The notes under the pieces: generated by a model
Told to the model about the DNA's origin: nothing
What the model saw: the letters and a program-made list of their open reading frames with translations, nothing else
Database searches by the model: none
Shown here: piece after piece, positions 1 through 64,000 of the stretch
How the letters are laid out: every line of letters starts with the position of its first letter
Numbering within the stretch: position 1 is the stretch's first letter
Made by a program: the position numbers and the translations under genes
From: Amphiscolops sp. MND2022
Lineage: Eukaryota
Assembly: GCA_964187785.1 (NCBI GenBank)
Contig: OZ076417.1
Span: forward strand, 10,106,001 to 10,170,000
Direction: 5' to 3'
DNA: 64,000 nucleotides

Positions 1-960
1 AACTTTTGAAGAAGGGATCATCCAGGAGCAAAGCTTCGGCGGAGGAAGAGGAATAAAGGCAGAGCAACTATGTGGAATAAATGAGAGACCAAAGAATCCA
101 TACAAGATGTGGATTAGAATTTGTCCAAAACCACCTAACACCGTGTAATGTGAAAACATATCAATGCTGAAATTGCGAGGGAATTGGCCCTTTTGCGCGA
201 TTGTATAAAACAAAACAAAAACTGCTAGTTTTAGAGGATCAGACAGAAAAAAACTAGCGGCAAAAGGAGAAGAGTTAATCTGATTGACCAACAATACGAC
301 CAATCAGAATGTAGAACGGAAGATAAACAGAGAATGTGCTATTACATGTCGGCGGAGATGGAGCACCATTTGTTTTGAAGAGAAAAAGTAACAATCAGCA
401 ATTGTGTACAATGATCGATTTAGACTGACACATCAAATTTTTCGCAAGGAGACGTCATTTTTGCACGACCACTGTCGAGAAAAAATGAATACGTAGACTA
501 TAACGGGCGACCATTGAACCTTTTGGGATTCCCGACAGTGCATGTCAAAGTGGGGAAACGGACACTAGAGCAGGCGAGGATAGTGACAGCACTTGAGGTG
601 AAGCAATCACTTTTTGGGCGTGATTCGGTTGGTGAAGATAACAAAGTTATGATAAATAACAAAAACATTCGAACCCCCAAAACAGAAAACAACTAGAACC
701 AAAAAGAATTCAACTGAAATTTCCGAACATTTACAGAAGACTAGGAAAATCGTGGGAACGCGATTAAGAATTCAAAGACGTGGCGAGAGTAACCCAACAG
801 AAAAGAAGACAACTTCTTTTACAGCTACAAGGAGCCCTGGAGACAGAAATGACAATTTGTTACAAGCAGGACACATCGAACGAATATACAAAATAACATA
901 CGAAAAGATCTGTGTTCAATGGACAAGACAGAGTGACGAAGATCGTTGAGACTCGCAAGC
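1..960 (+). mobile_element. Decayed Ty3/Gypsy fragment (gag zinc knuckle, aspartic protease, start of RT), unrelated to the env-bearing family
   Basis: YQC*NCEGIG..FAR resembles a CCHC knuckle (~160-205). DYNGRPLNLLGFPTVHVKVGKR...LFGRD (~497-625) resembles a retropepsin C-terminal half. QQKRRQLLLQLQGALETE and GHIERIYKI (~795-900) resemble the Gypsy RT N-terminus. Many stops and frameshifts. Confidence 0.65.
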
Positions 961-3959
961 AGGAAGGAGAGGTGCTAATTTATTCTCTCCAAACATTTTT
1001 CAGAGTGACATGAAAATGTGTCTGCCTTTCTGTCTTTTCAAAACTGCTTTCACTAATATTCACGAACCCTGTCATCTTGGTATTTCAAAAATCTACAAGT
1101 TGTTTTCATAATTTTATTACATCCGTTTTCTCCAGAAATGGTAATCTATTTTTGTACATGAATGTCTTGAATTACCGAAGAACAAACACCTCAACATGAA
1201 ACTTCACATTACTCATATACAATCTTGTTTAGAACATGCCCCTCCCTTTCATTAGCGGAATTGATTGGATACAAAAGACCCTATCAATCAACCTTCAAGA
1301 ACCAAATTGTACATCCATGTCATTGTGGACGCTTTTTGGCACATTGTTGAAACATTTCACATAAATTCAGAAGAACGCCAAAATTGCTGTTAAAACACTT
1401 TTACATCATTGGATTATCAAGTTTGGCCCTCCTATCTATCTTGTGACTAATAGAGAATCTGAATAGATTAATAATGATTAGACAATCTCCCAGATATCCT
1501 TATTCTCCTTGGGCCAATGGTTTTGTTGACGTTCGAAACACTCCTAACGACATATTCAAACAATTCTCATCCTCTGCTTCGAAAGTTTCTTCTGATGAAA
1601 AAGTTTTTCATACACGACCTCAAACTTCAAAAACATTTGACCTAAACTTTGCTCGCATTAAGCGTAAACCATGTATATCTAAATGTTGTCCTTCTTTTTA
1701 AGAACACTCACACCAACATAAAAACAGGTTTCTATCCATTTTTTCAATTTTGTTGAACCGTCAGCTTTGTATTTAACTGTATATGAATTTACAAAACCAA
1801 AATTAACGCACAGGCATACAAAACAAAAAACTATCACGAAAGAAAGCCCTTCCCTGTAACAGTCACAACCAGAGTTGGAACTTTCGTTTTGTAACGCAAT
1901 TTCGCCCATGTACATTTTTTGAGAAACTTAAACGCCCTCGAAACGGCGCTTTTTAAAAACGTTTTCGAATCTCTGATGCAATTTTAGAACTTCTTTCTCA
2001 AGTTGGTTCTACTTTCCCTTCACGCAAAAATTATTTGATACGTTCTTATCGGAGATGACCACTTCCACATCCTCATCTCAAAAATTCATGCTTTTTTCAG
2101 ATTCAGGGAATTTCGACACCCTAAACCCCATTGATTAAGCTAATAGCGACACATCACCTTTCAAATCCGTTAGCTCTTTATGAGAGACATCTCTGATGAG
2201 ACATCCTATCTGGAGGATTTTGCACTATCAAAAAGCGAATTATCTTATCTATCAAAAACTCTAATACCTTCCTTTTCATCACATTATAATAAACTCGACA
2301 CGTCCTTTGATGACAGCCCATCTTTTAAACAAAATATTAGAGCTTCTTCAGGTAATCCCACTTCAAATTGCATCCATCACTTGTCTGATAACTTTTCCGC
2401 TTCTACTCAAAACCAATTTGAAATTTCTTCTAATACTTCAACTAGCAGACATATTAAAAACCCCTAAAACATAAGGCATCATCAAACAAAAAAATATTAT
2501 CGTCTCCCAAACCGCAATCGAAACTTTTTGACGAAGATTTCAATCCACTTCTTAGGATCGAAATGAGTAGTAAGAACTAACATAAAGATAATAACGACAA
2601 GAAAATATCAATATTTTACATTTCCCAAAAAGATACATCCAATGACACATCAGAATGTCAATTCATGACTTCACATTCTTCTGAGCATCTTCTTCTGCTC
2701 AACACTACCTGTTCGTAGTCCTCAAATTCACATTATTTTCCATCCACGCAGCAATGCAATTGCATTACCGCTTTTTTATAGAAATTTTAGAAACATCTTC
2801 AACTATATCTTCTGATACTCGTTTCCCACGTGTCTCCGAACTGATAGTTCACCCATTGCTGAAATCCATATCACTGTACTTTCTCAATTCAAACCATCAC
2901 CAATTCAAAGTCCTCTCGTTCATATACAACATTCAGACTCAGTTGCTAGATTTGTTAATTGTTCACCACACAAAGCTGCTACTACCAGTGAAATTTTTAA
3001 ACATCAAATAAATCTAGTACAAATACCTGAAACAGAATATTCTCCTCTATCTCCAATGCAACTTCCGTCAGAGTTGAGATCATCAATTACTTCACAATCA
3101 TATTCTCCGCACGAAATGTCTTTACACCTTTGCAAAACTTTTCGACACATCATCACAAGACTCAAACCATCACAAAACTCTGATAGTACAAGTTTTGTGC
3201 CTCGTCATATATCTTTTTTTCGCCGCTTACCTACACGTCGACAAAGCACTGACACCTCAACGCCTAATTTTTCCGCTCTTTTTGTAATTCAGCCGATCGT
3301 CTTTCAACCATTTTCTTTAGATACACAATCTGCTGATTGGTTTCCTCCGTCCTATTTTACCTCAGTACTTGATATTGCTACTCTAATAGTTTCTGACGTA
3401 CAAACTGCCTAACTTCCTGGTAATTATTTGTCTAAAGTTCTTGTACCCACTCTAGTCGCTCTCTCCTACAGTAAGATTTCCTGAGCACTGATCAATCAAG
3501 GACTCGTACTACTAATTTTGCTGACTATCCATTACGCGTTAACGGTATTGTAATCTACGACCCTCAAGGCTATCATCGTTTTAGTGTTCTTGCAGAACGC
3601 TTTAATAATACCAGCGATACAGTTTCTAACAAAAGGAAAAAACTTGAACGCAAGGGAGTCAAAAAAATTATTCTTGAAGGAACATTTGCGGTAAAGGTTA
3701 AAATTCAAAGTTTTGAATCCTCATCCAGTTTTCAAGTCGCAAAGCTTGAATATAAGACAACTCATGCTGCATTCATTGTTTCCTAAATTGATTTCGACGG
3801 TGACACTAACATTCCTAACATAACAATTGGGAAAACCCATATTCTGATCTCAAATAAACTTCAACTCTCCGAATCATGAACTTATATGTCTACGATACAC
3901 ATGGCCCTATATGCTATGATATACACATATTGATTATATTTATATATAAATCTTTGAGT

Positions 3960-4159
3960 NNNNNNNNNNNNNNNNNNNNNNNNNNNNNNNNNNNNNNNNN
4001 NNNNNNNNNNNNNNNNNNNNNNNNNNNNNNNNNNNNNNNNNNNNNNNNNNNNNNNNNNNNNNNNNNNNNNNNNNNNNNNNNNNNNNNNNNNNNNNNNNNN
4101 NNNNNNNNNNNNNNNNNNNNNNNNNNNNNNNNNNNNNNNNNNNNNNNNNNNNNNNNNNN
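3960..4159. other. Assembly gap (200 N)
   Basis: Run of exactly 200 N. Copy A appears collinear across it (end of ORF-X on the left, start of env on the right). Confidence 0.99.
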
Positions 4160-4199
4160 ATTTATGTAAAACAACTTTATATATATCTTTTGTCTCTTT

Positions 4200-6240
4200 A
4201 TGTGACATGTCATACTAATTACTTATAGTACGCACTGATCCAGATAAAAATCTTCCATCTGACAATCCTAACAAAATGACTCTTGTAGTTTTTGACTATA
4301 ATTATGGAAAACATAACAATTAGGAACATTTTACTTTCCTAAATGTAATCTAGGGTACTGAAGCTCCAAGTACTCATCAAGCTAAAGTAATGACTAAAGA
4401 CAATGCTCGTGCAAGAACTAAACATATTAAAACTTTCTAGGGCGAAGCTCATGCTAAAAATGGTAGAAATATTTGTTGTCAAGGCTCTTCCAATTGTAAA
4501 CGCGCGGACCGAATCATATGGAACCATACTATTTTATCTATTCTGGTTACACTTCACCCCCTTGAATGCAAGAATCTTATTCGTCACCTCAATGGAACTA
4601 ATAATCAGATACTGAACAGTTCCCATTATAACAAAAAAATCACCTTCCTGGGAAAAACTAATCCAATTTGAGTTTTTATTCACTGTTTACAAGTTTGGTA
4701 CCTTGTACATTGGTACTTTCACAATAATACCTACCGACAAAAATGGATCCACCATCCTCCAAAGAACCTTCTTCACAAATGTCCAGCATATCATCAGTTC
4801 GAAATAAATTTAGTTCGTTGGGGACTTACTGTTTCGGAAGTAGAAGTCTTTTATGACGATACGGAAAACGTACCGGTTATAGATGGTGATACAATTCGAT
4901 GGTATTTTGCAGATGGGTTCTGTAAAACCTCCACTAAATGTCCTTTTACGCTTTTTTGTTTTAGTGAATTTTGTCCTTACAAGATTTTGTTGGACGTATG
5001 ACAACAATTGAAGAAGGATATTGGATTGAAATTGACTCCTTTAACCATTCGTCCTTTCTTTATAATTTTGAAACAATTTCTAGCATTAAAGAAACACCTT
5101 AAACTTGTATACGTGCTCCACATATTCAAAGCCAACAAAATCTAGTCTTTCAAGGTTTTTTCCCCTCATGCTCGAACGTTTTGTGGTAAACCTGAACCAC
5201 TTTATTATTCACCAATTGACCATTTTTTGATTCATCACCAATGACAAGATTATAGGACAACCAAATCTTCAATATTTTGTAAGTTACCATATATCAGCAA
5301 AATTACTACCAGACAAATGAAACAACGAGTATATCTTTCCTGCACTCAGTGTTTCAATCAACTTCGCTCCCATTGATTATGCTGCACACAATAATACAAA
5401 AATTTGTGACACTATCAACCATGCTTTCCGTTCAATGACAGTCCACGAATTCAATGCTCTTCATACAGTATGTGATTTGGGACGAAACCAACTAATGAGA
5501 AGATTCTCAATGTCAGTACAAAAACCACAGCTCGCTGGAATCCTTTTAACAGGTTATCGAAGTAATTTCTTTTATGTCGAAAGTTGTACAGCTTGGCGTT
5601 ATGATTGCCCAAATTTACTTTCACCTTTATATAAAGAAGATCGTTGCTTTGATAGAATACCTTTACCTGGCAACGAAACTCTTAGGAGTGTCGAATCCAT
5701 TTCTAGACAACCATTGCACATTATGCTGCATCTAGATCATGTGACAATGCTCTTCAAAACATCATAGAACTCGATCGAGATTCAGATCACCGAAATATTT
5801 ACATTCTTATTCCTGAACCTATCTAACAAAAACCGCATTTTATCATTTTATGTTTACTCGTTCTCAAATTAAAACTACTCTGAGACCTAGTACATTTACA
5901 GCCTGAGATGCTGAATTTTATTCTAATGCAGAACATGAACAGTTTTGGAACAGATTAGATTGTTTTCCTTGAAAGTTTCTGATACAACACTGCAATTCCC
6001 GGGGAAAACTATTTATTCATTTATTCCTACCAATACCAGTAGTAATGATGCAAATACTCCTGAAGATAACCCTTATATTACACTTCTTATAGGATGACAA
6101 GACAAACTCCCAAAATTAACTCCACGCTCCACATAAACATGGTTTTTCATTGCTTTCATTTGGCGTTTCGGATACCGTTGTTACAACCTTACACAAAGTC
6201 GAATTGATTTTTTACATTCTTTTTGTACAAGCAATTAAAG
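4200..6240 (+). pseudogene. env: env-like glycoprotein pseudogene of copy A, uninterrupted at the site where the Polinton sits in copy B
   Basis: Collinear similarity to env of copies B and C. ~4735-4830 (cctaccgacaaaaatggat...tgtccagcatatcatcagttcgaaat) matches the joined flanks of the Polinton. Confidence 0.8.
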
Positions 6241-6630
6241 TTGATAGTTTCATATTGATTGTAGAGCTACTCTTCCACGCTCTACCAGATTGAACTCAAG
6301 TCCTCTGTTAAATGCAGAGCTTTCAAGGAGGTGGTCAAATTGCCAATCCATCGGCAATCGATTGTTGCTCCTGTAACAGTTGTTTCCACGGAGACTGTGT
6401 CAAACTCTCCCTGGAGGATGTGACATGTCTGGGATTCAAACCAAACGTTCAATCTGACCCAACCGAAGCTAAAGTAACTTCTATATTCAATGACTTTAAT
6501 GAAAAATCAAGCCTCTTCTTTTTTCAATCTTGTTCCTCAGCTAATTAAAGCCACCATTCCCACCATGCAAGATATGATCAAAGAAGCCGTTACTAGTTCC
6601 TTTCCTTCTCATGGTGATTTTGGTGCTAGA

Positions 6631-7180
6631 AACAACAAGCTGGGAACAGCCCAAGTTGGCGCCATATCTAATGCTCAAAAATAGCAAAAGGACTTCAATG
6701 TGTCAAGTATTCTCTTCGACAGGACCTGCGTGAGGAAAAAATTGAGAAAATATTCCGATATTTATTGAATATTTTTCGAAATTTTTTTGGTCTCTGGTAA
6801 GTCGCATAGTGCCAAAAAATGTAGAAGGGGGCCTTTGGGAGTTTTTGAACATCTATTCTCTTGCAAAATAGGAAAAAAAAATTGAAGTGGGACCCTTTGG
6901 AGACTTTTAAAAAATTTGCGAAAAAATGTCTCACAAAGCCGAAAAAACATGCACACAAAAAATTTTGGTCATGGGCGGGCCTCGAATCCACGTTTTTCTG
7001 CTTGGCAGACATCAAAAACTATCCTTTTTAACCTTTTTGCTGAGTGGCAGTAGAAGTTACAAGTGTGGCAGTTAGTAGACGCAGCTTATAAAACTAATGG
7101 AATCTGTCAGGTTGTTGGTCTTGAAAAAAAGAAAGAAAAGAAAAGTCACTACTATAGTCTGCATTTTTCTTCGAAAAGCC
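6631..7180. repeat. Probable non-autonomous interspersed repeat interrupting LINE ORF1; contains a tRNA-like segment on the minus strand
   Basis: Non-coding, A/T-run-rich block splitting two LINE ORF1-like segments. Minus strand ~6966-7010 reads gtCTGCCAAgcagaaaaacgtggATTCGAggcccgcccatgaCCA (anticodon-loop-like, B-box-like, CCA). Only one copy in the window, so boundaries are approximate. Confidence 0.4.
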
Positions 7181-7638
7181 CCAACCAAAAACTTCTCTCC
7201 TCAAATTGTCTTACAATTTGCAATCACTGGTTTGGTTGAAACTGCATCAACATATCTCAAGCAAGTTGAGAAAGATTTTAGATATTTCAACGAAGTAGTT
7301 CAACTTATGGGCCTACGAGCAGAGGGAAATGTGACTGGTATCAGTAATCTAAGAAACATTGCAAACGCAAATAGTAAAGAAAATACTGTCATTGATGGAA
7401 TGATAGCCAAATCAAACAGAAAAGAAAATTTTGTTACAGATGAAATGATAACAAAACCAAATAGTGAAGACAGTATAACTGTTGGTACTAAACGTTGTCG
7501 TCCACTTCTTGTTACTATATCCAATTCCTCCTACTTTGTGGAAAAGTGCTTTGCGCGAAGTCACTATTTGCAGAACTACAAATTTCCAAATTATATCGAA
7601 AAAGTTTTTGTCTTCTACCGATGGTCATCTAGAAAAAG

Positions 7639-7703
7639 ATGATTCGGCAAAACTTATAATTCGGCAAAACTTATGATTCGGCAAACTTCGGCAATCTTAT
7701 AAT
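7639..7703. repeat. 17-bp tandem repeat (attcggcaaaacttatr), 3 copies plus a partial
   Basis: attcggc starts at 7642, 7659 and 7676; degenerate fourth copy at ~7687. Confidence 0.85.
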
Positions 7704-8949
7704 CCATGTCGAAGGTAAACAGAGAAGTGATTTTAGAATAAAAAAAAGAAAATGTACTACAAAGATGCAATGGTAGATGTCTTAACAAATGGCTGAGTAC
7801 CTTCAAATGCACTCTTATAAACTGTCGTTCTGTGTGCTCCTTAGAGAAACACTATGAACTACTTAAACTCTGTGCTGTTGATTCTATCTCTTTTGTGTTT
7901 CGGACTTAAACTTGGTTGAGTGCTAACATAAATTATCTGAGATATTTCCGGGTTCTTCCGTTAGACTTGTTCCTAGAATAGACCGTGAGCGTGGTCAACA
8001 TGGCGGTTTCCTGATTGAACAATTGTCCGATACATACCTCAGGTATGTTGACATTACCATTCCTAGCTTTGTATTAGCTATATCTTGAGCTGTTCTCTGT
8101 GATACGTTTTCCTTCATTTTGCTCATATATAATCTGCTAGCTTCTTCAGATTCTTCAGTGGACATCTCTAATATATTGGAATTTTTTCAGGCCTACTTTG
8201 TCAAACTCAACTGGATGGCGGACAATTTGAACTGCGAACCTGATTAGGATGTTTACTTTTTTGGCGATTTCAATTCTCCCAACAACGACTGGACAAGTTA
8301 CTATTCTTCTTCGTGGATTGAACTTCGCTTCCTTGAAATTGTCATGGAAACTGATCTTTTCCAATTGGTCTGTGAACCTACTCAAAAAATAACAACTTTC
8401 GTGATCTTATTCTATCCAACATGGATAACTTATCAGTTTCCGTTTCTAAACAGCTTTTCTTCTATCACTTTACTGCTTACTTCTATTTCAACTCCAATCC
8501 AGTCCCAACAATTTCGCTGACATTTCATTCAAAGTCGTTCTTCAACGCTATTCTGTTCAATAGCCACTTTCAATTGTTCTTCAATTTCTTGTCACGAGAC
8601 AGTTCTTTTAGTTTTATATATCCTGACGATTGGTACAGTCTTCTTGCTGATTTTTTCGTGAATACAAACATACTTAAACGTGCTATTCGAAATGAATTAC
8701 TCTGGTCTAATTATCACATACGATTAATCTTAATAATCAAAACGAAAGTACCATGAGAAGAATTGATAAGATGCTTCACGTCTGTTTGCTATCAAACTTA
8801 GAGATCTCATCATATCTCTCCCAAATTCAATAGAGATGTTGCCCATTCTTCTCGTCAACAATGTGAACTCTCTCTCCCTCTGGACTCTCATTATGAAAAC
8901 AAATGGGAATAAATTCCCTTAATTATAATTTTCAGCAAAATAGAACTCT

Positions 8950-9860
8950 GCATATTTCAATAGGTTTTGGTTCTTTTAACTCCTAATGCGAAAATGGTCA
9001 AGGAACTAAGTTATGTTCACAGTACAGAACATCAGATACCCTTCTATAATAAATCCACACCAAGTTCTTTTACTTTTGTCAACAATAATTGAAGAGCCAT
9101 AAGATGAACCTTCTAATAATTCTGATGTTCCACCAGATAATCAAAAACTAACTCTACAAACACAACTCCAACTGATTTTACTTCTGCACCAATCGTTTAT
9201 ACGAAACGTCCTACGAAGATGTCGAAAATCAGGCGCTTCAAATTCTACCTAAAACGAAATTATTACTCTATCTAGAAAGCAAAAGTAAATCTGACAAATC
9301 CAAATTGACAATATCATCTACATTACCGCCGCCTTTGACCCATTACTCGAGTGTCAACCCGAAGAATGACAATTGTTCTTTAAATTCCAGTCCTGACAAT
9401 GATCAAATTGACAGTCCTCTTCAAATTTATCCGAAAACGAAACCCTTCTTTCCACCAGCACCGTTTTAGAACAATTCGTTCCTCACCTTCTCTCTTTCAA
9501 TTCATTTGCTCTTCTAACAAAATTTTTGCTCATCTCTCCGTTCAAAATTGAGAGCCAACTAGGAATAACTCCTCCCGACCTCTTCACCTTACCACGAAAG
9601 TCTGACCCTACTATTCACACCCAAGATAGAGCGATGCGTTAGAAAAAAATTCCAATATGACACAAGCACACCTTGATTTGATTCACAAAACACCACTAAC
9701 AAAACTGATCTCACAACTAAACCTCTACTTAATGACGTTCCAATTCTCTTTTTGGAACCCATTGAATATACCATAGCTTTCTTCATTTCTCCAGCGAAGG
9801 ATAATCACAGAAACACACCAACTTTGTCGTACGAAGAACGTGAACAAGAAACACACAAAC
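8950..9860 (+). mobile_element. Short fragment of the env-bearing Gypsy family (env tail and start of ORF-Y)
   Basis: 9170-9300 (ccaatcgtttatacgaaacgtcctacgaagatgtcgaaaatcagg) matches 37690-37770 and 55980-56040. ~9550-9800 resembles 38130-38350. Confidence 0.65.
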
Positions 9861-9924
9861 CCTCTAAATATTTCGCCTAAGGCTATATGCGGCCAATCAG
9901 CAAGTACCCGACGTAATAGCCTAA

Positions 9925-10332
9925 GTGGAAGATCAACTTGTAGATCCTGAGGTTAAAACAACACGTGACGATTGGTATAGGCAAGCTTCGGAAACTGAAT
10001 TCGGAGAAGTTCTGTTCGGAAGCTCGTCGGCAATAGAGACTGAAGAAGCTACGATCTTAGAAGTGCCAATTGATGACGAAACTACAACAGACAATGAAGC
10101 GGTTATAACAACCGCAGAAGAAAACTTCGCTGAGAATAAAACATCCTCCGGAGATGTTACGTCATTCAACTTAGACGTTAGTGACAATCCCTACATAATG
10201 ACTCTGCCGCCTATGGACAAAAAATCGGAATATACAACTTACGTCCTAATGCTAGACCTGATGCACACCCAGATGTTTGGATGCTTGACGCTGTCACTGC
10301 GGAAGGAATGCCTGAAACTCAATACTGAATGA
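9925..10332 (+). CDS. Acidic ORF of unknown function, 135 aa by the ORF track (alternative start codon); possibly a retroelement tail fragment
   Basis: Open frame rich in E/D/T. No recognised motif. Confidence 0.25.
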   Translation: MEDQLVDPEVKTTRDDWYRQASETEFGEVLFGSSSAIETEEATILEVPIDDETTTDNEAVITTAEENFAENKTSSGDVTSFNLDVSDNPYIMTLPPMDKKSEYTTYVLMLDLMHTQMFGCLTLSLRKECLKLNTE

Positions 10333-10485
10333 AAACAATCAGCTAGCCAAAGCGAACCGGAGAAGCTACGCTAATTTTACTTTATCCCCCTAAACTAAAT
10401 AAAAACAAAAGACATCAACAGCGTCCAAACTCATAACATATCAAAGAATAATAGACAGTTCCATGAAATCATCAAATAGAAGCAG

Positions 10486-13400
10486 TCATTTTATGAGATG
10501 ATACACAGAGGCATCATCATTTTTTTTCGATTTCGTTTTAGTAGTTATTGACTTGCTACTGATAGCCTGATTCTCGGGTTTCTCCGGCTTGCCAACACGC
10601 TTAGCACTAACGGTCTTTTCAGCAGTTTTACTTTCCTCCTCTTTTTCCTTCTCCACAGTTGAATTCGAGCTACTCCGGACCACAGAATTAGTTCTTGACC
10701 CCAGCTCGGCGCGTGATAAACGATTGACACGGTTACATTCCGAGTAATATTCGTCACTCAATCGCCGTCGCTTTGCCGAAAATTCACTTTAAAGGCAACA
10801 AAAGGCTTCAAAAAATGAGTCGATACCAGGATCACACAGATTTTTGAAAACACGCAGCACATGTCGTCGTGATTGAAATCCAATGTCGTCCAACAGATAA
10901 CGGCGCACATCTGGAATTTCATTAGCTGAACGCTCCAAACATCAATGCTGCCTTCTCTTCGCGATGACGTACGCATTATATTCGTCCACTGCAGCTTTAG
11001 ACTCATCGGGCTTCAAGGAATCACATCCCTCCAAAACGCCACATAACTCAGCAATCAAGTCGAATGCAGAATTATCGTCACTTTCCAACATCAGTTTTGG
11101 GCAAAAACAAAATATTCCTTCTGAAACAAGGGAACTAAAAATGCCAGCTGGTCAATAAACTCTCTGGGGCGGCTCCGGAACTTCGACATCTCACTTGTTT
11201 TTGCAGCAATCAGTCCTTTCCCAAAATCACAATGAGCCAGCAAATCGTCCTGGGGGCAACGGAGAAGCTTGGAATCTTCTCCACGTCCATATACGTTTCC
11301 CACTCGTGAATGCCCGAAAGATTTGACTGCACGCGTGTTTCCATCAAAAGACAGTGTGCAAGGTTGCACATTTCACCATAACTGTGACACACGTAGTCAC
11401 TACGTCTTCGTCTCAGCTTCGGCAAATGGATATTAACTAAAACAAGAGAAACCCCATTGTTGCACCATATCGCAATTAGAAGACCCAGTCTCACAACAAA
11501 CAACCAGAAACGCCCCTCAGAAATACATCATCGAGATAATTATACGCCCAAGTATCTAGGATCAACTGCAATATTCAGAAACGATACACAATCTGCCCGT
11601 CCGAGATCACAGTAGAATCCATCCCTCTCAACTGAAACAACAACACAAGAACGATACCCGAACGGTCACAGAAAATGAAAAACAAGGGACAAATAACTTG
11701 AAGATCCCACAAAAAGAAGAAAAGAGTCAAAGATAAAAGGTAACTATAACTAACACTGTCAGCCTGATCTTTCACATGGGGCAATCCAGTACAACGGATG
11801 TATAGACGGATTGAAGGCCACAAGTCCACCAAATGAGTCAAAACTTCACGAAGGTCTTGAAAGGCAACGGATCCCCGACGGATGCATTCACACAGCAACA
11901 CTCTGCCATCAGTCCAATCTTCGTAGACAGCACTCTTCAATCTGATAGTGACATGTTAACAAAATTGACTGGTAACAAAATGGGCCAGAGGAACTGACTC
12001 CAATTTCGGCATTGTCTGAACCAATAAGTCTTGACCAAAACAAATCTTCCTCAAGGTATCGTCCACCCAGCACACCACGAAGCAGCGCTCAACGTCCGTA
12101 TCATTCTCGTAAAACAGCGCATACTTATTATGTGACCCCACAGCCCTTAGAACAAGACACAGCACACAAGGCGCAAGCCATTGACAAAGCAACGCCTGAA
12201 ACAAAATCACCATGAAGATCAAAAAGCTTTTAACCCACATATATTACATAGCCCCAAAAAGCAAATCAAAACTCACAGACCGACCAATAACATATTCTTC
12301 AATTATCCTTACCACAGTCTCAGTTCGACTCCAATTTAACTCATACTCCGTAGCACTTTCCCCCAGAGAAGCACAAAACAAGCCAAAAGACGTCGCAGTA
12401 GGGTGAAGTCGCCACCACTACGGTGCCGCTCGCAAACACAGAAGATCATTGTCATAATTGGGACCGTTGACTCACTTGAGCATGTTTGGGCAACAAGTCC
12501 TCGGGAGGAGGAAACCCTTCTGCCAGGTTAACAAAAGGACGGCCTTTGAACTCGGCAATTTGATCAGCTGACAACTCAATAATCTCCAAAAGTCTATTGT
12601 ACACAGGAAGACCCATATGCACTCTATAGCATACAATCCGAATCCAGTGCCCATTCGAAGAGAAGTGTCGCTTGAATTGCCCTGCACCATGCCTTTCATC
12701 CGCACATCTCGTTGACACACTCGGCAAAAAAATACGCAGGGTCTCCGCACTTCGCACTACTCACGAAATCTGGGTACACAGGATGCAAAGACAGCATCCG
12801 TCTATGTAACTGCTTGCGACTCCCATAACTGCGCACTCGACATTGACAGCGATCTCCAATCTTCTTAGACAGTTTCGTAAGTCCTACAAACAACGCAACA
12901 AACTACATGACTCCAAAGGAAGAGAAACTATGAAGAACACACTCTCTACCAAAAGCTACCGAATAACTACCGTACAGCACAAAACGCCAACATATCGTCT
13001 CAATACTCTGCACAGTGCGATTCTCCACCTCTGCAATCAAATGACGAACAAACTGAGCCAAACTGCCAGGGCTTAACAGAGTCCCGCCGGGGATGGTTGC
13101 AAAACTTTCCTCATCACCTATACAAAAACAACCAGCACAAAAACTTGCACAAAAAAAGAGGAAAAAACAGAGAGACCAGAAGAAAGCCCGGAACAACAAA
13201 ACAATACACAAACAGTAGATTAGTATGAAATCATATAGAATGAAAAATACTACCTAGTCCCACCCCCCACCATAAGCTCCTGCAGAGTAGGAGAATGGCC
13301 ACCTTTTCGTTGCTGAGGAGGACTAGTGAATTTCACAGACAGCTCCGGAGATGGCCCTGCTTCAATGCTGTCGGCAGCCACACCTTCGCCTCCCTCTACA

Positions 13401-13960
13401 TCACCTACACCGTTCTTCGTCTCAGGACCTCGTGAAGTTGCAGGATCAACATCTGAACCCAACGACAAAACAACGGAATGAGGCTGTACGGAAAAAGTAG
13501 CAAGTCCTGATCCAGAAACCACAGTCGTCAGAGCAGCATTGATGGACTCAGTCGAGAATGTCTCAGTTATAGGAGGAAGCCCCTTTGAAACCTCAGTCAG
13601 TCCAGCACTTGTAAAAGTGTTGACCCCGTGAAGAGCAATGGGTTGAGTTACTGAAAATCAAGATCTGGATTCAAACGCGGCGGGTATTCGGGTAAGACTA
13701 CAAAAGCTGATCACTAAAACAATAGTCCATGGAAGTCAGAAAGATTTTACCAACCTGAAGTAAAACGTGAAATTTCTACATCCGAGGCGATAACGTCATC
13801 GTCAGTATAGTCGAACGTTGTCTCATTACCACTGACAAATCCTGCGGCAGCAACAGGGGGTGTAATAGAACCCTCGTCCATCCGAAAAGACAACCAGAGG
13901 AATCTAGAAAAGAGGAACAGTTAAGAGAAGAAAAACCTACGGGGCCACCCCGAAACAATA
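10486..13960 (-). pseudogene. Cluster of frameshifted minus-strand ORF pieces from an unclassified decayed element
   Basis: Higher GC than the flanks. Protein-like frames join across frameshifts (e.g. LSPGSLAQFVRHLIAEVENRTVQSIETICWRFVLYG; EIPDVRRYLLDDIGFQSRRHVLRVFKNLC; YELNWSRTETVVRIIEEY). No family recognised. Confidence 0.45.
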
Positions 13961-14143
13961 AGATATCAAAGACGTGACCCCTCAGTGGAAACTTTTAGTT
14001 AGAAGTGCTCAGACAATTGATTAATCCATCCTTCATTTCTACGTAAGCCTACTACAGCGTTGACGGAAGTATATCGCTTACAAAATTCAAAGGTGGATCA
14101 AACTAATCAGAAACGCTAAAAAAGAAAGCCATCTTTAAATTTA

Positions 14144-14302
14144 TGACGTCACACGAACGTTATCCTTTCAGAAGAAATTGATGACGTCATAACGAAGTTT
14201 TAAATGTCAGAAGACTTTCTTCTCGGTTCAGCCAATCACAGGGCAGATGGAGGCAAAACGCTTTCCGAAACTAAAACGAAGGAAGGAAAGCGACCTATAA
14301 AA
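14144..14302 (+). promoter_or_regulatory. Pol II promoter-like motif cluster between divergent ORF sets
   Basis: Two perfect CRE palindromes TGACGTCA (14144-14151, 14182-14189), CCAAT (14232-14236) and TATAAAA (14296-14302), in canonical order. Confidence 0.55.
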
Positions 14303-14349
14303 TTTCAGAGAAAATTAAAAACGGAGGAAAGTTGACCTCTCTATTTGCC

Positions 14350-15042
14350 GTACGGAAAAAAGCAGTCTATTCTTAACGAAAACTTCAACAAAAGTTTTGG
14401 AACAAACATTCAACTGGAAAGGACAACAACGCCCTAGTAATCGAAATCTCCTCGGATGAGGAGAGAAACAGATATAGTACCCCTACAAAAACGCTGGCTG
14501 TCTACTTGGTGGGGAGACTAAACCTCAGTGACTCATCGGTAGAAGTCTGGAGAGGTAGCGAAGCGGACCTCGAATCAACTCAAGAGTCCATCTCTACATT
14601 TGAATCGGACCAGGAGGAGGCTTTCATAGTTGAAAAACAGTGAGAAACAGACTCTGACGATTACTTCGAAGATACGGACTTATCTCGGGAAAGGCCCGAA
14701 TTACCACGGGCCCATGTGTTGAAGACATCACGAACGACAAGAATTAGGAATACGCTCCCCCCATGAAGACAGAAAGGATAGATGATCTAACTGAACTATC
14801 AATTGAAGATGTAGAAGAAACTCATGGCTTCAAGCTGGACGACGACAAGTACTACTGCATACTGCACAGCCGAACGAGGAAACTCATTTACGTCAGCGAG
14901 AATTCAGAGAAAGCGGAAACAACCCGTACGAGTTGTGCGAAAAAGCCCCCACTGCACTGGGGTACCTGCTTACAGAGCCAGAGGCTCCCTGTCACGACCC
15001 GCTCCTGGTCGGTGCTTTACCTGCCATGAAGTAGTACATTAA
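14350..15042 (+). pseudogene. Degenerate acidic ORF ending in Cys/His motifs (..CAKKP.C..; RCFTCHEVVH)
   Basis: ORF pieces 14763-15029 and 14824-15042 lie downstream of the TATA box. The terminal CFTCHEVVH resembles a truncated zinc knuckle. Confidence 0.35.
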
Positions 15043-15658
15043 TTTGCCACTGGACTCGGCCATGGAGTTTTCAGGAATTAAATATTATACCTTGTTTTCT
15101 TAAACTACAGCACGACGATTTGTTAAGGCAGAAGAATTTTTCAATGAACGTGATTGCTATGTGAGGTATTCAAAAGTGCCTTCTGACTAACCAAAACTTT
15201 TTGTCTACTATGTCACGATTATATGAATTATTTCCGGTCCCAGTCCACGCAGCTTTCCATTTCAATCTACACGATTAAAATAAAACCCCAATGAAATAAG
15301 AAAAATTCTTTTCCACCCTGAGAAACAAAACAGAGATCAATGTTTGAATCCGTAATCCTAACGGATAACATTGTCAAATTTAAAAAAGAAAATACAAAAC
15401 ACGATAGAAAAGGCACAACAGTGGTTGAAGGATCTGTCAAAATCTAATCAAATTTCAAGTACGTAATCTAAATAAATCTTAACAACATAATGGGCACGGC
15501 TGAGACTGGGACTGGTGATTTCGAATTTTACGGACCAATAGCGTTGCAGTTAAGACCAGCATATTTGCGCTCAAACTAGTAAGAAGTATTCAAATGACGT
15601 CACTAAGAATGATTTGAAAAAAGACAATGTTGCTCCGCTATACCTCCGTTGCTAGCTA

Positions 15659-15775
15659 GCTTGCTATATCCAATCTTAATACGTACGGAGCAACTACGGA
15701 GCAAATACTAAAATTAAAGGTTGTTAAGCTTGCTATATCCAAACTTAAATCGTACGGATCAGCTACGGAGCAAAC
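15659..15775. repeat. Imperfect ~48-bp direct repeat, two copies ~69 bp apart
   Basis: agcttgctatatccaatcttaatacgtacggagcaactacggagcaaa versus agcttgctatatccaaacttaaatcgtacggatcagctacggagcaaa. Confidence 0.75.
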
Positions 15776-16530
15776 TGTAAGATCAAGATTGCGTTAGTCC
15801 GCTATAATCATTTTTAGTACACACGGAACCATTGTGGAGTAATTAAAATTCTACAGTGTCGGAACCATATTGTTCCGAATATGCTCCGCTTTGAAAAGTC
15901 GTGCTGTAGTTTAGAGCAAGCAAATTGACTATCTTTGTAGTGTGTGGTGATACTGAGAAGGTGCTCTTTTTTTCTACTCTTTTGCAATATCAATTGTTTG
16001 CCCAAGAAACCTACTTATTACATTTCTTGAACATGTAAAGTTTGTAAGCTTGTATAGATTAATACGATGTTACAGAACAAGTAAGCCCAATTGTTGTTTT
16101 GTATTCATCATTTTCTAGCATCATTTGTTCCTTCTATGAAGCAGCTCAAAAATTAATGGCCGCTTAGCTTAGGATTTTCCGTATTCATTCTTGTATAGTG
16201 AAAAGATGATTTTTTGCTAGCCTTGCGCTGAATCATTGTTCACGTCAGCGTACTTTCATCAGTAGAAATTTAACTAGACCTTTGTTTTGGCGCCATTTCT
16301 TTGACTAAACCCTGAATGGGATTGTTGAACAAAAATGATTTCAACGAGTGCTCCGTAAGGGAGTCGTAACTAGGAATTTTGAAATATGAACTAATGGTTG
16401 AAGGACTGAAATAATAAGGATGATTAGGCATTTTTAAAGAACAAAACCAATTTTTAGTTTTTCTAGGAATTTTTAGGTGAAAAACAAATTATGCTGAGAA
16501 ATTATATATACCAAAAGCTCATGTAATTAT

Positions 16531-16549
16531 TCAATCAATCAATCAATCA
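16531..16549. repeat. (TCAA)n microsatellite
   Basis: tcaatcaatcaatcaatca. Confidence 0.8.
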
Positions 16550-16930
16550 GTCTTTTGTTGCAAAAACGTTTCGTTAAAAAAACGAATTTCTTTGAAGAAT
16601 TGTAAACCTCTAAAGAACTCTTTTCTCACGCTCTAAAACGATTAAAAGAAGCCAGAAGAGAAAAACTGTGGAGGAACTAGTTTCCGATGACTAGGAAACT
16701 CCTTCAAGTGAAACTAGCCAGAGCATAAATCCCGTAGTGGGAACGAGTAAATCACCGAAAGTCCAAACTGAGAATCTAGAGAAAATAAAATCTACTCTTT
16801 AATAAATTACCGGTAAATAGTCGTAACAATCCCAGGGATCAATACATAACAAAAACAACTTACTATTTGACACTATCGATACATAAGAGGTAAAATATAC
16901 TTTTTAATACTGAATATAAAACACTTTCTG

Positions 16931-17050
16931 ATGATTAATCCTGACAATTTTGTCGGTTTTATTTTGTTCATTTGCTTTTCCCTTGATTTCATTGCTATAG
17001 TCGGTCTTGTGTTTGATCAATTTCTCATTCCTTTTATTTCAAAAATTTAG
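16931..17050 (+). CDS. ORF0 of copy B: hydrophobic 39-aa peptide upstream of gag (probably truncated by a premature stop)
   Basis: MINPDNFVGFILFICFSLDFIAIVGLVFDQFLIPFISKI*, homologous to 43918-44088. Confidence 0.55.
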   Translation: MINPDNFVGFILFICFSLDFIAIVGLVFDQFLIPFISKI

Positions 17051-17339
17051 AATTTCATACCTGTTATGATTAATAACATACCATTACTTGTTCTTGAAAT
17101 TTTTGGCATGAATCATACATCTCGTTTCTATGTAACATATATAACCAATTTTATAAATTTTACTTCTCACTATAGTCTGTACCTTTTTCTTTCAAGTCGT
17201 TTTTGTTGATCATTTTGTCCCATATCATATACATTTCGGTACAGATTATAAAATTGCTTTCTTTTTATAACCCTTTCATCACTCTAGTTAAATAGTTGGT
17301 ATAGTACACAATATTACACAATTTCTCTTACAATATACA

Positions 17340-18720
17340 ATGCTTCCTACTCCTTTTCAATGTACTACTCCACCAACTCGTAATGTACGTTCCAATACTC
17401 ATGATGTCAAACATTTTTTTACAAAACATCATCTTCCAATACACAATTCCATTACCTTTTGAAATCGAAGCTCATTCTATACATACCATACCTCTTCTTT
17501 GAGAACATCTAGTTTCTTATCTATAATATATCAGATACAAAACATATGAAATAAAACACAAACAGAGTTTCAAATCATTTTCAACCCTGTGCAAGCAAGA
17601 CAATAATACAGGAATATACTATAGAACAATTTATCCGCAAAACACAACAATATCACAATATCATTCACTATTTGAACAAACTAATAGAATTTAATGAAAA
17701 CCATTATACACCTAAGTACCGTCCTTGTTTTTTTTAAAAAAACTGCAACAAAAACAACAAAATTTTGAAGTACGAGACATAGAATCCAAGATAACTCGAC
17801 GCAACTACCCTCATTATTAGATCAAAATATATTACAAATACCGCGGTTTCAATACAACTTTTTTCAGAACCTCACACTTAATGACGACACTATACCACAA
17901 AACAAGTCTTTTCAAGGTTTCTTTTGAAATTCTTCAGATTTAATTATCTTTTATATGGGTACAACAAGATCAATCTGCATATACTAACTTCACACAATCC
18001 TTTGATGAAATAGACTTACTTCCTTTCATTATAAACGAAGAATTCATTCAAATACATTACATAAATCCTTCAGACCTACATATACTGTTTTGCTACACTA
18101 TTACGTTTGATAATAACTTCATTCTAGAGCAGTCTGAAACGTCAGATAGACGATCAAATGCTACTACTACTGTTACACTTGATACACAATCTTATTGGAC
18201 GATAATGACATCCAGATAGATGATCAAAATACTAACATCCAAGCAGATGATCAAAATGATCTTGTCTCAGATACATCTGAATTACAAGTACAATACCTAC
18301 AACAAGACCTACAGACAATACAACCAATGACAGAACAACAACCTCACAATATACAACTTGAAATTTTGTCATTACAAACTAATGGAAATCCTCAGGATGA
18401 GTTCTAAAAAACAAATCCTTCACATGATACTCAAAGTATTAACATGATACTCGAAGTACTAAACATATCAATATTCCCCCTACCATTGTAACTTCTAGAA
18501 CTCTTTCTAGACGACCACAACAAACAATTCCTACCAATCCATTACAATACAATCCCAATAGTACAAATACCCATAATACACAAAACTCTGTAAACCCTTT
18601 CCTACACAATACTCAGACAACAACTTCAACCTCCAATATACACAATAATAACGTCTCAGTACCACAAGATTCTTCTATTAGGACCAATGCATATTTTACA
18701 CTTCTGATTCAAGTTTTAAT
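17340..18720 (+). pseudogene. gag: gag 5' part of copy B
   Basis: Starts MLPTPFQCTTPPTRNVRS, homologous to MCPSPFQSTTP*HRNIRS at 44266. FQIIFNP(V) is shared with 44500-44520. Confidence 0.7.
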
Positions 18721-18739
18721 TCACAAATAATGAACGGAC

Positions 18740-21330
18740 TAACATTACAGAACATACAATGCCAAATACAAAACACCCTTTCTTTATTACAGTTGATGAT
18801 TCCTAAATTGGGCTAGGCGCCGTTCTTTTCCAACTTAATGAGGACAACAAAAGGAAAATTATATCGTATAACTCCCGTATACTCAATTCTCAAGAAAAAA
18901 AGTTTTCTACACTAGATCGTGAACGACTTGGTATAGTACATGCACTACAAATCTACAAGTTCCTTATCATAGGATCTCCACATCCACTTCACAAATTCAC
19001 AGATCACAAACCTCTTTTGCACTATTTTACAAAAAAGGGAAATCTTAATCCACGCTTTTACCGTGCTCAAATACAACTCACAAAGTTTCCAAAACTCAAA
19101 ATTTTCCATATTCCTGGCAAAAATCTGTCTGTTGCAGACATGCTTATTCGTTCTTTTACAAAACCTGAATTTCAACTGAATTATCTTAAACATAAACAAC
19201 TTCCACAACAAATAGATTTTGCTATATTACAAAATAATACATTGACATCTGTCCATTACTTAATACAACACGAAGAAATACTACCACACCAGAAACATGA
19301 CTCACATCCTATCCTCGCTGATTATGGAACAGATCAATTTTCAATTCGTATCAATGCTAAAGGTAACGACATAATTGTCAAACCCTTAGAATCATTTTCT
19401 TTTTAACCTTTCACTCCTTTTCAAAACAAGTGTGAAACACCCGTTAAGAAACGTAACAAAACTTTACACCAGCAATCTTTACTTCTTAATGACACTGATG
19501 TTACTAGTGATGATGATGATCATATTTATACTCGGATTCCAAAACCTATTACGTTTCCATCCACTGATCAACTAAATCACACTGATCCTAAACCCACTTG
19601 ACCAACTTTAAAAACTTGTTCTACACTCAAAAATCCAAAACATTTTTCTCACTCTACTTCTGTAGTTGATATAACAGCCCCTATTAAACTTTCTACACAA
19701 AACTCTCAAGTCATACCCTTTTATGATCCTTCTTTCTTCAAGTAAAAGAAATATTTTCAGGGTTTTTTCTTACCAGATGATTTCTCCTTAGACTTGATTA
19801 CACTACAACAACAACAAACTCAAGATCCTGTTTTGAAGACTGTATATCACTGGAAACGCCAAAATTCTAAGTCTGATTTTACTACACCTTTGATACATGG
19901 TTGTTCTTTTTTATACGAATAATATAAAATCTTCTCTCAACTTCTTATTTATGATGGTACCAATCTAATCAGTTTATACAACAAAAACAAATTCGCTGCT
20001 GATACAAAACCTAACATCACTCCATCCTTGATTTACAGTGATATAAGAATTTATCTACCTTTTAGAATTTTTAAAACAGTTTTCATCATCAAACTACACG
20101 CTCATAGTCATACTGGAACTAAAAATACTTACACTATATTTTCACAGTACTGCTACATCCCATTTCTCGAAAAATGGGTTTTTATTTCCATACATGACTG
20201 TCTTGAATGTCAACGCAACAAACACTTCAATATGAAAATCAAAACAGCCCCTCTTCACTCCTTTTCAGAACATGCTCCATCTTTTAACTATCGTGTATCG
20301 ATGGACACTAAAGGTCCTATGAATCGACTTTCTCAAAGCAAATCTTATATACACGTCATTGTCGACGCTTTGAGCCATTTTTTTGTTACAGTACCAATAA
20401 AGTCTAACAATGCCAAAACAACAGCGAAAACTCACAGCGAAACAAAGTCATTGGATTGTCATATTTGGCCCTCCAATCTATCTTGTTACTGATCGCGGAT
20501 CAGAGTCCATTGATTCAATACAAAGAGTACATCTTTGTACTCTTATGGGTATTAGACATTCTCCTGGAACGCCTCACTTTCCTTGGACTGATGGACTCTT
20601 CGTTGAAGTACAAAATAGAAATCTTGGTACACATACTCGTGTACTTACAAAACACTCCCCTCCCAAGGATTGGGCACACCAAATTAAAATGTACGCTTTT
20701 GCACATAATTCACAACCCCTTTAAGCAATGAACGTTTCACCTCATGAATTAGTTTTTCATATACGACCTCGAATCCCTTTAACATTCGATTTAAATTTTA
20801 TTCGAAATAAAAAAAATACTTGTATATCACATTATTGCTCTCAATCACCTATGACAAAACTTATCTAAACCCTTTTTTCTTAAAAACTTTTTCAAAACCT
20901 CTTCCACGATGGTTCCTTGCGGTTCAAACTGCTATGTTACAAATTTATTATATAGTATTTGATTATACTTTAAAGAAAAATAATTCACAAGCATATATTA
21001 CTAAAACGTATCACGAAGGTAAACCTCTTCCACTTGGAACATTTGTTTTGAAACGTAATTTCACCCAGGTTCATTTTTAAACAAACCTAAACCTCTTCGT
21101 ATTGGTCCATTAAAAATACTTGACCGACTCTCTGATGTAACCTATGATCTTTTATGACAAGATTACTACGTTTCACACTCATCGAAAGCACTTGATAACC
21201 TATATTCCAAAAGAACCACATTTATAACCTCATCTTCGTAATGTAATGCGCTTCTCAGACTCTCTTAAGTCAGACATCCCAAAACCCAATGAATACGCTA
21301 ATAGTGATTCCTCTCCATTTAATTCTGACA
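18740..21330 (+). pseudogene. pol: pol 3' part of copy B: RNase H and integrase
   Basis: RNase H: PFFITVD..GLGAVLFQ, FTDHKPL, HIPGKNLSVADML. Integrase zinc motif LHAHSHTG...HDCLECQ. Core motifs SMDTKGP, IVDAL, LVTDRGSE, VEVQNRNL. Confidence 0.9.
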
Positions 21331-21583
21331 CTCCATTATCGGAAGTTGAATCTTGTAAAACCATTTATCCAGCTAATCCCGATACTTCTTCAACTTTTAA
21401 CTGACACTTCATCCTATAGGACAATTATGAAAACTCATGGCACTGTTCCTTTTATAGTTACATATATAGATTTCAATAGAGATCCTACTGTTCCAGACTT
21501 GAAATATGACAAAAGTTTGTTCTACAATCAATACTCGGGCCTCAAATACACTACATCCTTTTAAACACATCTATTCACATCAT

Positions 21584-22204
21584 ATGAACAACCTATATTT
21601 TTCTCTTTTCTATAATACGATATTACTTTCATCTTCTATACCTATCGAACTAACAGATACAGACAATTATCGTCCTCCAGATGACCCTAACATTACAAAC
21701 CTTATGATTTCCCATTATGATTGTGAAAATCAACATAATCTAAGACAATTCAATTGTTAAATGTGAAAAAAAAGCACTGAAGCTCCTTCAAACATACAAC
21801 ACGCAAAAGTTCAAACCCGAGTTTACGTTCGCGCTAAAGCTAAACGAGTTAAAGCATTCAATTGTGAAGCTTATGCAAAGAAAGAACGCAAAATATGTTA
21901 CCAAGACTCAGTGGAATATCGAAGTGTTGATAGAACCGTTTGGAATCACAATACAATACCTCTTCTTGTAACTCTAGACCTTATAAGACCTTAATGGTAC
22001 AACTAACAAAATATAGAACAACTTCAAATACAATCGTACTCTTACAATTCTAGAAGACCATTAATTTCAAGAAAAATTTGAACATTTTCAAACCCTCTTT
22101 TACAGTTTACAAATTTAATACATTGCATTTTGGTACTGTTACCTATATGCCTGCAGATAAAAAATGGATATATGACCCTCTGAAAAAATTTATACATAAC
22201 TATC
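21584..22204 (+). pseudogene. env: env 5' part of copy B (signal peptide, HYDC), cut by the Polinton
   Basis: MNNLYFSLFYNTILLSSSIPIELTDTD...MISHYDCENQHNLRQF; aligns to 53660-54230. Confidence 0.85.
22199..22204. repeat. Left 6-bp target-site duplication ACTATC of the Polinton
   Basis: Identical hexamer at 35959-35964. 6-bp TSDs are the established Polinton norm. Confidence 0.95.
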
Positions 22205-22307
22205 AGTAGTAGGGAAAGGGGGGGGTTTAGAGCCAATCATGAATCCTTGAGATGCGCTTAGAGCCATTTATGAATCCTTGATCTGTTAGAGCCAATTATG
22301 AATCCTT
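22205..22307 (+). repeat. Left TIR, with iterated TAGAGCCAATYATGAATCC units
   Basis: Reverse complement of 35857-35958 with about 7 differences. Units start at 22228, 22259 and 22287; a fourth at 22315 and a degenerate fifth at ~22370 lie beyond the TIR. Confidence 0.93.
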
Positions 22308-22763
22308 GATATGCTAGAGCCAATTATGAATCCTTGATATTCTTTCATGCATTTCTCATCGGTGAACTTTAAAGCCATTCGTGAATCCTAATCTTTCAAA
22401 CATTGAGAATTTATTGTTTGATGTTTTGACAAATCAGATACAAAATGTCAGTTGTTCAAACTAGATAAAATTTTCTTTCTTGTTTCAATATTCCGTTCTC
22501 AATCTTAATATACCATGATTTGAAACTTCTTATATAACCCAACTATTGAACAAAACTGAACAACCTTTCATAATATCATACCAATTTGAACATTGAATAA
22601 CCGAAATTATCTCGACTTTTAGCTGAAAATTATCAAACAAAAATTTTTTTGTTGAAACGTATTCGGAAATCACCATTTTTCTAGCTGTTTTTGTCGTTCA
22701 AAAATGGTCATGAAATCTTCTCCAAACGTAACATGTATATAATGATTCCATGAAGCTTGAAAA

Positions 22764-25700
22764 ATGGTGATTTTCGAAAACAGGATGCATCGTTGCGAAG
22801 ATTGCTGTAAACTTTTTGCCTCGAAAAAAACCCTATATCAACATATTCGGAGTCAACATAAAAAAGAACCAGTTCTTTCCCTCCCAAAGTTTAAATGCGG
22901 CCACTGTGGTACAGAATTCATTTCCACGTCCAATTTACTTCGCCACTTGAGGAACGTTCACAAACTAACTGGCAATTTGAAATGTGTTTGCTGTACGAGT
23001 ATTTTCGGAAATCGAGTAACACTTGATAACCATATGAGCAATTCCCATTCGTACAAGTCAGGTAGCAATATCACTGAAAGATCTGAATTTGGCGAGGCAG
23101 CAAGAACATCTGGCTTCAAAACAGCTCTCAATTCGGCTTTCACAATTTATCGCTTGGAGTTGGAATCAACAGTGGTGGAACCCTTTCAATATTTAGTATC
23201 CAACAACAAACAAATCCTATCATTCATCAACAACAAATTACCAATCAATGGGTCAAGCAGAGTTGGCCTTACTATTCACGTTCGACTGTTGAAACCGTTG
23301 GAGGGAGAGACAGTGATAGCGTATTTCCATACAAAAATGGAACGATTGGGACATGAACTGCAGGATGATGACTTTAACAATTTTGTCGATCAACTAATCT
23401 CTCAAATGAATGTTTATTGCTCTGGAGGATCAGGTTGGGTTGTGGACACGCTGCTTGCCGTTGAAGTCAAAGTCGCCGCTCCCGTGAGACAATCAGGCTC
23501 ATCCTTCATTCCAACGCCTGCCACATTGAGTGGGCTCTCAAGAAGTATTCTGAATGTTAGAAACAAAAGTGATGACTTATGTTTTCTGTACTGCGTTTTG
23601 GCGGCATTGTATCCTCAGAAGAAACACTGTGATCGACCTTCTTCTTATATGCATTTGCTCGAAAGATTGGACTTCAAAATCCAAGATTTTCCAATGTGTC
23701 TCAGTAAAATACGCTTTTTTGAGAGACGGAATAATGTTTCCATTACAGTTTACCGCTTCGAAAATGAAAATCTCTACAATGTTTATCATTCCAAAAACAG
23801 AGCAAGTCGAAAGAAAATCAAGTTACTGTTGCTGATGGAGGGCACAAAAAGTCACTATTGTCTCATCAAAAACTTCTCGAATGTTATGCATAGGCTGCAC
23901 CGGTCATCCAAGAAGCGATTTAAAGGTCCCAAGAGCAAGTTTTGCGGCAATTGTTTTCAACCGATTGTGCGAAAAAACTATCAAAAACATTTGGAGTTTT
24001 GTGAAGAGCACAAGCCTGTGGAAATACAAATGCCCGAAGATGGGAAGACTATATCTTTCAGCAATTGGCAGAAAACGCAATGGTGCCCTTTCGTTGTGTA
24101 TGCTGATTTGGAAGCAATTGATGTTAAATGTGATGAAATTGGCGCATCAACATCGAACACCACCGAAATTGAAAGGCAATATCCAGCCAGTTTTGGCGCT
24201 GTTCTTTTCGACCAGAGAACAAATAGTATCGTGGATGAAGCATTCTACAGAGGAGAAGATTGTATTGAAAAATTGATGGAAACTTTGAGGGGTTGGTTGA
24301 CCAAGGCCTACGTGGAAAAACAAAAGTATCGGTTTTTAAATATATCCAAACTAGAACGGGAGCAGTTGATGACAGATGCCGCTACTGCTTGTTGCATTTG
24401 TGGCAATAACTTTGCAGACCCTCGCAAAGTGATTCATCACTGCCATCTAACAGGTCATATCTTCGGCGTTGCACATCCCGAATGTAATTTGAAAGCACGG
24501 TCAGTTTCTTTTCTTCCGGTGTTCTTTCATAATCATTCTCGTTACGATGCACATCACATCATCAAACATTTGAGCCTCAAAGCAAATGAGACTTTGTCGG
24601 CCATTTCTAGAACCGATGAAGTCTACATCTCTTTCAGTGTTTCCATCCCTGTCGGATCATACACAACAAAAAAAGGCAAAATTGTGAAAATTTCGAATGC
24701 ATTGCGATTCTTGGACAGTTTCCAGTTCATGACTCAAAGCTTGGACTCTCTTGCAAAAACCTTGAAGAAGGAGGACTTTGCGCTTCTCAAAGAACATTTT
24801 TCTTCAGTCTATCCCCAACTGGATTGGACGCTCTTTTCTGAAAAAGGTTTTTTCCCGTACAGTTATCTCGATTCTTTCGAAAAGTTCAATCAACCTCTAC
24901 CGGGTTATGGCGATGATTGGAAAAACACTTTGACTGGTAAAATTGATGTCACAGAAGATCAGTATAAAAAAGCTCTTAATCTCTACAACTTGTTGCAATG
25001 CAAATCCCTGGGCGACTATCACGACGTATACCTAAAAATCGATGTACTTGTTTTAGCAGATGTCTTCCAACTTTTCAGGAGAGTGTGCATGAAAGTTTAC
25101 TCTTTGGACCCTGCTCATTTTTTCTCGGCACCGAATTTGAGCTGGGAAGCAATGCTTATTACAACCAAAGCAACCCTGGGTCTGTTAACAGATATCGATA
25201 TGCTCTTGTTTTGCGAGAGAGGCATCCGTGGAGGCATCAACGGCATTGGTGAGCTTCGCCATTTTGTAGCCAACAATAAAGACCTCAATGACTTTGACGC
25301 GGAAAAACCTTCAGTTTACGGAGCGTTTTTTGACGTGACTTCCCTTTATGCAGGGACCATGCAGCAAATGCTTCCTCTCGATTCTTACACGTGGAATGAT
25401 AAAATTACTCTTGTTGAGGTACTCAACACTAGTGACGATTCTGATTTTGGATATTTTGTTGAGGTTGATCTCGAGTATCCTGCGGAGCTGCTTGATCTAC
25501 ACAATGATCTGCCGCTTGCACCAGAGAAACTTTCCATAAAACAATCATGGTTATCTCCGTTTGCAAAGAGCTTTGGAGTGAAACTTTGTTCGGATGCGCC
25601 GAAAAAGTTGATAGAGACGCTTTTCGATAAACATAATTATGTCTGTCACTACAGAAACTTGAAATTCTACCTGAAGCATGGTCTCAAAGTGAAACGATTG

Positions 25701-26591
25701 CACCGTGTATTGCAGTTTAGACAAAGCAAGTGGCTTGGGGATTACATATCCAAAAATACTGTAATGAGGAAACAAGCTGGTAATGATTTTGAAAAAAATT
25801 TCTACAAACTCATGAGTAATGCTTGCTTTGGTAAAACTATGGAAAATTTGCGCAACCGCCGGGAAATACTTTTTGTCAGTAGTAAGGAGCAAGCTGAAAA
25901 GCACTTACAAAAACCCAATTTTAAAGGCTTTCAGATCATCCACGACAATTTAGTGTCAGTCACCTTTTCTCCCAACAAAATTTCTTGGAGTAAGCCAACT
26001 CCGGTCGGTGCTTCAATACTTGACCTTTCAAACCTCTGCCTCTACCGCTTCCACTACGACGAGATGAAACCTCGATATGGTAACCGTTTGAAAGTGTGTT
26101 ATAAAGACACTGATTCGCTACTATATCGCATGGAAACAAAAGACTTATACGAGGAAATGCAAGGCTTTAAACACCTCCTGGATTTATCTGATTACCCCGA
26201 GTCTCATTTTCTTCATGACAAATCCAACAAGAAAGTTCCCCTAACAATGACTGATGAACTTCAAGGGAGGGTTCTCAATGAAATTGTGTGTTTACGATCC
26301 AAGCTGTAGAGCATTCAGTTTGAAGGGGGTGTGAAGCAGAGTGCGAAAGGAGTTCAGAAAAGTGTCAAAAAGACTCTGCATCATGACCTTTTCAAATCAT
26401 GTCTGTTCGATCATCAATCTGTCAGAAGATCAATGACACAATTGCGTTCTATCAACCATCAAATTGTTGTCAACCGGGTAAACAAAATTGCTCTGAGTTC
26501 TTACGACGACAAACGATACTTACTGGATGATGGCGTGCAATCACTTGCTTATGGACATTATTCACTTGAAAAGAACAACAAACATGGTTAG
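22764..26591 (+). pseudogene. polB: Protein-primed family B DNA polymerase (~1275 codons) with one in-frame TAG at 26307-26309; N-terminal C2H2 fingers, vOTU-like region and EndoVII-like insert
   Basis: Motifs VYADLEA (ExoI), FDVTSLYA (A), KLMSNACFGK (B), YKDTDSL (C). ORFs 22764-26309 and 26331-26591 are in the same frame, reading LRSKL*SI where Y is expected at the stop. Confidence 0.95.
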
Positions 26592-26657
26592 TCTGACATC
26601 GAAACGATTACTTTCTTTTTGGAATTGAAAATATTGTTCTAGTCGTTTTGTTTTCAG

Positions 26658-27180
26658 CACTTTGGGATTCAATGGAATTAGACAATGTACAAAGTGCGCC
26701 CTGTTCGCCCGTTTCCTTGTCCTCGAGTGATTCTGATGAGGACAATAGTGATTCGTCCGCTTCGGCTTCTCCTTTACCAAGTGCCGAGTCATATAACAAG
26801 CTCAACCAAACACCAATTCTACTGCCACTTTTGGAATCCAGCCCATTCAGTAATAACACTTCTTTTTAATAATAGGTTTAAAATTTTCCTAATTCATTTT
26901 TGACTACGGGTTTGCTTCAGGTCCTCCTGATCCTGGTTTCCACCAGCAATCACAAACAGAAACTGACGATGAGCAATATTGCATAGATTGGGACGAGTAT
27001 GATGAAATTGTTTCCAATCAAGAGAGGAATCAACCAAATCTCCCGAAATGTCCGTACATTGATGACAAAGCTCTCGAAGCTAGCGATGACAGTGACGTTG
27101 CTAAATGTACTAGCAAAAAAATACGCTCAGGACGTCGTCTTGTGTCCTACAGTGACAGCGAAGACTCTATTGATGATTGA
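26658..27180 (+). CDS. Predicted two-exon acidic Ser/Asp-rich coding unit (26658-26849, 26921-27180), spliceable in frame onto pPolB or translated from ATG 26672
   Basis: Candidate GT-AG introns at 26587-26657 and 26850-26920, each 71 nt with a pyrimidine-rich acceptor. Phases join to one open frame ending ...SYSDSEDSIDD* at 27180. Confidence 0.55.
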
Positions 27181-27300
27181 GTTGAATAACAAAAATACAT
27201 CTCTTCCTATTTTTCTCAAACTCAGTTGAAGACGACGCATAATCTGATCAGATCGAAGTATCGTGTATAAAAAAGATTTGCTCAGAAAATTTATTTGCAT

Positions 27301-27831
27301 TCAAAAGATAGTATATCGGAATAGTGTATTGTATTTATCATTCATGAAACGAATAATTTCAATTTCACTATATAATTTAAATTTTTCATGGAGTTGAGAC
27401 ATTTCGTGGGGCATTTTTGCTATGTAGTGAATCAAAAAGAGACAATAGAGGCCACACATATTGGAGCTGGCATTTTGTAGAGTGAGTGAAATTTGCCGAA
27501 AACCGGTTTTTCCATATAATTGATTCAAGCGATTAAAAAAAGTTGTGTAGAGAGATACTGGTTGTCCCAAACAGTCCCAGACGAAAACTTGTAGTTGCTT
27601 TTGTCCCTGCTCAATAGTAGCGCCCAGAAGCAACCAGTGCGATCCATGTGATTTTTCAGGGGAAGTGTTTACAATTTGAAACCAAACCAATCTGTCAATC
27701 GCAGGAAAGTTTGTGGGCATTTGAGTAGTTACTGGTTGCTTGCTGAAATTGTCTGCAGACCAGATTCCTGCGAAGGCTACCGCCAAGTAGGAATTTTGAA
27801 GAATCATGTGTTGTAGAGTCGCACTATCCAT
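27301..27831 (-). CDS. Adenain-type (C5) cysteine protease, 176 aa, intact
   Basis: NTSPEKSHGSHW (His), WDCLG (Asp), QNASSNMCGLYC (Gln/Cys). Confidence 0.92.
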   Translation of the reverse strand: MDSATLQHMILQNSYLAVAFAGIWSADNFSKQPVTTQMPTNFPAIDRLVWFQIVNTSPEKSHGSHWLLLGATIEQGQKQLQVFVWDCLGQPVSLYTTFFNRLNQLYGKTGFRQISLTLQNASSNMCGLYCLFLIHYIAKMPHEMSQLHEKFKLYSEIEIIRFMNDKYNTLFRYTIF

Positions 27832-29172
27832 CGTAACGTCTGTTTTTCTTTATGTTTCTTGCCGAATCTATGGTAACTTGACTGAACCGCTCACCAATTA
27901 AAAATAACTCGATAGCATCGTCGAGAGCCTTTTAAAAATACAACTTTAAGGTTAGGCTGGAGCCGGTAAGTTCGGGAAAGAGTGTGAAATTTTTGCTGGC
28001 CTCCTCTGTTGAAGTCAAATCAAAGACAAGAAAAAAATGATTGTCTTCATAATCTTCTAGCTTGATTCCGTTGCTTTTTTCCTTGAAGCCAAGTGCTGTT
28101 ATGGTATTGTAATATAACCTCACATTGTTTGTTGTGTCTAGGGGAGTTCCCGCTAGCGGTACCCCGTTGCCTCGCTGAATTTCTACCCGCTGCAAGTTGA
28201 ACTTTTGATAGGAGAATGGTGTTTCATTGAGTGGCGTACTCCGGAACAGAGAATTTTTTTACCATACATAATGTTAGACGCCGAATGGGCTCTGTGCCAA
28301 AAATATTCTCCTTTATGAAACAATTTTGTCCAGCTTGAATGATGAAACTTTTGTTTAAACTCTCAATGTAGGGATAAACCGCGTCACTTTTCAGTAAAGC
28401 CCTCTCGATTGACAATTTCACGCTGTCAGTCACGACCACTTTTCGAACAAAGAGAGAGGCTTTTTCAACAACTGGAAGTATTTTACCATCAAGATTCTTG
28501 GCTTCGTCATCAGTGCCTTTTAGATGCAGAAGAGTGTTGTTGGGTGATCGATACAGACGCACGTGAAGAGTTACATTTGGAAGTAGAAATTTCTCACAGT
28601 CCAAAAAGTCAATGTGGAGAGCACCGCAGAGCTGAATTCTGCATTCCTTTTTTTCTGCAAAGCTGGCAGCAAGCTTGTTAAAGAGTCGATCTTTTCCAGT
28701 CGACTTTGGCAAATAGTTGTATCCTTGGCATTCGGCCCATGAGTTTTTGCTTTCCGTGTCAGTTGAAAGTTCAGTCTCTACAAAATCGGAATGCAAGTAA
28801 CAATTATTGCTGTGAGAAATCAATTTTTCATTCAGATATAGTTCCGCATGTGAGAAAAGTGTGTGAAGTGTGTTGTTGGAGAAAACAACTTCAAAATCAC
28901 CAGGTTTCGCTCTTGTCTTTCCATCTTCATGATAAAGTGCTACTTCAACACACAGTACAATGCGATTCAAGTCAATAAGGTTTTTCGCTTCCGCAGCTAC
29001 GAAAAAGTCCAACTGTGGTCCACGACAACCCACGTGTGGGAAAACTTCTTGGTCGTAGGCGCCTTCATAATTGATCATAACTCCTGGTTTCTCGAAAAAG
29101 TCCAACGCACTGTGTGTCACGGGCCTTACAATCTCGGTTGCTCTGCCGACAAATAAATTGTTGACGGATGCC
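27824..29172 (-). pseudogene. Double jelly-roll major capsid protein: frameshift near 28250, premature TAA at 27932-27934, no ATG in the expected position
   Basis: N-terminal ALDFFEKP...LDF...IDL..I.L pattern and C-terminal FFLVFDLT pattern as in Polinton MCPs. The frame continues F*KALDDAIELFLIGE...RRYDG* to 27824. Located between the protease and core/penton genes. Confidence 0.85.
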
Positions 29173-29186
29173 AGCTTGCTGTGTTT

Positions 29187-29711
29187 TTAATTGGAATATT
29201 GAATTTCAGACAAAATGTGGGACCGACTTCTTTTGGCGGCTGTTTTTCTCGAAATGCTTGTCGAACTGTTTCGTTTTCTTTTGGCCAATCCTGCCAATGG
29301 CCGAACGCCGCTGTCATTCGCCTTCCGCCGCGCCGCCCCCGTGTTCCGCTCGTCGTCGCCGCCGCCGCCGCCGCCCGGGCGAAAGGCTACTCCTGCCGGT
29401 ATGTTTTTAGTCATTGTTTTCGCAGCAGTCTTTTTCGCGACACTTGCTAAAAGTTTTCGATTGGGCTTTTTTTTGCCTGCCAAGACATCTCCAATTTCGG
29501 GAATGGCAGTCTCAAGCAAGTTTTTGCCAACTTGTCTCGCAACAGGCAAAACGTATTTTCTTACTAGGGGAATGGCTACACGACCCATACGAACGGCAAA
29601 AGCTCCGAGTCCACCTCCAGATCCCATCTGTCTGGCTGGTCCACTGTAATTGGTGTGAGCGACAGATTTGATTTGTGAATCGTAATGAGCATCCATTGTA
29701 TAATTGTACAA
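29187..29711 (-). CDS. Basic, Gly-rich putative core or membrane-lytic virion protein, 174 aa
   Basis: RQMGSGGGLGAF followed by an amphipathic basic helix (VRKYVLPVARQVGKNLL) and a K/R-rich C-terminus. Sits between the capsid genes. Confidence 0.7.
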   Translation of the reverse strand: MYNYTMDAHYDSQIKSVAHTNYSGPARQMGSGGGLGAFAVRMGRVAIPLVRKYVLPVARQVGKNLLETAIPEIGDVLAGKKKPNRKLLASVAKKTAAKTMTKNIPAGVAFRPGGGGGGDDERNTGAARRKANDSGVRPLAGLAKRKRNSSTSISRKTAAKRSRSHILSEIQYSN

Positions 29712-29764
29712 TTTTCAAACTGACCAACTGATCCTTCCAAAAGTTGAACAATGAATGATGTTGT

Positions 29765-30775
29765 TCAATTTCGCGGTGCTGGTCGGAAAGCCAAAGTAAT
29801 GTTGGTGCGGCCGCAGCTCAAAAAGGGCATCTTTTGACCCATCTCATTGGCAAGAGTTAGACTAATGGACTGGAATTGGGGTTTCACGATCCGCTTCCAC
29901 TGTAAATTTGTGAAACTTTTGTGGTTCACCTCGCCCATAGTGTGCGCCAGAGTCATACTCTTCAGGGGAATGGATCTCAAGAGTGCCGTCTGCGTGTCGC
30001 CCAGCATCTCATTTTGTACAAGATCACAATAGAGAAACATTGTGTGACTACCTGCATTCAAATCGACGGGCCACTGCCCGATTTGTTTCACAACATTGGC
30101 AGTACCTGAAGCTAGTTGGTCAGGTGCTTCAGTTTCGTCACGACGCTGCTGTGATTGGCAATCAATGATTACATCGGTACCCAAAATGTTTTTCAAATCT
30201 TCTGATACTACCGTAATTTTTAGTCCCTCATTTCCCACAATGCAGTTCGACTTGACGTGCAACCTTCTAGTCACACCATCAATTTTCCAAGACAACATGG
30301 AATCATTGGACCGATCGTTTTCCATCAGTTTGCTCTCTTTCTTGCCCATAGCAGCTTTCGTGATGGCTTTCATTATTGAATCCACCGATGGATAACAACC
30401 AGGCTTGAGACGAAGCGTTACAGGTGAACTGTATTTTGGTAATTGAATAAATCCAGAGGGGACTGTCATCGAAATCAAACCTGGTTTGTGATGCCTGGAA
30501 TTTTTTTCTTTGGGCGAAGCCGGTAGTTGTTTCGAGACTGTGAACTGTCCGAGAGTCACGTTTTGCACCATTGCCGGCCATGCAATTTCAACGAGTGCCA
30601 CTTGCCAATCACCAGGCAAGGATATTGTTGTTGGCAACAGCGTCGTGAAGTTTGACAATGTGTTTGCGGGAAAAGTAGCCATGGATGCATTCGATATAAG
30701 GTTCATTGTGAATTCTTGACCATCGCTGCTTGATATGTCCATGTCGCCTACTGTAACGTTAGATTGGTACAACAA
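29765..30775 (-). CDS. Minor capsid protein (penton, single jelly roll), up to 336 aa
   Basis: FTMNLISNASMATFPANTLSNFTTLLP..ISLPGDWQVALVEIAWP and MFLYCDLV..EMLGDTQTALLRSIP match the Polinton penton pattern. Confidence 0.88.
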   Translation of the reverse strand: MLYQSNVTVGDMDISSSDGQEFTMNLISNASMATFPANTLSNFTTLLPTTISLPGDWQVALVEIAWPAMVQNVTLGQFTVSKQLPASPKEKNSRHHKPGLISMTVPSGFIQLPKYSSPVTLRLKPGCYPSVDSIMKAITKAAMGKKESKLMENDRSNDSMLSWKIDGVTRRLHVKSNCIVGNEGLKITVVSEDLKNILGTDVIIDCQSQQRRDETEAPDQLASGTANVVKQIGQWPVDLNAGSHTMFLYCDLVQNEMLGDTQTALLRSIPLKSMTLAHTMGEVNHKSFTNLQWKRIVKPQFQSISLTLANEMGQKMPFLSCGRTNITLAFRPAPRN

Positions 30776-31916
30776 ACTTCACCAGTTCGGGTTCGTAAAA
30801 CTTGCCCTGAATAATTTCGTTATTGCTATCTTTGACAGTGTAGGTTGGAGGATTGATAGTAGGTATCGATGTCACAGTGAACAATTCTTCAGTAAATTGG
30901 ATTTTGTAGCCCCGATGAAAGGTATCAATTTTGCGTCGAATTCGAACTTGATCACCAATTTTGAATTTTGGTTTCTGCGGATCATTGGTATGACAAAGCG
31001 ATACTAAATATGGTACATCTTTTTTTGAAACTGAAATTGGAGCCAACTTTGTCATGCGATTCACGCGGCGATTAATGATTGATACAACTTGGTCGAGATG
31101 GTCAATGTAAGTGTTACTGTCATGTTCATGCATGTACTTGAAGATCAGTGATTTGAGAGATCGAATATTTCTTTCCGCCAATGCAGACTTTGTTTCGCTT
31201 TTCGTGGAATAAATGTCGATACCTTTTGACCGACAAAATGTGGCAAAGTCTCCTGCAAACTCGCGCCCCTTGTCGACCCAAATCTTTTCCGGTTGGTGCG
31301 TTGCACTGCAAATCTTTGGCAATGGTGGCTTTCCGTTTTTGACAATTATCTTCTTTAGAGCTTCCTTACAAGCTTGTGACGTTTTTACTTTGAGAGGCTC
31401 TACCCAGAGATAACGGCTTAAAACGTCTACCGCTACAAATAGATATCTGATTCCATTATTGGTTGCTGCAAGTTTCTGCATGTCGGACAAATCTATCGAC
31501 CAAATTTCATTTAGCCTGTAACTGACAACTTTCAGTCGCACGAAACGTTTCCTAGTGAGTTTGAATTTCGTGTAGGTTTCGCTCGAATTGAGGTATCTAT
31601 CTACATGCGCTGATGGACATTGAGATGCAGCTATCAAGTTGCGTCGGCTTCCAAAAGCCGCTTTGCTCCGCGGATTCGTGTAACTTTCGTGAATTTTTGG
31701 GAACGAAGTAGCATAATTTCGGTCAATATCGTCATTCAGTAGAATTCTACTTGCATTACATTTGGAGCAGAGAAAGTTGTCGTTGTACTCCTTGCTACTT
31801 TTGAGACCGCTGCATCTAAAATGCACCCAACCGCAGATATGACACCAAAGTGAGGGACGTGTTTTGGATCCTTTACCCAGAGAAGCTTGACACGATCCAC
31901 AAAACCAACTTTTCAT
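30759..31916 (-). CDS. int: Retroviral-like DDE integrase with N-terminal PHD-type zinc finger, 385 aa, intact
   Basis: WSIDL (D), AVDVLSRY, IWVDKGREF (D), AERNIRSLK (E), KFKIGDQVRI. N-terminus CGSC...CHIC.WVHFRC...CSKC. Confidence 0.93.
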   Translation of the reverse strand: MKSWFCGSCQASLGKGSKTRPSLWCHICGWVHFRCSGLKSSKEYNDNFLCSKCNASRILLNDDIDRNYATSFPKIHESYTNPRSKAAFGSRRNLIAASQCPSAHVDRYLNSSETYTKFKLTRKRFVRLKVVSYRLNEIWSIDLSDMQKLAATNNGIRYLFVAVDVLSRYLWVEPLKVKTSQACKEALKKIIVKNGKPPLPKICSATHQPEKIWVDKGREFAGDFATFCRSKGIDIYSTKSETKSALAERNIRSLKSLIFKYMHEHDSNTYIDHLDQVVSIINRRVNRMTKLAPISVSKKDVPYLVSLCHTNDPQKPKFKIGDQVRIRRKIDTFHRGYKIQFTEELFTVTSIPTINPPTYTVKDSNNEIIQGKFYEPELVKFVVPI

Positions 31917-31917
31917 T

Positions 31918-32613
31918 CTAAAAATTTGTCAACCACTGACTGCTGCTACCCTGTTGTGTGTCGAGTTTTAGTTTTTTGTATGGAGACAGTCCGCTCGCTG
32001 AGCGAATGTGATGCTGATTCTGACTGCTAGTCTGCCTTGCGTAGGTGTTCGCCAGTAAAAACTGAGGAAGTCTGAGAACTTCAACAAGGGTAAGGAATTT
32101 CTTTGGCAGTTGTTTCGTATTGACTTGCAGTGCTGTGAGAAACTCAACAACACTGACTCCAGTATCTTGCTGATCTAAGTTTATAGTTTGATTTGTTTCG
32201 TCTATCGTAGTTCGATCACAATCTTCAATCTTTTTTAAAATTTGTCTCGATCTTTCAACTTTCCCTCCTGTTACGCCAGATTCTAAAAGATTTGACAAGA
32301 CTTGATCAGATGAGTTTTTGTAAGACTGTTTCGTTTCTGTATTGTTCGAACTGCCCAAGTCCTCCGATTGGTACCGCGAGTTCAAGTTCAATTGAGCGAC
32401 TAAAGTATCTTCGGGCAATTCTTTTGCCGTATTGAACGTTTTGAAGTGTTCTTCTTCAACGGGTTCAACTTTGCTTTCAGTAACTTCAAACTTTGAGAGT
32501 AATTGCTGTTTTTGTTTCTCACGTGCGTCCGGTGTTTTCTCTTGTCTTTTAAGAGAAATATACTCTTCATGAGTGATCAAAATTAGGTCACGCAAGCTAC
32601 TGTTCGATACCAT
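31918..32613 (-). CDS. Polinton hypothetical protein, 231 aa
   Basis: Intact ORF tightly packed between the integrase and the 114-aa ORF. Confidence 0.75.
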   Translation of the reverse strand: MVSNSSLRDLILITHEEYISLKRQEKTPDAREKQKQQLLSKFEVTESKVEPVEEEHFKTFNTAKELPEDTLVAQLNLNSRYQSEDLGSSNNTETKQSYKNSSDQVLSNLLESGVTGGKVERSRQILKKIEDCDRTTIDETNQTINLDQQDTGVSVVEFLTALQVNTKQLPKKFLTLVEVLRLPQFLLANTYARQTSSQNQHHIRSASGLSPYKKLKLDTQQGSSSQWLTNF

Positions 32614-32941
32614 GGCAATATTCCAAATGATTCAGTACGGATGGCAGAACCAATTTCAATAAACGCAAACCCCTCTCTGAGCCCAACACTTGGCGTTTTC
32701 TTTTCAAGGCAACTCGCCGTTTCGAACAAATTTTCTCTAGATTCGTTTTCTCACGTGCAAGGAGCGCCGCTTTTTGTTGCAACCTCTTGTCTAGCTTGAC
32801 TTTCCCTTTTACAACGTTGAAAACACAGTCACAGAAAAACTTCATTATGTCATCTGGACAATGCAAAATGAAAAATCTTCTCAATGTTGGTGAAAATTTC
32901 AGATATAAATCAACTGTATAGTAATTTTGTAAATTCATCAT
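32597..32941 (-). CDS. Small basic Polinton protein, 114 aa
   Basis: FFCDCVFNVVKGKVKL resembles the CECALNxLxGNVxL motif of a small Maverick protein. K/R-rich. Overlaps both neighbours. Confidence 0.75.
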   Translation of the reverse strand: MMNLQNYYTVDLYLKFSPTLRRFFILHCPDDIMKFFCDCVFNVVKGKVKLDKRLQQKAALLAREKTNLEKICSKRRVALKRKRQVLGSERGLRLLKLVLPSVLNHLEYCHGIEQ

Positions 32942-33611
32942 GGATGGGGATGAAAAGTTCTTCTCTCGCGCAATAGAAGTGGGCTGGTTCGTCGCCAGAG
33001 CAATGGGAGCTATATCGCAGGTTCCTACTGCTCCTCACATCCAAATCGATCAATAAATGACCGAAGGCTTCCTGAGTCGCTCTTTTATAGACTTTCAATA
33101 GAGTGGAACGCTCGCCCAGTTGACGTCCCAAAATCCCAATTTGTTCAGAATCCCTTGGACTATTGAAGAGAACAATTTGAGTCACATTCAAATCAATCGT
33201 TTTTGAGTATTTTGACTGTTGGAATAGGTTGTGCCGCAGCACCATCAAATGAATGTTTCGGTGACGACCAGCGATGACCAAGTCCAAAAATTCTTTGCTG
33301 TTAGCAGCTTCGTCATACAAATCATCTAGAACAACGAGAGTTCGTTGCTTCAAGATTTCCCCTCGCTCGACCGCATTCCACTCCAGGCCTTGAATGAGTT
33401 CCAAATGGATGTTCTTTACCAGGCATTCTGCTTCAAGCTTTTTATATGCTTGTTGATAGTGTTTATAAAAGTAGAGTATTTTGTCGAAAACAGGGCGAAA
33501 CATTTTTTCTTGGTTGCAAATCATTCTCCCAATCAATTGTGTTTTTCCTGAACCAGCTGGTCCCACCACAGAAATGAAGCAATGAGGAGACGTACTGATT
33601 CGCTTATTCAT
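32910..33611 (-). CDS. FtsK/HerA (A32-like) genome-packaging ATPase, 233 aa from ATG 33611
   Basis: Walker A GPAGSGKT, Walker B LVVLDD, arginine-finger region AGRHRNI..VLRHNLFQ. Confidence 0.93.
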   Translation of the reverse strand: MNKRISTSPHCFISVVGPAGSGKTQLIGRMICNQEKMFRPVFDKILYFYKHYQQAYKKLEAECLVKNIHLELIQGLEWNAVERGEILKQRTLVVLDDLYDEAANSKEFLDLVIAGRHRNIHLMVLRHNLFQQSKYSKTIDLNVTQIVLFNSPRDSEQIGILGRQLGERSTLLKVYKRATQEAFGHLLIDLDVRSSRNLRYSSHCSGDEPAHFYCAREELFIPIHDEFTKLLYS

Positions 33612-33961
33612 GATTTTGGGCCTGGTAAGATATGACCGATACAAGCTGAAAGAATCGCTAAAATCCCGCTAGAAACTTTGTTGTCGTTTTCACAAAGAGT
33701 TAGGAAAAGAATACAGAACGTGAAAACTGCGATGAGTATGAAGTAATGTAAAAATACCAAAACCAGAGACCTCTCCACTCGGGAATCACAACAGCAAAAA
33801 CTATAGGGTGGTCTCTCGTTGTCTGTTTCATCAAATAGGATTCTTTCAAAGTTCGGAATTGATAAATTTCCTTGGTCGACTTGATCCTCCTGATCGCCTC
33901 GATTGTTTATCGTCAAACTGCTGCAATAGCCACTTGTATGGCTCAAATCAGGGCTGCTCAT
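33608..33961 (-). CDS. Small two-TM membrane protein, 117 aa from ATG 33961
   Basis: CCC motif followed by two hydrophobic stretches (LVLVFLHYFILIAVFTFCILFLTL; GILAILSACIGHIL). Its TGA overlaps the ATPase ATG (ATGA). Confidence 0.7.
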   Translation of the reverse strand: MSSPDLSHTSGYCSSLTINNRGDQEDQVDQGNLSIPNFERILFDETDNERPPYSFCCCDSRVERSLVLVFLHYFILIAVFTFCILFLTLCENDNKVSSGILAILSACIGHILPGPKS

Positions 33962-34044
33962 AACCTCGTGAATGTTTGAAATTATCAGGTTTCTGAACGT
34001 CAGAATGCAACTGAACAGAACAAAATTCAAAGTACAAATGAATG

Positions 34045-34455
34045 TCAAAAAGGAAATGCATCGAAATGCTCTCTATGGAACAGTTTGACAAATATCCAAT
34101 ATGATATTCCGGAGAAATGTCCAAGTAGCATGTTGTTACGGAAAGACTGAGCCTTGGTTACAGTGTACACGTATCCGGGTCCGACATCTTCAAAGCTGCG
34201 CATGTATCCATATGCATCATGGAAAATTGCATGCAGTCTCAAAATTTTGGAACAATTCAGGTAATTGTCCAGCTTACTATCGCCTGGCCCTATTTTGCCA
34301 CCAAATGGTGCTTTAGCGTTTACTTCCTTCAAGTCAACATTCTCGTCTATATAACGACAAACTGCTAAGAAGGCATTTTTAGTGGTACTGTTTTTAGGAA
34401 AGCAGTAGTTAACTGAAACAAAATTTTCACAAATTTGTCTGGCTGAAAACATCAC
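34045..34455 (-). CDS. Phospholipase A2-like protein (parvoviral/adintoviral PLA2X type), ~136 aa
   Basis: KIGPGDSKLD (Ca-loop-like GPG) and HAIFHDAYGY (catalytic HD..Y). Confidence 0.7.
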   Translation of the reverse strand: MMFSARQICENFVSVNYCFPKNSTTKNAFLAVCRYIDENVDLKEVNAKAPFGGKIGPGDSKLDNYLNCSKILRLHAIFHDAYGYMRSFEDVGPGYVYTVTKAQSFRNNMLLGHFSGISYWIFVKLFHREHFDAFPF

Positions 34456-34509
34456 GAATGTTCTAAAAATTTAAATTAGGAGTAATCCGACTGTTTCCAA
34501 AATGTGTTT

Positions 34510-35343
34510 TTACAGAAATGAAGTATCGATTATAGTGTCTTCATTATAAGGGGAAAACAGTTGAGGGCTCGAAGTCGTGTTGTCGATCTCTTCATCCAGT
34601 TGCAGTGGTTGGTTCATACATTCGAAGCACATGCATTGAGCATTTGAGTGTCCCAAGTCGATATCCAAAGTTCTACTGTGCTCCGTTACAAAAAGTCGTC
34701 CGATACCGCGTTGTAGAAGTTCAATATAGGGTATTACTGTATCCTTGAAAGGCGCATCGCTCTTTTCTAGTTCCACTAGCTTTCGGAACACGTATAGAGC
34801 CTTTTCCTTATCGGTGCAGTCACCCAAGGAATTGTGTCTATCCAGTTCCCAAACGCTGTTGAATTTGCATCCCAAACTCTCAGTCGTTTTCCGATTCAGC
34901 ATGCTTTTCATTCTCTCGCCTTCTATAACGAACGATCTGTTACTAAAACTTGACATCTCGGTTCTCAGAAAGTTTTCAGGGTAGGAAACTGTGAGAAGTC
35001 GAACTTTTGCCCATTGCAAATTGGACAAAACTTTTGGAATAGTTTGTTTCAAAAATGTTTCAGCGTTAGTGCACTGTGGTAGGTACAGCAGAAGATGATA
35101 ATGATTGGGAGGCAACGCTTGACAAAACTCATCGAGCGATCCATTACTGGGAGCATCTTGTTCGTGTACTTTTCCAATAAATTGACATTTGTGGGAATTA
35201 GAGAGTATTTCCAATAATTTGGAGAGACTTGTTGGTAATTCTAAGGTGTCTTTCTCGTAGACATTACTGTAGGCTTCGGATTCTTCAGTTGAGTACAAAA
35301 GCAGCCAAAAGTTACACGGTATTTCGCGAAACACTGATGTCAT
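34510..35343 (-). CDS. Hypothetical protein, 277 aa, with HUH-like motif
   Basis: Intact ORF, first gene from the right TIR. VHEQD...PPNHYHLLLY; C-terminal CMCFEC. Confidence 0.75.
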   Translation of the reverse strand: MTSVFREIPCNFWLLLYSTEESEAYSNVYEKDTLELPTSLSKLLEILSNSHKCQFIGKVHEQDAPSNGSLDEFCQALPPNHYHLLLYLPQCTNAETFLKQTIPKVLSNLQWAKVRLLTVSYPENFLRTEMSSFSNRSFVIEGERMKSMLNRKTTESLGCKFNSVWELDRHNSLGDCTDKEKALYVFRKLVELEKSDAPFKDTVIPYIELLQRGIGRLFVTEHSRTLDIDLGHSNAQCMCFECMNQPLQLDEEIDNTTSSPQLFSPYNEDTIIDTSFL

Positions 35344-35856
35344 ATCGGTCGTCAGGAAAAAAGAATGGCAACTGCTTCAGAGAAAGTTTAAATTATAATG
35401 ACGATTTCTCTTGTCACAAATATAATCAATGATAATCATGGAAGATTCCTTTGGGAGTCGCCAAAAGAATTTTCCATGCATAAAAGAGTTTATAGTCGTA
35501 AATGCTGCCGATCCTGTTTTGTTTTAGTTTCGGGAATCAAAACTCTTCTAAATTTATCAATTTCTTTTTCTTGGAATTACCTTTATCACCAGTGCTCCTG
35601 CTACCAGAGGACAAAAGGTTAGACGTTTCTGATTGAATATTTTGCTGAGGAGAAGTACATGAAAAGAACTTGTTTTACCGATTCGATTTTCATATACAAA
35701 TTGTTTGCTTTGATTGAAAGTTTGTTATCAGTTTGCCTATGTAAAGAATTGTGAAAATGAACTGTAACCTCTCTAATGTTGAATATTAGGACCCTGATTG
35801 TAGATTAGGAGCTCTAGGACACCGATAGCTGTTGAGAATTTGCATGTTTTAAGATT

Positions 35857-35958
35857 AGGGATTCATAATTGGCTCTAACAGTTCAGGGATTCATAATTGG
35901 CTCTAAGCGCATCTAAAGGATTCATGATTGGCTCTAAACCCCCCCTTTCCTTACTACT
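35857..35958 (-). repeat. Right TIR of the Polinton
   Basis: Ends ...ctaaaccccccctttccttactact; contains three repeat units. Confidence 0.93.
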
Positions 35959-35964
35959 ACTATC
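35959..35964. repeat. Right TSD ACTATC
   Basis: Matches 22199-22204. Confidence 0.95.
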
Positions 35965-38010
35965 CATCACATCAACAATTTGACGTGAATTTATTCAGTT
36001 GGCGACTCTGAGATTATAATTTTAATAACTTATATAACTTAGATACAGAAAACTTTATGGTTATAGACGGACATACAATACCATGCTATTTTGCTGACGG
36101 TTTTTGCAAACCAACCACTAAGATCCCGTTCACACTAGTTTGGTTCAGTGACGATTTCTGCTTCATTTTCACACTACAAGACTTTGTTGGTAGAATGACA
36201 AAAATTGATAACTGATATTGGATCCAAACTGATTCTTTTATTCACTCTCTACTTCAATCATCACAAAACCCACATAAAATCAGTCGTTCACGTTTCGTAA
36301 ACTTTTTCCACATACGCAAACATTCTGTGGCAAACCTGAAGCTCTCTGTTCTATACAAGATTCAGATCTTTTTGTTACATACAAAGAAGGTTTCAATATG
36401 CAAACAGGCAGCAAAATCCTCAATCTATGATAAACGAATATATCTCAGGGAAAATGGTATTAGGCACTACAAAACGACATTATGTTTTTCCAGCATGAAA
36501 TCAATAACAACTTCGCTACCATTGACTATGATGCACATGAAAACACTAAAAAAGACTAAACAATTAACCACGGATTTCGTTCCATGACTGTACAAGAACT
36601 TGAAATTTTTCATACCATATGTGAATTAGAACGCAATCAACTTCTTACAATACTTGCAATGTCTGTTCAAAACCCTCAGCTTGCGGGATTCCTTCTAACT
36701 GGAACTCGAAGCAATTTCCTTTATGTCGAAGGTTTCCCGGCTTGATTAATGACTATCAACTCTTTCTATCACCTTTATACAAAGGTTGTCGTTGCTTTGA
36801 CAGAAGATCTTTCATTACAAAGATATGTTCATGTATGTAAACCTTATAACAAGACAAAGTTTTGACTTTTCTACTCCTATACCTTGCGAAGCTATTCCTC
36901 GGAATATAATAGTTGTTGATCCTGGTGCAAACAATGAAGATTTCTCTATCCTTCGCCCAGAACCTATGAAACGAAAACCTCCTCTTATAATTACTCCTAC
37001 TCACTTAAAATCTAAAAGACGTCCTAACAACTTTACAGCCCTAGACGCTGGTATATATTCTAATGCAGAACTCGATCAATTCCGGTACAGAATACTCTAT
37101 CGAAACCATTCTGACACAACCCTTCCACTACTCGGAAAAGCTCTTGGTTATTCATTCATGTCTGCTATTACTGTAGACTACTATGATTCACACATTTCCC
37201 AGCCTAACCCCTATATAACACTTCTTATTGGACTACATGATAAACTTCTAAACCTCACTCCCATTTTTACACCTACATGGTTTGCTGATGCCTTCATTGC
37301 ATTGTTTGGTTACCCATGTTACATCCTTACACAATGTGGAATATATTTTTCTACTACACTCCTTTTCATACAAGCACTTTTAACACTTTTTATCAAAGGT
37401 TACAAAACAATCATTATCAAACAAAACCTTCAACAAAACATCACTATTGTTAATTCTATTGCACATGGTTTTTTCAACATTCTTGCAGCTGAAATGGTCA
37501 ATGGAGGACGCTCCTGCAAAAAAACGAGCTTTAATTTCGAATAAAACTTCTTCCGAAATTTCTTTGTCAACCATTATTGAAAACCCATTGAACGATTCTT
37601 CCGCTAGTTTAGATTACCCATTAGATAATCTAACTTTATCTCAAACTCCAACTAACGAGTCGCATAAATCAAATGGGACTACATCTCCACCACCGTTTTA
37701 CACTAAACGCCCTGTACGTAAACTGCCAAAAATATCAAGACTTAAATTTCTTCCTAAACAAAAACCCTACAATACTATTACTATTGACAACTCAAAACCA
37801 TTAGCATCATCTATGTCACCACCTTCATTACCCCATTACTCAACAGTCAATCAAAAACCTGACACCCATCCATTGAACTCTACAACACTTGACAACCATG
37901 ACAACAACTCCTGTCAAATTTTTTCTTCAACTTCTTCAACATCCTACCAGGTGACTACCACTCTCTTGTTTTCACTCGAAAAATCTACAGAACTCTCTAC
38001 TCTTCTCTGA
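35965..38010 (+). pseudogene. env: env 3' part of copy B (ectodomain, TM, long S/T/P-rich tail)
   Basis: ICELERNQLL (36617-), QNPQLAGFLLTG, RQSFDFSTPIPC. TM FGYPCYILTQCGIYFSTTLLFIQALLTLF. Aligns to 54230-56250. Confidence 0.85.
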
Positions 38011-38199
38011 CTTAAATAACTCTAAAGAACTCTCTAAACTTACAGAACTCTTCGATATATCTCTACCTCTGAATTATAGCTCTTCAATGAATATCAACAG
38101 AGTTGATCTTCGAATAGACATTTCTATTACTTGTTTGAATCAACCAACTGTCAAAATTCGCATTTTGTCCCTAGCTACTCCTGCAAAACAAAATAAAGC

Positions 38200-39584
38200 C
38201 ACTCTTTAGTACTTTTTCAATATGACTCAAGCACACATTGATCTTCAGTCACAATTTGACGCTCAGAACATTTCAAATATCTCAGATCCATCAACTACAC
38301 CTTTGTGTAAAATTTCAGCAAAGCCCTTGCTAAGTCCTATTGAAACTACAAAGCATATCGAATAAATGAAGACTACCAGATGGTATTCTGAATCTCCTGG
38401 TAAAAGTGATGATACACCTTCAAAACATTCTGAACAATCTATTTCAACACGTCCACCTTCTAAAAAGAAACATGATATCATGAGAGATCCTGCGTTTTCC
38501 ACTTCTCCAATCTATCCTCCAATACTTTCTCCAGAAGATTCCATTTCAACACAAAGAGATGAATATCTCGTACCACTCCTATCACATGATAATATCAAGT
38601 TCAAATCACAACTCACTTCATTGTACATGTATCCTACAGACTATACCTTCAGACTCTATGATAAGAATCAAGACTTTTTCACTTCTATCGCCTCAAAGAT
38701 AAATGACTCCATATCAGTATTGGCATGAAAACAAAATCAACGTCTTTTCATTACAATTCGGTTTTCTCAGACCATCCTTCTATGATCTCAAAACCGATGG
38801 GAATGATACTTCTTTTCTCACCACTTCTCAAAAGGTAACTCATCACTCTACGTACACCACATTTCTCAAACACAAAAGACCTCAAAAGTATATTTTCATC
38901 AATTATAAATATACATCACAATTACACCATGACACACTTATACACTATCAACCACTTTCGTATTACTGGCTATCTTCGAAATTATGACCCTATAAAACAA
39001 TACTTTTGTCTCTTACCGTATAATGATACACCTTGGCCGATCATCGTCCCACAAGAGTATCTGTTACATTTTGCTGACTTCCTTCTACCGTGGAATGTAC
39101 CTACTATCATTGCAAAACACTCATTAAACACCTTTTTTCTGCTCTTCCTAATGACAAAGAAAAGTCGTATTACAGAACTCTTTCCGAACAGTCAGATTCG
39201 TACAATGAACTCTTGTTCATTTTTGCCAAAATCATAGCAATTATGATCAAAACTGAACCAGCCAGATCTGAAAAACTTCTAAATCACTATTTACACTAAA
39301 CCTAACCTGAACATTACATTCCAACGCAAACATTAATCACTACCACTGACAAGCTCACCATTTTTCGCAATTCACGAACTCTTCGTGATAACACATACAA
39401 AGTGGATCCATACAAAAAGAATCCTACAGATTCTCCACTCACCGTTCTTACACACATACTTGAATGGTACTATCAAACATACAACATCTTACAATCTCTA
39501 AGAGTCACAGAATCATCTAAAACTACAAAAACTACACTTGAAAGGTTGAACATACCCTGGGTTGATGAAAAATGTAATTCTTGA
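38200..39584 (+). pseudogene. ORF-Y: accessory ORF downstream of env in copy B (frameshifted)
   Basis: ORF pieces 38366-38728, 38703-38987, 38929-39237 and 39090-39299 share KSQLTSLYM.PTDYTF.L.DKNQDFFTS and ITG.LRN.DPIKQYFCLLP.NDT with 56500-57780. Confidence 0.75.
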
Positions 39585-40289
39585 AAAAAACTTGCAAGAT
39601 GTCTTTGAAAATTCGAGGTGCAGAAAAGTTTTTTCGCTTCATTGAACATCACCATTATTAATCAACTCCGACAGTCCCTATACTCTATTATCGAAAAGCG
39701 TTTTCAGACATTTTTATTCAGAATGTTTTAAATAATATTTTAACAGACAAAAATCTGACTTCAGTCACCTCAGTTTCGTCAATTTAATATTGACTTAGGA
39801 GAGACAGCCAGAAAGATACAGCCAGTTTCACTTCCTAAATTGTAAGGGACCCAAAATGCAAACTCTAGAAAAAATCTCTAGAAGTGTGATTTTAGTGATG
39901 TTGTTTGAAGGCTTATTCTTTGGTTTCAAAAAACGACGTTTAAAATTCAGTTTTGATATAGTAGTTTGAAAAACAAAAGACCCTCTTTCATCATTTCATC
40001 ATGTACACACTGGAGACTTTGAAATTAGGCCAAAGGAACCTAAATTGATCATAGGCGTACGTTTTTGAAAAAACAAAACGCACAAAAACAAGAGAAAAAT
40101 CATCTTTTTTGACAATTGGTGAAGCTGTTGACTACCTTATCATAACACAGTTGTTATCTTGCAGGATTTGCATTGTCTTGCAAGATTCTTGTAAGTCTGG
40201 CATCGGCTCGAAAGAAGCTTGCAAGAAAACCATGTTTGTAAGAAACTGGCAAGATAAGTGCAAGAATTCTATTTCTTTCAAACTAGGGT
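39585..40289. mobile_element. ~0.7-kb insertion in copy B absent from copy C, with repeated CTTGCAAG motifs and ending in CTAGGG; probable non-autonomous DNA element
   Basis: The flanks align to adjacent sequence at ~57780-57850 in copy C. cttgcaag/cttgcagg recurs at ~39588 and ~40158-40235. Left boundary approximate. Confidence 0.5.
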
Positions 40290-40702
40290 AGTTCTCAATT
40301 CTTCTAATTCTATTTAACAACTCTTCAGGTGAACCAATTTTCTTATGTTTCTTTCTGGTACTCTTCTACCCACTTCACAGGTAACACTCTCTACTTTTTT
40401 CACTACATTTCGTACCTTAGCTCTTCTAAATTTTTTTACAACCTTACAATTGAATCTCTTAGGCTTTTGGTACAATTCTAGAACGCTTGTTTTACAATGA
40501 CACTTTGATTTTGCAACTCTCTAGAACTTCTTTATTCTCCTACTTCTTCACAATTCGATATCGCCCAATGGCCCTTTATTTTTGCCAATTCTTTCAGATA
40601 CATCTTGTTTTAATTTTTTTTCGAAATGTGAGACACTGTAGCAATTTCAATCTTGAACAAAACTAGCACCAAGTTTATTGAACACTTTAGCACCATTTTT
40701 GT

Positions 40703-41377
40703 ATGTTGCTTGACCCAATTACTCATCATTCGTTTTGTTTTAGAAACATTTTTTCTTCCCACTCCCATCCTTTTTTTGTGGTATTCTACTTCACAGATTT
40801 CCACGCATCCTGCCTCAGTCATCTCCAATCCATGGTCCACATCCATCTTGAATCTTTCTGCCAATCCCAATCAGTTCCCATCCATCGTCTCATTTCTTCC
40901 TCCAAAAAGAACTCTAAAACAAAAACAGTTTCTACTTCTAGCCAAACTAACAAAACTGTTGGTAATTCCAACGTTGATACCTTGAAGGTCGCAACTTTTA
41001 GGACTCTAGCTATGAAACTTGCTAATGAACTGAACGCTGACAACATTTCACCCAACACTCGCCGCGCCTCCTTTAAAATTAAGTACAACAACTTTTTACT
41101 CTCCACAAAAACGATTCTTTGTGAACACTATTACAGACTCCATGCTTCAGGCCCGAAAATAGCTATCTATGGAACAACCTCTTCCAATGTTTTTATCATT
41201 GATGAAACCTCTTTCGAGAAAGTCAATTTGTACTTTTTGCACGCTCTTCATGAAGCGCTTGATTCCTTTAACAACGTTCTTCAAGATTTTGGATTTTCCC
41301 AGACTCTCGAGCATTATAACCCACAGAAGCATCCAGACCAAACTGTTTCTAACCATCCATTCTACAACATACGTTAA
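40703..41377 (+). CDS. ORF-Z: second post-env accessory ORF of copy B (open 224-codon frame; true start uncertain)
   Basis: Homologous to 58400-58800 (LK.A.F..LA.K...E.N.D.I.P.T..AS; GPKIA; DFGF.Q.LEHYNP). Confidence 0.65.
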   Translation: MLLDPITHHSFCFRNIFSSHSHPFFVVFYFTDFHASCLSHLQSMVHIHLESFCQSQSVPIHRLISSSKKNSKTKTVSTSSQTNKTVGNSNVDTLKVATFRTLAMKLANELNADNISPNTRRASFKIKYNNFLLSTKTILCEHYYRLHASGPKIAIYGTTSSNVFIIDETSFEKVNLYFLHALHEALDSFNNVLQDFGFSQTLEHYNPQKHPDQTVSNHPFYNIR

Positions 41378-42415
41378 ATTGATTGCCAGCTTCACAAACT
41401 TCAGACTTCTCATCCTTCTTTTGCCCTGATCTTTTGGAGCTTTCTTCTCCACCTTCATTGCAGACCTTTTGCCCGCTTCTCCTCCACTTACTTCGCAGAC
41501 TTCTTGCAAACTTCAAACCCGCTTTCTTCGCTGTGCAACCCAGGCCCACTTCCGTCAACAGCTGTTGAACTTTGCACCGATGTTTTCAACTGTTTTAAAT
41601 TGATTTTCATTTTAACTATTACTCAGTTATAGACTTCATTTAATCATTAAATGTACACCTAATGTTCGTAATATTCTTTAGCTGTAGTCTGTTAATCTCG
41701 TAATCCATAATTTTTTGATTGTATACTTTAGCTTTGGTGTAATATCCTTGTAATCCATTTTATTTTAATGTATAATCTTTTCTGATGCTATATTGTGCAT
41801 AATACTCTACAGTAGCAAATTCTTTTCACTACATTATTCCTTTTTTTTTTACAGTACTATCTTTCTGCTTCTAGAACATTATGGTACTCCTTAAAAGTTT
41901 GAAACAGTTTTTCAACGTCCTTTGAAATTTTTTTCTTTGAGCCAATTGACTTCTTTCACTTTTGTTCACAACCCGCCAACTTTGGTTCATAACTCATTGA
42001 CAACTACAATTACACACAAAAAATTTTCAGCTTTTAAAGAGTTTGTTCATGTGACACAAAACTTGCTGATTACTTCAGACCAATTTTCTTTTAAGGCCGA
42101 TGAATGGACACTTAATGGTATTTGAATCCAAACGTACAATACATGTAAACATGTTGTCAAAAAAAGAACCGAACTGTCAGTCAAAAATTGCTTTGACATC
42201 TGTTGCGCCAAAGTGAACTGCACCATAAGAAGTTAACTGAACCGCTGTCGGTAGCGCCCACTCCTTAGCTATAGAACACTTCTTAAATTACAGAACATGT
42301 CACTTGTTCTATCAAGTTTCATATCACTTGAAAATAACATGATACAAAACACTTCAAAACAAAAACCCACTTCATCCATGTGATGTTTAGATTTTTTGAT
42401 CAAAACCCGTCTGAT

Positions 42416-42677
42416 TGTGATGCCATGATACATGACCTCAAAAGTTTATTTTTTTTGGAAAAGTTCTTTTACAGAATTTGAGAGATGACATCTTGTCCAA
42501 AGAAGTTGCTTTTATCATAATCGATTTAGTAATTTTTCGCTAATCTATATTATATTTAGTGAATGCTCGTACTTTTCAGATGTTGTAACCCACCAATCTA
42601 TATTCTATTTAGTGATGCTAGTCTAGTTTCTAGATGATGATAGTTATTAATGACAGTTATTTTATTGACATATCTTG
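42416..42677 (+). repeat. 5' part of the 3' LTR of copy B
   Basis: Begins TGTGATGCCATG after aaacccgtctgat, the same context as the 3' LTR of copy C (acccagtcgat|TGTAATGCCATG). Interrupted by copy C. Confidence 0.7.
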
Positions 42678-43086
42678 TGTGATGCCGTGATGCACGTCAT
42701 CAAGTTTTTTCATAACCTTGAAATGTATCTAACCTCGTGACCTAATAACCTCAGAGACGTCACATCATTTAGAAGTTGATACTTCGTTATTAGACTGCTG
42801 ACATTTCTTGACTATTTCATTAAAGACCTAATCTCATTGATGTCATCTTAGCTAGATTTGAATAATAATTAATCTTAGTAATCAATGAAGTAATTCTTGT
42901 AACTAACCCATCGGAAGAATAACTCGCATCTTGTATTCCAGAAGACGTCTCATCAATGAGAGAAAGACAGTAAATCTGAGATCTCAGTCCTCTAGCTAAT
43001 TAGTTACTTTGTTTAGGACTTAAGAAGTTCTTATGTATCTATTGAAAGATCTAAAGATAAACATAACCCTATTTCTAAACAGCTCA
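42678..43086 (+). repeat. 5' LTR of copy C (409 bp)
   Basis: TGTGATGCC...CAGCTCA; aligns over its full length to 60024-60477. Confidence 0.92.
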
Positions 43087-43088
43087 TT

Positions 43089-43106
43089 TGGTGCGATCAC
43101 GAAGTA
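43089..43106 (+). promoter_or_regulatory. Primer-binding site TGGTGCGATCACGAAGTA
   Basis: TGG two bases after the LTR end, complementary to a tRNA 3' CCA. TGGTGCG fits tRNA-Gly-type acceptor ends (inference). Confidence 0.8.
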
Positions 43107-43109
43107 TAT

Positions 43110-43160
43110 TCTCTCTCTCTCTCACTCACTCTCTCTCTCTCTTTCTCTCTCTCTCTCTTC
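43110..43160. repeat. (CT)n microsatellite in the leader
   Basis: ctctctctctctcactcactctctctctctctttctctctctctctc. Confidence 0.9.
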
Positions 43161-43278
43161 CTTCCATTCCACAAGTTCTCTGTTTTTGCCTTTCCTTTCT
43201 TTTCTTTTCCATACGCTATTTCTTTGTTCGACACACAGTCTCTCCACAACTTGGTATTATCTACAGCTTCTAACGCCA

Positions 43279-43620
43279 CGTCCCAACCAATTTTCCTTGA
43301 AAATTGATTCGTGTTGGTATGGTTCTGACCACGTAACATACGAAACTTCTGTCAGTCAATTTCTTTAACATTCCAACCACTTTTAACAGTGATACGTGTT
43401 GGCCATTTCTTTCCGCTCCAACCACAAAAAGTGTGATTCGTTTTGGTAAATTGACCTTCGTTCCAACCAATACACTAGTGATGCGTGTTGGTAGAAATAC
43501 TTCTCCGTTCCAACCACTTAAACAGTGATTCGTGTTGGTTTACTTCTAGACGTTCCAACCGATACGTGTTGGTTTCTTCAAAAGTGGTATCCAACAATTC
43601 CTGCCAGTGTAATTTTGGTT
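43279..43620 (+). repeat. Array of 6-7 stem-loop units CCAAC-CAC-loop-GTG-ATNCGT-GTTGG in the leader
   Basis: Units start at ~43279, 43369, 43414, 43459, 43506, 43551, with a degenerate one at ~43587. Confidence 0.85.
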
Positions 43621-43917
43621 CTAGCCGTTTTGGAACAACTCTTTGTGAGTTGGCACACTTTTCTTCAATTCTTCTGCTTCTTCAATACTGCTACGGGTAT
43701 AGACACAAACGTATCAGAAACACAATTATGTTACAAATAGTCACAAAGTTCTTAAAATCAAAAGTTTATTACAAATATATGATCGAGAACTATATTACAG
43801 ATCTATTATACTACATAGAACAATTTATATAATATCTTACATATTTTATTACACATTCTATTACAACAAAACACAGAACAAACAACTTTGTAGTACAGTA
43901 CACAACTATCTCAATAA

Positions 43918-44088
43918 ATGCCTTCAGCCGATGATCTTGTTAAGTTCTTTATATTGCTATTGTTTTTCTTTGCATTCATTGGTGGTCTTGGTCTACTATT
44001 TGATCAATTTTTAGTTCCTTTCATACCCAAAGTCGCTTTATATATATCTTATGATACTTTGCTCTCTCATACCCTATGTAACAAATAA
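43918..44088 (+). CDS. ORF0 of copy C: 56-aa hydrophobic peptide upstream of gag
   Basis: MPSADDLVKFFILLLFFFAFIGGLGLLFDQFLVPFIPKVALYISYDTLLSHTLCNK*; FDQFL.PFI.K is shared with copy B. Confidence 0.55.
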   Translation: MPSADDLVKFFILLLFFFAFIGGLGLLFDQFLVPFIPKVALYISYDTLLSHTLCNK

Positions 44089-44265
44089 ACATTACTTCTC
44101 CTTTGTACTATTCTTACTATTATGGTCCAAAATCTTTTTGAAGAACAATTCTTTCCATATAATAAGTATTCATCCAGACCTTAGTCTCGTTCATTACTTT
44201 TATCCTTTATTCAAAAAGTACATTTCAAAACACTAAAACAAATCGATGTGTTTATATGTTACACA

Positions 44266-47200
44266 ATGTGTCCATCTCCATTTCAATCAACTACACCTTA
44301 ACATAGGAACATTCGTTCTCTTACTCAAACTGTTAAACCATTTTTAAATAACATTATACTTCAATACACAAATCCTTCTCCATTTGAAACAGAAGCAAGT
44401 TCTATACATACAATTCCGTTGGTAAGAGAACATTTAGACCCATGTTTATATTACATTCGATACGAAACATTAGATACCAATACATCTCAAAACCCATTTC
44501 AAATCATTTTCAACCCTGTTCCTAACAATAATTCTGGAACATGTTCTAGAACTATTTATCTACAAAATAACTCATTTCAAATTGATGTTTTTGTTACATA
44601 TCTGGACAAACTAAAAGAATACAATGAAAATCTATATCATCCTATATACAGATCTTCTCATTTAGAAAGTCTAAGACAAAAGTGATTATTTCGAATTGCA
44701 CAATATTGAACGACAAAACAATCATCACTATTGGTTACAACAAGATATATTACAAATAAGCCAGTTTCAGTACACGTTTTTCCAAAATATAATACTTTAT
44801 GAAGATATTGTACCTCAAACCAAAGTTTACTCTCAACTTCTATTAAAACTTTTTAGATTCAATTATCAACACTTGTGGGAAGAACAAGATCAACCTGCTT
44901 CTAAAAATTTTCCACAAGCTTTAACACATACAGAACTTCTACCTTTCATCATCCAAGACGGAAGCAAACACCTTTTATACAAAGATCTTACACAACTGCA
45001 TATGCCGTATTTTGAGATTATATCATATGATCATACGTTTTATGTTGAACACTCTGAAACATCTGATAGTAGACCTTATGTATCTTCCGAAATAACTATA
45101 GACAATCCATATTACGATGATGAATCGACTACATCACAAAATGAACAGATTGAAACATGTCATGACCCACAAGAAACATTTAATGATAAACATCAAAATT
45201 CTGATGAATTTTTAGAACAAACCCAACAAAATCAAAATACACTTACTTTTGATACTACATCAACAATTCAAGATGAAAGTAATACAGATACCCATACGGA
45301 TACCCGTAGTGTTTCACAGTTACTACGAACTCCAACCTTTTAATTTTCCTACAGACAAAATGAACACATTAACAATGATAATGAACTACTCAAGTTTAAT
45401 TTGATGCCTCAACTATAATATCACAAAATACTGCTAATACTCTACCACCAATGATACCACAACAAGTCACACGATCTCATGATCCACCTCCAATACCTCT
45501 TCAATTGTGTACACATAATACTCCTCATAACTCTCCACAACAAGGTTCTTCAAAGATGAATATTGCACAAAATGTTTCTCAATTTCAATCCCAACAAACC
45601 ATTCTGTGTACACCATCATACACTCAAGCTTCAACCTCTAAAACACAACTATCAACCTTTACTACAAATACAATTCATACAAATCCACAAACTTATACAA
45701 CAACTTCTAGAACGCTATCGAGACCTCCATTACCTCTTATTCCAAACAATTCACTTTCGTACAGTCTATCAAGTACAAATATAAACAATATTCAACAACC
45801 TAAACAGTACCTCATACACAATTGATTACTCTTCAATTGGATCCATTGTCCACTTCTCAAATACCACGTATTCCTTCGATTAATATACGAAATAACCCAC
45901 ATATTTACACAACCAATACCTTTTCTACTATCAATACACAAAACACCCACAACATACCTCCGTCATCAAATGTCAATTATCATACAATACTTTCTGCTAC
46001 ACTACCTCTTCCCATAGTATCAAATCCAACATAAAAAATTCCTCTGCTTCTATATCTGAACCTATAAAACCCTTCGATGGCTTAGATCATGAATATACAC
46101 CCGAAAAATTTTTACAGCACATTGAAGCACGTGTTACATTTTCACTTGGTTTACAACCCTCAACTGAAGATGAATATAAAATCTGGCACGCCCGACGCAT
46201 GGTTTTCATACAATGCTCTTTTACTGGTACACCTCTCAGTTGGTACATTCGTCTCAATGACACCTACCAACAAGACTGGTCCGCTTTTGTACAAGCATTC
46301 CAAAAACAATTGTCCTCACAAAAAATGCATTTTACGCTCAAGTTGAAGCTATCACACTTGTCAAAAAAGACAATGAGACAGTTCGCCATTTTGCACCAAA
46401 AGTCCAACAACTAATTGAAAAATGCTGGTGCAATGAGAACGCCTCAACAATAAATCCTAAATTTAACGAAATTTTCACCGAAGGATTACCAAAAAGTCTT
46501 AAAGAGTTTGCTAATAAAAGACAAGTCAAACACACTTTTACTGTATTAGAACCCTCAATACCCTTTCTTTCATTTGTTAAATTTGTTGATGCTGAAGATA
46601 TAGCGAATGATAAAATTCGTACACATGATCTTACTTTAGAAGTAAATACTTTTACTAATCAATTACAACCCCAAACTATTGAACAACAACCAGATCAACT
46701 TGTGTTTACTCAATTCAAAGATCCAAATAATAAATCGAAACCCGCATACAAAAAATATTGTCCATACTGTCACAGAACAAATCATTCTATTCCATCATGT
46801 TTCGGAAAACACAGAGACGATGATGATAAAAGAGAAGCCTATGCAAGATCATAATCTCAACAAAAACCTTTTGTACAATCCTTTCCTTGCAACTCAAATA
46901 CAAGAACAAACAGAAAAGATGATAGAGAAAACGAAAAATACAACCGACAACGTAGTTGAAGTACATCACGAATTAGTTATCATACAAAAAAATTCCTCAC
47001 AGAACAGATACCGCTCTACATCACGAGATCGAAATCACTATGACAGAAGAACTACTCCTCAACATTACACACGCTCACGATATGATAACTACAAACGAGA
47101 TTCTAGATTGTATCATTCTTTTTATAGATCATACAGATCACCATATAGACACGATTCTCGTGCTAGATAGAGATCACGTTCTTATTCAAGAGACAATAAT

Positions 47201-47400
47201 TTTACAAGATATATCTCTTCATTTAGACCTCCTTCAAGACCAAGAGATTTTAGATATTTTAGATCCCGCTCGCACTCTAATACAAGGAACAAAAGTGATA
47301 CAGTAGAAACGCAATCACAAAATGACCCTATGAAATTTGAAGTACATATGTTTACTCCTACAGAAAGGGCTAACGCTTTGACACCAACCAGTTGGTTCTA
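44266..47400 (+). pseudogene. gag: gag of copy C: long N-terminal region, capsid domain, CCHC knuckle, RS-rich tail
   Basis: IKPFDGLDHEYTPEKFLQHIE...LSWY...QDWSAFVQAF (46060-46310). YCPYCHRTNHSIPSC (~46757-46800). RSRSRSYSR region (47000-47290). Confidence 0.88.
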
Positions 47401-50400
47401 CCCATTATAATTACCACAGAAAGACATACCAAAGATGATCACGCATCCAGACTAAAAATTTCCTTGCTTTTAGACAGCGGTGCTTCTATTTCTGTACTTA
47501 ATTATCCAACTTATATTACAATTGCAAAACTTCTTAATATAACAACAATAACACTACATACAATTCCTTCAAAACGTTAACAGTTGCTAACCAAGCAGAA
47601 GTCCCTATATTACACTCTGCAACCCTTACTTGGAACACAACTATTGATGATCATACTCGCCAATTCATTCTTCCATTTGCAGTAGCTGACATCAACTATA
47701 ACATTCTTGGCACTCCATTTTTCGTAGGATATATACAAAATATTAACAAACAAGACTTTACATTAAAGTTTAAACATCATTCAAAATACTTTCCTAATCA
47801 CACAAAAATCACGTCACTCCTATCCAAAGAAAATCCATACTTCTTGTACATTCATAGAATCAATTATGAAAAACAAGTTCATCTGAAACCTAATTCATCC
47901 AAGATTGCTAATTTTCCTATAAAATCCACTAAAACCTCTATTTTACTAAAACACCAAAATACAAATTCTTTCCTATAGTACCTCATACCTATTTTTCTAC
48001 AAAGTTTCCTACCACATTTAATTTCATCGGAACTTTCACAAATGCCAAACCAGATACATCCGCTACTATTATACAAAAGTCTACAAATCGTGTTCCTTCT
48101 CTTCCCACTGGAAACATTGGCTACATTGAAGTTTCTATCACAAACGAAAAATTTAAATAATATCAAGTACATGACATTAACTCTTCAATACACAATGTTG
48201 CACATACATACCATCCTGAACAGAACCTATTGTACCTACTAAAAATGCTTCTCCATACAATGAGGATACATCTTAATCTTCACAATTTTCACTGGACTAA
48301 ATTTATATGACAAACTCATCTTTAATATCACCAATAACTAAATCCCTTTATAATGTTCAGCCTACTTTTCATTATACAAACCGCGCCTCTCTCCTTCTCT
48401 TCCTTACAGTAAAAAAACCTCAAATTTATAAAAAAATTCAACTTTCAATTTTCTGAGTTAACAGACACTGAATATATATCACTTTGTAACCTATTAGTCA
48501 ACCACAAAAGTTGTTATGCAACACACAAAAATGACGTCGGAAAAATTTATACTCTATTTCGTGTAAGACTCAAACCTAACGCTCAACTTATGACACAACG
48601 TTCTTGTAAAGTTCCAATACTATATCGAGACAAACTAAATGCTCTTCTTACAGAAATTGACAAACACAATATCATTAAACAAATAGGTACTCACTCGAAT
48701 CCACTTATAATTATCCCAAAGTAAGACTCTTTCAAATGTAATGTGCATTAGACCCACGAAACCTCAATTCTAATTCAGATCAATCTGACGAATCTTGGCC
48801 TTTTGAACCTCTAGCTCTTCAACTTGCACGCCCAAACAAAAAGTACAAATGTGCAATAGATATTAAGTATGCATATGCTCATACTCCTCTTGATGAAGAG
48901 ACAATCAAACTTACGAGTTTTTCATCAGAAGACAAACTTTTTGCTTTTATACAACGCTTTCAAGGTCTCAAATGTCTTTCTAAATTTTTTTTACAAAACA
49001 AGGGGCTTCTTTCTTCAAAACACTGATTGACCAAGGTTTTGCTTTTGTGTACATAGTTGATATATTACTTCTTTCAAACTCTAAAGAACACATGTTCAAA
49101 CTTATCGAACAACTTCACATAATTAGCACCAAAAATCTCAAATTGGCTCCGGAAAAGTCATTCTTTATGTTACTGAAAGGAAAATTTCTTGGACATGAAA
49201 ATGGTTATAACACTATGAAACCTATTCACTCAAAAATTGCGGCTATTCACAAAATAACATCTCCTACTGGTAAAATTGTCTTTATGAGTTTCATAGGCTC
49301 ACTTAACTTTCATACAAAAATTATTGAAAAGTTACACAATAATCTCAAACTTTTTTACAATTTTATACACGAAAATACTCCATGGAACTGGACACCTGAA
49401 CATGAACGTTTTTTACCAAATTAAAATTTTCTCTTACATCTGATACTGGACTTACAATACTCAATACAAAAGATCCATTTTGTTGTTACCGTCGATGCTT
49501 CTTTAATCGGACTAGGTGCAGTTCTCTTCCAACTTAATGAAGAAAACAAAATGAAAGTTATTTCGTACAACTCTAGAATCAAAACCCTCAAGAACAAAAA
49601 CTTTCCACACTTGACCGTGAGTTACTCGGTATTGTAACGCACTACAAATTAACGACTTTCTCATTATTGGATCTCCACATCCAATGCATATCTTTACAGA
49701 CCACAAACCTCTTTAACATTGTTTTACAAAAATATGCAATCTTAGTCCACGATTCTATTGTGCTCAAATGAAGTTAAGTAAATTCTCCAAACATAAACTA
49801 ATTCACACATCAGGAAAAAACCTTTCTGTTGCTGATATGCTCAGCCGATCATTTCCAAAAACTGAATTCTAAATTAACCTACTTAAACATAAACAACTAC
49901 CTTCACAAATTGTCTCTGCTATTTTACAAAACAATACTCTTAAACCTATTCATTACTTGATCAAACACGAAGAAGTGCTACCTCACCAAAAACACGATTC
50001 TCATCCTATCCCTGCAGATTATGGTACAGATCAGTTTTAAATACGTATTAATGACAAAAGTAACGATGTCATTGTTAAACCTTTAGACTCGTTTACCTTC
50101 AAATCTGTTAGTCCTTTTCAATCAAAATTCAAAACACCCATCAAAAAACTCAATAAATCTCTTCACAAACAATCTGTTCTACTCAATGATACCGACATCA
50201 TCAGTGATGATGAAGATCATGTTTACACAGGATTACCACAAGATTCAACACTTTTTTACACCTGACACTACTATTACTACGGAAAACTTTTCTACAATTA
50301 CCAATCCAAAAACTGATACTCCTTCCACAAATGCAATTGAAACATAACATACTATTAAACTTGCATTACATTGTTCACAAATCATTCAGTTTTATAATTG

Positions 50401-52260
50401 ATCTTTCTCTAAATACAAAAATTTTTTCCAAGGTTTTGACCTACCAGACGCTCACTCCTTAGATATAATACCTCTTAAACAACAACAGTCACAGGACCCA
50501 GTACTCTAAACAGTATAGTACTGGATAACACAAAACACCAAACCAGTTTCTTCAACATCTCAAATTATTGGTACTCCATTTCTACAGGCTTATTATAAAA
50601 TCTTCTAATAACTTTTCATTGATGACACTACCAATCTTATTAGTCTTTATTCCAAAACAAATGCTGATTTATTCACTAACAACTTTAAACTCGTTTTTAC
50701 AATATGCCTTCCATTCAGACGCTTCAAAACCATTTTCAACAAACTCCATGACCATTGTCATACTGGTATCAAAGTCACATACAACGTTTTCTCACAATAT
50801 TATTATATTCCTTACCTTGAAAAATGGCTTTCCATTTTTATACATGACTGTCTTGGATGACAACGTGACAAACAATTCAATCAATAAATCCGCAAAGTTC
50901 CAGTACAATCTTTCTCTGAGCATGCTCCTTTTTTCAATTGCAGATTTTCAATGGACACAAGAGGTCCTATTTACCCACCTTCACAGAAAAAATCTTACAT
51001 TCACGTCATAGTCGATGCTTTTAGTCTTTTTGCTGTCACTGTTCCCCAAATCTAACAACGCTAAAACTGCTGTTAAATCACTTTTACATTAATGGATAAT
51101 AAAGTTTGGTCCACCCATTTACCTTGTCACTGACCGATGGTCAGAATATTTTAACACTGATATGGCACAAATTTGCACTCTTATGGGAATTCGTCATTCT
51201 CCTAGAACACCCTATGCTCCTTGAACAAATGGCATAGTTGAGGTACAGAACAAAAATCTTGGCACACATTTGCGTATGTTTTTACAAAATACACAAAAAG
51301 ATTGGGCTCATCAAGTCAACATATACGCCTATGCTCACAATTCGCAACCTCTCTTCGTGTGTTTCCCCTCATGAAATTGTTTTTCACAAACGACCTCAAA
51401 TTCCACTAACCTTTGACATAAATTTCAATAGAATTACCAACAAAACCTGTATTCCACAATATTGTTCTTAACTATCCGAACATTCTCATTATGATAAATT
51501 CGACCTCAAACCATTCTTTTATAGAACACTCTCTAAATCTTTTCCACAATGGTTTCTCGCTGTAGAAACAGCTCTGTTACAAATTTATTTTATTGTATAT
51601 GACTACACACTCCGCAAAATTAACTCCCAAGCCTAAATTACAAAAACCTATCACGAAGGAAAACCCCTTCCTCTTGGAACTTTTGTATTAAACGCAACTT
51701 TGCACACGTTCCCTTTTCAGACAAACCTAAGTTGTTTCGGATTGGAACATAAAAAATGATCGATTGACTTTCTGATGTAACTTATGAAATTCTTTCACAA
51801 GATGGTTCCACATTTCATATTCACAGAAACTACTTAACACCTTATTAACCAAAAGAATCACGTTTTTACCATCACCTTCGTAACTTCCTGCGTTTTTCGG
51901 ACTCTATTCAATATGACATTCCAAAACCCACCAAATATGCCAATTATGATTCATCCCCATTCATTTCAGATGACACACATTCAGATGATACATCTTCACA
52001 AGAAGATCTTTCTTCACCACAACCTAATCCATTACCAAATCCTACACTTTAAGACAACTCTTCTTCTAATGACTCAGGATTCCAATCAAAAACAAAAACT
52101 CTTCAACCTAATCCTTCGTATAGAACACGTCATCATTCTCAAAATGATATATCAATTCCTCATAATCCCAGTTACCGTCAAACTAAAACCCATTATAATC
52201 TGAGATATCAACCACGAAAAGATAATCGACTCTTCATACCACAAACTAAACTTTTAAAAT
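47400..52260 (+). pseudogene. pol: pol of copy C: protease, RT, RNase H, integrase (many frameshifts and stops)
   Basis: LLDSGASISV (PR, ~47465). AIDIKYAY and YIVDILL (RT, decayed YIDD). TVDASLIGLGAVL and TDHKPL (RH). HDHCHTG...HDC (IN zinc motif), SMDTRGP, FGPPIYLVTD, VEVQNKNL. Confidence 0.92.
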
Positions 52261-52299
52261 CCTGATCACTCGCTCAAAAGTTTTGAAGTATTCAAATTT

Positions 52300-53608
52300 T
52301 AAAATCTGAACAGAAACTCTCATACTGGATTCTCCATTCGAATCTCCTCCTTCAGCTACGAGTCTACCTTCTACTTTAGAACCACAAACACTTATTTCAT
52401 CTCAACCTCGCAATGTAAACACCTTAACTTCGTCCAAATGACCCAAATCACATATAGTAGATATATCTTCCACAACATCATCTATTACTCTTTTTCCCCA
52501 AACAACTTCAAACCGTTCAAACCGACCACCTATATCTGAAATACCTATTACTCCTAGACCTCAACTACTACCACTTTCAACATCAGTATTTGATAATCCA
52601 AATTATATACCATAACCAGAAACTGTAGCAAGATTTATTAACTACAGGCAACCTACTTCTTTTAAAACAATAACACAACAACCAAAACTCGATATTGTAC
52701 ACATACCTAAAATTGAATATCCTACTCTATCTTCATTACAACTACCGTCTGAATCTGAATCTTCCACACAATCTAAACTATATCCTCGTGTAAAACCCTT
52801 TCGTAAACCATCTACTTCTTTGTTTAACCTCCTTAAAACCACTTCACAAGAACCCCAATACATGCCATCCCAAGAATCTCGAAGTTCTATTTGGGTTCCT
52901 TGACATAGATACAATCTTAGACCGCTTCCTACACGCAGACTTAGTACTGATAGCTCAACATTGCATCTTTCATCCTTATCAAATAATTCTGCTCTTGGAC
53001 TTATTAGACAACACGCTCAACCCCTTTCACCAGGATCAAATACCACTCACTCATCAGACTTTGTTCCACAATATTTTACATCTGGTATAGACACTGCATC
53101 TTTACTCTCGTCTGACGTTCAAACCGCATTTCTCTCTGGTAATCACTTTTCTGAAGTACTCATTCCTACTCCTGTACCATCGCACGTAAGATTTCCGGAA
53201 TATTTTACATCACAACATTCCAGACCTCCTACTCCAAACTTCGCTGACTATCCACTACGTGTTGACGGCACAACTATATACAAACCTCAAGCTGATCCTC
53301 GATTTCCTGTTCTTACAGAACGCTTCATTGATAACAACGATACTCTTTCCACTAAAAGAATAGAAACAGAATTGAAAAGTCTTCAAAACCCCAACTTAGA
53401 ACTCAAATTTGAAGTAACAGTAAAATTCAATAGTTTAAACCCTTATCCAAAATTTCAAGTTGCAAAGCTTGAACACAAAACTACTGCTGCTCCATTTATA
53501 GTAACGTACGCTGTATTTCATAGCAACCCAGACCTTCCTGATAAAGACTATGGCAAATCTGTTTTCTGTAACCCATATTCTGGACCTAAATATACTACTT
53601 CTTTTTAA
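52300..53608 (+). pseudogene. ORF-X: accessory ORF between integrase and env (open part 52961-53608; 5' boundary approximate)
   Basis: DYPLRVDG..IY.PQ, FQVAKLE.KTT and PFIVTY..F...P..PD..Y.KS.F.N.YSG.KYTTSF are shared with 3560-3880 and 21430-21564. Confidence 0.75.
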
Positions 53609-53614
53609 CACAAC

Positions 53615-56250
53615 ATTGCTCCCCTTTATAACAAATATTCTCTTTCGTAGTCAAATGCTATTTCTATAGAACTAGCTGATACTGACAGCTATCTTCCATC
53701 TGACGATCCTATTATTACAAATCTTATGGTTTCTCATTATGACTGTGCAAAACAACATAACCTCCGCCAATTTTAATTATCAAATGTAAAACAATGCACC
53801 GAAGACCCGGCCAACGTAGACCATGCTAGTGTTAATGCTAGAGTTTACGTTCGTGCAAAATCTAAACGAGTTAAAGCATTCAATTGGGAAGCTTATGTAA
53901 AGAACGAACGTAAAATATGTTTTCAAGGTCAAGTTAAAAATAGACGTGTTGATAGAACTGTATGGAATCATAACACATTGCCACTCCGTGTTACACTTGA
54001 CCCTTTAGAATGTAAAAACTTAATTAGACATCTCAATGGTACGAATAACAAAATATTAAACATTTATAACAAAATTTTTACACTTTTTGAAGATCATTAT
54101 TTTCAAGAACAATTAGTACGATTTTGAACTCTTTTTACTGTATATAAATTGAACACAATGTATACTGGCACATTTACATTCATGCCTGCCGATAAAACTT
54201 GGCTTTATGATCTTTAAGAATTTCCCTTCTCATGTGTCCAGCACATTATCAATTCGAAGTCAGTCTCGTCAGTTGGCAACTCCAAGTTTCTGAAGTAGAT
54301 GTTACATATGATGATACTAAAATTGTTATGATCATTGATGGTCATACACTATCATGTTCCTTCGCTGATGGTTTCCGTAGACCAACCACTAAAACGCTTT
54401 ACACTTTAGTTTAGTTTAGTGATCACTTTTGTCTCATTTTTAAATTACAAGGTTTTATTGGACAAGTGACAAAGACTGAAGTCATATATTGGATTGAAAC
54501 TGATTCTTTCGTACACTCTTTAATACCAAATAAATCTGATACAACATATGGCATTAAGGGAACTCGTTTCCCCTATGCTCATGCTCCACATACAGAAAAA
54601 CCACATAACCCAAGTCTTTCACGCTTCGAAATATTTCCACTTGCACAAACTTTTTCTAAAAAACCAGAACCTGTTTATGCAACACAATATCCCGACTTTT
54701 TTGTTTCATACACCAATGCTTTCAATATGCATACAGGACTACCAAATCCTCATTCAGTAATAAATGAATACTTTTCAAAAAAGTTAAATTTAGATCCTTA
54801 CAAAATTCAATATGTCTTCCCAGCGCTCAACGTTTCAAACACCTCTGTTACAATAGACTATGATGTCCATATAAATTAAAAAATAGAATATTGAAACATT
54901 CATGTTTTCTGCTCAATGACAGTACAAGAGTTAAATACTCTTCATACAGTATGCGAATTAGAACGCAATCAACTTACAGTACTTGCAATGTTAGTACAAA
55001 ACCCACAACTTGTCGGTTTTCTTTTAACAGGAAATCGAAGTGTTTTTGTTATACGTAGAAAGCTCTTCTGCTTGGCTCTATAGTTGTCCACCTTTTCTTT
55101 CACCATTATCCAAAGCTGATTGTTGTTTCGATCGTATACCTATCCACTTCAAGGATACTTTTATGTACGTTGATCCTATAACACGACAAACCTACGACTA
55201 TGCTGTTCCGATAACATGTGATAATAATCCACGAAATATTATTGAACTTGATTCCGATTCGGATGATCAAGACTTTTACATTCTTAGACCTAAACCAATT
55301 AAACGAAAACCACCTCTTATGTTTACACCATCTCAAATTACAACTACAATATGACCTAACACAATTACAGCACAAGACGCTGTATATATTCTAATGCAGT
55401 GCTTGATCAATTTTGGAACAGAAATTGTTTCTCGAAACATTCTGACACAACACTTCAAGTACTTGGAAAAACTCTTAGTTATTCATTCATTTCCATCAAT
55501 ATTCCAGAGTATTCAGATTCACACAATTTTCAGAGTAATCCTTACAATACACTTCGTATTGGACTACATGATAAACTCCTTTATTTAACCCCCTTTTTAC
55601 ACCTAGATGGTTTTCTGACGCATTCTTTGCATTATTTGGATATCCATGTTGTATCCTTACGCAATGTGAAAATTATTTTTCAACATTCCGTATCATGCAA
55701 ACTATTTTGACACTTCTTATAAAATTATGTAAAACAATTTTGGTAAAACATAATCTCAAACAAAATATTATTTTCTTAGTTTCATCGCATGTTTTCTTTA
55801 TTAATATTACAGCTGACATGATACATGACTTAAAAGATTCTCATACCCAAAGACCACTACCACCCATTAAATGTTCCCATCAACTGTCAACCATATTTAA
55901 AAACACTTTAGATGACCCGTCTGACAACTCACTTGATCCAACAAATACCTCAACTAAACCATCTAGAATTCATTCACCACCACCTTTCTACACAAAACGT
56001 CCAAAAAGACTTCAAATATGACACGATTTAATTATTCCCAAAACGAAAAAACTCTTTATATCAATCTATTAATAGTGACAAAAAGACCGGCAATGCTTCT
56101 ACATTACAAGATTCTATATTACCTTCTTATTCTACTGTCAATTCAAATCCCAATGATTATCCTTTAAATTCGCAATCTGTTAATGATGAAAATTAAAGTC
56201 CTGTCAAAGTGTATTCTAAAACAAGGTACTCTTTTACTCCGCCATCTTTT
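53615..56250 (+). pseudogene. env: env of copy C, chuvirus-G / gB-like (class III) glycoprotein
   Basis: MVSHYDCAKQHNLRQF..NVKQCTE; VCELERNQL (54949-); WLYSCPPFLSP...CCFDRIP..FKDTFMYVDPITRQTYDYAVPITC; TM-like segment near 55600-55750. Confidence 0.85.
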
Positions 56251-56499
56251 TAGAACTGGTCCTTCTGACTTTCTCCTTCTCGCACGCACTATAGACACTA
56301 CCTCTCTTGATTAAATTCGTCATCACTCTAGAAAAACACCTCTATTTTTCAAAAACTGAGCTCCTTCCGCCGCTTGAAATAACACCGATTATTGAAATAA
56401 CTGTACATTGCCCAAATAACTGTACGGTAAAAGTCTGTGTACTTGCTCCTTCTCCTAAAACTCAACACGAATCAACTCGTTAGTACAAGTTTGCTTCAA

Positions 56500-57790
56500 C
56501 AAATAACACCTAATAATGACACAAGCGCAACCTAATATACAAAATCTACAAAGTCAATTTGAACAACCAACAAATAATATTGATCTTACATCTCACCCTC
56601 TGTTTAACGATTCTCCTGGGCTCTTTATTGAAGCCATGGATCCAAATCCATCCGTCGTAACTTCTGAACAAAGTTCTTCAGAACAAAATTCCTCTAATAT
56701 TGAACAAATTGAACATCAAACTACTCCTGAAAAACAACGAACACCTCCAGAAATGAAAAACTATGAACAATCTCGTGGAACACCCCCACCTGCCAAAGAG
56801 ATATATGAAATAATGAAAGATCCTGCATTTCTTTCTATCCACCAATATAACCTTCCAAACTTTAACTCTCTACTAATAGAGAGGATCACTTGGTACCAAT
56901 CCTCTCTTACGATCGTTTCATCTTCAAATCGCAACTTACTTCGTTGTACATGCATCCTACCGACTATACCTTCAAACTATTTGACAAGAATCAAGACTTT
57001 TTCACCTCTTTTGCTTCCAAAATAATGTCGCCACTCTCTGCAACTCAATTTTCTTCGCCCGTCGATATTCGACTTGAAAGCGGACGAAAATGATCCGACA
57101 TTCCTCTCTGTTGCACAAAAATTTACTCATCATCAAACATACACGAAATTCTTTCAATACAAAAAGCCGCAAAACTACACTTTTGCTCAGAACAAGTATA
57201 CTTCTCCTTTCACTATGACCAATCTATATACGATTGACCACTCTAAAATTACGGGAAGTCTCAGAAACTTTGATCCCATAAAACAGTACTTCTGCCTTCT
57301 TCCACACAATGATACTTCTCGACCACTGATAGTACCTCAAGAATCTTCCTATGGTAATATTCAAACCGCTCATCGTGTTTAAACATCTTGTCTCATTACC
57401 TCTTGATGATAAAGATACATCTCATTATACCGCTCTGTCGAAACAATCATGCTCATATAACGAACTACTCTTCATCTCTGCAAAAGTCATTTCCTTTATG
57501 GTTTAATCAAAACAAAACACAGAACACAAATCTACCCATTTTGAACGTCATAGATCTCCTTCTCGAACTTCACAAACTACCACTGACAAAATGACTGTCA
57601 TGCTTAGTCTCCACACTCTCAAAGATATGACCGAAAAACTTGAACCTTACAAAAGACACAATGAAACACCTCTCACAACTTTCACTAGACTTGTAGACCA
57701 CTACGAACTTCCAAACTCTTTCCAACCTTGAATCGAAACTCTCAGATAATCAATCAATCTTCAGAAGCTTTTCAATCTACTCCTGGAGTA
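56500..57790 (+). pseudogene. ORF-Y of copy C
   Basis: ORF pieces 56516-57025, 56890-57093 and 57074-57382 are homologous to 38200-39584. Confidence 0.75.
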
Positions 57791-58399
57791 TTAAACAAGC
57801 TTTTTTCCTCTAAATACTTATTCTCAACATCCCACAGGTGAGAAACACTTTTTCAAGTTTGGAACTTCTTGAATTTTCTGGCACTTTTCTACCTTTTGTA
57901 CCAACTTTACAGGTAACGGTTTTATATTTTTCACAGAATACGACTTTACGTGTTTACGTACAGTTCTTTATGACACTTTACTTCAACGTTTGGGGGCACT
58001 TTATTTCGAAGTTTTTCTTTCAATATGGTACAATATGATACTTTCTGTCAAAGTCTTTAAGTTCTTTTGAACATTGAACTTTTTACATACATTATAGAAC
58101 TTTTCTTCAGCCGTATAGTGCTTCAAAAAATATCAAACACAAAAGTATAGCACCAAATAGTGCAAAATAAAAACAACTACAAATAGATTCGATGTATTCA
58201 AATTCTTCTTGTTTCAGAAACTTCTCTTTCTCCGCATCCTCCTCCTTGTTGCCGTCTTGGCTTACCACATCCTCCAGCACATCGAACACGTCGTTCCATC
58301 ATCTCCTGCGTACTCTTGATCATTCTATCAAGACTACCCAATTGCTTCTGTTCTTTTCCTCCTATGGTCAACCCCCTTGAACATAAAAATTCCTTTTCA

Positions 58400-58800
58400 G
58401 TCACACATGCAAACAGCCTTAAAGCCGCAATCTTTCAAAACTGGCATTTAAAATGTCATTGGAAATAAATAGAGACAAAATTACCCCTTCTACAAAAAAA
58501 GCATCCCTTGAAGTCCTCTACAATGTTTGTCGCATCAAGAAAAAGAACATCTCATTTCAACAATATGCTCGGATCCATATAGACGGACCCAAAATTGCAG
58601 TATGTGAAACTGCCTCAGATTCAGTCTTTGTCATCAGTATTTCCTTTATGAGCAAAGACACTTACTTCCATCACGCTCTTGAATAAGCTTGCGACGCGTT
58701 AATGCCACAATGCTCGACTTCGGATTTACTCAGAAACTTGAACATTATAATCCGAACCAACACCAAGTTAAACCACCACAACCACATCTGTTTTACGGAT
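58400..58800 (+). pseudogene. ORF-Z of copy C
   Basis: HANSLKAAIFQKLAFKMSLEINRDKITPSTKKAS...DGPKIAV...DFGFTQKLEHYNP, homologous to ORF 40703-41377. Confidence 0.65.
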
Positions 58801-60023
58801 AACACTCTAATGTCAGTTACCTCACTCATGTCTTCTCTTTTTGCCCTCTTTCTTGCTGCCATCATCATGTAGCAAGTAGAGCTTGACATCACTTATTCAC
58901 CTCCACACGACATGCCTCACTTTTTACTGCCTGGCCGGCTCCTTTCTCCTTCATGTTGTTCTTCAACATCGTAATTCATCACTTCTGATCAACTCTCTGG
59001 TCAACAACTTCACCCATCGTCAGTCGTCACTTTTGGTCAACTCTCACTTCTGGTCAACGTCACTTCACCACTTTTTGAAGACTGCTCAAATGCTTCCAAC
59101 TTTCAGACTTTTCACTCCACTCTTACATTAATTTATGATGAAACCTCGATATTTTCATATTTAGTGCTAATTTATCTTTAATCAGTTTAAAATTATCTTC
59201 CCAATTGTAATTAAAATTAGTGCTACAATCATATTGTAACCTATTAATCATGTAATCTTGTAACATATTATTCTTGTAACCTTTTTCATCTTATACTCGT
59301 GTAATCTCATAACCGTGTAATCTATAATAGGGTATTTACTATCATATGTGGTACGTACAACAAATTTTCCATATAGTACACCTAATTTTTTCTTGTATTG
59401 CTTTCTTTTTATGGTACACTTTTCAGAACACTTCCAAACTTTCAAAAAACTGATCTTTCTAACTTGCATAAGAGACAATTTTTGAGAGAAAATTTCACTT
59501 CAGAGTTAAGCTCATATAGGTGTGAAACATTTTTTCAACGCCCACTCTCCTTCACTTTCGTTGAAAATGAAATAAAACCTTTGACTTCTTCACTGACTTC
59601 TTCAATTTTCGTTTACTACCTGCCAATGTTGGTTCATACCTTATTGACAACTTTGTCATCTTTCTTCAACTCGAACAGTTTTCACTCCTGAAAGCTCACT
59701 TGACGAAACTTCAATTTTTTAAAGGGCCGACGAAAGGAGACTTACATGCTTCCATGCCTCAAAACTCAATAGAAAAACAGAGGTTGTCAAACAATAACTT
59801 GAACGAAACTGTCAGTCAAACTTTCTGACTTTAAGAACTTTGCACCAAAGTGAATAGTCAAAAAACATACCATCCTAGTTAAACCGTTGTTCTCACTCCT
59901 TATGTATCATACATGCTCTTTGGAACAAGAATATAAAACTCCAAAACCATTCCAAACTGAAACAAAACCTTTTGAGAAACACAACTCCAAAAGTGAAGAT
60001 TTTTTTTTAAATACCCAGTCGAT

Positions 60024-60477
60024 TGTAATGCCATGAAGCATGTCCTCAAGTATTTTCATAACCTTGAAATATATCTAACCTCGTGATCTAAAAACTTGAC
60101 AGACGTCACATGATTTAGAAGTTGATACTTCAATATTAGACAGCTGACGACGTTTCGTGACTTTTTCATTATAGATCTAATCTCATTGATGTCATCTTAG
60201 ATAGATTTGAATTATACCTAATCTTAGTAATCAATGAAGTTATTATTGTAACTAACCCATCAGAAGAAAATCTCCAATCTTGTATTCCAGAAGACTTCTC
60301 ATCCAAGAGAGAAAGACAGTGAATCTGACATCTCAGTCCTCTAGCTAACTAGTTAAAGTTAAAGTTGAAATAGATAAAGAGTTAACTCAAAGAAGGACGA
60401 CTTTGTTTAGGACTTATGAACTTCTTATGTATCCATTGAAAGATCTAAAAAACATAATCCTAGTTCTAATCAGCTCA
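60024..60477 (+). repeat. 3' LTR of copy C (454 bp; 45-bp indel at 60355-60399 relative to the 5' LTR)
   Basis: TGTAATGCC...CAGCTCA followed by TSD CTTG. Confidence 0.92.
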
Positions 60478-60481
60478 CTTG

Positions 60482-60906
60482 ATAAGTATATACTCAGTGT
60501 TAACTAATATCTCCCAAAGACGATAGGTGTTCTCTCAGTCCAGTACTTGTGATAGAAAGAATGAAAGTTTGATCAAGAAACTTAGCTGAGTATAAAAGAG
60601 ATCTCATACCCGAAGTTAGACAGCAGTTCTTGCTTCAGACTAAAATAACTTCTTATGAAGATACCACAAAGTCTTAGCAGTACAACTTTCATTATAAAAG
60701 TATTATATTATAATTATCTATTATCTACTTCATAATACTTTGGTTATACTTAATGACATTTCATTATTGATGTAGTTATTGATGTAATCACTGTAGTTAA
60801 CTTGAGCTCCTCACTCAGCAGTTTCTCTCAGTATAGCACTTTATGGAAGACCTAACTGGAGTACACTAATGAAGAAAGAAAAGATCCATCTAGAGTCTAA
60901 GAAACA
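60482..60906 (+). repeat. Probable remainder of the 3' LTR of copy B
   Basis: Follows the TSD, has LTR-like composition, a TATAAAA at ~60593, and a candidate end ...taagaaaCA. The end cannot be confirmed because B has no 5' LTR. Confidence 0.5.
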
Positions 60907-61165
60907 TTTTTGCTTGAAGTTTGGAAACTTCCTATATGCGTCTAAGCATCTTTGAAAATAGAATCTTAACAGAACCACTCAAAATTTTATGCAGCACAGT
61001 TCTCGGGGTTCCACGCCGTTAGAACATATAAACATTCAATAATAACCAATTTGACCCCACATATCAACATCCGGATTTTTTTTAAAAAAACAGTGGGAAT
61101 ATTTACAAAGGTGTAAAATATTGACCTAGTGACACCGACAAAAAATGGAAGAAAAACAAACAAAC

Positions 61166-61505
61166 TTTCGTAGCAAAAGAAGTTCAACTCACTTATGTAC
61201 AACAGATTTGCATCCTTTCGAAGTAGTTTCTCGTCACCGGTCAGCTGTCTACCTTCCGCGTGAAAACATTCACACTTCCCGGAAGATCTAGAGAACGCTA
61301 GGGTGTTGAAGTATGATCGCTTCTTCGAATTTTTGTTACACAATCTACCACATAGGATTTCACACTCAGTGAAAAATACTGATGGTTCGCTCAATACATC
61401 TTTGTTGAAAGATGGTAAATCTTTTGTGAATTTGAATATGTTCTTCCAACTGTGGAGAAAAGTTGGGAAAAGGTTGAACGAAATCAACAATAATGCAACT
61501 TTCAT
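61166..61505 (-). CDS. Probable first coding exon of a host secreted protein with a Cys-rich PAN/apple-like region
   Basis: MKVALLLISFNLFPTFLHS (signal-peptide-like); TECEILCGRLC...FSRSSGKCECF. Donor-like GTTTGT at 61165, after which the frame becomes intron-like. Confidence 0.5.
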
Positions 61506-62675
61506 GTCTTGAATTTAAACGCTAAGTGTTTTTTTTGTTTTGTCTGAACTTGGAACAAAAGCTTAGACACGTCTGAGGAATTGCTAAACTTTAATCAAGG
61601 GGAGCAGCTCACTTTGCAGACGGGTCTCTAAGCCAACCAAATAAATTTTCAACATGTGATTAAATTCATTCTCAAATTTGATTGGACAAAGACACGTTCC
61701 AAATATATGCGGAGACATTCTACACTATCGGCATACATTTGGAATGTGTCTTTGTCCAATCAAATTGGAGAATAAATTTAATAATTGGAGAATGAATTTT
61801 TTTGTGCGGCTTAGTGAACCGGTCTGCATTGTGAACCGTCGGCACTCTGCACCGCCCCCTAATCAACAATCAGAGAAAAGAAGCAGATTGCATTCATTTC
61901 AGCATAGCTTTCTCAATATTCATATTTGCGAAACCAAATCTTGTTCGAATGTTGACACCTACAACCGGCGGAAATGCTCAAAATGATTCCAGTTATGCTA
62001 CAAACGTTTCTCGTCCATGGTTTTGTAATGTGCACATTTTTTCCGGTAGGAAAAGAATTATGGAGTCGTTTTTCAAGAAAAACCATTTTTACTAGTTTTA
62101 TGAAAAGAAAAAAGGATTCTCGAATTGAAGTTCATTGAAAATTCAAGAAAAAACAATTTGAAAATAGAAGTTGACAAAAAAAAATAATTACGGTCTCAAA
62201 ACAATTCTGTGTGCTGTTTTTCTTTCACTAGCCCGTTATATTCAAGCAAACAAAACAGGTACAGTGGTACAGCTAAGGTAATTGAAGGAACTCACATCGC
62301 ATTTTTATGTAGTTGCAAAATAAAAATAGAAGGCTGATGAAAAAACACACGCAAAGACAGGCACAAAAGTGTCAAATTGTTCATTGAAACTTGAATATAA
62401 AATATGACAGAAAAAGGTCATCATGTCGTCCCGATTTGATCCCTTAGTCGAAACTACTTGAAATTTTTACATGCCACATGGAAGCATACAGTGAAACTTT
62501 GTGAGAAACAGAAAATTCAAAGATGCGTGATTGAAAAATTCTTGCCAAGCTTTTCTAAAGCTTAAAACAGGTTTAAATAGGGTCAAATTATTGGTACAGA
62601 TTTGTGGTTCTGATATCTAGTTATTTCCATCTTTTTAATTTGGTTGATGATCTGATTACAAAAGGAGTCAAAATC

Positions 62676-63576
62676 TGTAACGTCCACCAGCTTTCCGACT
62701 CTAACGTCCCGTTCCCGAAGAGCACAAAAAAGTTGAAGAAAGAATAGCACAAAAAAACAAGAACACCCCCAATACACACTCTCGAACGTAAAGAGACACC
62801 CCGTACATACTCTGGATCCTGGAAAACGCTCTGAGCCAGTGATATCAGCAGATAACACACTTGGAAATGCCAAAATTGTCGTCTATTGTTATCAAAAAAC
62901 ATTTCAGCATGTTCAATATCCAGTATGGAGTATTTTGAAGACCAAAATCTCTGTCAGGCTTCAATTTCATGTTTTATATGTATAATTGCATTCAGTTATT
63001 CAGTCTTTCAGGTTTTTGGATATTTTTGATCCAAATTATATACCCAACATACACCAGGTGTTTCAGATGCAAATACACTCAAAGAAGTATTTTAGCTAAT
63101 TGCAGTAATTGGAAGTAATCGAAAGGGAGTCTCCTCAAGTGCCCTAGACATACGTTTTAGCGTGGTTGGGAGTTTTAGCGTCTCTGGAGTTTTTCGGTCA
63201 AAAACTGGTGATTGGGCTTTTCCAAAGGTTATGGTCTCCTGTTAAGGTTAACTAAACATTGTCTCAGCTCTGATGTGTGCTCTTTTGTCTGGACGTTACA
63301 TCTAGAATTGTCTATATGGTGACCACAAGGGGATCTTTCTCATTGGTTTAGTTAAAATTGGAGTTTTTCCTGCTTTCCAACCGTGCAAAGACTGGATCTA
63401 TGAGAAACATTTGGATAGTCCTAGATTGTTTCTACTATTTGCTCTTAAAGCTGCCTCTAGTAGAATACTTGTTTTCCGAAGGTTTGCGAAAATACGATAG
63501 ACGTTTTACAGAAGTGTGCATTTTTGGCTATTTTGATACCTGTTGGAATTTACCATCCGGTTGTAACGTCCACCAG
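62676..63576. repeat. Three copies of TGTAACGTCCA (62676 +, 63290-63300 -, 63562 +), resembling LTR termini
   Basis: 15-bp identity tgtaacgtccaccag at 62676 and 63562; inverted copy tggacgttaca ending at 63300. No matching TSD found. Confidence 0.4.
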
Positions 63577-64000
63577 TCGACACCAAAAATTCGATCAAGG
63601 ACCAAAAAGTGTGCGAATCAAAATGGCCGACCTAGCAGGTCGTTGAAATCGAAAAAGAACAGAGAACGCAAAAAAGAGACCCGCACAAGACGAAGAGGAC
63701 AAGAGACGACACACCAATAGAGAGACAAATAGTGAGACTCGGAATTGTGCCATCTCACTCGAAAATTGCAAGTTCTTTACGACGAAATGGCCCGGGATCT
63801 AGATATCCTATATTCGAAGAAAAACTGGAGAATTGTGGAATCAATGAGAGAACGTTGGAAATGTCGATTTTGATTGATTATCATATTATTATTGTTCATT
63901 TGCAGATTTATGGCAATGCAGGATCTGCTAGATCCTTGTGCTGGTACTTTTGAAGGTTATTTTCATAATAGAATGCTTTCGGACTAAAACCCTGTTTTCG

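What the first reader, a model, noticed from the sequence alone, without database searches (positions are those of the whole stretch)
22205..35958. Nearly intact Polinton/adintovirus-like element with a complete virion module
Seen: both TIRs, a 6-bp TSD, pPolB on + from the left end, and ten tightly packed genes on - from the right end (protease, MCP, core, penton, INT, two unknowns, ATPase, TM protein, PLA2-like), plus an HUH-like ORF. Visible lesions are few: one stop in pPolB, and a frameshift, a stop and a lost ATG in MCP. The host retroelement is far more decayed. Inference: a comparatively recent insertion, so functional siblings able to make particles may exist.
Basis: partly seen in the sequence, partly recalled or inferred. 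Interest (0 to 1): 0.7.

Follow-up and report, generated by a model that had tools for sequence, protein, structure and literature searches.

The report
Young Polinton with intron-split polymerase
This is a recently inserted, now broken copy of a virus-like jumping element (a Polinton) from a large young family, and its DNA polymerase gene carries two conserved stretches that are likely host-type introns and would add an acidic tail, although the core genes of such elements are usually described as intron-free.

Summary
Observation confirmed: 13,754-nt Polinton, ~101-nt TIRs, TSD ACTATC, pPolB plus eleven minus-strand genes, inserted in an old Gypsy element. This copy is dead (pPolB stop; three MCP lesions) but young: nearest sibling 99.5% identical. 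The genome holds at least 40 related copies and about 10 families. In the window's family 0 of 13 copies have all frames open; in the sister family 7 of 25 do. All eleven genes show purifying selection (MCP dN/dS 0.04). Two phase-1 GT-AG introns (26587-26657, 26850-26920) lead into an acidic, PDPG-motif tail. The last acceptor lies at one fixed site in 10 of 10 families, and 19 of 66 database tail hits are continuous with pPolB. Six families have a third intron. (2) The element is a chimera: polymerase and TIRs from one lineage, capsid and integrase genes from another. Splicing is not shown in RNA; particles are not shown. Module swaps are published. I found no published intron-split Polinton pPolB, but this scan has noted such genes in other genomes.

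The parts
22199..22204 (.). Left 6-bp target-site duplication (ACTATC)
22205..22305 (+). Left TIR (AGTAGT start, G run, 28-31-nt subrepeats continuing to about 22397)
22785..26586 (+). pPolB exon 1 (C2H2 fingers, PF03175 polymerase); private stop at 26307-26309; an in-frame ATG also at 22764
26587..26657 (+). Predicted phase-1 GT-AG intron, 71 nt; the apparent pPolB stop lies inside its donor
26658..26849 (+). Predicted pPolB tail exon, 192 nt, Ser/Asp/Glu-rich
26850..26920 (+). Predicted phase-1 GT-AG intron, 71 nt; acceptor 5 nt before PDPG in 10 of 10 families
26921..27180 (+). Predicted last pPolB exon, 85 codons: PDPG, DWD and CP[FY]I..[EK]A.E motifs, basic end
27301..27831 (-). Adenovirus-type cysteine protease, 176 aa
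   Evidence: PF00770
27824..29174 (-). Major capsid protein gene, broken (no start ATG, frameshift, premature stop)
29187..29696 (-). Basic core-like protein, 169 aa (label from position and composition; no library hit)
29765..30742 (-). Penton/minor capsid candidate, 325 aa (label from position and recalled motifs; no library hit)
30759..31916 (-). rve integrase, 385 aa, with N-terminal Cys/His finger
   Evidence: PF00665
31918..32613 (-). Unknown protein, 231 aa, dN/dS 0.11
32597..32941 (-). Unknown basic protein, 114 aa, dN/dS 0.18
32910..33611 (-). A32-like packaging ATPase, 233 aa
   Evidence: PF04665
33608..33961 (-). Small hydrophobic (predicted membrane) protein, 117 aa
34045..34452 (-). 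PLA2-like protein, 135 aa (GPG and HDxxY motifs recalled from parvoviral PLA2; no library hit), dN/dS 0.05
34510..35343 (-). 277-aa protein; N-terminal ~155 aa predicted HUH/origin-binding fold, invariant H60, H81, H83
35859..35958 (-). Right TIR
35959..35964 (.). Right 6-bp target-site duplication

Best explanation
The element is a young, full-length but mutationally dead copy of a Polinton (animal adintovirus type) whose family likely copies itself with a protein-primed polymerase, integrates with its rve integrase and likely has a capsid stage, and whose polymerase gene is predicted to be spliced by the host over two short introns to gain an acidic tail with a basic end. Shown: ends, TSD, gene set, copy number, youth, purifying selection, fixed splice-like sites across 10 families, tail continuous with pPolB in database relatives, and discordant trees (polymerase and TIRs from the H/I/J lineage, capsid, ATPase and integrase from the B/C lineage). 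Inferred: transcription from the integrated copy in the nucleus, splicing, nuclear targeting or host-protein binding by the tail, protein-primed replication, packaging, and origin of the chimera by recombination near 27270 between co-resident families.
For: Anatomy: (perfect 6-bp TSD in 30 of 40 copies). Youth. Selection: dN/dS 0.04-0.22 in 11 of 11 minus-strand genes, family A versus B. Introns: YAG exactly 5 nt before the xDPG codon in 10 of 10 families against a background of 0.030 per position, with different encoded residues; blind two-intron search picked that acceptor in 10 of 11 solved rows, window copy reached by 4 of 200 shuffles; splice sites kept in 11-12 of 13 and 23-25 of 25 copies; the third intron adds 62-88 nt at one phase-1 site to an otherwise exact 54-nt spacing. 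Tail: 19 of 66 profile hits run from the pPolB end motif into the tail without a stop, some on contigs of 45-437 kb; also P0009, P0018, P0019. Chimera: pPolB 82-86% to H/I/J but 64-67% to B/C/E/G; MCP 93-95% to B/C but 65-66% to H/I.
Against: No RNA evidence for splicing or expression. The blind search chose a different first intron in 3 of 11 rows (one family C, two family E), failed on one decayed B copy (35 of 200 shuffles), found no solution for the J copy, and did not score F and K (read by eye). 81 of 88 scored pPolB homologues end within 30 residues of the GH motif, so a tail-less polymerase is the common form and the unspliced message would give one. Families are related, so the 10 of 10 is not ten independent events. 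Particles are not shown, and the MCP model is weak (pLDDT 44). Trees are quick ones (IQ-TREE short search, FastTree), with no one-clade test.
Confidence: 0.82

Rival explanations
1. The introns are real but act as a switch: the unspliced message ends at the stop inside the first donor and gives a normal tail-less polymerase, while the spliced message gives a tailed form, or the tail exons are mostly joined to a short 5' exon to make a small regulator.
For: The donor puts an in-frame stop within two codons in families A, B, C, D, H, I, J; most Polinton polymerases end there. An earlier scan note (e1-9367535, other genome, not tested here) reports a message that splices out most of pPolB.
Against: The same GTTAGT donor occurs at the other two introns too, so the stop may be a by-product; relatives with an uninterrupted tail cannot switch this way.
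Confidence: 0.3
2. The family is now a capsid-free transposon or spreads in trans: virion genes are relics, and family A was mobilised by the proteins of a sister family.
For: 0 of 13 family A copies have all frames open and only 1 of 13 an open pPolB exon 1; no relative in IMG/VR contigs.
Against: MCP dN/dS 0.04, penton 0.22, protease 0.19 between A and B; A's lesions are not family-wide and its TIRs are its own, as expected of copies that decayed after insertion.
Confidence: 0.2
3. The 26600-27180 region is a separate small gene or decayed spacer, not part of pPolB.
For: 47 of 66 tail hits in the library are short ORFs without polymerase sequence.
Against: Several short hits that were read begin with intron-like residues in front of PDPG (P0227, P0262, P0268); no conserved ATG precedes the exons; 19 hits and P0009/P0018/P0019 carry the tail on pPolB itself.
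Confidence: 0.08
4. The window's lesions are assembly errors and this very copy is intact.
For: The MCP frameshift lies at an A run.
Against: Three of the four lesions are substitutions, in line with 26 private substitutions; 6 of 9 private changes in right-half genes are non-synonymous, as under neutral decay.
Confidence: 0.04

Closest known systems
Polintons/Mavericks of animals (vertebrate set, PMC8097293, passages read)
   Same: TIRs, 6-bp TSD, pPolB, integrase, ATPase, protease, major and minor capsid genes, most copies decayed and a minority intact.
   Different: That paper reports no introns in intact elements; here pPolB has two predicted introns in all 10 families and a third in six.
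Alpha adintoviruses (PMC8502044, passages and section 3.2 read; Eupolintoviridae per PMC12166617 passage)
   Same: PF03175-type PolB, hexon/penton, adenain, PLA2-like accessory gene typical of Alpha virion modules.
   Different: PLA2-like ORF is short (135 aa) with no obvious pX tail; extra HUH/origin-binding-fold ORF; the one 'intron' hit in that paper concerns group II maturases.
Nematode Polintons with swapped pPolB (10.1101/2023.08.22.554363, passages) and replication/morphogenesis mosaicism (10.64898/2026.10.13.758929, passages)
   Same: pPolB tree disagrees with the trees of the other genes.
   Different: Here swaps are between close polymerase lineages (64-86% aa) co-resident in one genome, at least twice (families A and C), and the TIRs travel with pPolB.
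Intron-bearing elements in print: nematode Maverick cargo genes (10.1101/2022.07.12.499685, passages), introners in dinoflagellate eupolintoviruses (PMC12166617, passages), group I introns in PLVs (PMC12220804, passages)
   Same: Introns inside Polinton-like elements.
   Different: Those are cargo genes, recent introner insertions or self-splicing introns; here the introns are old, position-conserved, sequence-divergent and lie in the core polymerase.
HUH/origin-binding domains (AAV Rep, parvovirus NS1, SV40 large T, papillomavirus E1, pMV158 RepB)
   Same: Predicted fold of residues ~7-155 of the 277-aa ORF; HxH on a central strand.
   Different: No helicase domain; Z only 6.5-7.1 and tied with unrelated folds; catalytic tyrosine not identified.

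Membership tests
Polinton/Maverick | Terminal inverted repeats | tested here: met
   ~101 nt, 94%, AGTAGT...ACTACT
Polinton/Maverick | 6-bp target-site duplication | tested here: met
   ACTATC; perfect TSD in 30 of 40 copies
Polinton/Maverick | Protein-primed family B polymerase | tested here: met
   PF03175 E 1e-22; one private stop
Polinton/Maverick | Retroviral-like integrase | tested here: met
   PF00665 E 2e-10
Polinton/Maverick | Packaging ATPase and adenovirus-like protease | tested here: met
   PF04665 E 7e-7; PF00770 E 2e-4
Polinton/Maverick | Double jelly-roll major capsid protein | tested here: met
   Top 11 rows are viral jelly-roll capsid or scaffold proteins, Z up to 9.4, rmsd 4.2, 190 aligned (Sputnik), from a low-confidence model
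Polinton/Maverick | Single jelly-roll penton | tested here: inconclusive
   No Pfam or PDB sequence hit; not folded; conserved and syntenic
Polinton/Maverick (as described in PMC8097293) | Intronless core ORFs (a described trait, not the defining one) | tested here: not met
   Predicted introns in pPolB; no RNA confirmation
Alpha adintovirus | OTU domain in a PF03175-class PolB | tested here: inconclusive
   PF03175 met; OTU only by recalled Cys and His motifs in the N-terminal half, no library hit
Alpha adintovirus | PLA2X accessory gene | tested here: inconclusive
   Motifs recalled; no Pfam or PDB hit
Polintovirus with an extracellular stage | Virions or extrachromosomal linear DNA | not testable with these tools
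   Only indirect: purifying selection on capsid genes
HUH endonuclease | Rep-type fold with HUH motif | tested here: inconclusive
   AAV5 Rep Z 7.1, rmsd 4.2, 131 aligned, tied with unrelated rows; Rep/NS1 dominate Foldseek lists at E 1e-3 to 0.1; H81, H83 invariant in 24 of 24
HUH endonuclease | Catalytic tyrosine on the motif III helix | tested here: inconclusive
   Y121 (SYPENF) kept in 23 of 24; no residue-level match to a Rep obtained
U2-type spliceosomal intron | GT-AG ends, pyrimidine tract, frame restored, position conserved | tested here: met
U2-type spliceosomal intron | Removed from RNA | not testable with these tools
   No RNA run was available to lay on the element

The most novel reading that the evidence does not exclude
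A lineage of animal Polintons has a spliced polymerase with an undescribed acidic, NLS-like C-terminal module; host splicing switches between a tail-less and a tailed enzyme; introns were gained stepwise and one was lost precisely (an RNA-templated event in a DNA virus); and a helicase-free HUH/origin-binding protein recognises the TIR subrepeats. The sister family with coding-intact young copies would make this a tractable natural system for finding the long-sought animal Polinton virion in a small marine worm.
Probability: 0.25. Interest if true: 0.75.

Novelty: new variant of a known kind. Interest (0 to 1): 0.5.

Why it matters
Animal Polinton virions have not been observed (PMC8097293 abstract). 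A genome with about ten young families, capsid genes under strong selection and coding-intact copies is a good place to look in native tissue. ORF-based surveys would score the intron-bearing families as broken: nearly every copy of the youngest family looks frameshifted in pPolB until the intron is counted, so intact Polintons may be undercounted. The conserved tail is a testable new polymerase module, and the intron presence/absence at one exact site gives a compact case of intron gain or loss in a virus-like element.

Tried and rejected
RNA runs: none was listed for window 26000-35958; no evidence either way. The shared pPolB break in family B was first read as an inherited lesion or programmed frameshift; rejected when one search showed a GT-AG segment whose length equals the surplus over family A. 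TIR divergence as a clock: rejected, because left/right differences are shared by the six A copies compared. One search had a range error and is replaced. Histone stem-loop (lead from e1-8615939): one chance-level match inside pPolB, none at gene ends. ESM Atlas gave no answer. PDB sequence searches: HUH profile gave only FGF1 at E 0.04 or worse (rejected); PLA2-like and penton none. IMG/VR: no relative. P0002, P0013 and P0015 have no close match in this genome (best 76%, 63%, 52%). Host CCT genes show T-rich AG acceptors and GT donors, but the exon ends were too rough for calibration. A direct exon-versus-intron divergence comparison across families, and a scan for a 5' donor that could skip the polymerase, were not run, so both remain open. 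Literature: six searches showed no paper on intron-split Polinton pPolB, on an HUH-fold gene in animal Polintons, or on acoel Polintons in the listings; PMC11426020 and PMC1450207 were not held; Repbase entries, subscription papers and supplements were not seen and may hold such reports.
Full report
OBSERVATION. The element runs from 22205 to 35958 (13,754 nt). Its ends read AGTAGT...ACTACT, the TIRs match at 95 of 101 columns, and ACTATC is duplicated on both sides. GC skew is flat inside and strongly negative outside. pPolB, integrase, ATPase and protease have Pfam support. The open N-terminal piece of the MCP gave a weak model (pLDDT 44), but its top 11 structural matches are viral jelly-roll capsid or scaffold proteins. 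The flanks are collinear with another Gypsy-type copy in the window, and other genomic copies of that host element are at most 81% identical. The host is an animal with a 1.07-Gb assembly; the closest named homologues are from the acoel Convolutriloba macropyga, so an acoel host is an inference.

AGE AND FAMILY. An 801-nt MCP probe gave 40 scored matches of 211 candidates, a lower bound. All 39 siblings were fetched. They form family A (13 copies with the window), B (25) and C (2). A perfect 6-bp TSD was found for 30 of 40. The window copy has 26 private substitutions in 13,086 columns against five siblings. With natural sibling frames as yardsticks (97% cover; MCP measured from its second ATG; tail exons not scored), 0 of 13 A copies have every frame open, and the window copy is among the three least damaged (two genes broken); 7 of 25 B copies have every frame open. 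Between A and B all 11 minus-strand genes have dN/dS of 0.04-0.22. Polymerase searches revealed further families D-K; ten elements were fetched, nine with TIRs and TSD and all with a similar gene order.

INTRONS. Family B's pPolB looked frameshifted in nearly all copies. The cause is a 62-nt GTGAGT...TTTCAG segment that A lacks. Two anchor motifs lie exactly 54 nt apart in A, H, I, J and K, and 62-88 nt further apart in B, C, D, E, F and G, always with a GT donor after the first base of the same codon. At the 3' end, the apparent stop at 26589-26591 lies inside a GTTAGT donor. A 71-nt intron, a 192-nt exon and a second 71-nt intron keep the frame into an 85-codon last exon ending at 27180. In 10 of 10 families a YAG stands exactly 5 nt before the xDPG codon although the overlapping residues differ; the background is 0.030 per position (one extra row there is a spurious pattern hit). 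A blind search for two introns picked this acceptor in 10 of 11 solved rows; the window copy's score was reached by 4 of 200 shuffles. It chose another first intron in three rows, failed on one decayed B copy and the J copy, and did not score F and K. Splice sites are kept in 11-12 of 13 A copies and 23-25 of 25 B copies.

THE TAIL BELONGS TO pPolB. A profile of the last exon found 66 proteins among 1.84 billion. In 19 of them the pPolB end motif runs into the tail with no stop, three clusters on contigs of 45-437 kb. P0009, P0019 and the RefSeq model P0018 show the same, and P0020 reads through an intron-like stretch in front of APDPG. The tail is acidic, has three short conserved motifs and often ends in a basic cluster; a nuclear-import and host-binding role is my inference. 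Most other pPolBs (81 of 88 scored) stop shortly after the GH motif.

CHIMERA. Family A's polymerase groups with H, I and J (82-86% aa; 64-67% to B, C, E, G), and its TIR start resembles theirs. Its MCP, ATPase and integrase group with B and C (MCP 93-95%; 65-66% to H, I). Strong nucleotide similarity to B starts at about 27278, just after the last tail exon. The families with the third intron form one clade (SH-aLRT 95; FastTree 0.988), so one gain is the simplest reading. Database ORFs P0002 and P0003, sister to the A clade, begin at or just after that acceptor position, which would mean an older intron lost precisely in A; their DNA was not seen. Trees are quick ones; rows with less than 55% cover were dropped, and K and B13 were missing from the pPolB tree.

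THE 277-aa ORF. It has 51 homologues, none named, and invariant H60, H81, H83. The model (pLDDT 63) matches Rep/NS1/large T/E1 origin-binding domains over residues ~7-155 with Z 6.5-7.1, tied with unrelated folds. It has no helicase. I read it as a likely DNA-end or origin-binding protein; nicking is undecided.

MECHANISM. From established Polinton biology (recalled, and PMC8097293, PMC8502044 passages): an integrated copy is transcribed, excised or copied out, replicated by protein priming from the TIRs, packaged by the ATPase into a protease-matured capsid and re-integrated with a 6-bp TSD. Here the polymerase message would first need the host spliceosome. This copy cannot supply polymerase or capsid.

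COMPARISON AND NOVELTY. It is a Polinton by every defining feature tested. Replication-module swaps are published (10.1101/2023.08.22.554363; 10.64898/2026.10.13.758929; passages). Core genes are described as intronless in vertebrate and nematode elements (PMC8097293; 10.1101/2022.07.12.499685; passages). PMC11071296 and PMC11296320 (passages) gave nothing on HUH genes or spliced PolB in adintoviruses. Six searches listed no report of an intron-split Polinton pPolB or of this tail; unseen papers and supplements may hold one. This scan has noted intron-split Polinton polymerases in other genomes (unchecked notes), none by sequence similarity to this tail. Interest 0.5.

Noticed in passing
window 17000-22204 and 35959-40000; also about 44000-57000 and 1000-6300: Decayed Gypsy-type retroelements whose env-like gene has a weak match to a Monjiviricetes fusion glycoprotein (PF24664, E 5e-5, below cut-off); the Polinton sits inside this gene.
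   Followed up: partly
window 22205-22305 versus 35859-35958: Left and right TIRs differ at fixed positions in all six family A copies compared, so the two ends keep separate identities through replication; the G run varies in length.
   Followed up: partly
L007:1-10000: A family A copy with a tandem multiplication of a ~1.75-kb block covering the pPolB end, tail exons and protease.
   Followed up: no
L073 and L075 (family C): Second chimera: pPolB 81% to family F but MCP 93-95% to A and B.
   Followed up: partly
L103:280-2085: In family K the core-like and MCP sequences appear as one 601-aa frame; one copy seen, may be a private change.
   Followed up: no
   Followed up: no
L027 left non-coding region: Family B carries about 460 extra bases between TIR and pPolB, with a short internal repeat, absent from A and C.
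   Followed up: no
window 9900-15000: A GC-richer stretch with acidic and Ser/Pro/Thr-rich open frames (9925-10332 +, 13250-13657 -), not identified.
   Followed up: no
window 60987-61514 (-): 175-codon open frame with a signal-peptide-like start and Cys-rich part, possibly a host gene exon.
   Followed up: no

Follow-up and report, generated by a model that had tools for sequence, protein, structure and literature searches.

Polintons and other family B polymerases

The core genes of Polintons were called intronless, with introns only in cargo genes (bioRxiv 2022.07.12.499685), and intronless core genes also appear in PMC8097293, as a description without a formal criterion. The Polinton analysed here, which lies in a stretch of 64,000 nucleotides (the window) of a 1.07-Gb animal assembly, departs from this description, as its gene for the protein-primed family B polymerase (pPolB) contains two conserved introns. 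It shares with the animal Polintons/Mavericks (eupolintoviruses; 'Alpha' adintoviruses, PMC8502044; vertebrate Mavericks, PMC8097293) the inverted repeats, the 6-bp target-site duplication, the PF03175 pPolB, the rve integrase, the adenovirus-type protease, the A32-like ATPase and the layout in two modules, whereas the polymerase gene differs by the two introns and by an acidic C-terminal tail that carries conserved motifs.

Spliceosomal introns inside Polinton-type elements are also found in dinoflagellate eupolintoviruses. According to the sections of PMC12166617 that treat them, these introners are recent, transposon-made introns that are depleted in coding regions, and about 90% of the tested pairs fit an insertion after integration. 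Compared with introners as portrayed in these sections, the present introns are old, saturated in sequence, found at fixed positions, and at least ten active lineages have kept them. Their interiors are unrelated between families, and no match confined to an intron occurs among the 45 matches of a DNA search that skips common words. The pPolB introns may have an old introner origin.

Family B polymerases of herpesviruses, RB69 and archaea have at their C-terminus a short peptide that interacts with a partner or contains a nuclear signal; these tails bind sliding clamps or processivity factors, and phi29-type enzymes need no clamp or processivity factor. The tail in the window differs from these tails in that it has no sequence match to any PDB chain. 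Adenovirus pPolB is likewise made from a spliced message, but there the additional exon is tiny and N-terminal, in contrast to the C-terminal tail here. The closest analogy with experimental support is the N-terminal tail of Pol1, which is, in the part of PMC6166128 that deals with it, acidic, has two aromatics at a distance of eight residues next to a helix, and was shown to bind H2A-H2B. As far as that part describes it, this Pol alpha tail and the present one are both extended, non-catalytic tails of family B polymerases with conserved aromatics in acidic flanks; the present tail is C-terminal and has another spacing.

No paper describing the tail or the introns was found in the literature; Repbase entries and supplements (e.g., the maps of PMC8502044) were outside the scope of this search and may bear on novelty. 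The probably spliced C-terminal tail on a Polinton polymerase is real, conserved and apparently undescribed.

The element and the state of the window copy

The element is delimited by terminal inverted repeats and by the target duplication ACTATC (6 bp).

22205..35958, no strand assigned: Polinton element of 13.75 kb (inverted repeats, ends plus target-site duplication, Pfam matches)

pPolB is encoded on the plus strand, and the protease, the capsid-sized frames, the integrase and the ATPase on the minus strand. The pPolB matches PF03175 with an E-value of 1.4e-22, and PF00665 (rve integrase), PF00770 (C5 protease) and PF04665 (A32 ATPase) are above the cut-off. The element thus shows terminal inverted repeats with a target-site duplication, a protein-primed family B polymerase, and an integrase, a cysteine protease and a packaging ATPase, by which Polintons are recognised. 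In siblings, a frame of 453-476 aa without a Pfam match lies where the double jelly-roll major capsid protein is expected. The other ORFs of family A (families are introduced below) abut closely and bear no signs of introns.

The window copy is decayed. An in-frame stop codon at 26307-26309, 93 codons before the donor of intron 1, interrupts pPolB, so that this copy is unable to make the polymerase plus tail, and the capsid-sized frame is split at about 28227-28258; the sibling L101 has neither defect. The initial annotation had proposed that two introns fuse a tail to the window's pPolB. The frames join as it proposed, but the stop codon had been overlooked and the fusion is interrupted in this copy.

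Gene structure of the polymerase and its tail

The 3' part of the polymerase gene is organised as follows.

22764..26586, plus strand: pPolB exon 1, with zinc fingers, N-terminal region and phi29-like polymerase core (Pfam and the fold of a relative; stop at 26307-26309)
26587..26657, plus strand: intron 1, 71 nt, phase 1, donor G/GTTAGT, acceptor TTTTGTTTTCAG (position and phase common to ten families)
26658..26849, plus strand: exon 2, 192 nt, linker rich in Ser and Asp; the aromatic of F-x-x-PDPG is encoded by the final complete codon of this exon
26850..26920, plus strand: intron 2, 71 nt, phase 1, donor A/GTAATA, acceptor TTTGCTTCAG (kept in ten families)
26921..27182, plus strand: exon 3, 85 codons plus stop, the conserved motif part of the tail
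26846..26940, plus strand: motif 1, F-S-P-P-D-P-G-F, complete only once intron 2 is removed (equal spacing in the intronless P0015, P0018, P0057, P0112, P0140 and family K)
26986..27000, plus strand: motif 2, acidic DWDEY
27049..27078, plus strand: motif 3, CPYIDDKALE, in relatives [CN]-P-[FY]-I-x-x-[EK]-A-x-E
27115..27138, plus strand: basic patch KKIRSGRR, candidate nuclear localisation signal (a basic patch is present in the families and in intronless relatives)
27139..27162, plus strand: motif 4, LVSYSDSE, putative CK2-like sites (the contiguous relative P0140 ends with the same motif)

As previously annotated, both introns (26587-26657 and 26850-26920) run from GT to AG, have a length of 71 nt and are in phase 1. 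The donor at 26587 is in phase 1 of the pPolB frame and the length of exon 2 is a multiple of 3. The joined frame stays open until the stop at 27180-27182 and adds 150 residues with 21% D/E, 19% S and 7% K/R, which agrees with the acidic, Ser-rich, in-frame tail of about 150 residues proposed before. The earlier remark that ORF scans overlook this spliced tail is supported as well. The equal size of the two introns, which had been pointed out, carries no meaning: over nine family representatives intron 1 measures 62-77 nt and intron 2 64-88 nt, and since the lengths vary in this way the match of 71 nt with 71 nt is due to chance.

The ends are of the U2 type, as all 16 introns listed are GT..AG introns with extended donors such as GTTAGT, GTAAGT, GTGAGT, GTATGT, GTAAT and similar words, and the acceptors are rich in pyrimidines. 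A YTRAY branch-point-like word is present in 7/16 introns at no fixed distance, and this consensus may not be that of the host. In the nine representatives the AT content is 60-82% in introns and 51-64% in exons. A looser version of the two-intron geometry is found at 5 of 6000 random positions in the window's flanks.

These numbers bear on the reading in which the splice signals and the open frames arose by chance in a spacer between genes. The window copy is decayed and its splicing is read from sequence, which would suit such a reading. However, all comparative evidence, between families as well as with intronless relatives, contradicts it, as does the rarity of the geometry at random positions, and chance is hardly credible. 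The gene structure, i.e., the polymerase joined to the tail via two introns, is very probably real.

Conservation across families of the genome

Copies were collected by a DNA search (45 matches, with 40 of 112 candidates scored), a protein search with exon 3 (64) and a PF03175 search (93), and the fetched copies were sorted into eleven families, A-J plus K. In the ten families A-J, whose polymerases are 64-86% identical to that of the window, both introns are present in phase 1 at the same positions, so that the GT/AG sites and the frame are conserved in sibling Polintons, a comparison that had been suggested as a check. The donor of intron 1 lies 6-10 residues past the last conserved GH of the polymerase in 9/9 representatives and intron 2 lies just before x-P-D-P-G. 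Exon 2 has a length of 171-207 nt and is a multiple of 3 in all nine.

The ten pairs formed by families A-E are far diverged. At the polymerase end pS is 0.64-0.99, which is near saturation, and the intron interiors align no better than shuffled sequences (z -1.8 to 2.1). For exon 3 a pN of 0.24-0.51 stands against a pS of 0.64-0.88, and different codons encode the same amino acid at 16 of its 18 invariant residues. By these values exon 3 is under purifying selection. Exon 2 has one invariant column in these families and is otherwise conserved only in its length modulo 3 and in its richness in Ser and acidic residues. Divergence within families was not used as a test of selection, as it is mostly decay after insertion.

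Within families, 47 copies, with tandem duplicates omitted, were compared with four family representatives: at intron 1 the donor is intact in 43 of them and the acceptor in 45, and at intron 2 the donor in 39 and the acceptor in 40. The lost sites are point changes or deletions in decayed copies. This retention mostly reflects recent ancestry. In family H, with eight near-identical copies, the best-fitting intron 1 has 69-72 nt, exon 2 is constant with 210 nt and the two-intron frame is open in six; one copy has a private stop and one has lost donor 2. A shared stop in exon 2 of family H was considered and rejected, as it is private to this one copy. The weakest acceptors, those of intron 1 in families E and J, are ambiguous. 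Several family A copies are frame-shifted in an A-run before motif 4, and no copy of family A with a precise intron loss was found among the loci examined.

Some loci deserve separate mention. In L037 of family C donor 1 is GTGAGT and the unspliced frame passes through the 69-nt intron into exon 2; in family I the unspliced frame similarly crosses a 72-nt intron into exon 2. Tandem duplications of about 1.7 kb, which include the 3' end of the polymerase, the tail exons and downstream DNA, are present at L007-L010 (C12) and at L019 and L021-L025 (C1). Five of 20 further polymerase loci (L125, L127-L129 and L134), representing more distant pPolB families of this genome, were left out of the analysis as they have no anchor motif.

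Intronless relatives and the history of the introns

Among the homologues listed, the closest named relative of the polymerase comes from the gene models of an acoel, Convolutriloba macropyga, so that an acoel or an animal close to this group is the probable host. The last polymerase motif is reached by 106 of the 120 listed homologues, and 11 of these 106 carry a DPG[FL] tail in the same ORF. The tails contain DPG[FL], an acidic stretch, a basic patch and a motif resembling [NC]PFI-x-x-EA-x-E, and P0140 has all four motifs in one frame. Two of the 11 need a qualification: the frame of P0014 seems to include an unspliced in-frame intron where intron 2 would lie, and P0057, as a gene model, may be composed of several exons. 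Uninterrupted tails were seen in genomic DNA at L112 and in family K of the same genome (L132 and L174), which is intronless, encodes the tail in one frame, is 44% identical to the window's polymerase and is the sister of P0112. Because relatives encode the tail in one uninterrupted frame, it is the normal C-terminus of one pPolB clade.

Removal of intron 2 yields F-S-P-P-D-P-G-F, which is the [FYW]-x-x-P-D-P-G motif of the intronless relatives. The aromatic four places before the D of DPG is present in 8/9 representatives, in families H and J, and in 6/10 intronless tails; it is absent from the intronless tails of P0020, P0026, P0028 and P0031. The spacing of aromatic and PDPG that is rebuilt in this way fixes junction 2 without RNA. 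Most pPolBs outside the tail-bearing clade end naturally near the position of donor 1, and database entries such as P0004-P0012 stop 5-30 residues past the last motif. A metagenome scan yielded four loci, two of which reach the tail, and scans of viral contigs found no locus.

In a quick tree of 113 rows all tail-bearing rows fall within one clade of 30 rows (98). A careful tree of 25 rows, whose root rests on four tailless rows, separates tail-bearing from tailless rows at 100/99. Within it, a 15-row clade (99/98) holds all two-intron families together with a subgroup that has intron 2 only or no intron, and the intronless K/P0112, P0026/P0031 and P0018 fall outside this clade. The two-intron families may be monophyletic, as the AU test does not reject this (p-AU 0.39), and the 15-row clade has no firm internal branching order. 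P0015 is intronless though nested among intron-bearing rows; it could derive from cDNA. As shown by these trees, the tail marks one clade of pPolBs and the intron-bearing families are nested among intronless ones. A later gain of the introns, inside a pre-existing tail, is likely as the simplest reading, for which a single gain as well as gain and loss are both possible.

Probable splicing of the polymerase message

In the preferred reading, the end of the polymerase gene is divided into three exons in this Polinton clade, and the host spliceosome would routinely remove both short introns between them. One protein would result, with the polymerase core and an acidic tail of 130-165 residues, and the introns would have been gained inside the pre-existing tail and kept since. 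Such constitutive splicing of both introns is suggested by the comparisons above, with a probability of about 0.78.

Host introns had been proposed as a standard for the intron length. The 25 provisional introns of host CCT genes have 218-5756 nt and none is near 70 nt. Some of these introns are poorly called, others lie on an unplaced contig, and the sample would miss any short in-frame intron within an exon hit. Against this small CCT sample the 71-nt introns are atypically short.

The initial annotation had favoured alternative splicing into polymerase isoforms with and without the tail, and as a second option a separate spliced gene starting at ATG 26672. The isoforms rested on the stop codon at donor 1, which is a by-product of the donor, since GTTAG in phase 1 supplies a stop codon. 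This stop occurs in 6/9 representatives and is absent in families D, F and I, and also in H and J. An unspliced message would run on for 6, 11 or 87 residues in D, F and I, and for 1-87 residues overall, so that there is no conserved tailless end. No AATAAA was found between donor 1 and acceptor 2 in any of the eight families checked. These results do not point to a tailless isoform under selection.

These observations also weigh on a reading of intron 1 as a regulated switch, with a parallel in the last intron of the Drosophila P element, which is spliced in a regulated, germline-type manner. Retention of intron 1 would then give a complete tailless polymerase that is inactive, mislocalised or degraded, and splicing, e.g., only in the germline, would give the working enzyme. 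The switch could draw on the polymerase core, whose end lies directly upstream of donor 1 and which is predicted to fold without the tail, on the natural end of most pPolBs outside the clade at this place, on the constant position of donor 1 behind the last GH and on the retention of both introns in ten families. It is nevertheless unlikely, as the retained-intron end varies (1, 6, 11 or 87 residues), the poly(A) hexamer is missing in all eight families, the intron interiors share no sequence that could serve as a regulatory site, and intronless families exist in the same genome.

A separate small gene made of exons 2 and 3, starting at ATG 26672 or receiving a host leader by trans-splicing onto acceptor 1, is very improbable. 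Family A does have an in-frame ATG after acceptor 1, but some copies of this family have a changed ATG or have lost it. The reading fails because 5/9 representatives lack a Met in exon 2, and in the other four it stands at unrelated places; moreover, both splice sites of intron 1 fit the frame of the polymerase in each family and the relatives fuse the same tail to the polymerase. Constitutive splicing onto the polymerase remains the preferred reading.

Possible function of the tail

A structure was predicted by AlphaFold from a 65-row alignment led by the intronless P0026. The core has a mean pLDDT of 88.7 and phi29 polymerase is its best fold match (E 9e-20), and residues 839-906 are below 50; the tail of P0026 is shorter than that of the window and few alignment rows cover it. 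The low pLDDT suggests that the tail is a probably disordered arm with short motifs, and as the polymerase core is complete without it, the tail is probably not catalytic. It contains a basic patch and 11 S/T-x-x-D/E sites, which make its phosphorylation plausible. Basic patches are also found upstream in the polymerase, so the tail need not be the sole import signal.

Searches did not name a function. Pfam named none for exon 3 and P0140, a 16-row profile of the tail had one chance-level match among PDB sequences (E 1.2), the best value in the ESM Atlas was 0.79, which is below lead level, and the single match in phage records (E 0.04) was judged compositional. Papers searched for the motifs of the tail yielded noise only. 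The aromatic spacing of Pol1/Mcm2 is absent, the conserved aromatics being the junction F and F6, W23 and Y/F45 of exon 3.

From the composition and the motifs, nuclear import together with docking on a basic chromatin partner can be proposed tentatively, at slightly less than even odds; more broadly, the arm would dock on host chromatin or on replication factors. The basic patch would import the enzyme into the nucleus, and the motifs with aromatics in acidic surroundings would bind a basic partner, to a degree that CK2-type phosphorylation could tune. The most likely partners are histones and the basic core protein of the element. Docking would assist strand-displacement replication across packaged DNA, a role like that of the acidic Pol alpha tail.

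The tail had been described initially as DNA-mimic-like, and it could in this sense occupy the cleft in which the polymerase itself binds DNA, or a DNA sensor of the host. A D/E content of 17-37% in 9/9 representatives would be in accord with this, and acidic disordered tails can act as autoinhibitors of DNA-binding proteins. DNA mimics such as Ocr and Ugi, however, have a folded scaffold that shows carboxylates like DNA phosphates, and the P0026 tail is predicted to be disordered, which is weak evidence given the few aligned tail rows. Selection acts on Pro/Gly/aromatic motifs, and the most acidic exon has one invariant column among five families. DNA mimicry is therefore improbable and less likely than import and docking.

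The switch and the docking function can be combined in a further, unlikely proposal, in which a probably acoel-associated branch would have placed the clade's own chromatin-handling tail behind host-spliced introns as an on/off gate. With spliced introns the enzyme would enter the nucleus and replicate through nucleosomes or core protein, and with retained introns a tailless dud would be formed. If true, the replicase of a virus-like element would be controlled by splicing in the manner of the P element.

Implications

With ORF-based annotation the polymerase loses about 150 residues, both in at least ten families and in database entries such as P0004-P0012. The trees date a probable intron gain in the replicase of a virus-like element, and the retention of the introns through saturating divergence points to a long reliance on nuclear host transcription and splicing. 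The conserved motifs of the tail offer a handle on the host factors used by Polintons, and the splice junctions are simple markers that separate true expression of the element from read-through.

Further observations on the element and its surroundings

A small basic core-like protein with the word MGSGG is encoded at 29187-29696 on the minus strand. This word resembles an adenovirus protease site, and the protein is a candidate partner of the acidic tail. In families A, B, D and E an antisense frame, about 145-165 codons long, overlaps its gene. An ORF of 135 aa at 34045-34452 (minus strand) without a Pfam match is kept in 5/5 families examined. Its pattern GPG..D / HD-x-x-Y resembles that of parvovirus-type phospholipase A2. 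PLA2X genes are described in the adintovirus paper (PMC8502044).

The terminal repeat at 22216-22351 contains tandem units of about 25 nt (AGAGCCAAT..ATGAATCC), which are found at both ends. The Polinton sits inside a decayed repeat with strong GC skew (about 17000-22200 and 36000-40000), probably an LTR retrotransposon with an extra gene, and further copies of this host repeat are present near 1-6 kb and 44-60 kb. The histone genes of the host (L141-L164) are organised as large tandem arrays whose unit measures about 3.63 kb.

Follow-up and report, generated by a model that had tools for sequence, protein, structure and literature searches.

The repeated structures described here lie in the leader of a full-length but decayed env-carrying Ty3/gypsy element at positions 42678-60477 of the window, by which we mean the whole 64,000-nucleotide stretch of DNA that was analyzed; all features of this element given below are on the + strand. 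Specifically, the element begins with a 5′ LTR (42678..43086) and ends with a 3′ LTR (60024..60477). The 5′ LTR has TG...CA ends and is 79% identical to 60024-60481, and the 4-bp target-site duplication CTTG stands before it and again directly after the 3′ LTR, so that paired LTRs, TG...CA ends, and CTTG on both flanks mark the whole as an LTR element. The primer-binding site (PBS) follows at 43089..43103. Its 9-nt start is common to young copies of the three related families considered below, and the window copy departs from it at position 9. This PBS pairs with tRNA-Arg(TCG), the sole tRNA tested, only if 2 extra nucleotides are accommodated as a 2-nt bulge, and the primer may be another tRNA or a processed tRNA. 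Between the PBS and the array lie a (TC)n tract (43110-43158), which is longer here than in sister copies, and a conserved short motif (43226..43247) that is shared with sister family 2 (86% over 22 nt between a family-1 and a family-2 leader, E=0.005). The array itself is located 190-570 nt 3′ of the PBS, upstream of gag and outside the LTRs. It is followed, before gag, by a small hydrophobic upstream ORF (43918..44088) for which a Pfam search returned no match and which has counterparts in young copies of families 1 and 3. The decayed gag-pol extends over approximately 44263..53950, as judged from Retrotrans_gag and RVT_1 matches below cut-off and from tblastn to the family proteins. Part of a decayed env is recognizable at 55028..56018 through a match, also below cut-off, to the viral fusion glycoprotein PF24664 (E=5.8e-6), which we take to be of the gB-type class. 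The window copy is a decayed fossil, and it is unlikely to function.

With respect to coding capacity, the domain order assigned to gag-pol was taken from the young copy L072 and not from the decayed window copy, and reads Retrotrans_gag, RVT_1, RT_RNaseH, Integrase_H2C2, and rve. In many young copies a single open frame of about 2640-2734 codons encodes both Gag and Pol, uninterrupted by a stop or frameshift at their boundary; young family-1 Gag has a single CCHC knuckle and a tract rich in Arg/Ser at its end. PF24664 is found above cut-off after pol in young copies of all three families (E=1e-19 to 5e-27). Two further ORFs of 473-495 and 159-301 aa, for which a Pfam search gave no match, are present 3′ of env in the young copies of family 1 and of family 3 (L184:4430-6734; L186:5355-8404). 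The leader of a young family-1 copy is ~1.25 kb long, and small hydrophobic ORFs of 37-48 and 78-79 aa recur between array and gag across the families (window 43918-44088; loci L055, L061, L072, L164, L171, L183, and L099), the C-terminal motif of the first being similar in family 1 and family 3. These ORFs recall the sORF-encoded transmembrane proteins of Drosophila retrotransposons described in the available text of PMC11952523, and stand here beside a full env. An open frame of ~203 codons that overlaps gag in young copies was considered as an accessory gene and rejected; it has no Pfam match, is mostly devoid of a start codon, and has the appearance of an Arg/Ser-codon shadow.

The window contains two other related elements, whose best genome matches both lead back to family 1; their leaders are absent, and the 20 kb upstream carry no unit of the array. 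An apparently intact Polinton/Maverick-like element (22205-35958), with terminal inverted repeats, a protein-primed polymerase, a protease, an integrase, and a packaging ATPase, is inserted in a further decayed member of this retroelement group. A tandem repeat of two 69-nt copies (15658-15795) and an inverted repeat with 55-nt arms (61659-61782) are probably parts of other transposons. Outside the window, locus L031 is a tandem tRNA array of 17 genes with a ~174-nt period, 16 of which are Arg(TCG) and one of which was called as Pro(TGG).

The first-pass annotation had reported 6-7 bulged stem-loop units, mostly 45-47 nt apart. Six unit starts were confirmed (43283, 43373, 43418, 43463, 43510, and 43555), with spacings of 90, 45, 45, 47, and 45 nt; the aberrant first interval conceals a decayed unit of a second sequence type (unit 1b, 43321..43355), whose CTGAC/GTCAG outer stem is degraded here (43325-43355). 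Unit 1 (43279..43317) consists of a 4-nt flank, a 5-bp outer stem, an 8-bp inner stem, and a 6-nt 3′ bulge, and its sequence is that of a CAA/TTG variant, as had been proposed. Units 2 (43373..43402) and 5 (43510..43538) are intact representatives of the CAC/GTG type. The general pattern offered for all units (CCAAC, CAC, a variable loop, GTG, ATNCGT, GTTGG) is exact in this pair (43373 and 43510) but in only 2/6 units, one outer pair being broken in unit 3 (43418..43446) and one inner pair in unit 4 (43463..43491). Unit 6 (43555..43572), which had been described as a unit without an inner stem, is indeed altered, but as copy-specific decay and not as a designed variant; it is the remnant of the GACG-tetraloop unit of sister copies, from which 10 nt have been deleted. 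What had been counted as a seventh unit (43591) is actually part of a terminal three-way junction (43584..43656), the long arm of which holds a circularly permuted bulge unit, with the same 6-nt bulge placed on the 5′ arm. The original inventory was also incomplete, as sister copies show eight modules, two of which (the CTGAC/GTCAG unit and the permuted junction unit) had been overlooked.

The array is beyond chance expectation. A shape descriptor admitting any 5-bp and 3-bp stems with an ATNC[GC]T bulge between them gave 5 matches in the 64-kb window, all within the array (3 inside units and 2 joining neighboring units), whereas 2000 dinucleotide shuffles of the region averaged 0.002 matches and never exceeded 1; the test is partly circular in that the bulge letters were derived from the array.

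Across the genome, a first look yielded 1470 candidates for the family-1 array region. Exact CCAAC-type units number 326 and exact CTGAC-type units 3347, with 0 hits genome-wide for the reversed-pattern controls of both. The module order in sister copies begins with unit 1 and its long inner stem, continues with 1-3 CTGAC/GTCAG units with an ATTCCT bulge and 1-5 CAC/GTG units, and closes with one unit combining a CGCA/TGCG stem and a GACG loop, followed by the terminal three-way junction. Family-1 arrays present 5-9 repeated bulged modules, variable in number, ahead of the GACG hairpin and the junction. The module types are interchangeable in number among these arrays, and the CTGAC/GTCAG unit occurs 2-3 times in sister subfamilies. 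Neighboring units are 42-48 nt apart in 119/132 fully paired cases. The GACG loop is exact in 68/79 aligned copies, the rows having been picked by likeness to the GACG unit, and the single unpaired U of the terminal junction is kept in 78/79 rows. When GACG units with a different first base of the outer stem were sought by pattern, only 10 decayed family-1 units came up, and no amplified non-autonomous derivative retaining the array was present among 18 rows without a gag start. With 298 fully paired units from 80 arrays, the outer stems include CCAAC/GTTGG (173), its fully compensated counterpart CTGAC/GTCAG (72), and GCAAC/GTTGC (12), and the inner triplets are of four types (CAC/GTG, T(G/A)C/GTA, CAA/TTG, and CGC/GCG); the parser admits paired units only, so these counts give variety and not rate.

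In terms of folding energy, the whole array of the window copy is no better than shuffles (z=-0.22). Among the 80 arrays the median z is -1.04, with negative values in 72 of them but values below -2 in only 13 (12 shuffles per array). When the eight window modules were folded singly, only two had z below -2, and one (unit 4) took another register. Unit 1 of the window folds as drawn (z=-2.75), as does the terminal junction of a young copy (z=-2.28), the corresponding value for the window copy being -0.05. No Rfam model matched the array, whether in the window or in the one young locus examined per family. A comparison of plus- and minus-strand folding energies as evidence of strand (plus lower in 12/80) was dropped because the C-rich plus strand biases it. 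Folding energies are thus modest, and the claim for structure rests on covariation and architecture rather than on stability.

For covariation, 94 unique family-1 arrays were collected, 85 of which gave the 3′ block and 79 of which remained after removal of near-duplicates. Paired cells amount to 91.2% over these 79 copies, and the covariation score is 0.119 versus 0.088 for shuffled data, with 0/500 shuffles as high under a shuffle control that ignores kinship. The first-pass annotation had named covariation across copies as its check: pair-count covariation does exceed the shuffles, but RNAalifold returned no consensus pairs from the 79 decayed rows, a blank attributed to post-insertion decay of the copies that make up the alignment. 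The signal is concentrated in one helix (AU48/GC17/GU8; AU42/GC31; CG64/UA5). On a gag-sequence tree covering 61/79 rows, the switches of three pairs in a single helix fall in separate clades, and one of them passes through a visible U-G intermediate, found as a U-G sister on the tree. A fourth swap, from C-G to G-C in an outer pair of unit 1, is present in 10/10 members of one clade (51 rows). These four independent compensated events are the only ones mapped in family 1; most stem pairs show no two-sided change, and sequence conservation alone therefore explains them.

Clade-fixed stem changes keep pairing in 9/10 cases over 114 stem columns, the lone exception looking like CpG decay, as compared to only 101/340 for scattered stem changes. 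Clade-fixed changes number 52 in 96 unpaired columns and 10 in the 114 stem columns. A fourth inner pair, which is outside the descriptor, is formed in 76/105 units (TA 36, AT 18, and CG 17), whereas shuffles average 44 and 0/10000 are as high, the units being related by descent; the fifth inner position is paired in only 20/76 units. The 105 CAC/GTG units contain 68 distinct loops, which bears out the earlier observation that loops and spacers vary while stems and bulge hold. G-U pairs are frequent on the plus strand (40/72 CTGAC units and 16/86 family-3 units), which favors plus-strand RNA as the structured form. All comparisons are within a single genome and its three families, as scans of metagenome contigs and viral contigs found no relatives. 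Judged by covariation among copies, unit types, and families, the array is under selection for RNA structure, as had been suggested; covariation was found and the array recurs in other copies, the two points whose failure the first-pass annotation had named as grounds for giving up its proposal.

These results bear directly on whether the array could be a neutral minisatellite produced by slippage or template switching, its palindromy being incidental. TRF does report a 45-nt period, the folding energies are modest, and some units of family 2 are identical recent duplicates, all of which such an origin would explain. It would not account for the clade-fixed compensations, for loops and spacers that turn over while stems and bulge hold, or for the independent structured arrays of two other families described below. 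The covariation and clade results largely refute this neutral reading already, and we find it hardly credible.

A further feature of the family-1 units is the conserved flank of four bases (SGTT) before each outer stem. Flank position -4 tracks bulge position +5 (C-G 160 and G-C 56 of 240), and in the permuted terminal unit GGTT stands directly before the stem, opposite the ATTCCT bulge. As read from the sequences, pairing of flank and bulge inside a unit suits all five unit types, while pairing between neighbors fails at two junctions. This suggests, as a weaker inference, that bulge positions 4-5 and the 5′ flank of the same unit could form a 2-bp mini-pseudoknot; the correlation may rest on a single evolutionary event.

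Protein searches identified two further high-copy families in the genome, with 49-70% pairwise identity in the Gag capsid region, family 3 being represented in this comparison by a decayed protein. A protein that may represent a fourth family found nothing close in the genome, its best match being at 53%. Presence in related families had been proposed as another check, and both sister families do hold arrays at the equivalent place, built from other modules. The 20 leaders of family 2 share the PBS start and carry as many as seven parsed units, most of them spaced by 37-60 nt, in which the module is an RTTTA-by-MA (5x2) internal loop and the outer stems include ACTG/CAGT (50), ACCG/CGGT (31), and TCTG/CAGC (31). 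One family-2 unit has a palindromic TCCGGA loop in 18/20 copies. The array closes with a compensated version of the family-1 three-way junction (13/20 exact, 5 unparsed). The long arm of this family-2 junction (loci L124-L143) is extended and highly conserved, with a hairpin loop that could pair upstream as a possible pseudoknot, and it includes an 'ACTCCT' resembling the family-1 bulge.

In family 3 (20 loci), the best-preserved copies carry four to six units with a spacing of about 52 nt. Every unit forms a full three-way junction with a single unpaired U, the same shape as at the end of the family-1 and family-2 arrays, and the third helix of the 86 parsed units is CAGC/GCTG in 52 and CGAC/GTCG in 33. 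No invariant palindromic loop was found in family 3, and neither sister family showed the GACG loop in its arrays. The family-1 strand occurs 0 times in 20 family-2 loci and 0 times in 20 family-3 loci, and the family-2 strand 0 times in the family-1 leaders of L054-L073. By these comparisons, the layout is conserved across families while the module is replaced.

The persistence of the junction shape across families whose repeat motifs are mutually absent is difficult to reconcile with a DNA-level role, in which the units would be enhancer or insulator sites with palindromic symmetry for a dimeric DNA-binding protein. Some units do contain what we take to be Runx- or HRE-like words. Moreover, according to the available text of PMC8872304, Drosophila ZAM, Tirant, and accord (TERM motif), some of them env-carrying, likewise have tandem repeats in the 5′ UTR, and such errantivirus repeats bind protein as DNA. 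Those repeats were assayed as DNA motifs, whereas the units here show compensated base pairing (PMC8872304). A TERM or insulator element is recognized by conservation of primary DNA rather than of pairing, and the array instead displays compensatory changes, stem letters that vary freely when both sides change, G-U pairs common on one strand, and one circularly permuted unit. We regard a DNA-level role as very unlikely.

The position of the array raises the possibility that its structures act in reverse transcription, through primer placement, pausing, or strand transfer. The PBS is nearby and fits its one tested tRNA only imperfectly, and the 5′ pseudoknot of Ty1 is needed for reverse transcription while a packaging role for it could not be shown (PMC4974528, available text). 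The start of the array, however, shifts between 75 and 240 nt 3′ of the PBS depending on the family, and why priming should involve repeats of varying number is not obvious. A function in reverse transcription is highly improbable on these grounds.

Nuclear export or cytoplasmic localization is another function for which repeated bulge or internal-loop modules would be suited, here through multimeric binding of an adaptor. In such a scheme the array would be a CTE- or RRE-like element, bound by a host protein or by the product of an extra ORF, that frees unspliced genomic RNA from the nucleus. Env-carrying elements probably require both spliced and unspliced RNA, and the two post-env ORFs of families 1 and 3 offer potential partners. 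On the other hand, known export elements are usually in env or near the 3′ end, and a conserved host exporter should hold the motif constant, yet the three co-resident families have three folds. The accessory ORF that the first-pass annotation had put forward as binding partner acquired no link to the array in this analysis. Export is rather unlikely on balance. The turnover of folds between co-resident families is better explained by an element-encoded partner than by a conserved host factor.

We lean, with modest confidence, toward the array being a multivalent packaging/dimerization signal of the genomic RNA. A role in packaging, dimerization, or protein binding agrees with where the array lies, with its multiplicity, and with the GACG loop, and GACG tetraloops are described in the available text of PMC516450 as contributing to the packaging of retroviral RNA and to dimer stability. 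Every module would be one candidate site for the nucleocapsid region of the element's own Gag, with its CCHC knuckle and Arg/Ser tract, so that several Gag molecules could nucleate on the leader via the repeated modules and repeated sites would confer avidity and family specificity in packaging. The GACG loop might join two genomes by kissing, and a self-complementary loop might likewise aid dimerization.

The same leader, with its small upstream ORFs, also makes a translational role plausible. The array could govern translation of the single gag-pol frame behind this long leader by IRES-like recruitment, shunting, or repression; the ~1.25-kb length and the small hydrophobic ORFs in all three families speak for this. 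IRES elements usually adjoin the start codon, however, and the array ends ~260 nt before the first small ORF and ~600 nt before gag, while a freely changing number of modules is unlike one folded IRES. Translation control has also been raised for repeated structural motifs (PMC8206606, available text). We consider a translational function distinctly unlikely.

Returning to packaging, a broader and more tentative reading, which we regard as possible and somewhat doubtful, joins the three families. Co-resident errantivirus-like families may tag their genomes with arrays of family-specific folds (a bulge mini-pseudoknot, a 5x2 internal loop, and a single-U three-way junction) in a fixed leader slot, with modules amplified or replaced and the layout kept. 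This would constitute a packaging-specificity code that changes with Gag, and the family-1 module would be an undescribed compact fold. Selection of LTR-retrotransposon RNA for packaging has mainly been studied in yeast Ty1 and Ty3, and even for these the available text of PMC4974528 leaves the signal incompletely defined. Three related co-resident families, each with a covariation-supported module in a regular array, amount to a natural swap experiment, and short RNAs and matching Gag domains of the three would allow cross-binding to be measured directly. If the packaging reading is true, repeated-motif packaging signals extend from RNA viruses to retrotransposons, and a packaging signal is seen changing its fold while its layout stays.

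With regard to known elements, such arrays in Ty3/gypsy leaders were not described in a literature search that covered mostly titles and abstract openings, with subscription papers outside it. The metazoan env-carrying Ty3/gypsy 'ancient errantiviruses' have the same gag-pol-env order, LTRs, PBS, many young copies, and a fusion glycoprotein (PMC13524379, available portions); 'UTR' and 'stem-loop' have 0 occurrences in the available main text of that paper, and two PBS words were unmatched in its supplements. The 5′ RNA of Ty1 and Ty3 contains a pseudoknot and palindromes implicated in dimerization, Gag binding, and reverse transcription, and the available text mentions no repeated modular array of the kind found here (PMC4974528).

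Lineage-specific repeated structural motifs (RSMs) are presented in the available text of PMC8206606 as a hallmark of encapsidation signals. The coronavirus RSMs (SL5 gUUYCGUc; Embecovirus agc/guAAu) are likewise several short lineage-specific units and are proposed to be multivalent sites for capsid protein (PMC8206606). The arrays described here share both traits, having several copies of a short structured unit and a motif type specific to each lineage. They differ in belonging to an element unrelated to that virus class and in arranging their motif, which is an AUNCSU bulge, an internal loop, or a three-way junction, as a linear row at regular intervals, and the likeness of AUWCGU to the coronavirus UUYCGU is probably superficial. 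The gamma- and alpharetroviral and Maedi-Visna psi/dimer linkage regions similarly place a structured leader with a conserved GACG hairpin between PBS and gag (PMC516450, available text). Unlike in retroviral psi, the GACG loop is lost in the window copy and unseen in sister families 2 and 3, and repeated bulged modules precede one GACG hairpin and a junction in a Ty3/gypsy element. With these differences, the array would probably work like retroviral psi or an RSM packaging signal.
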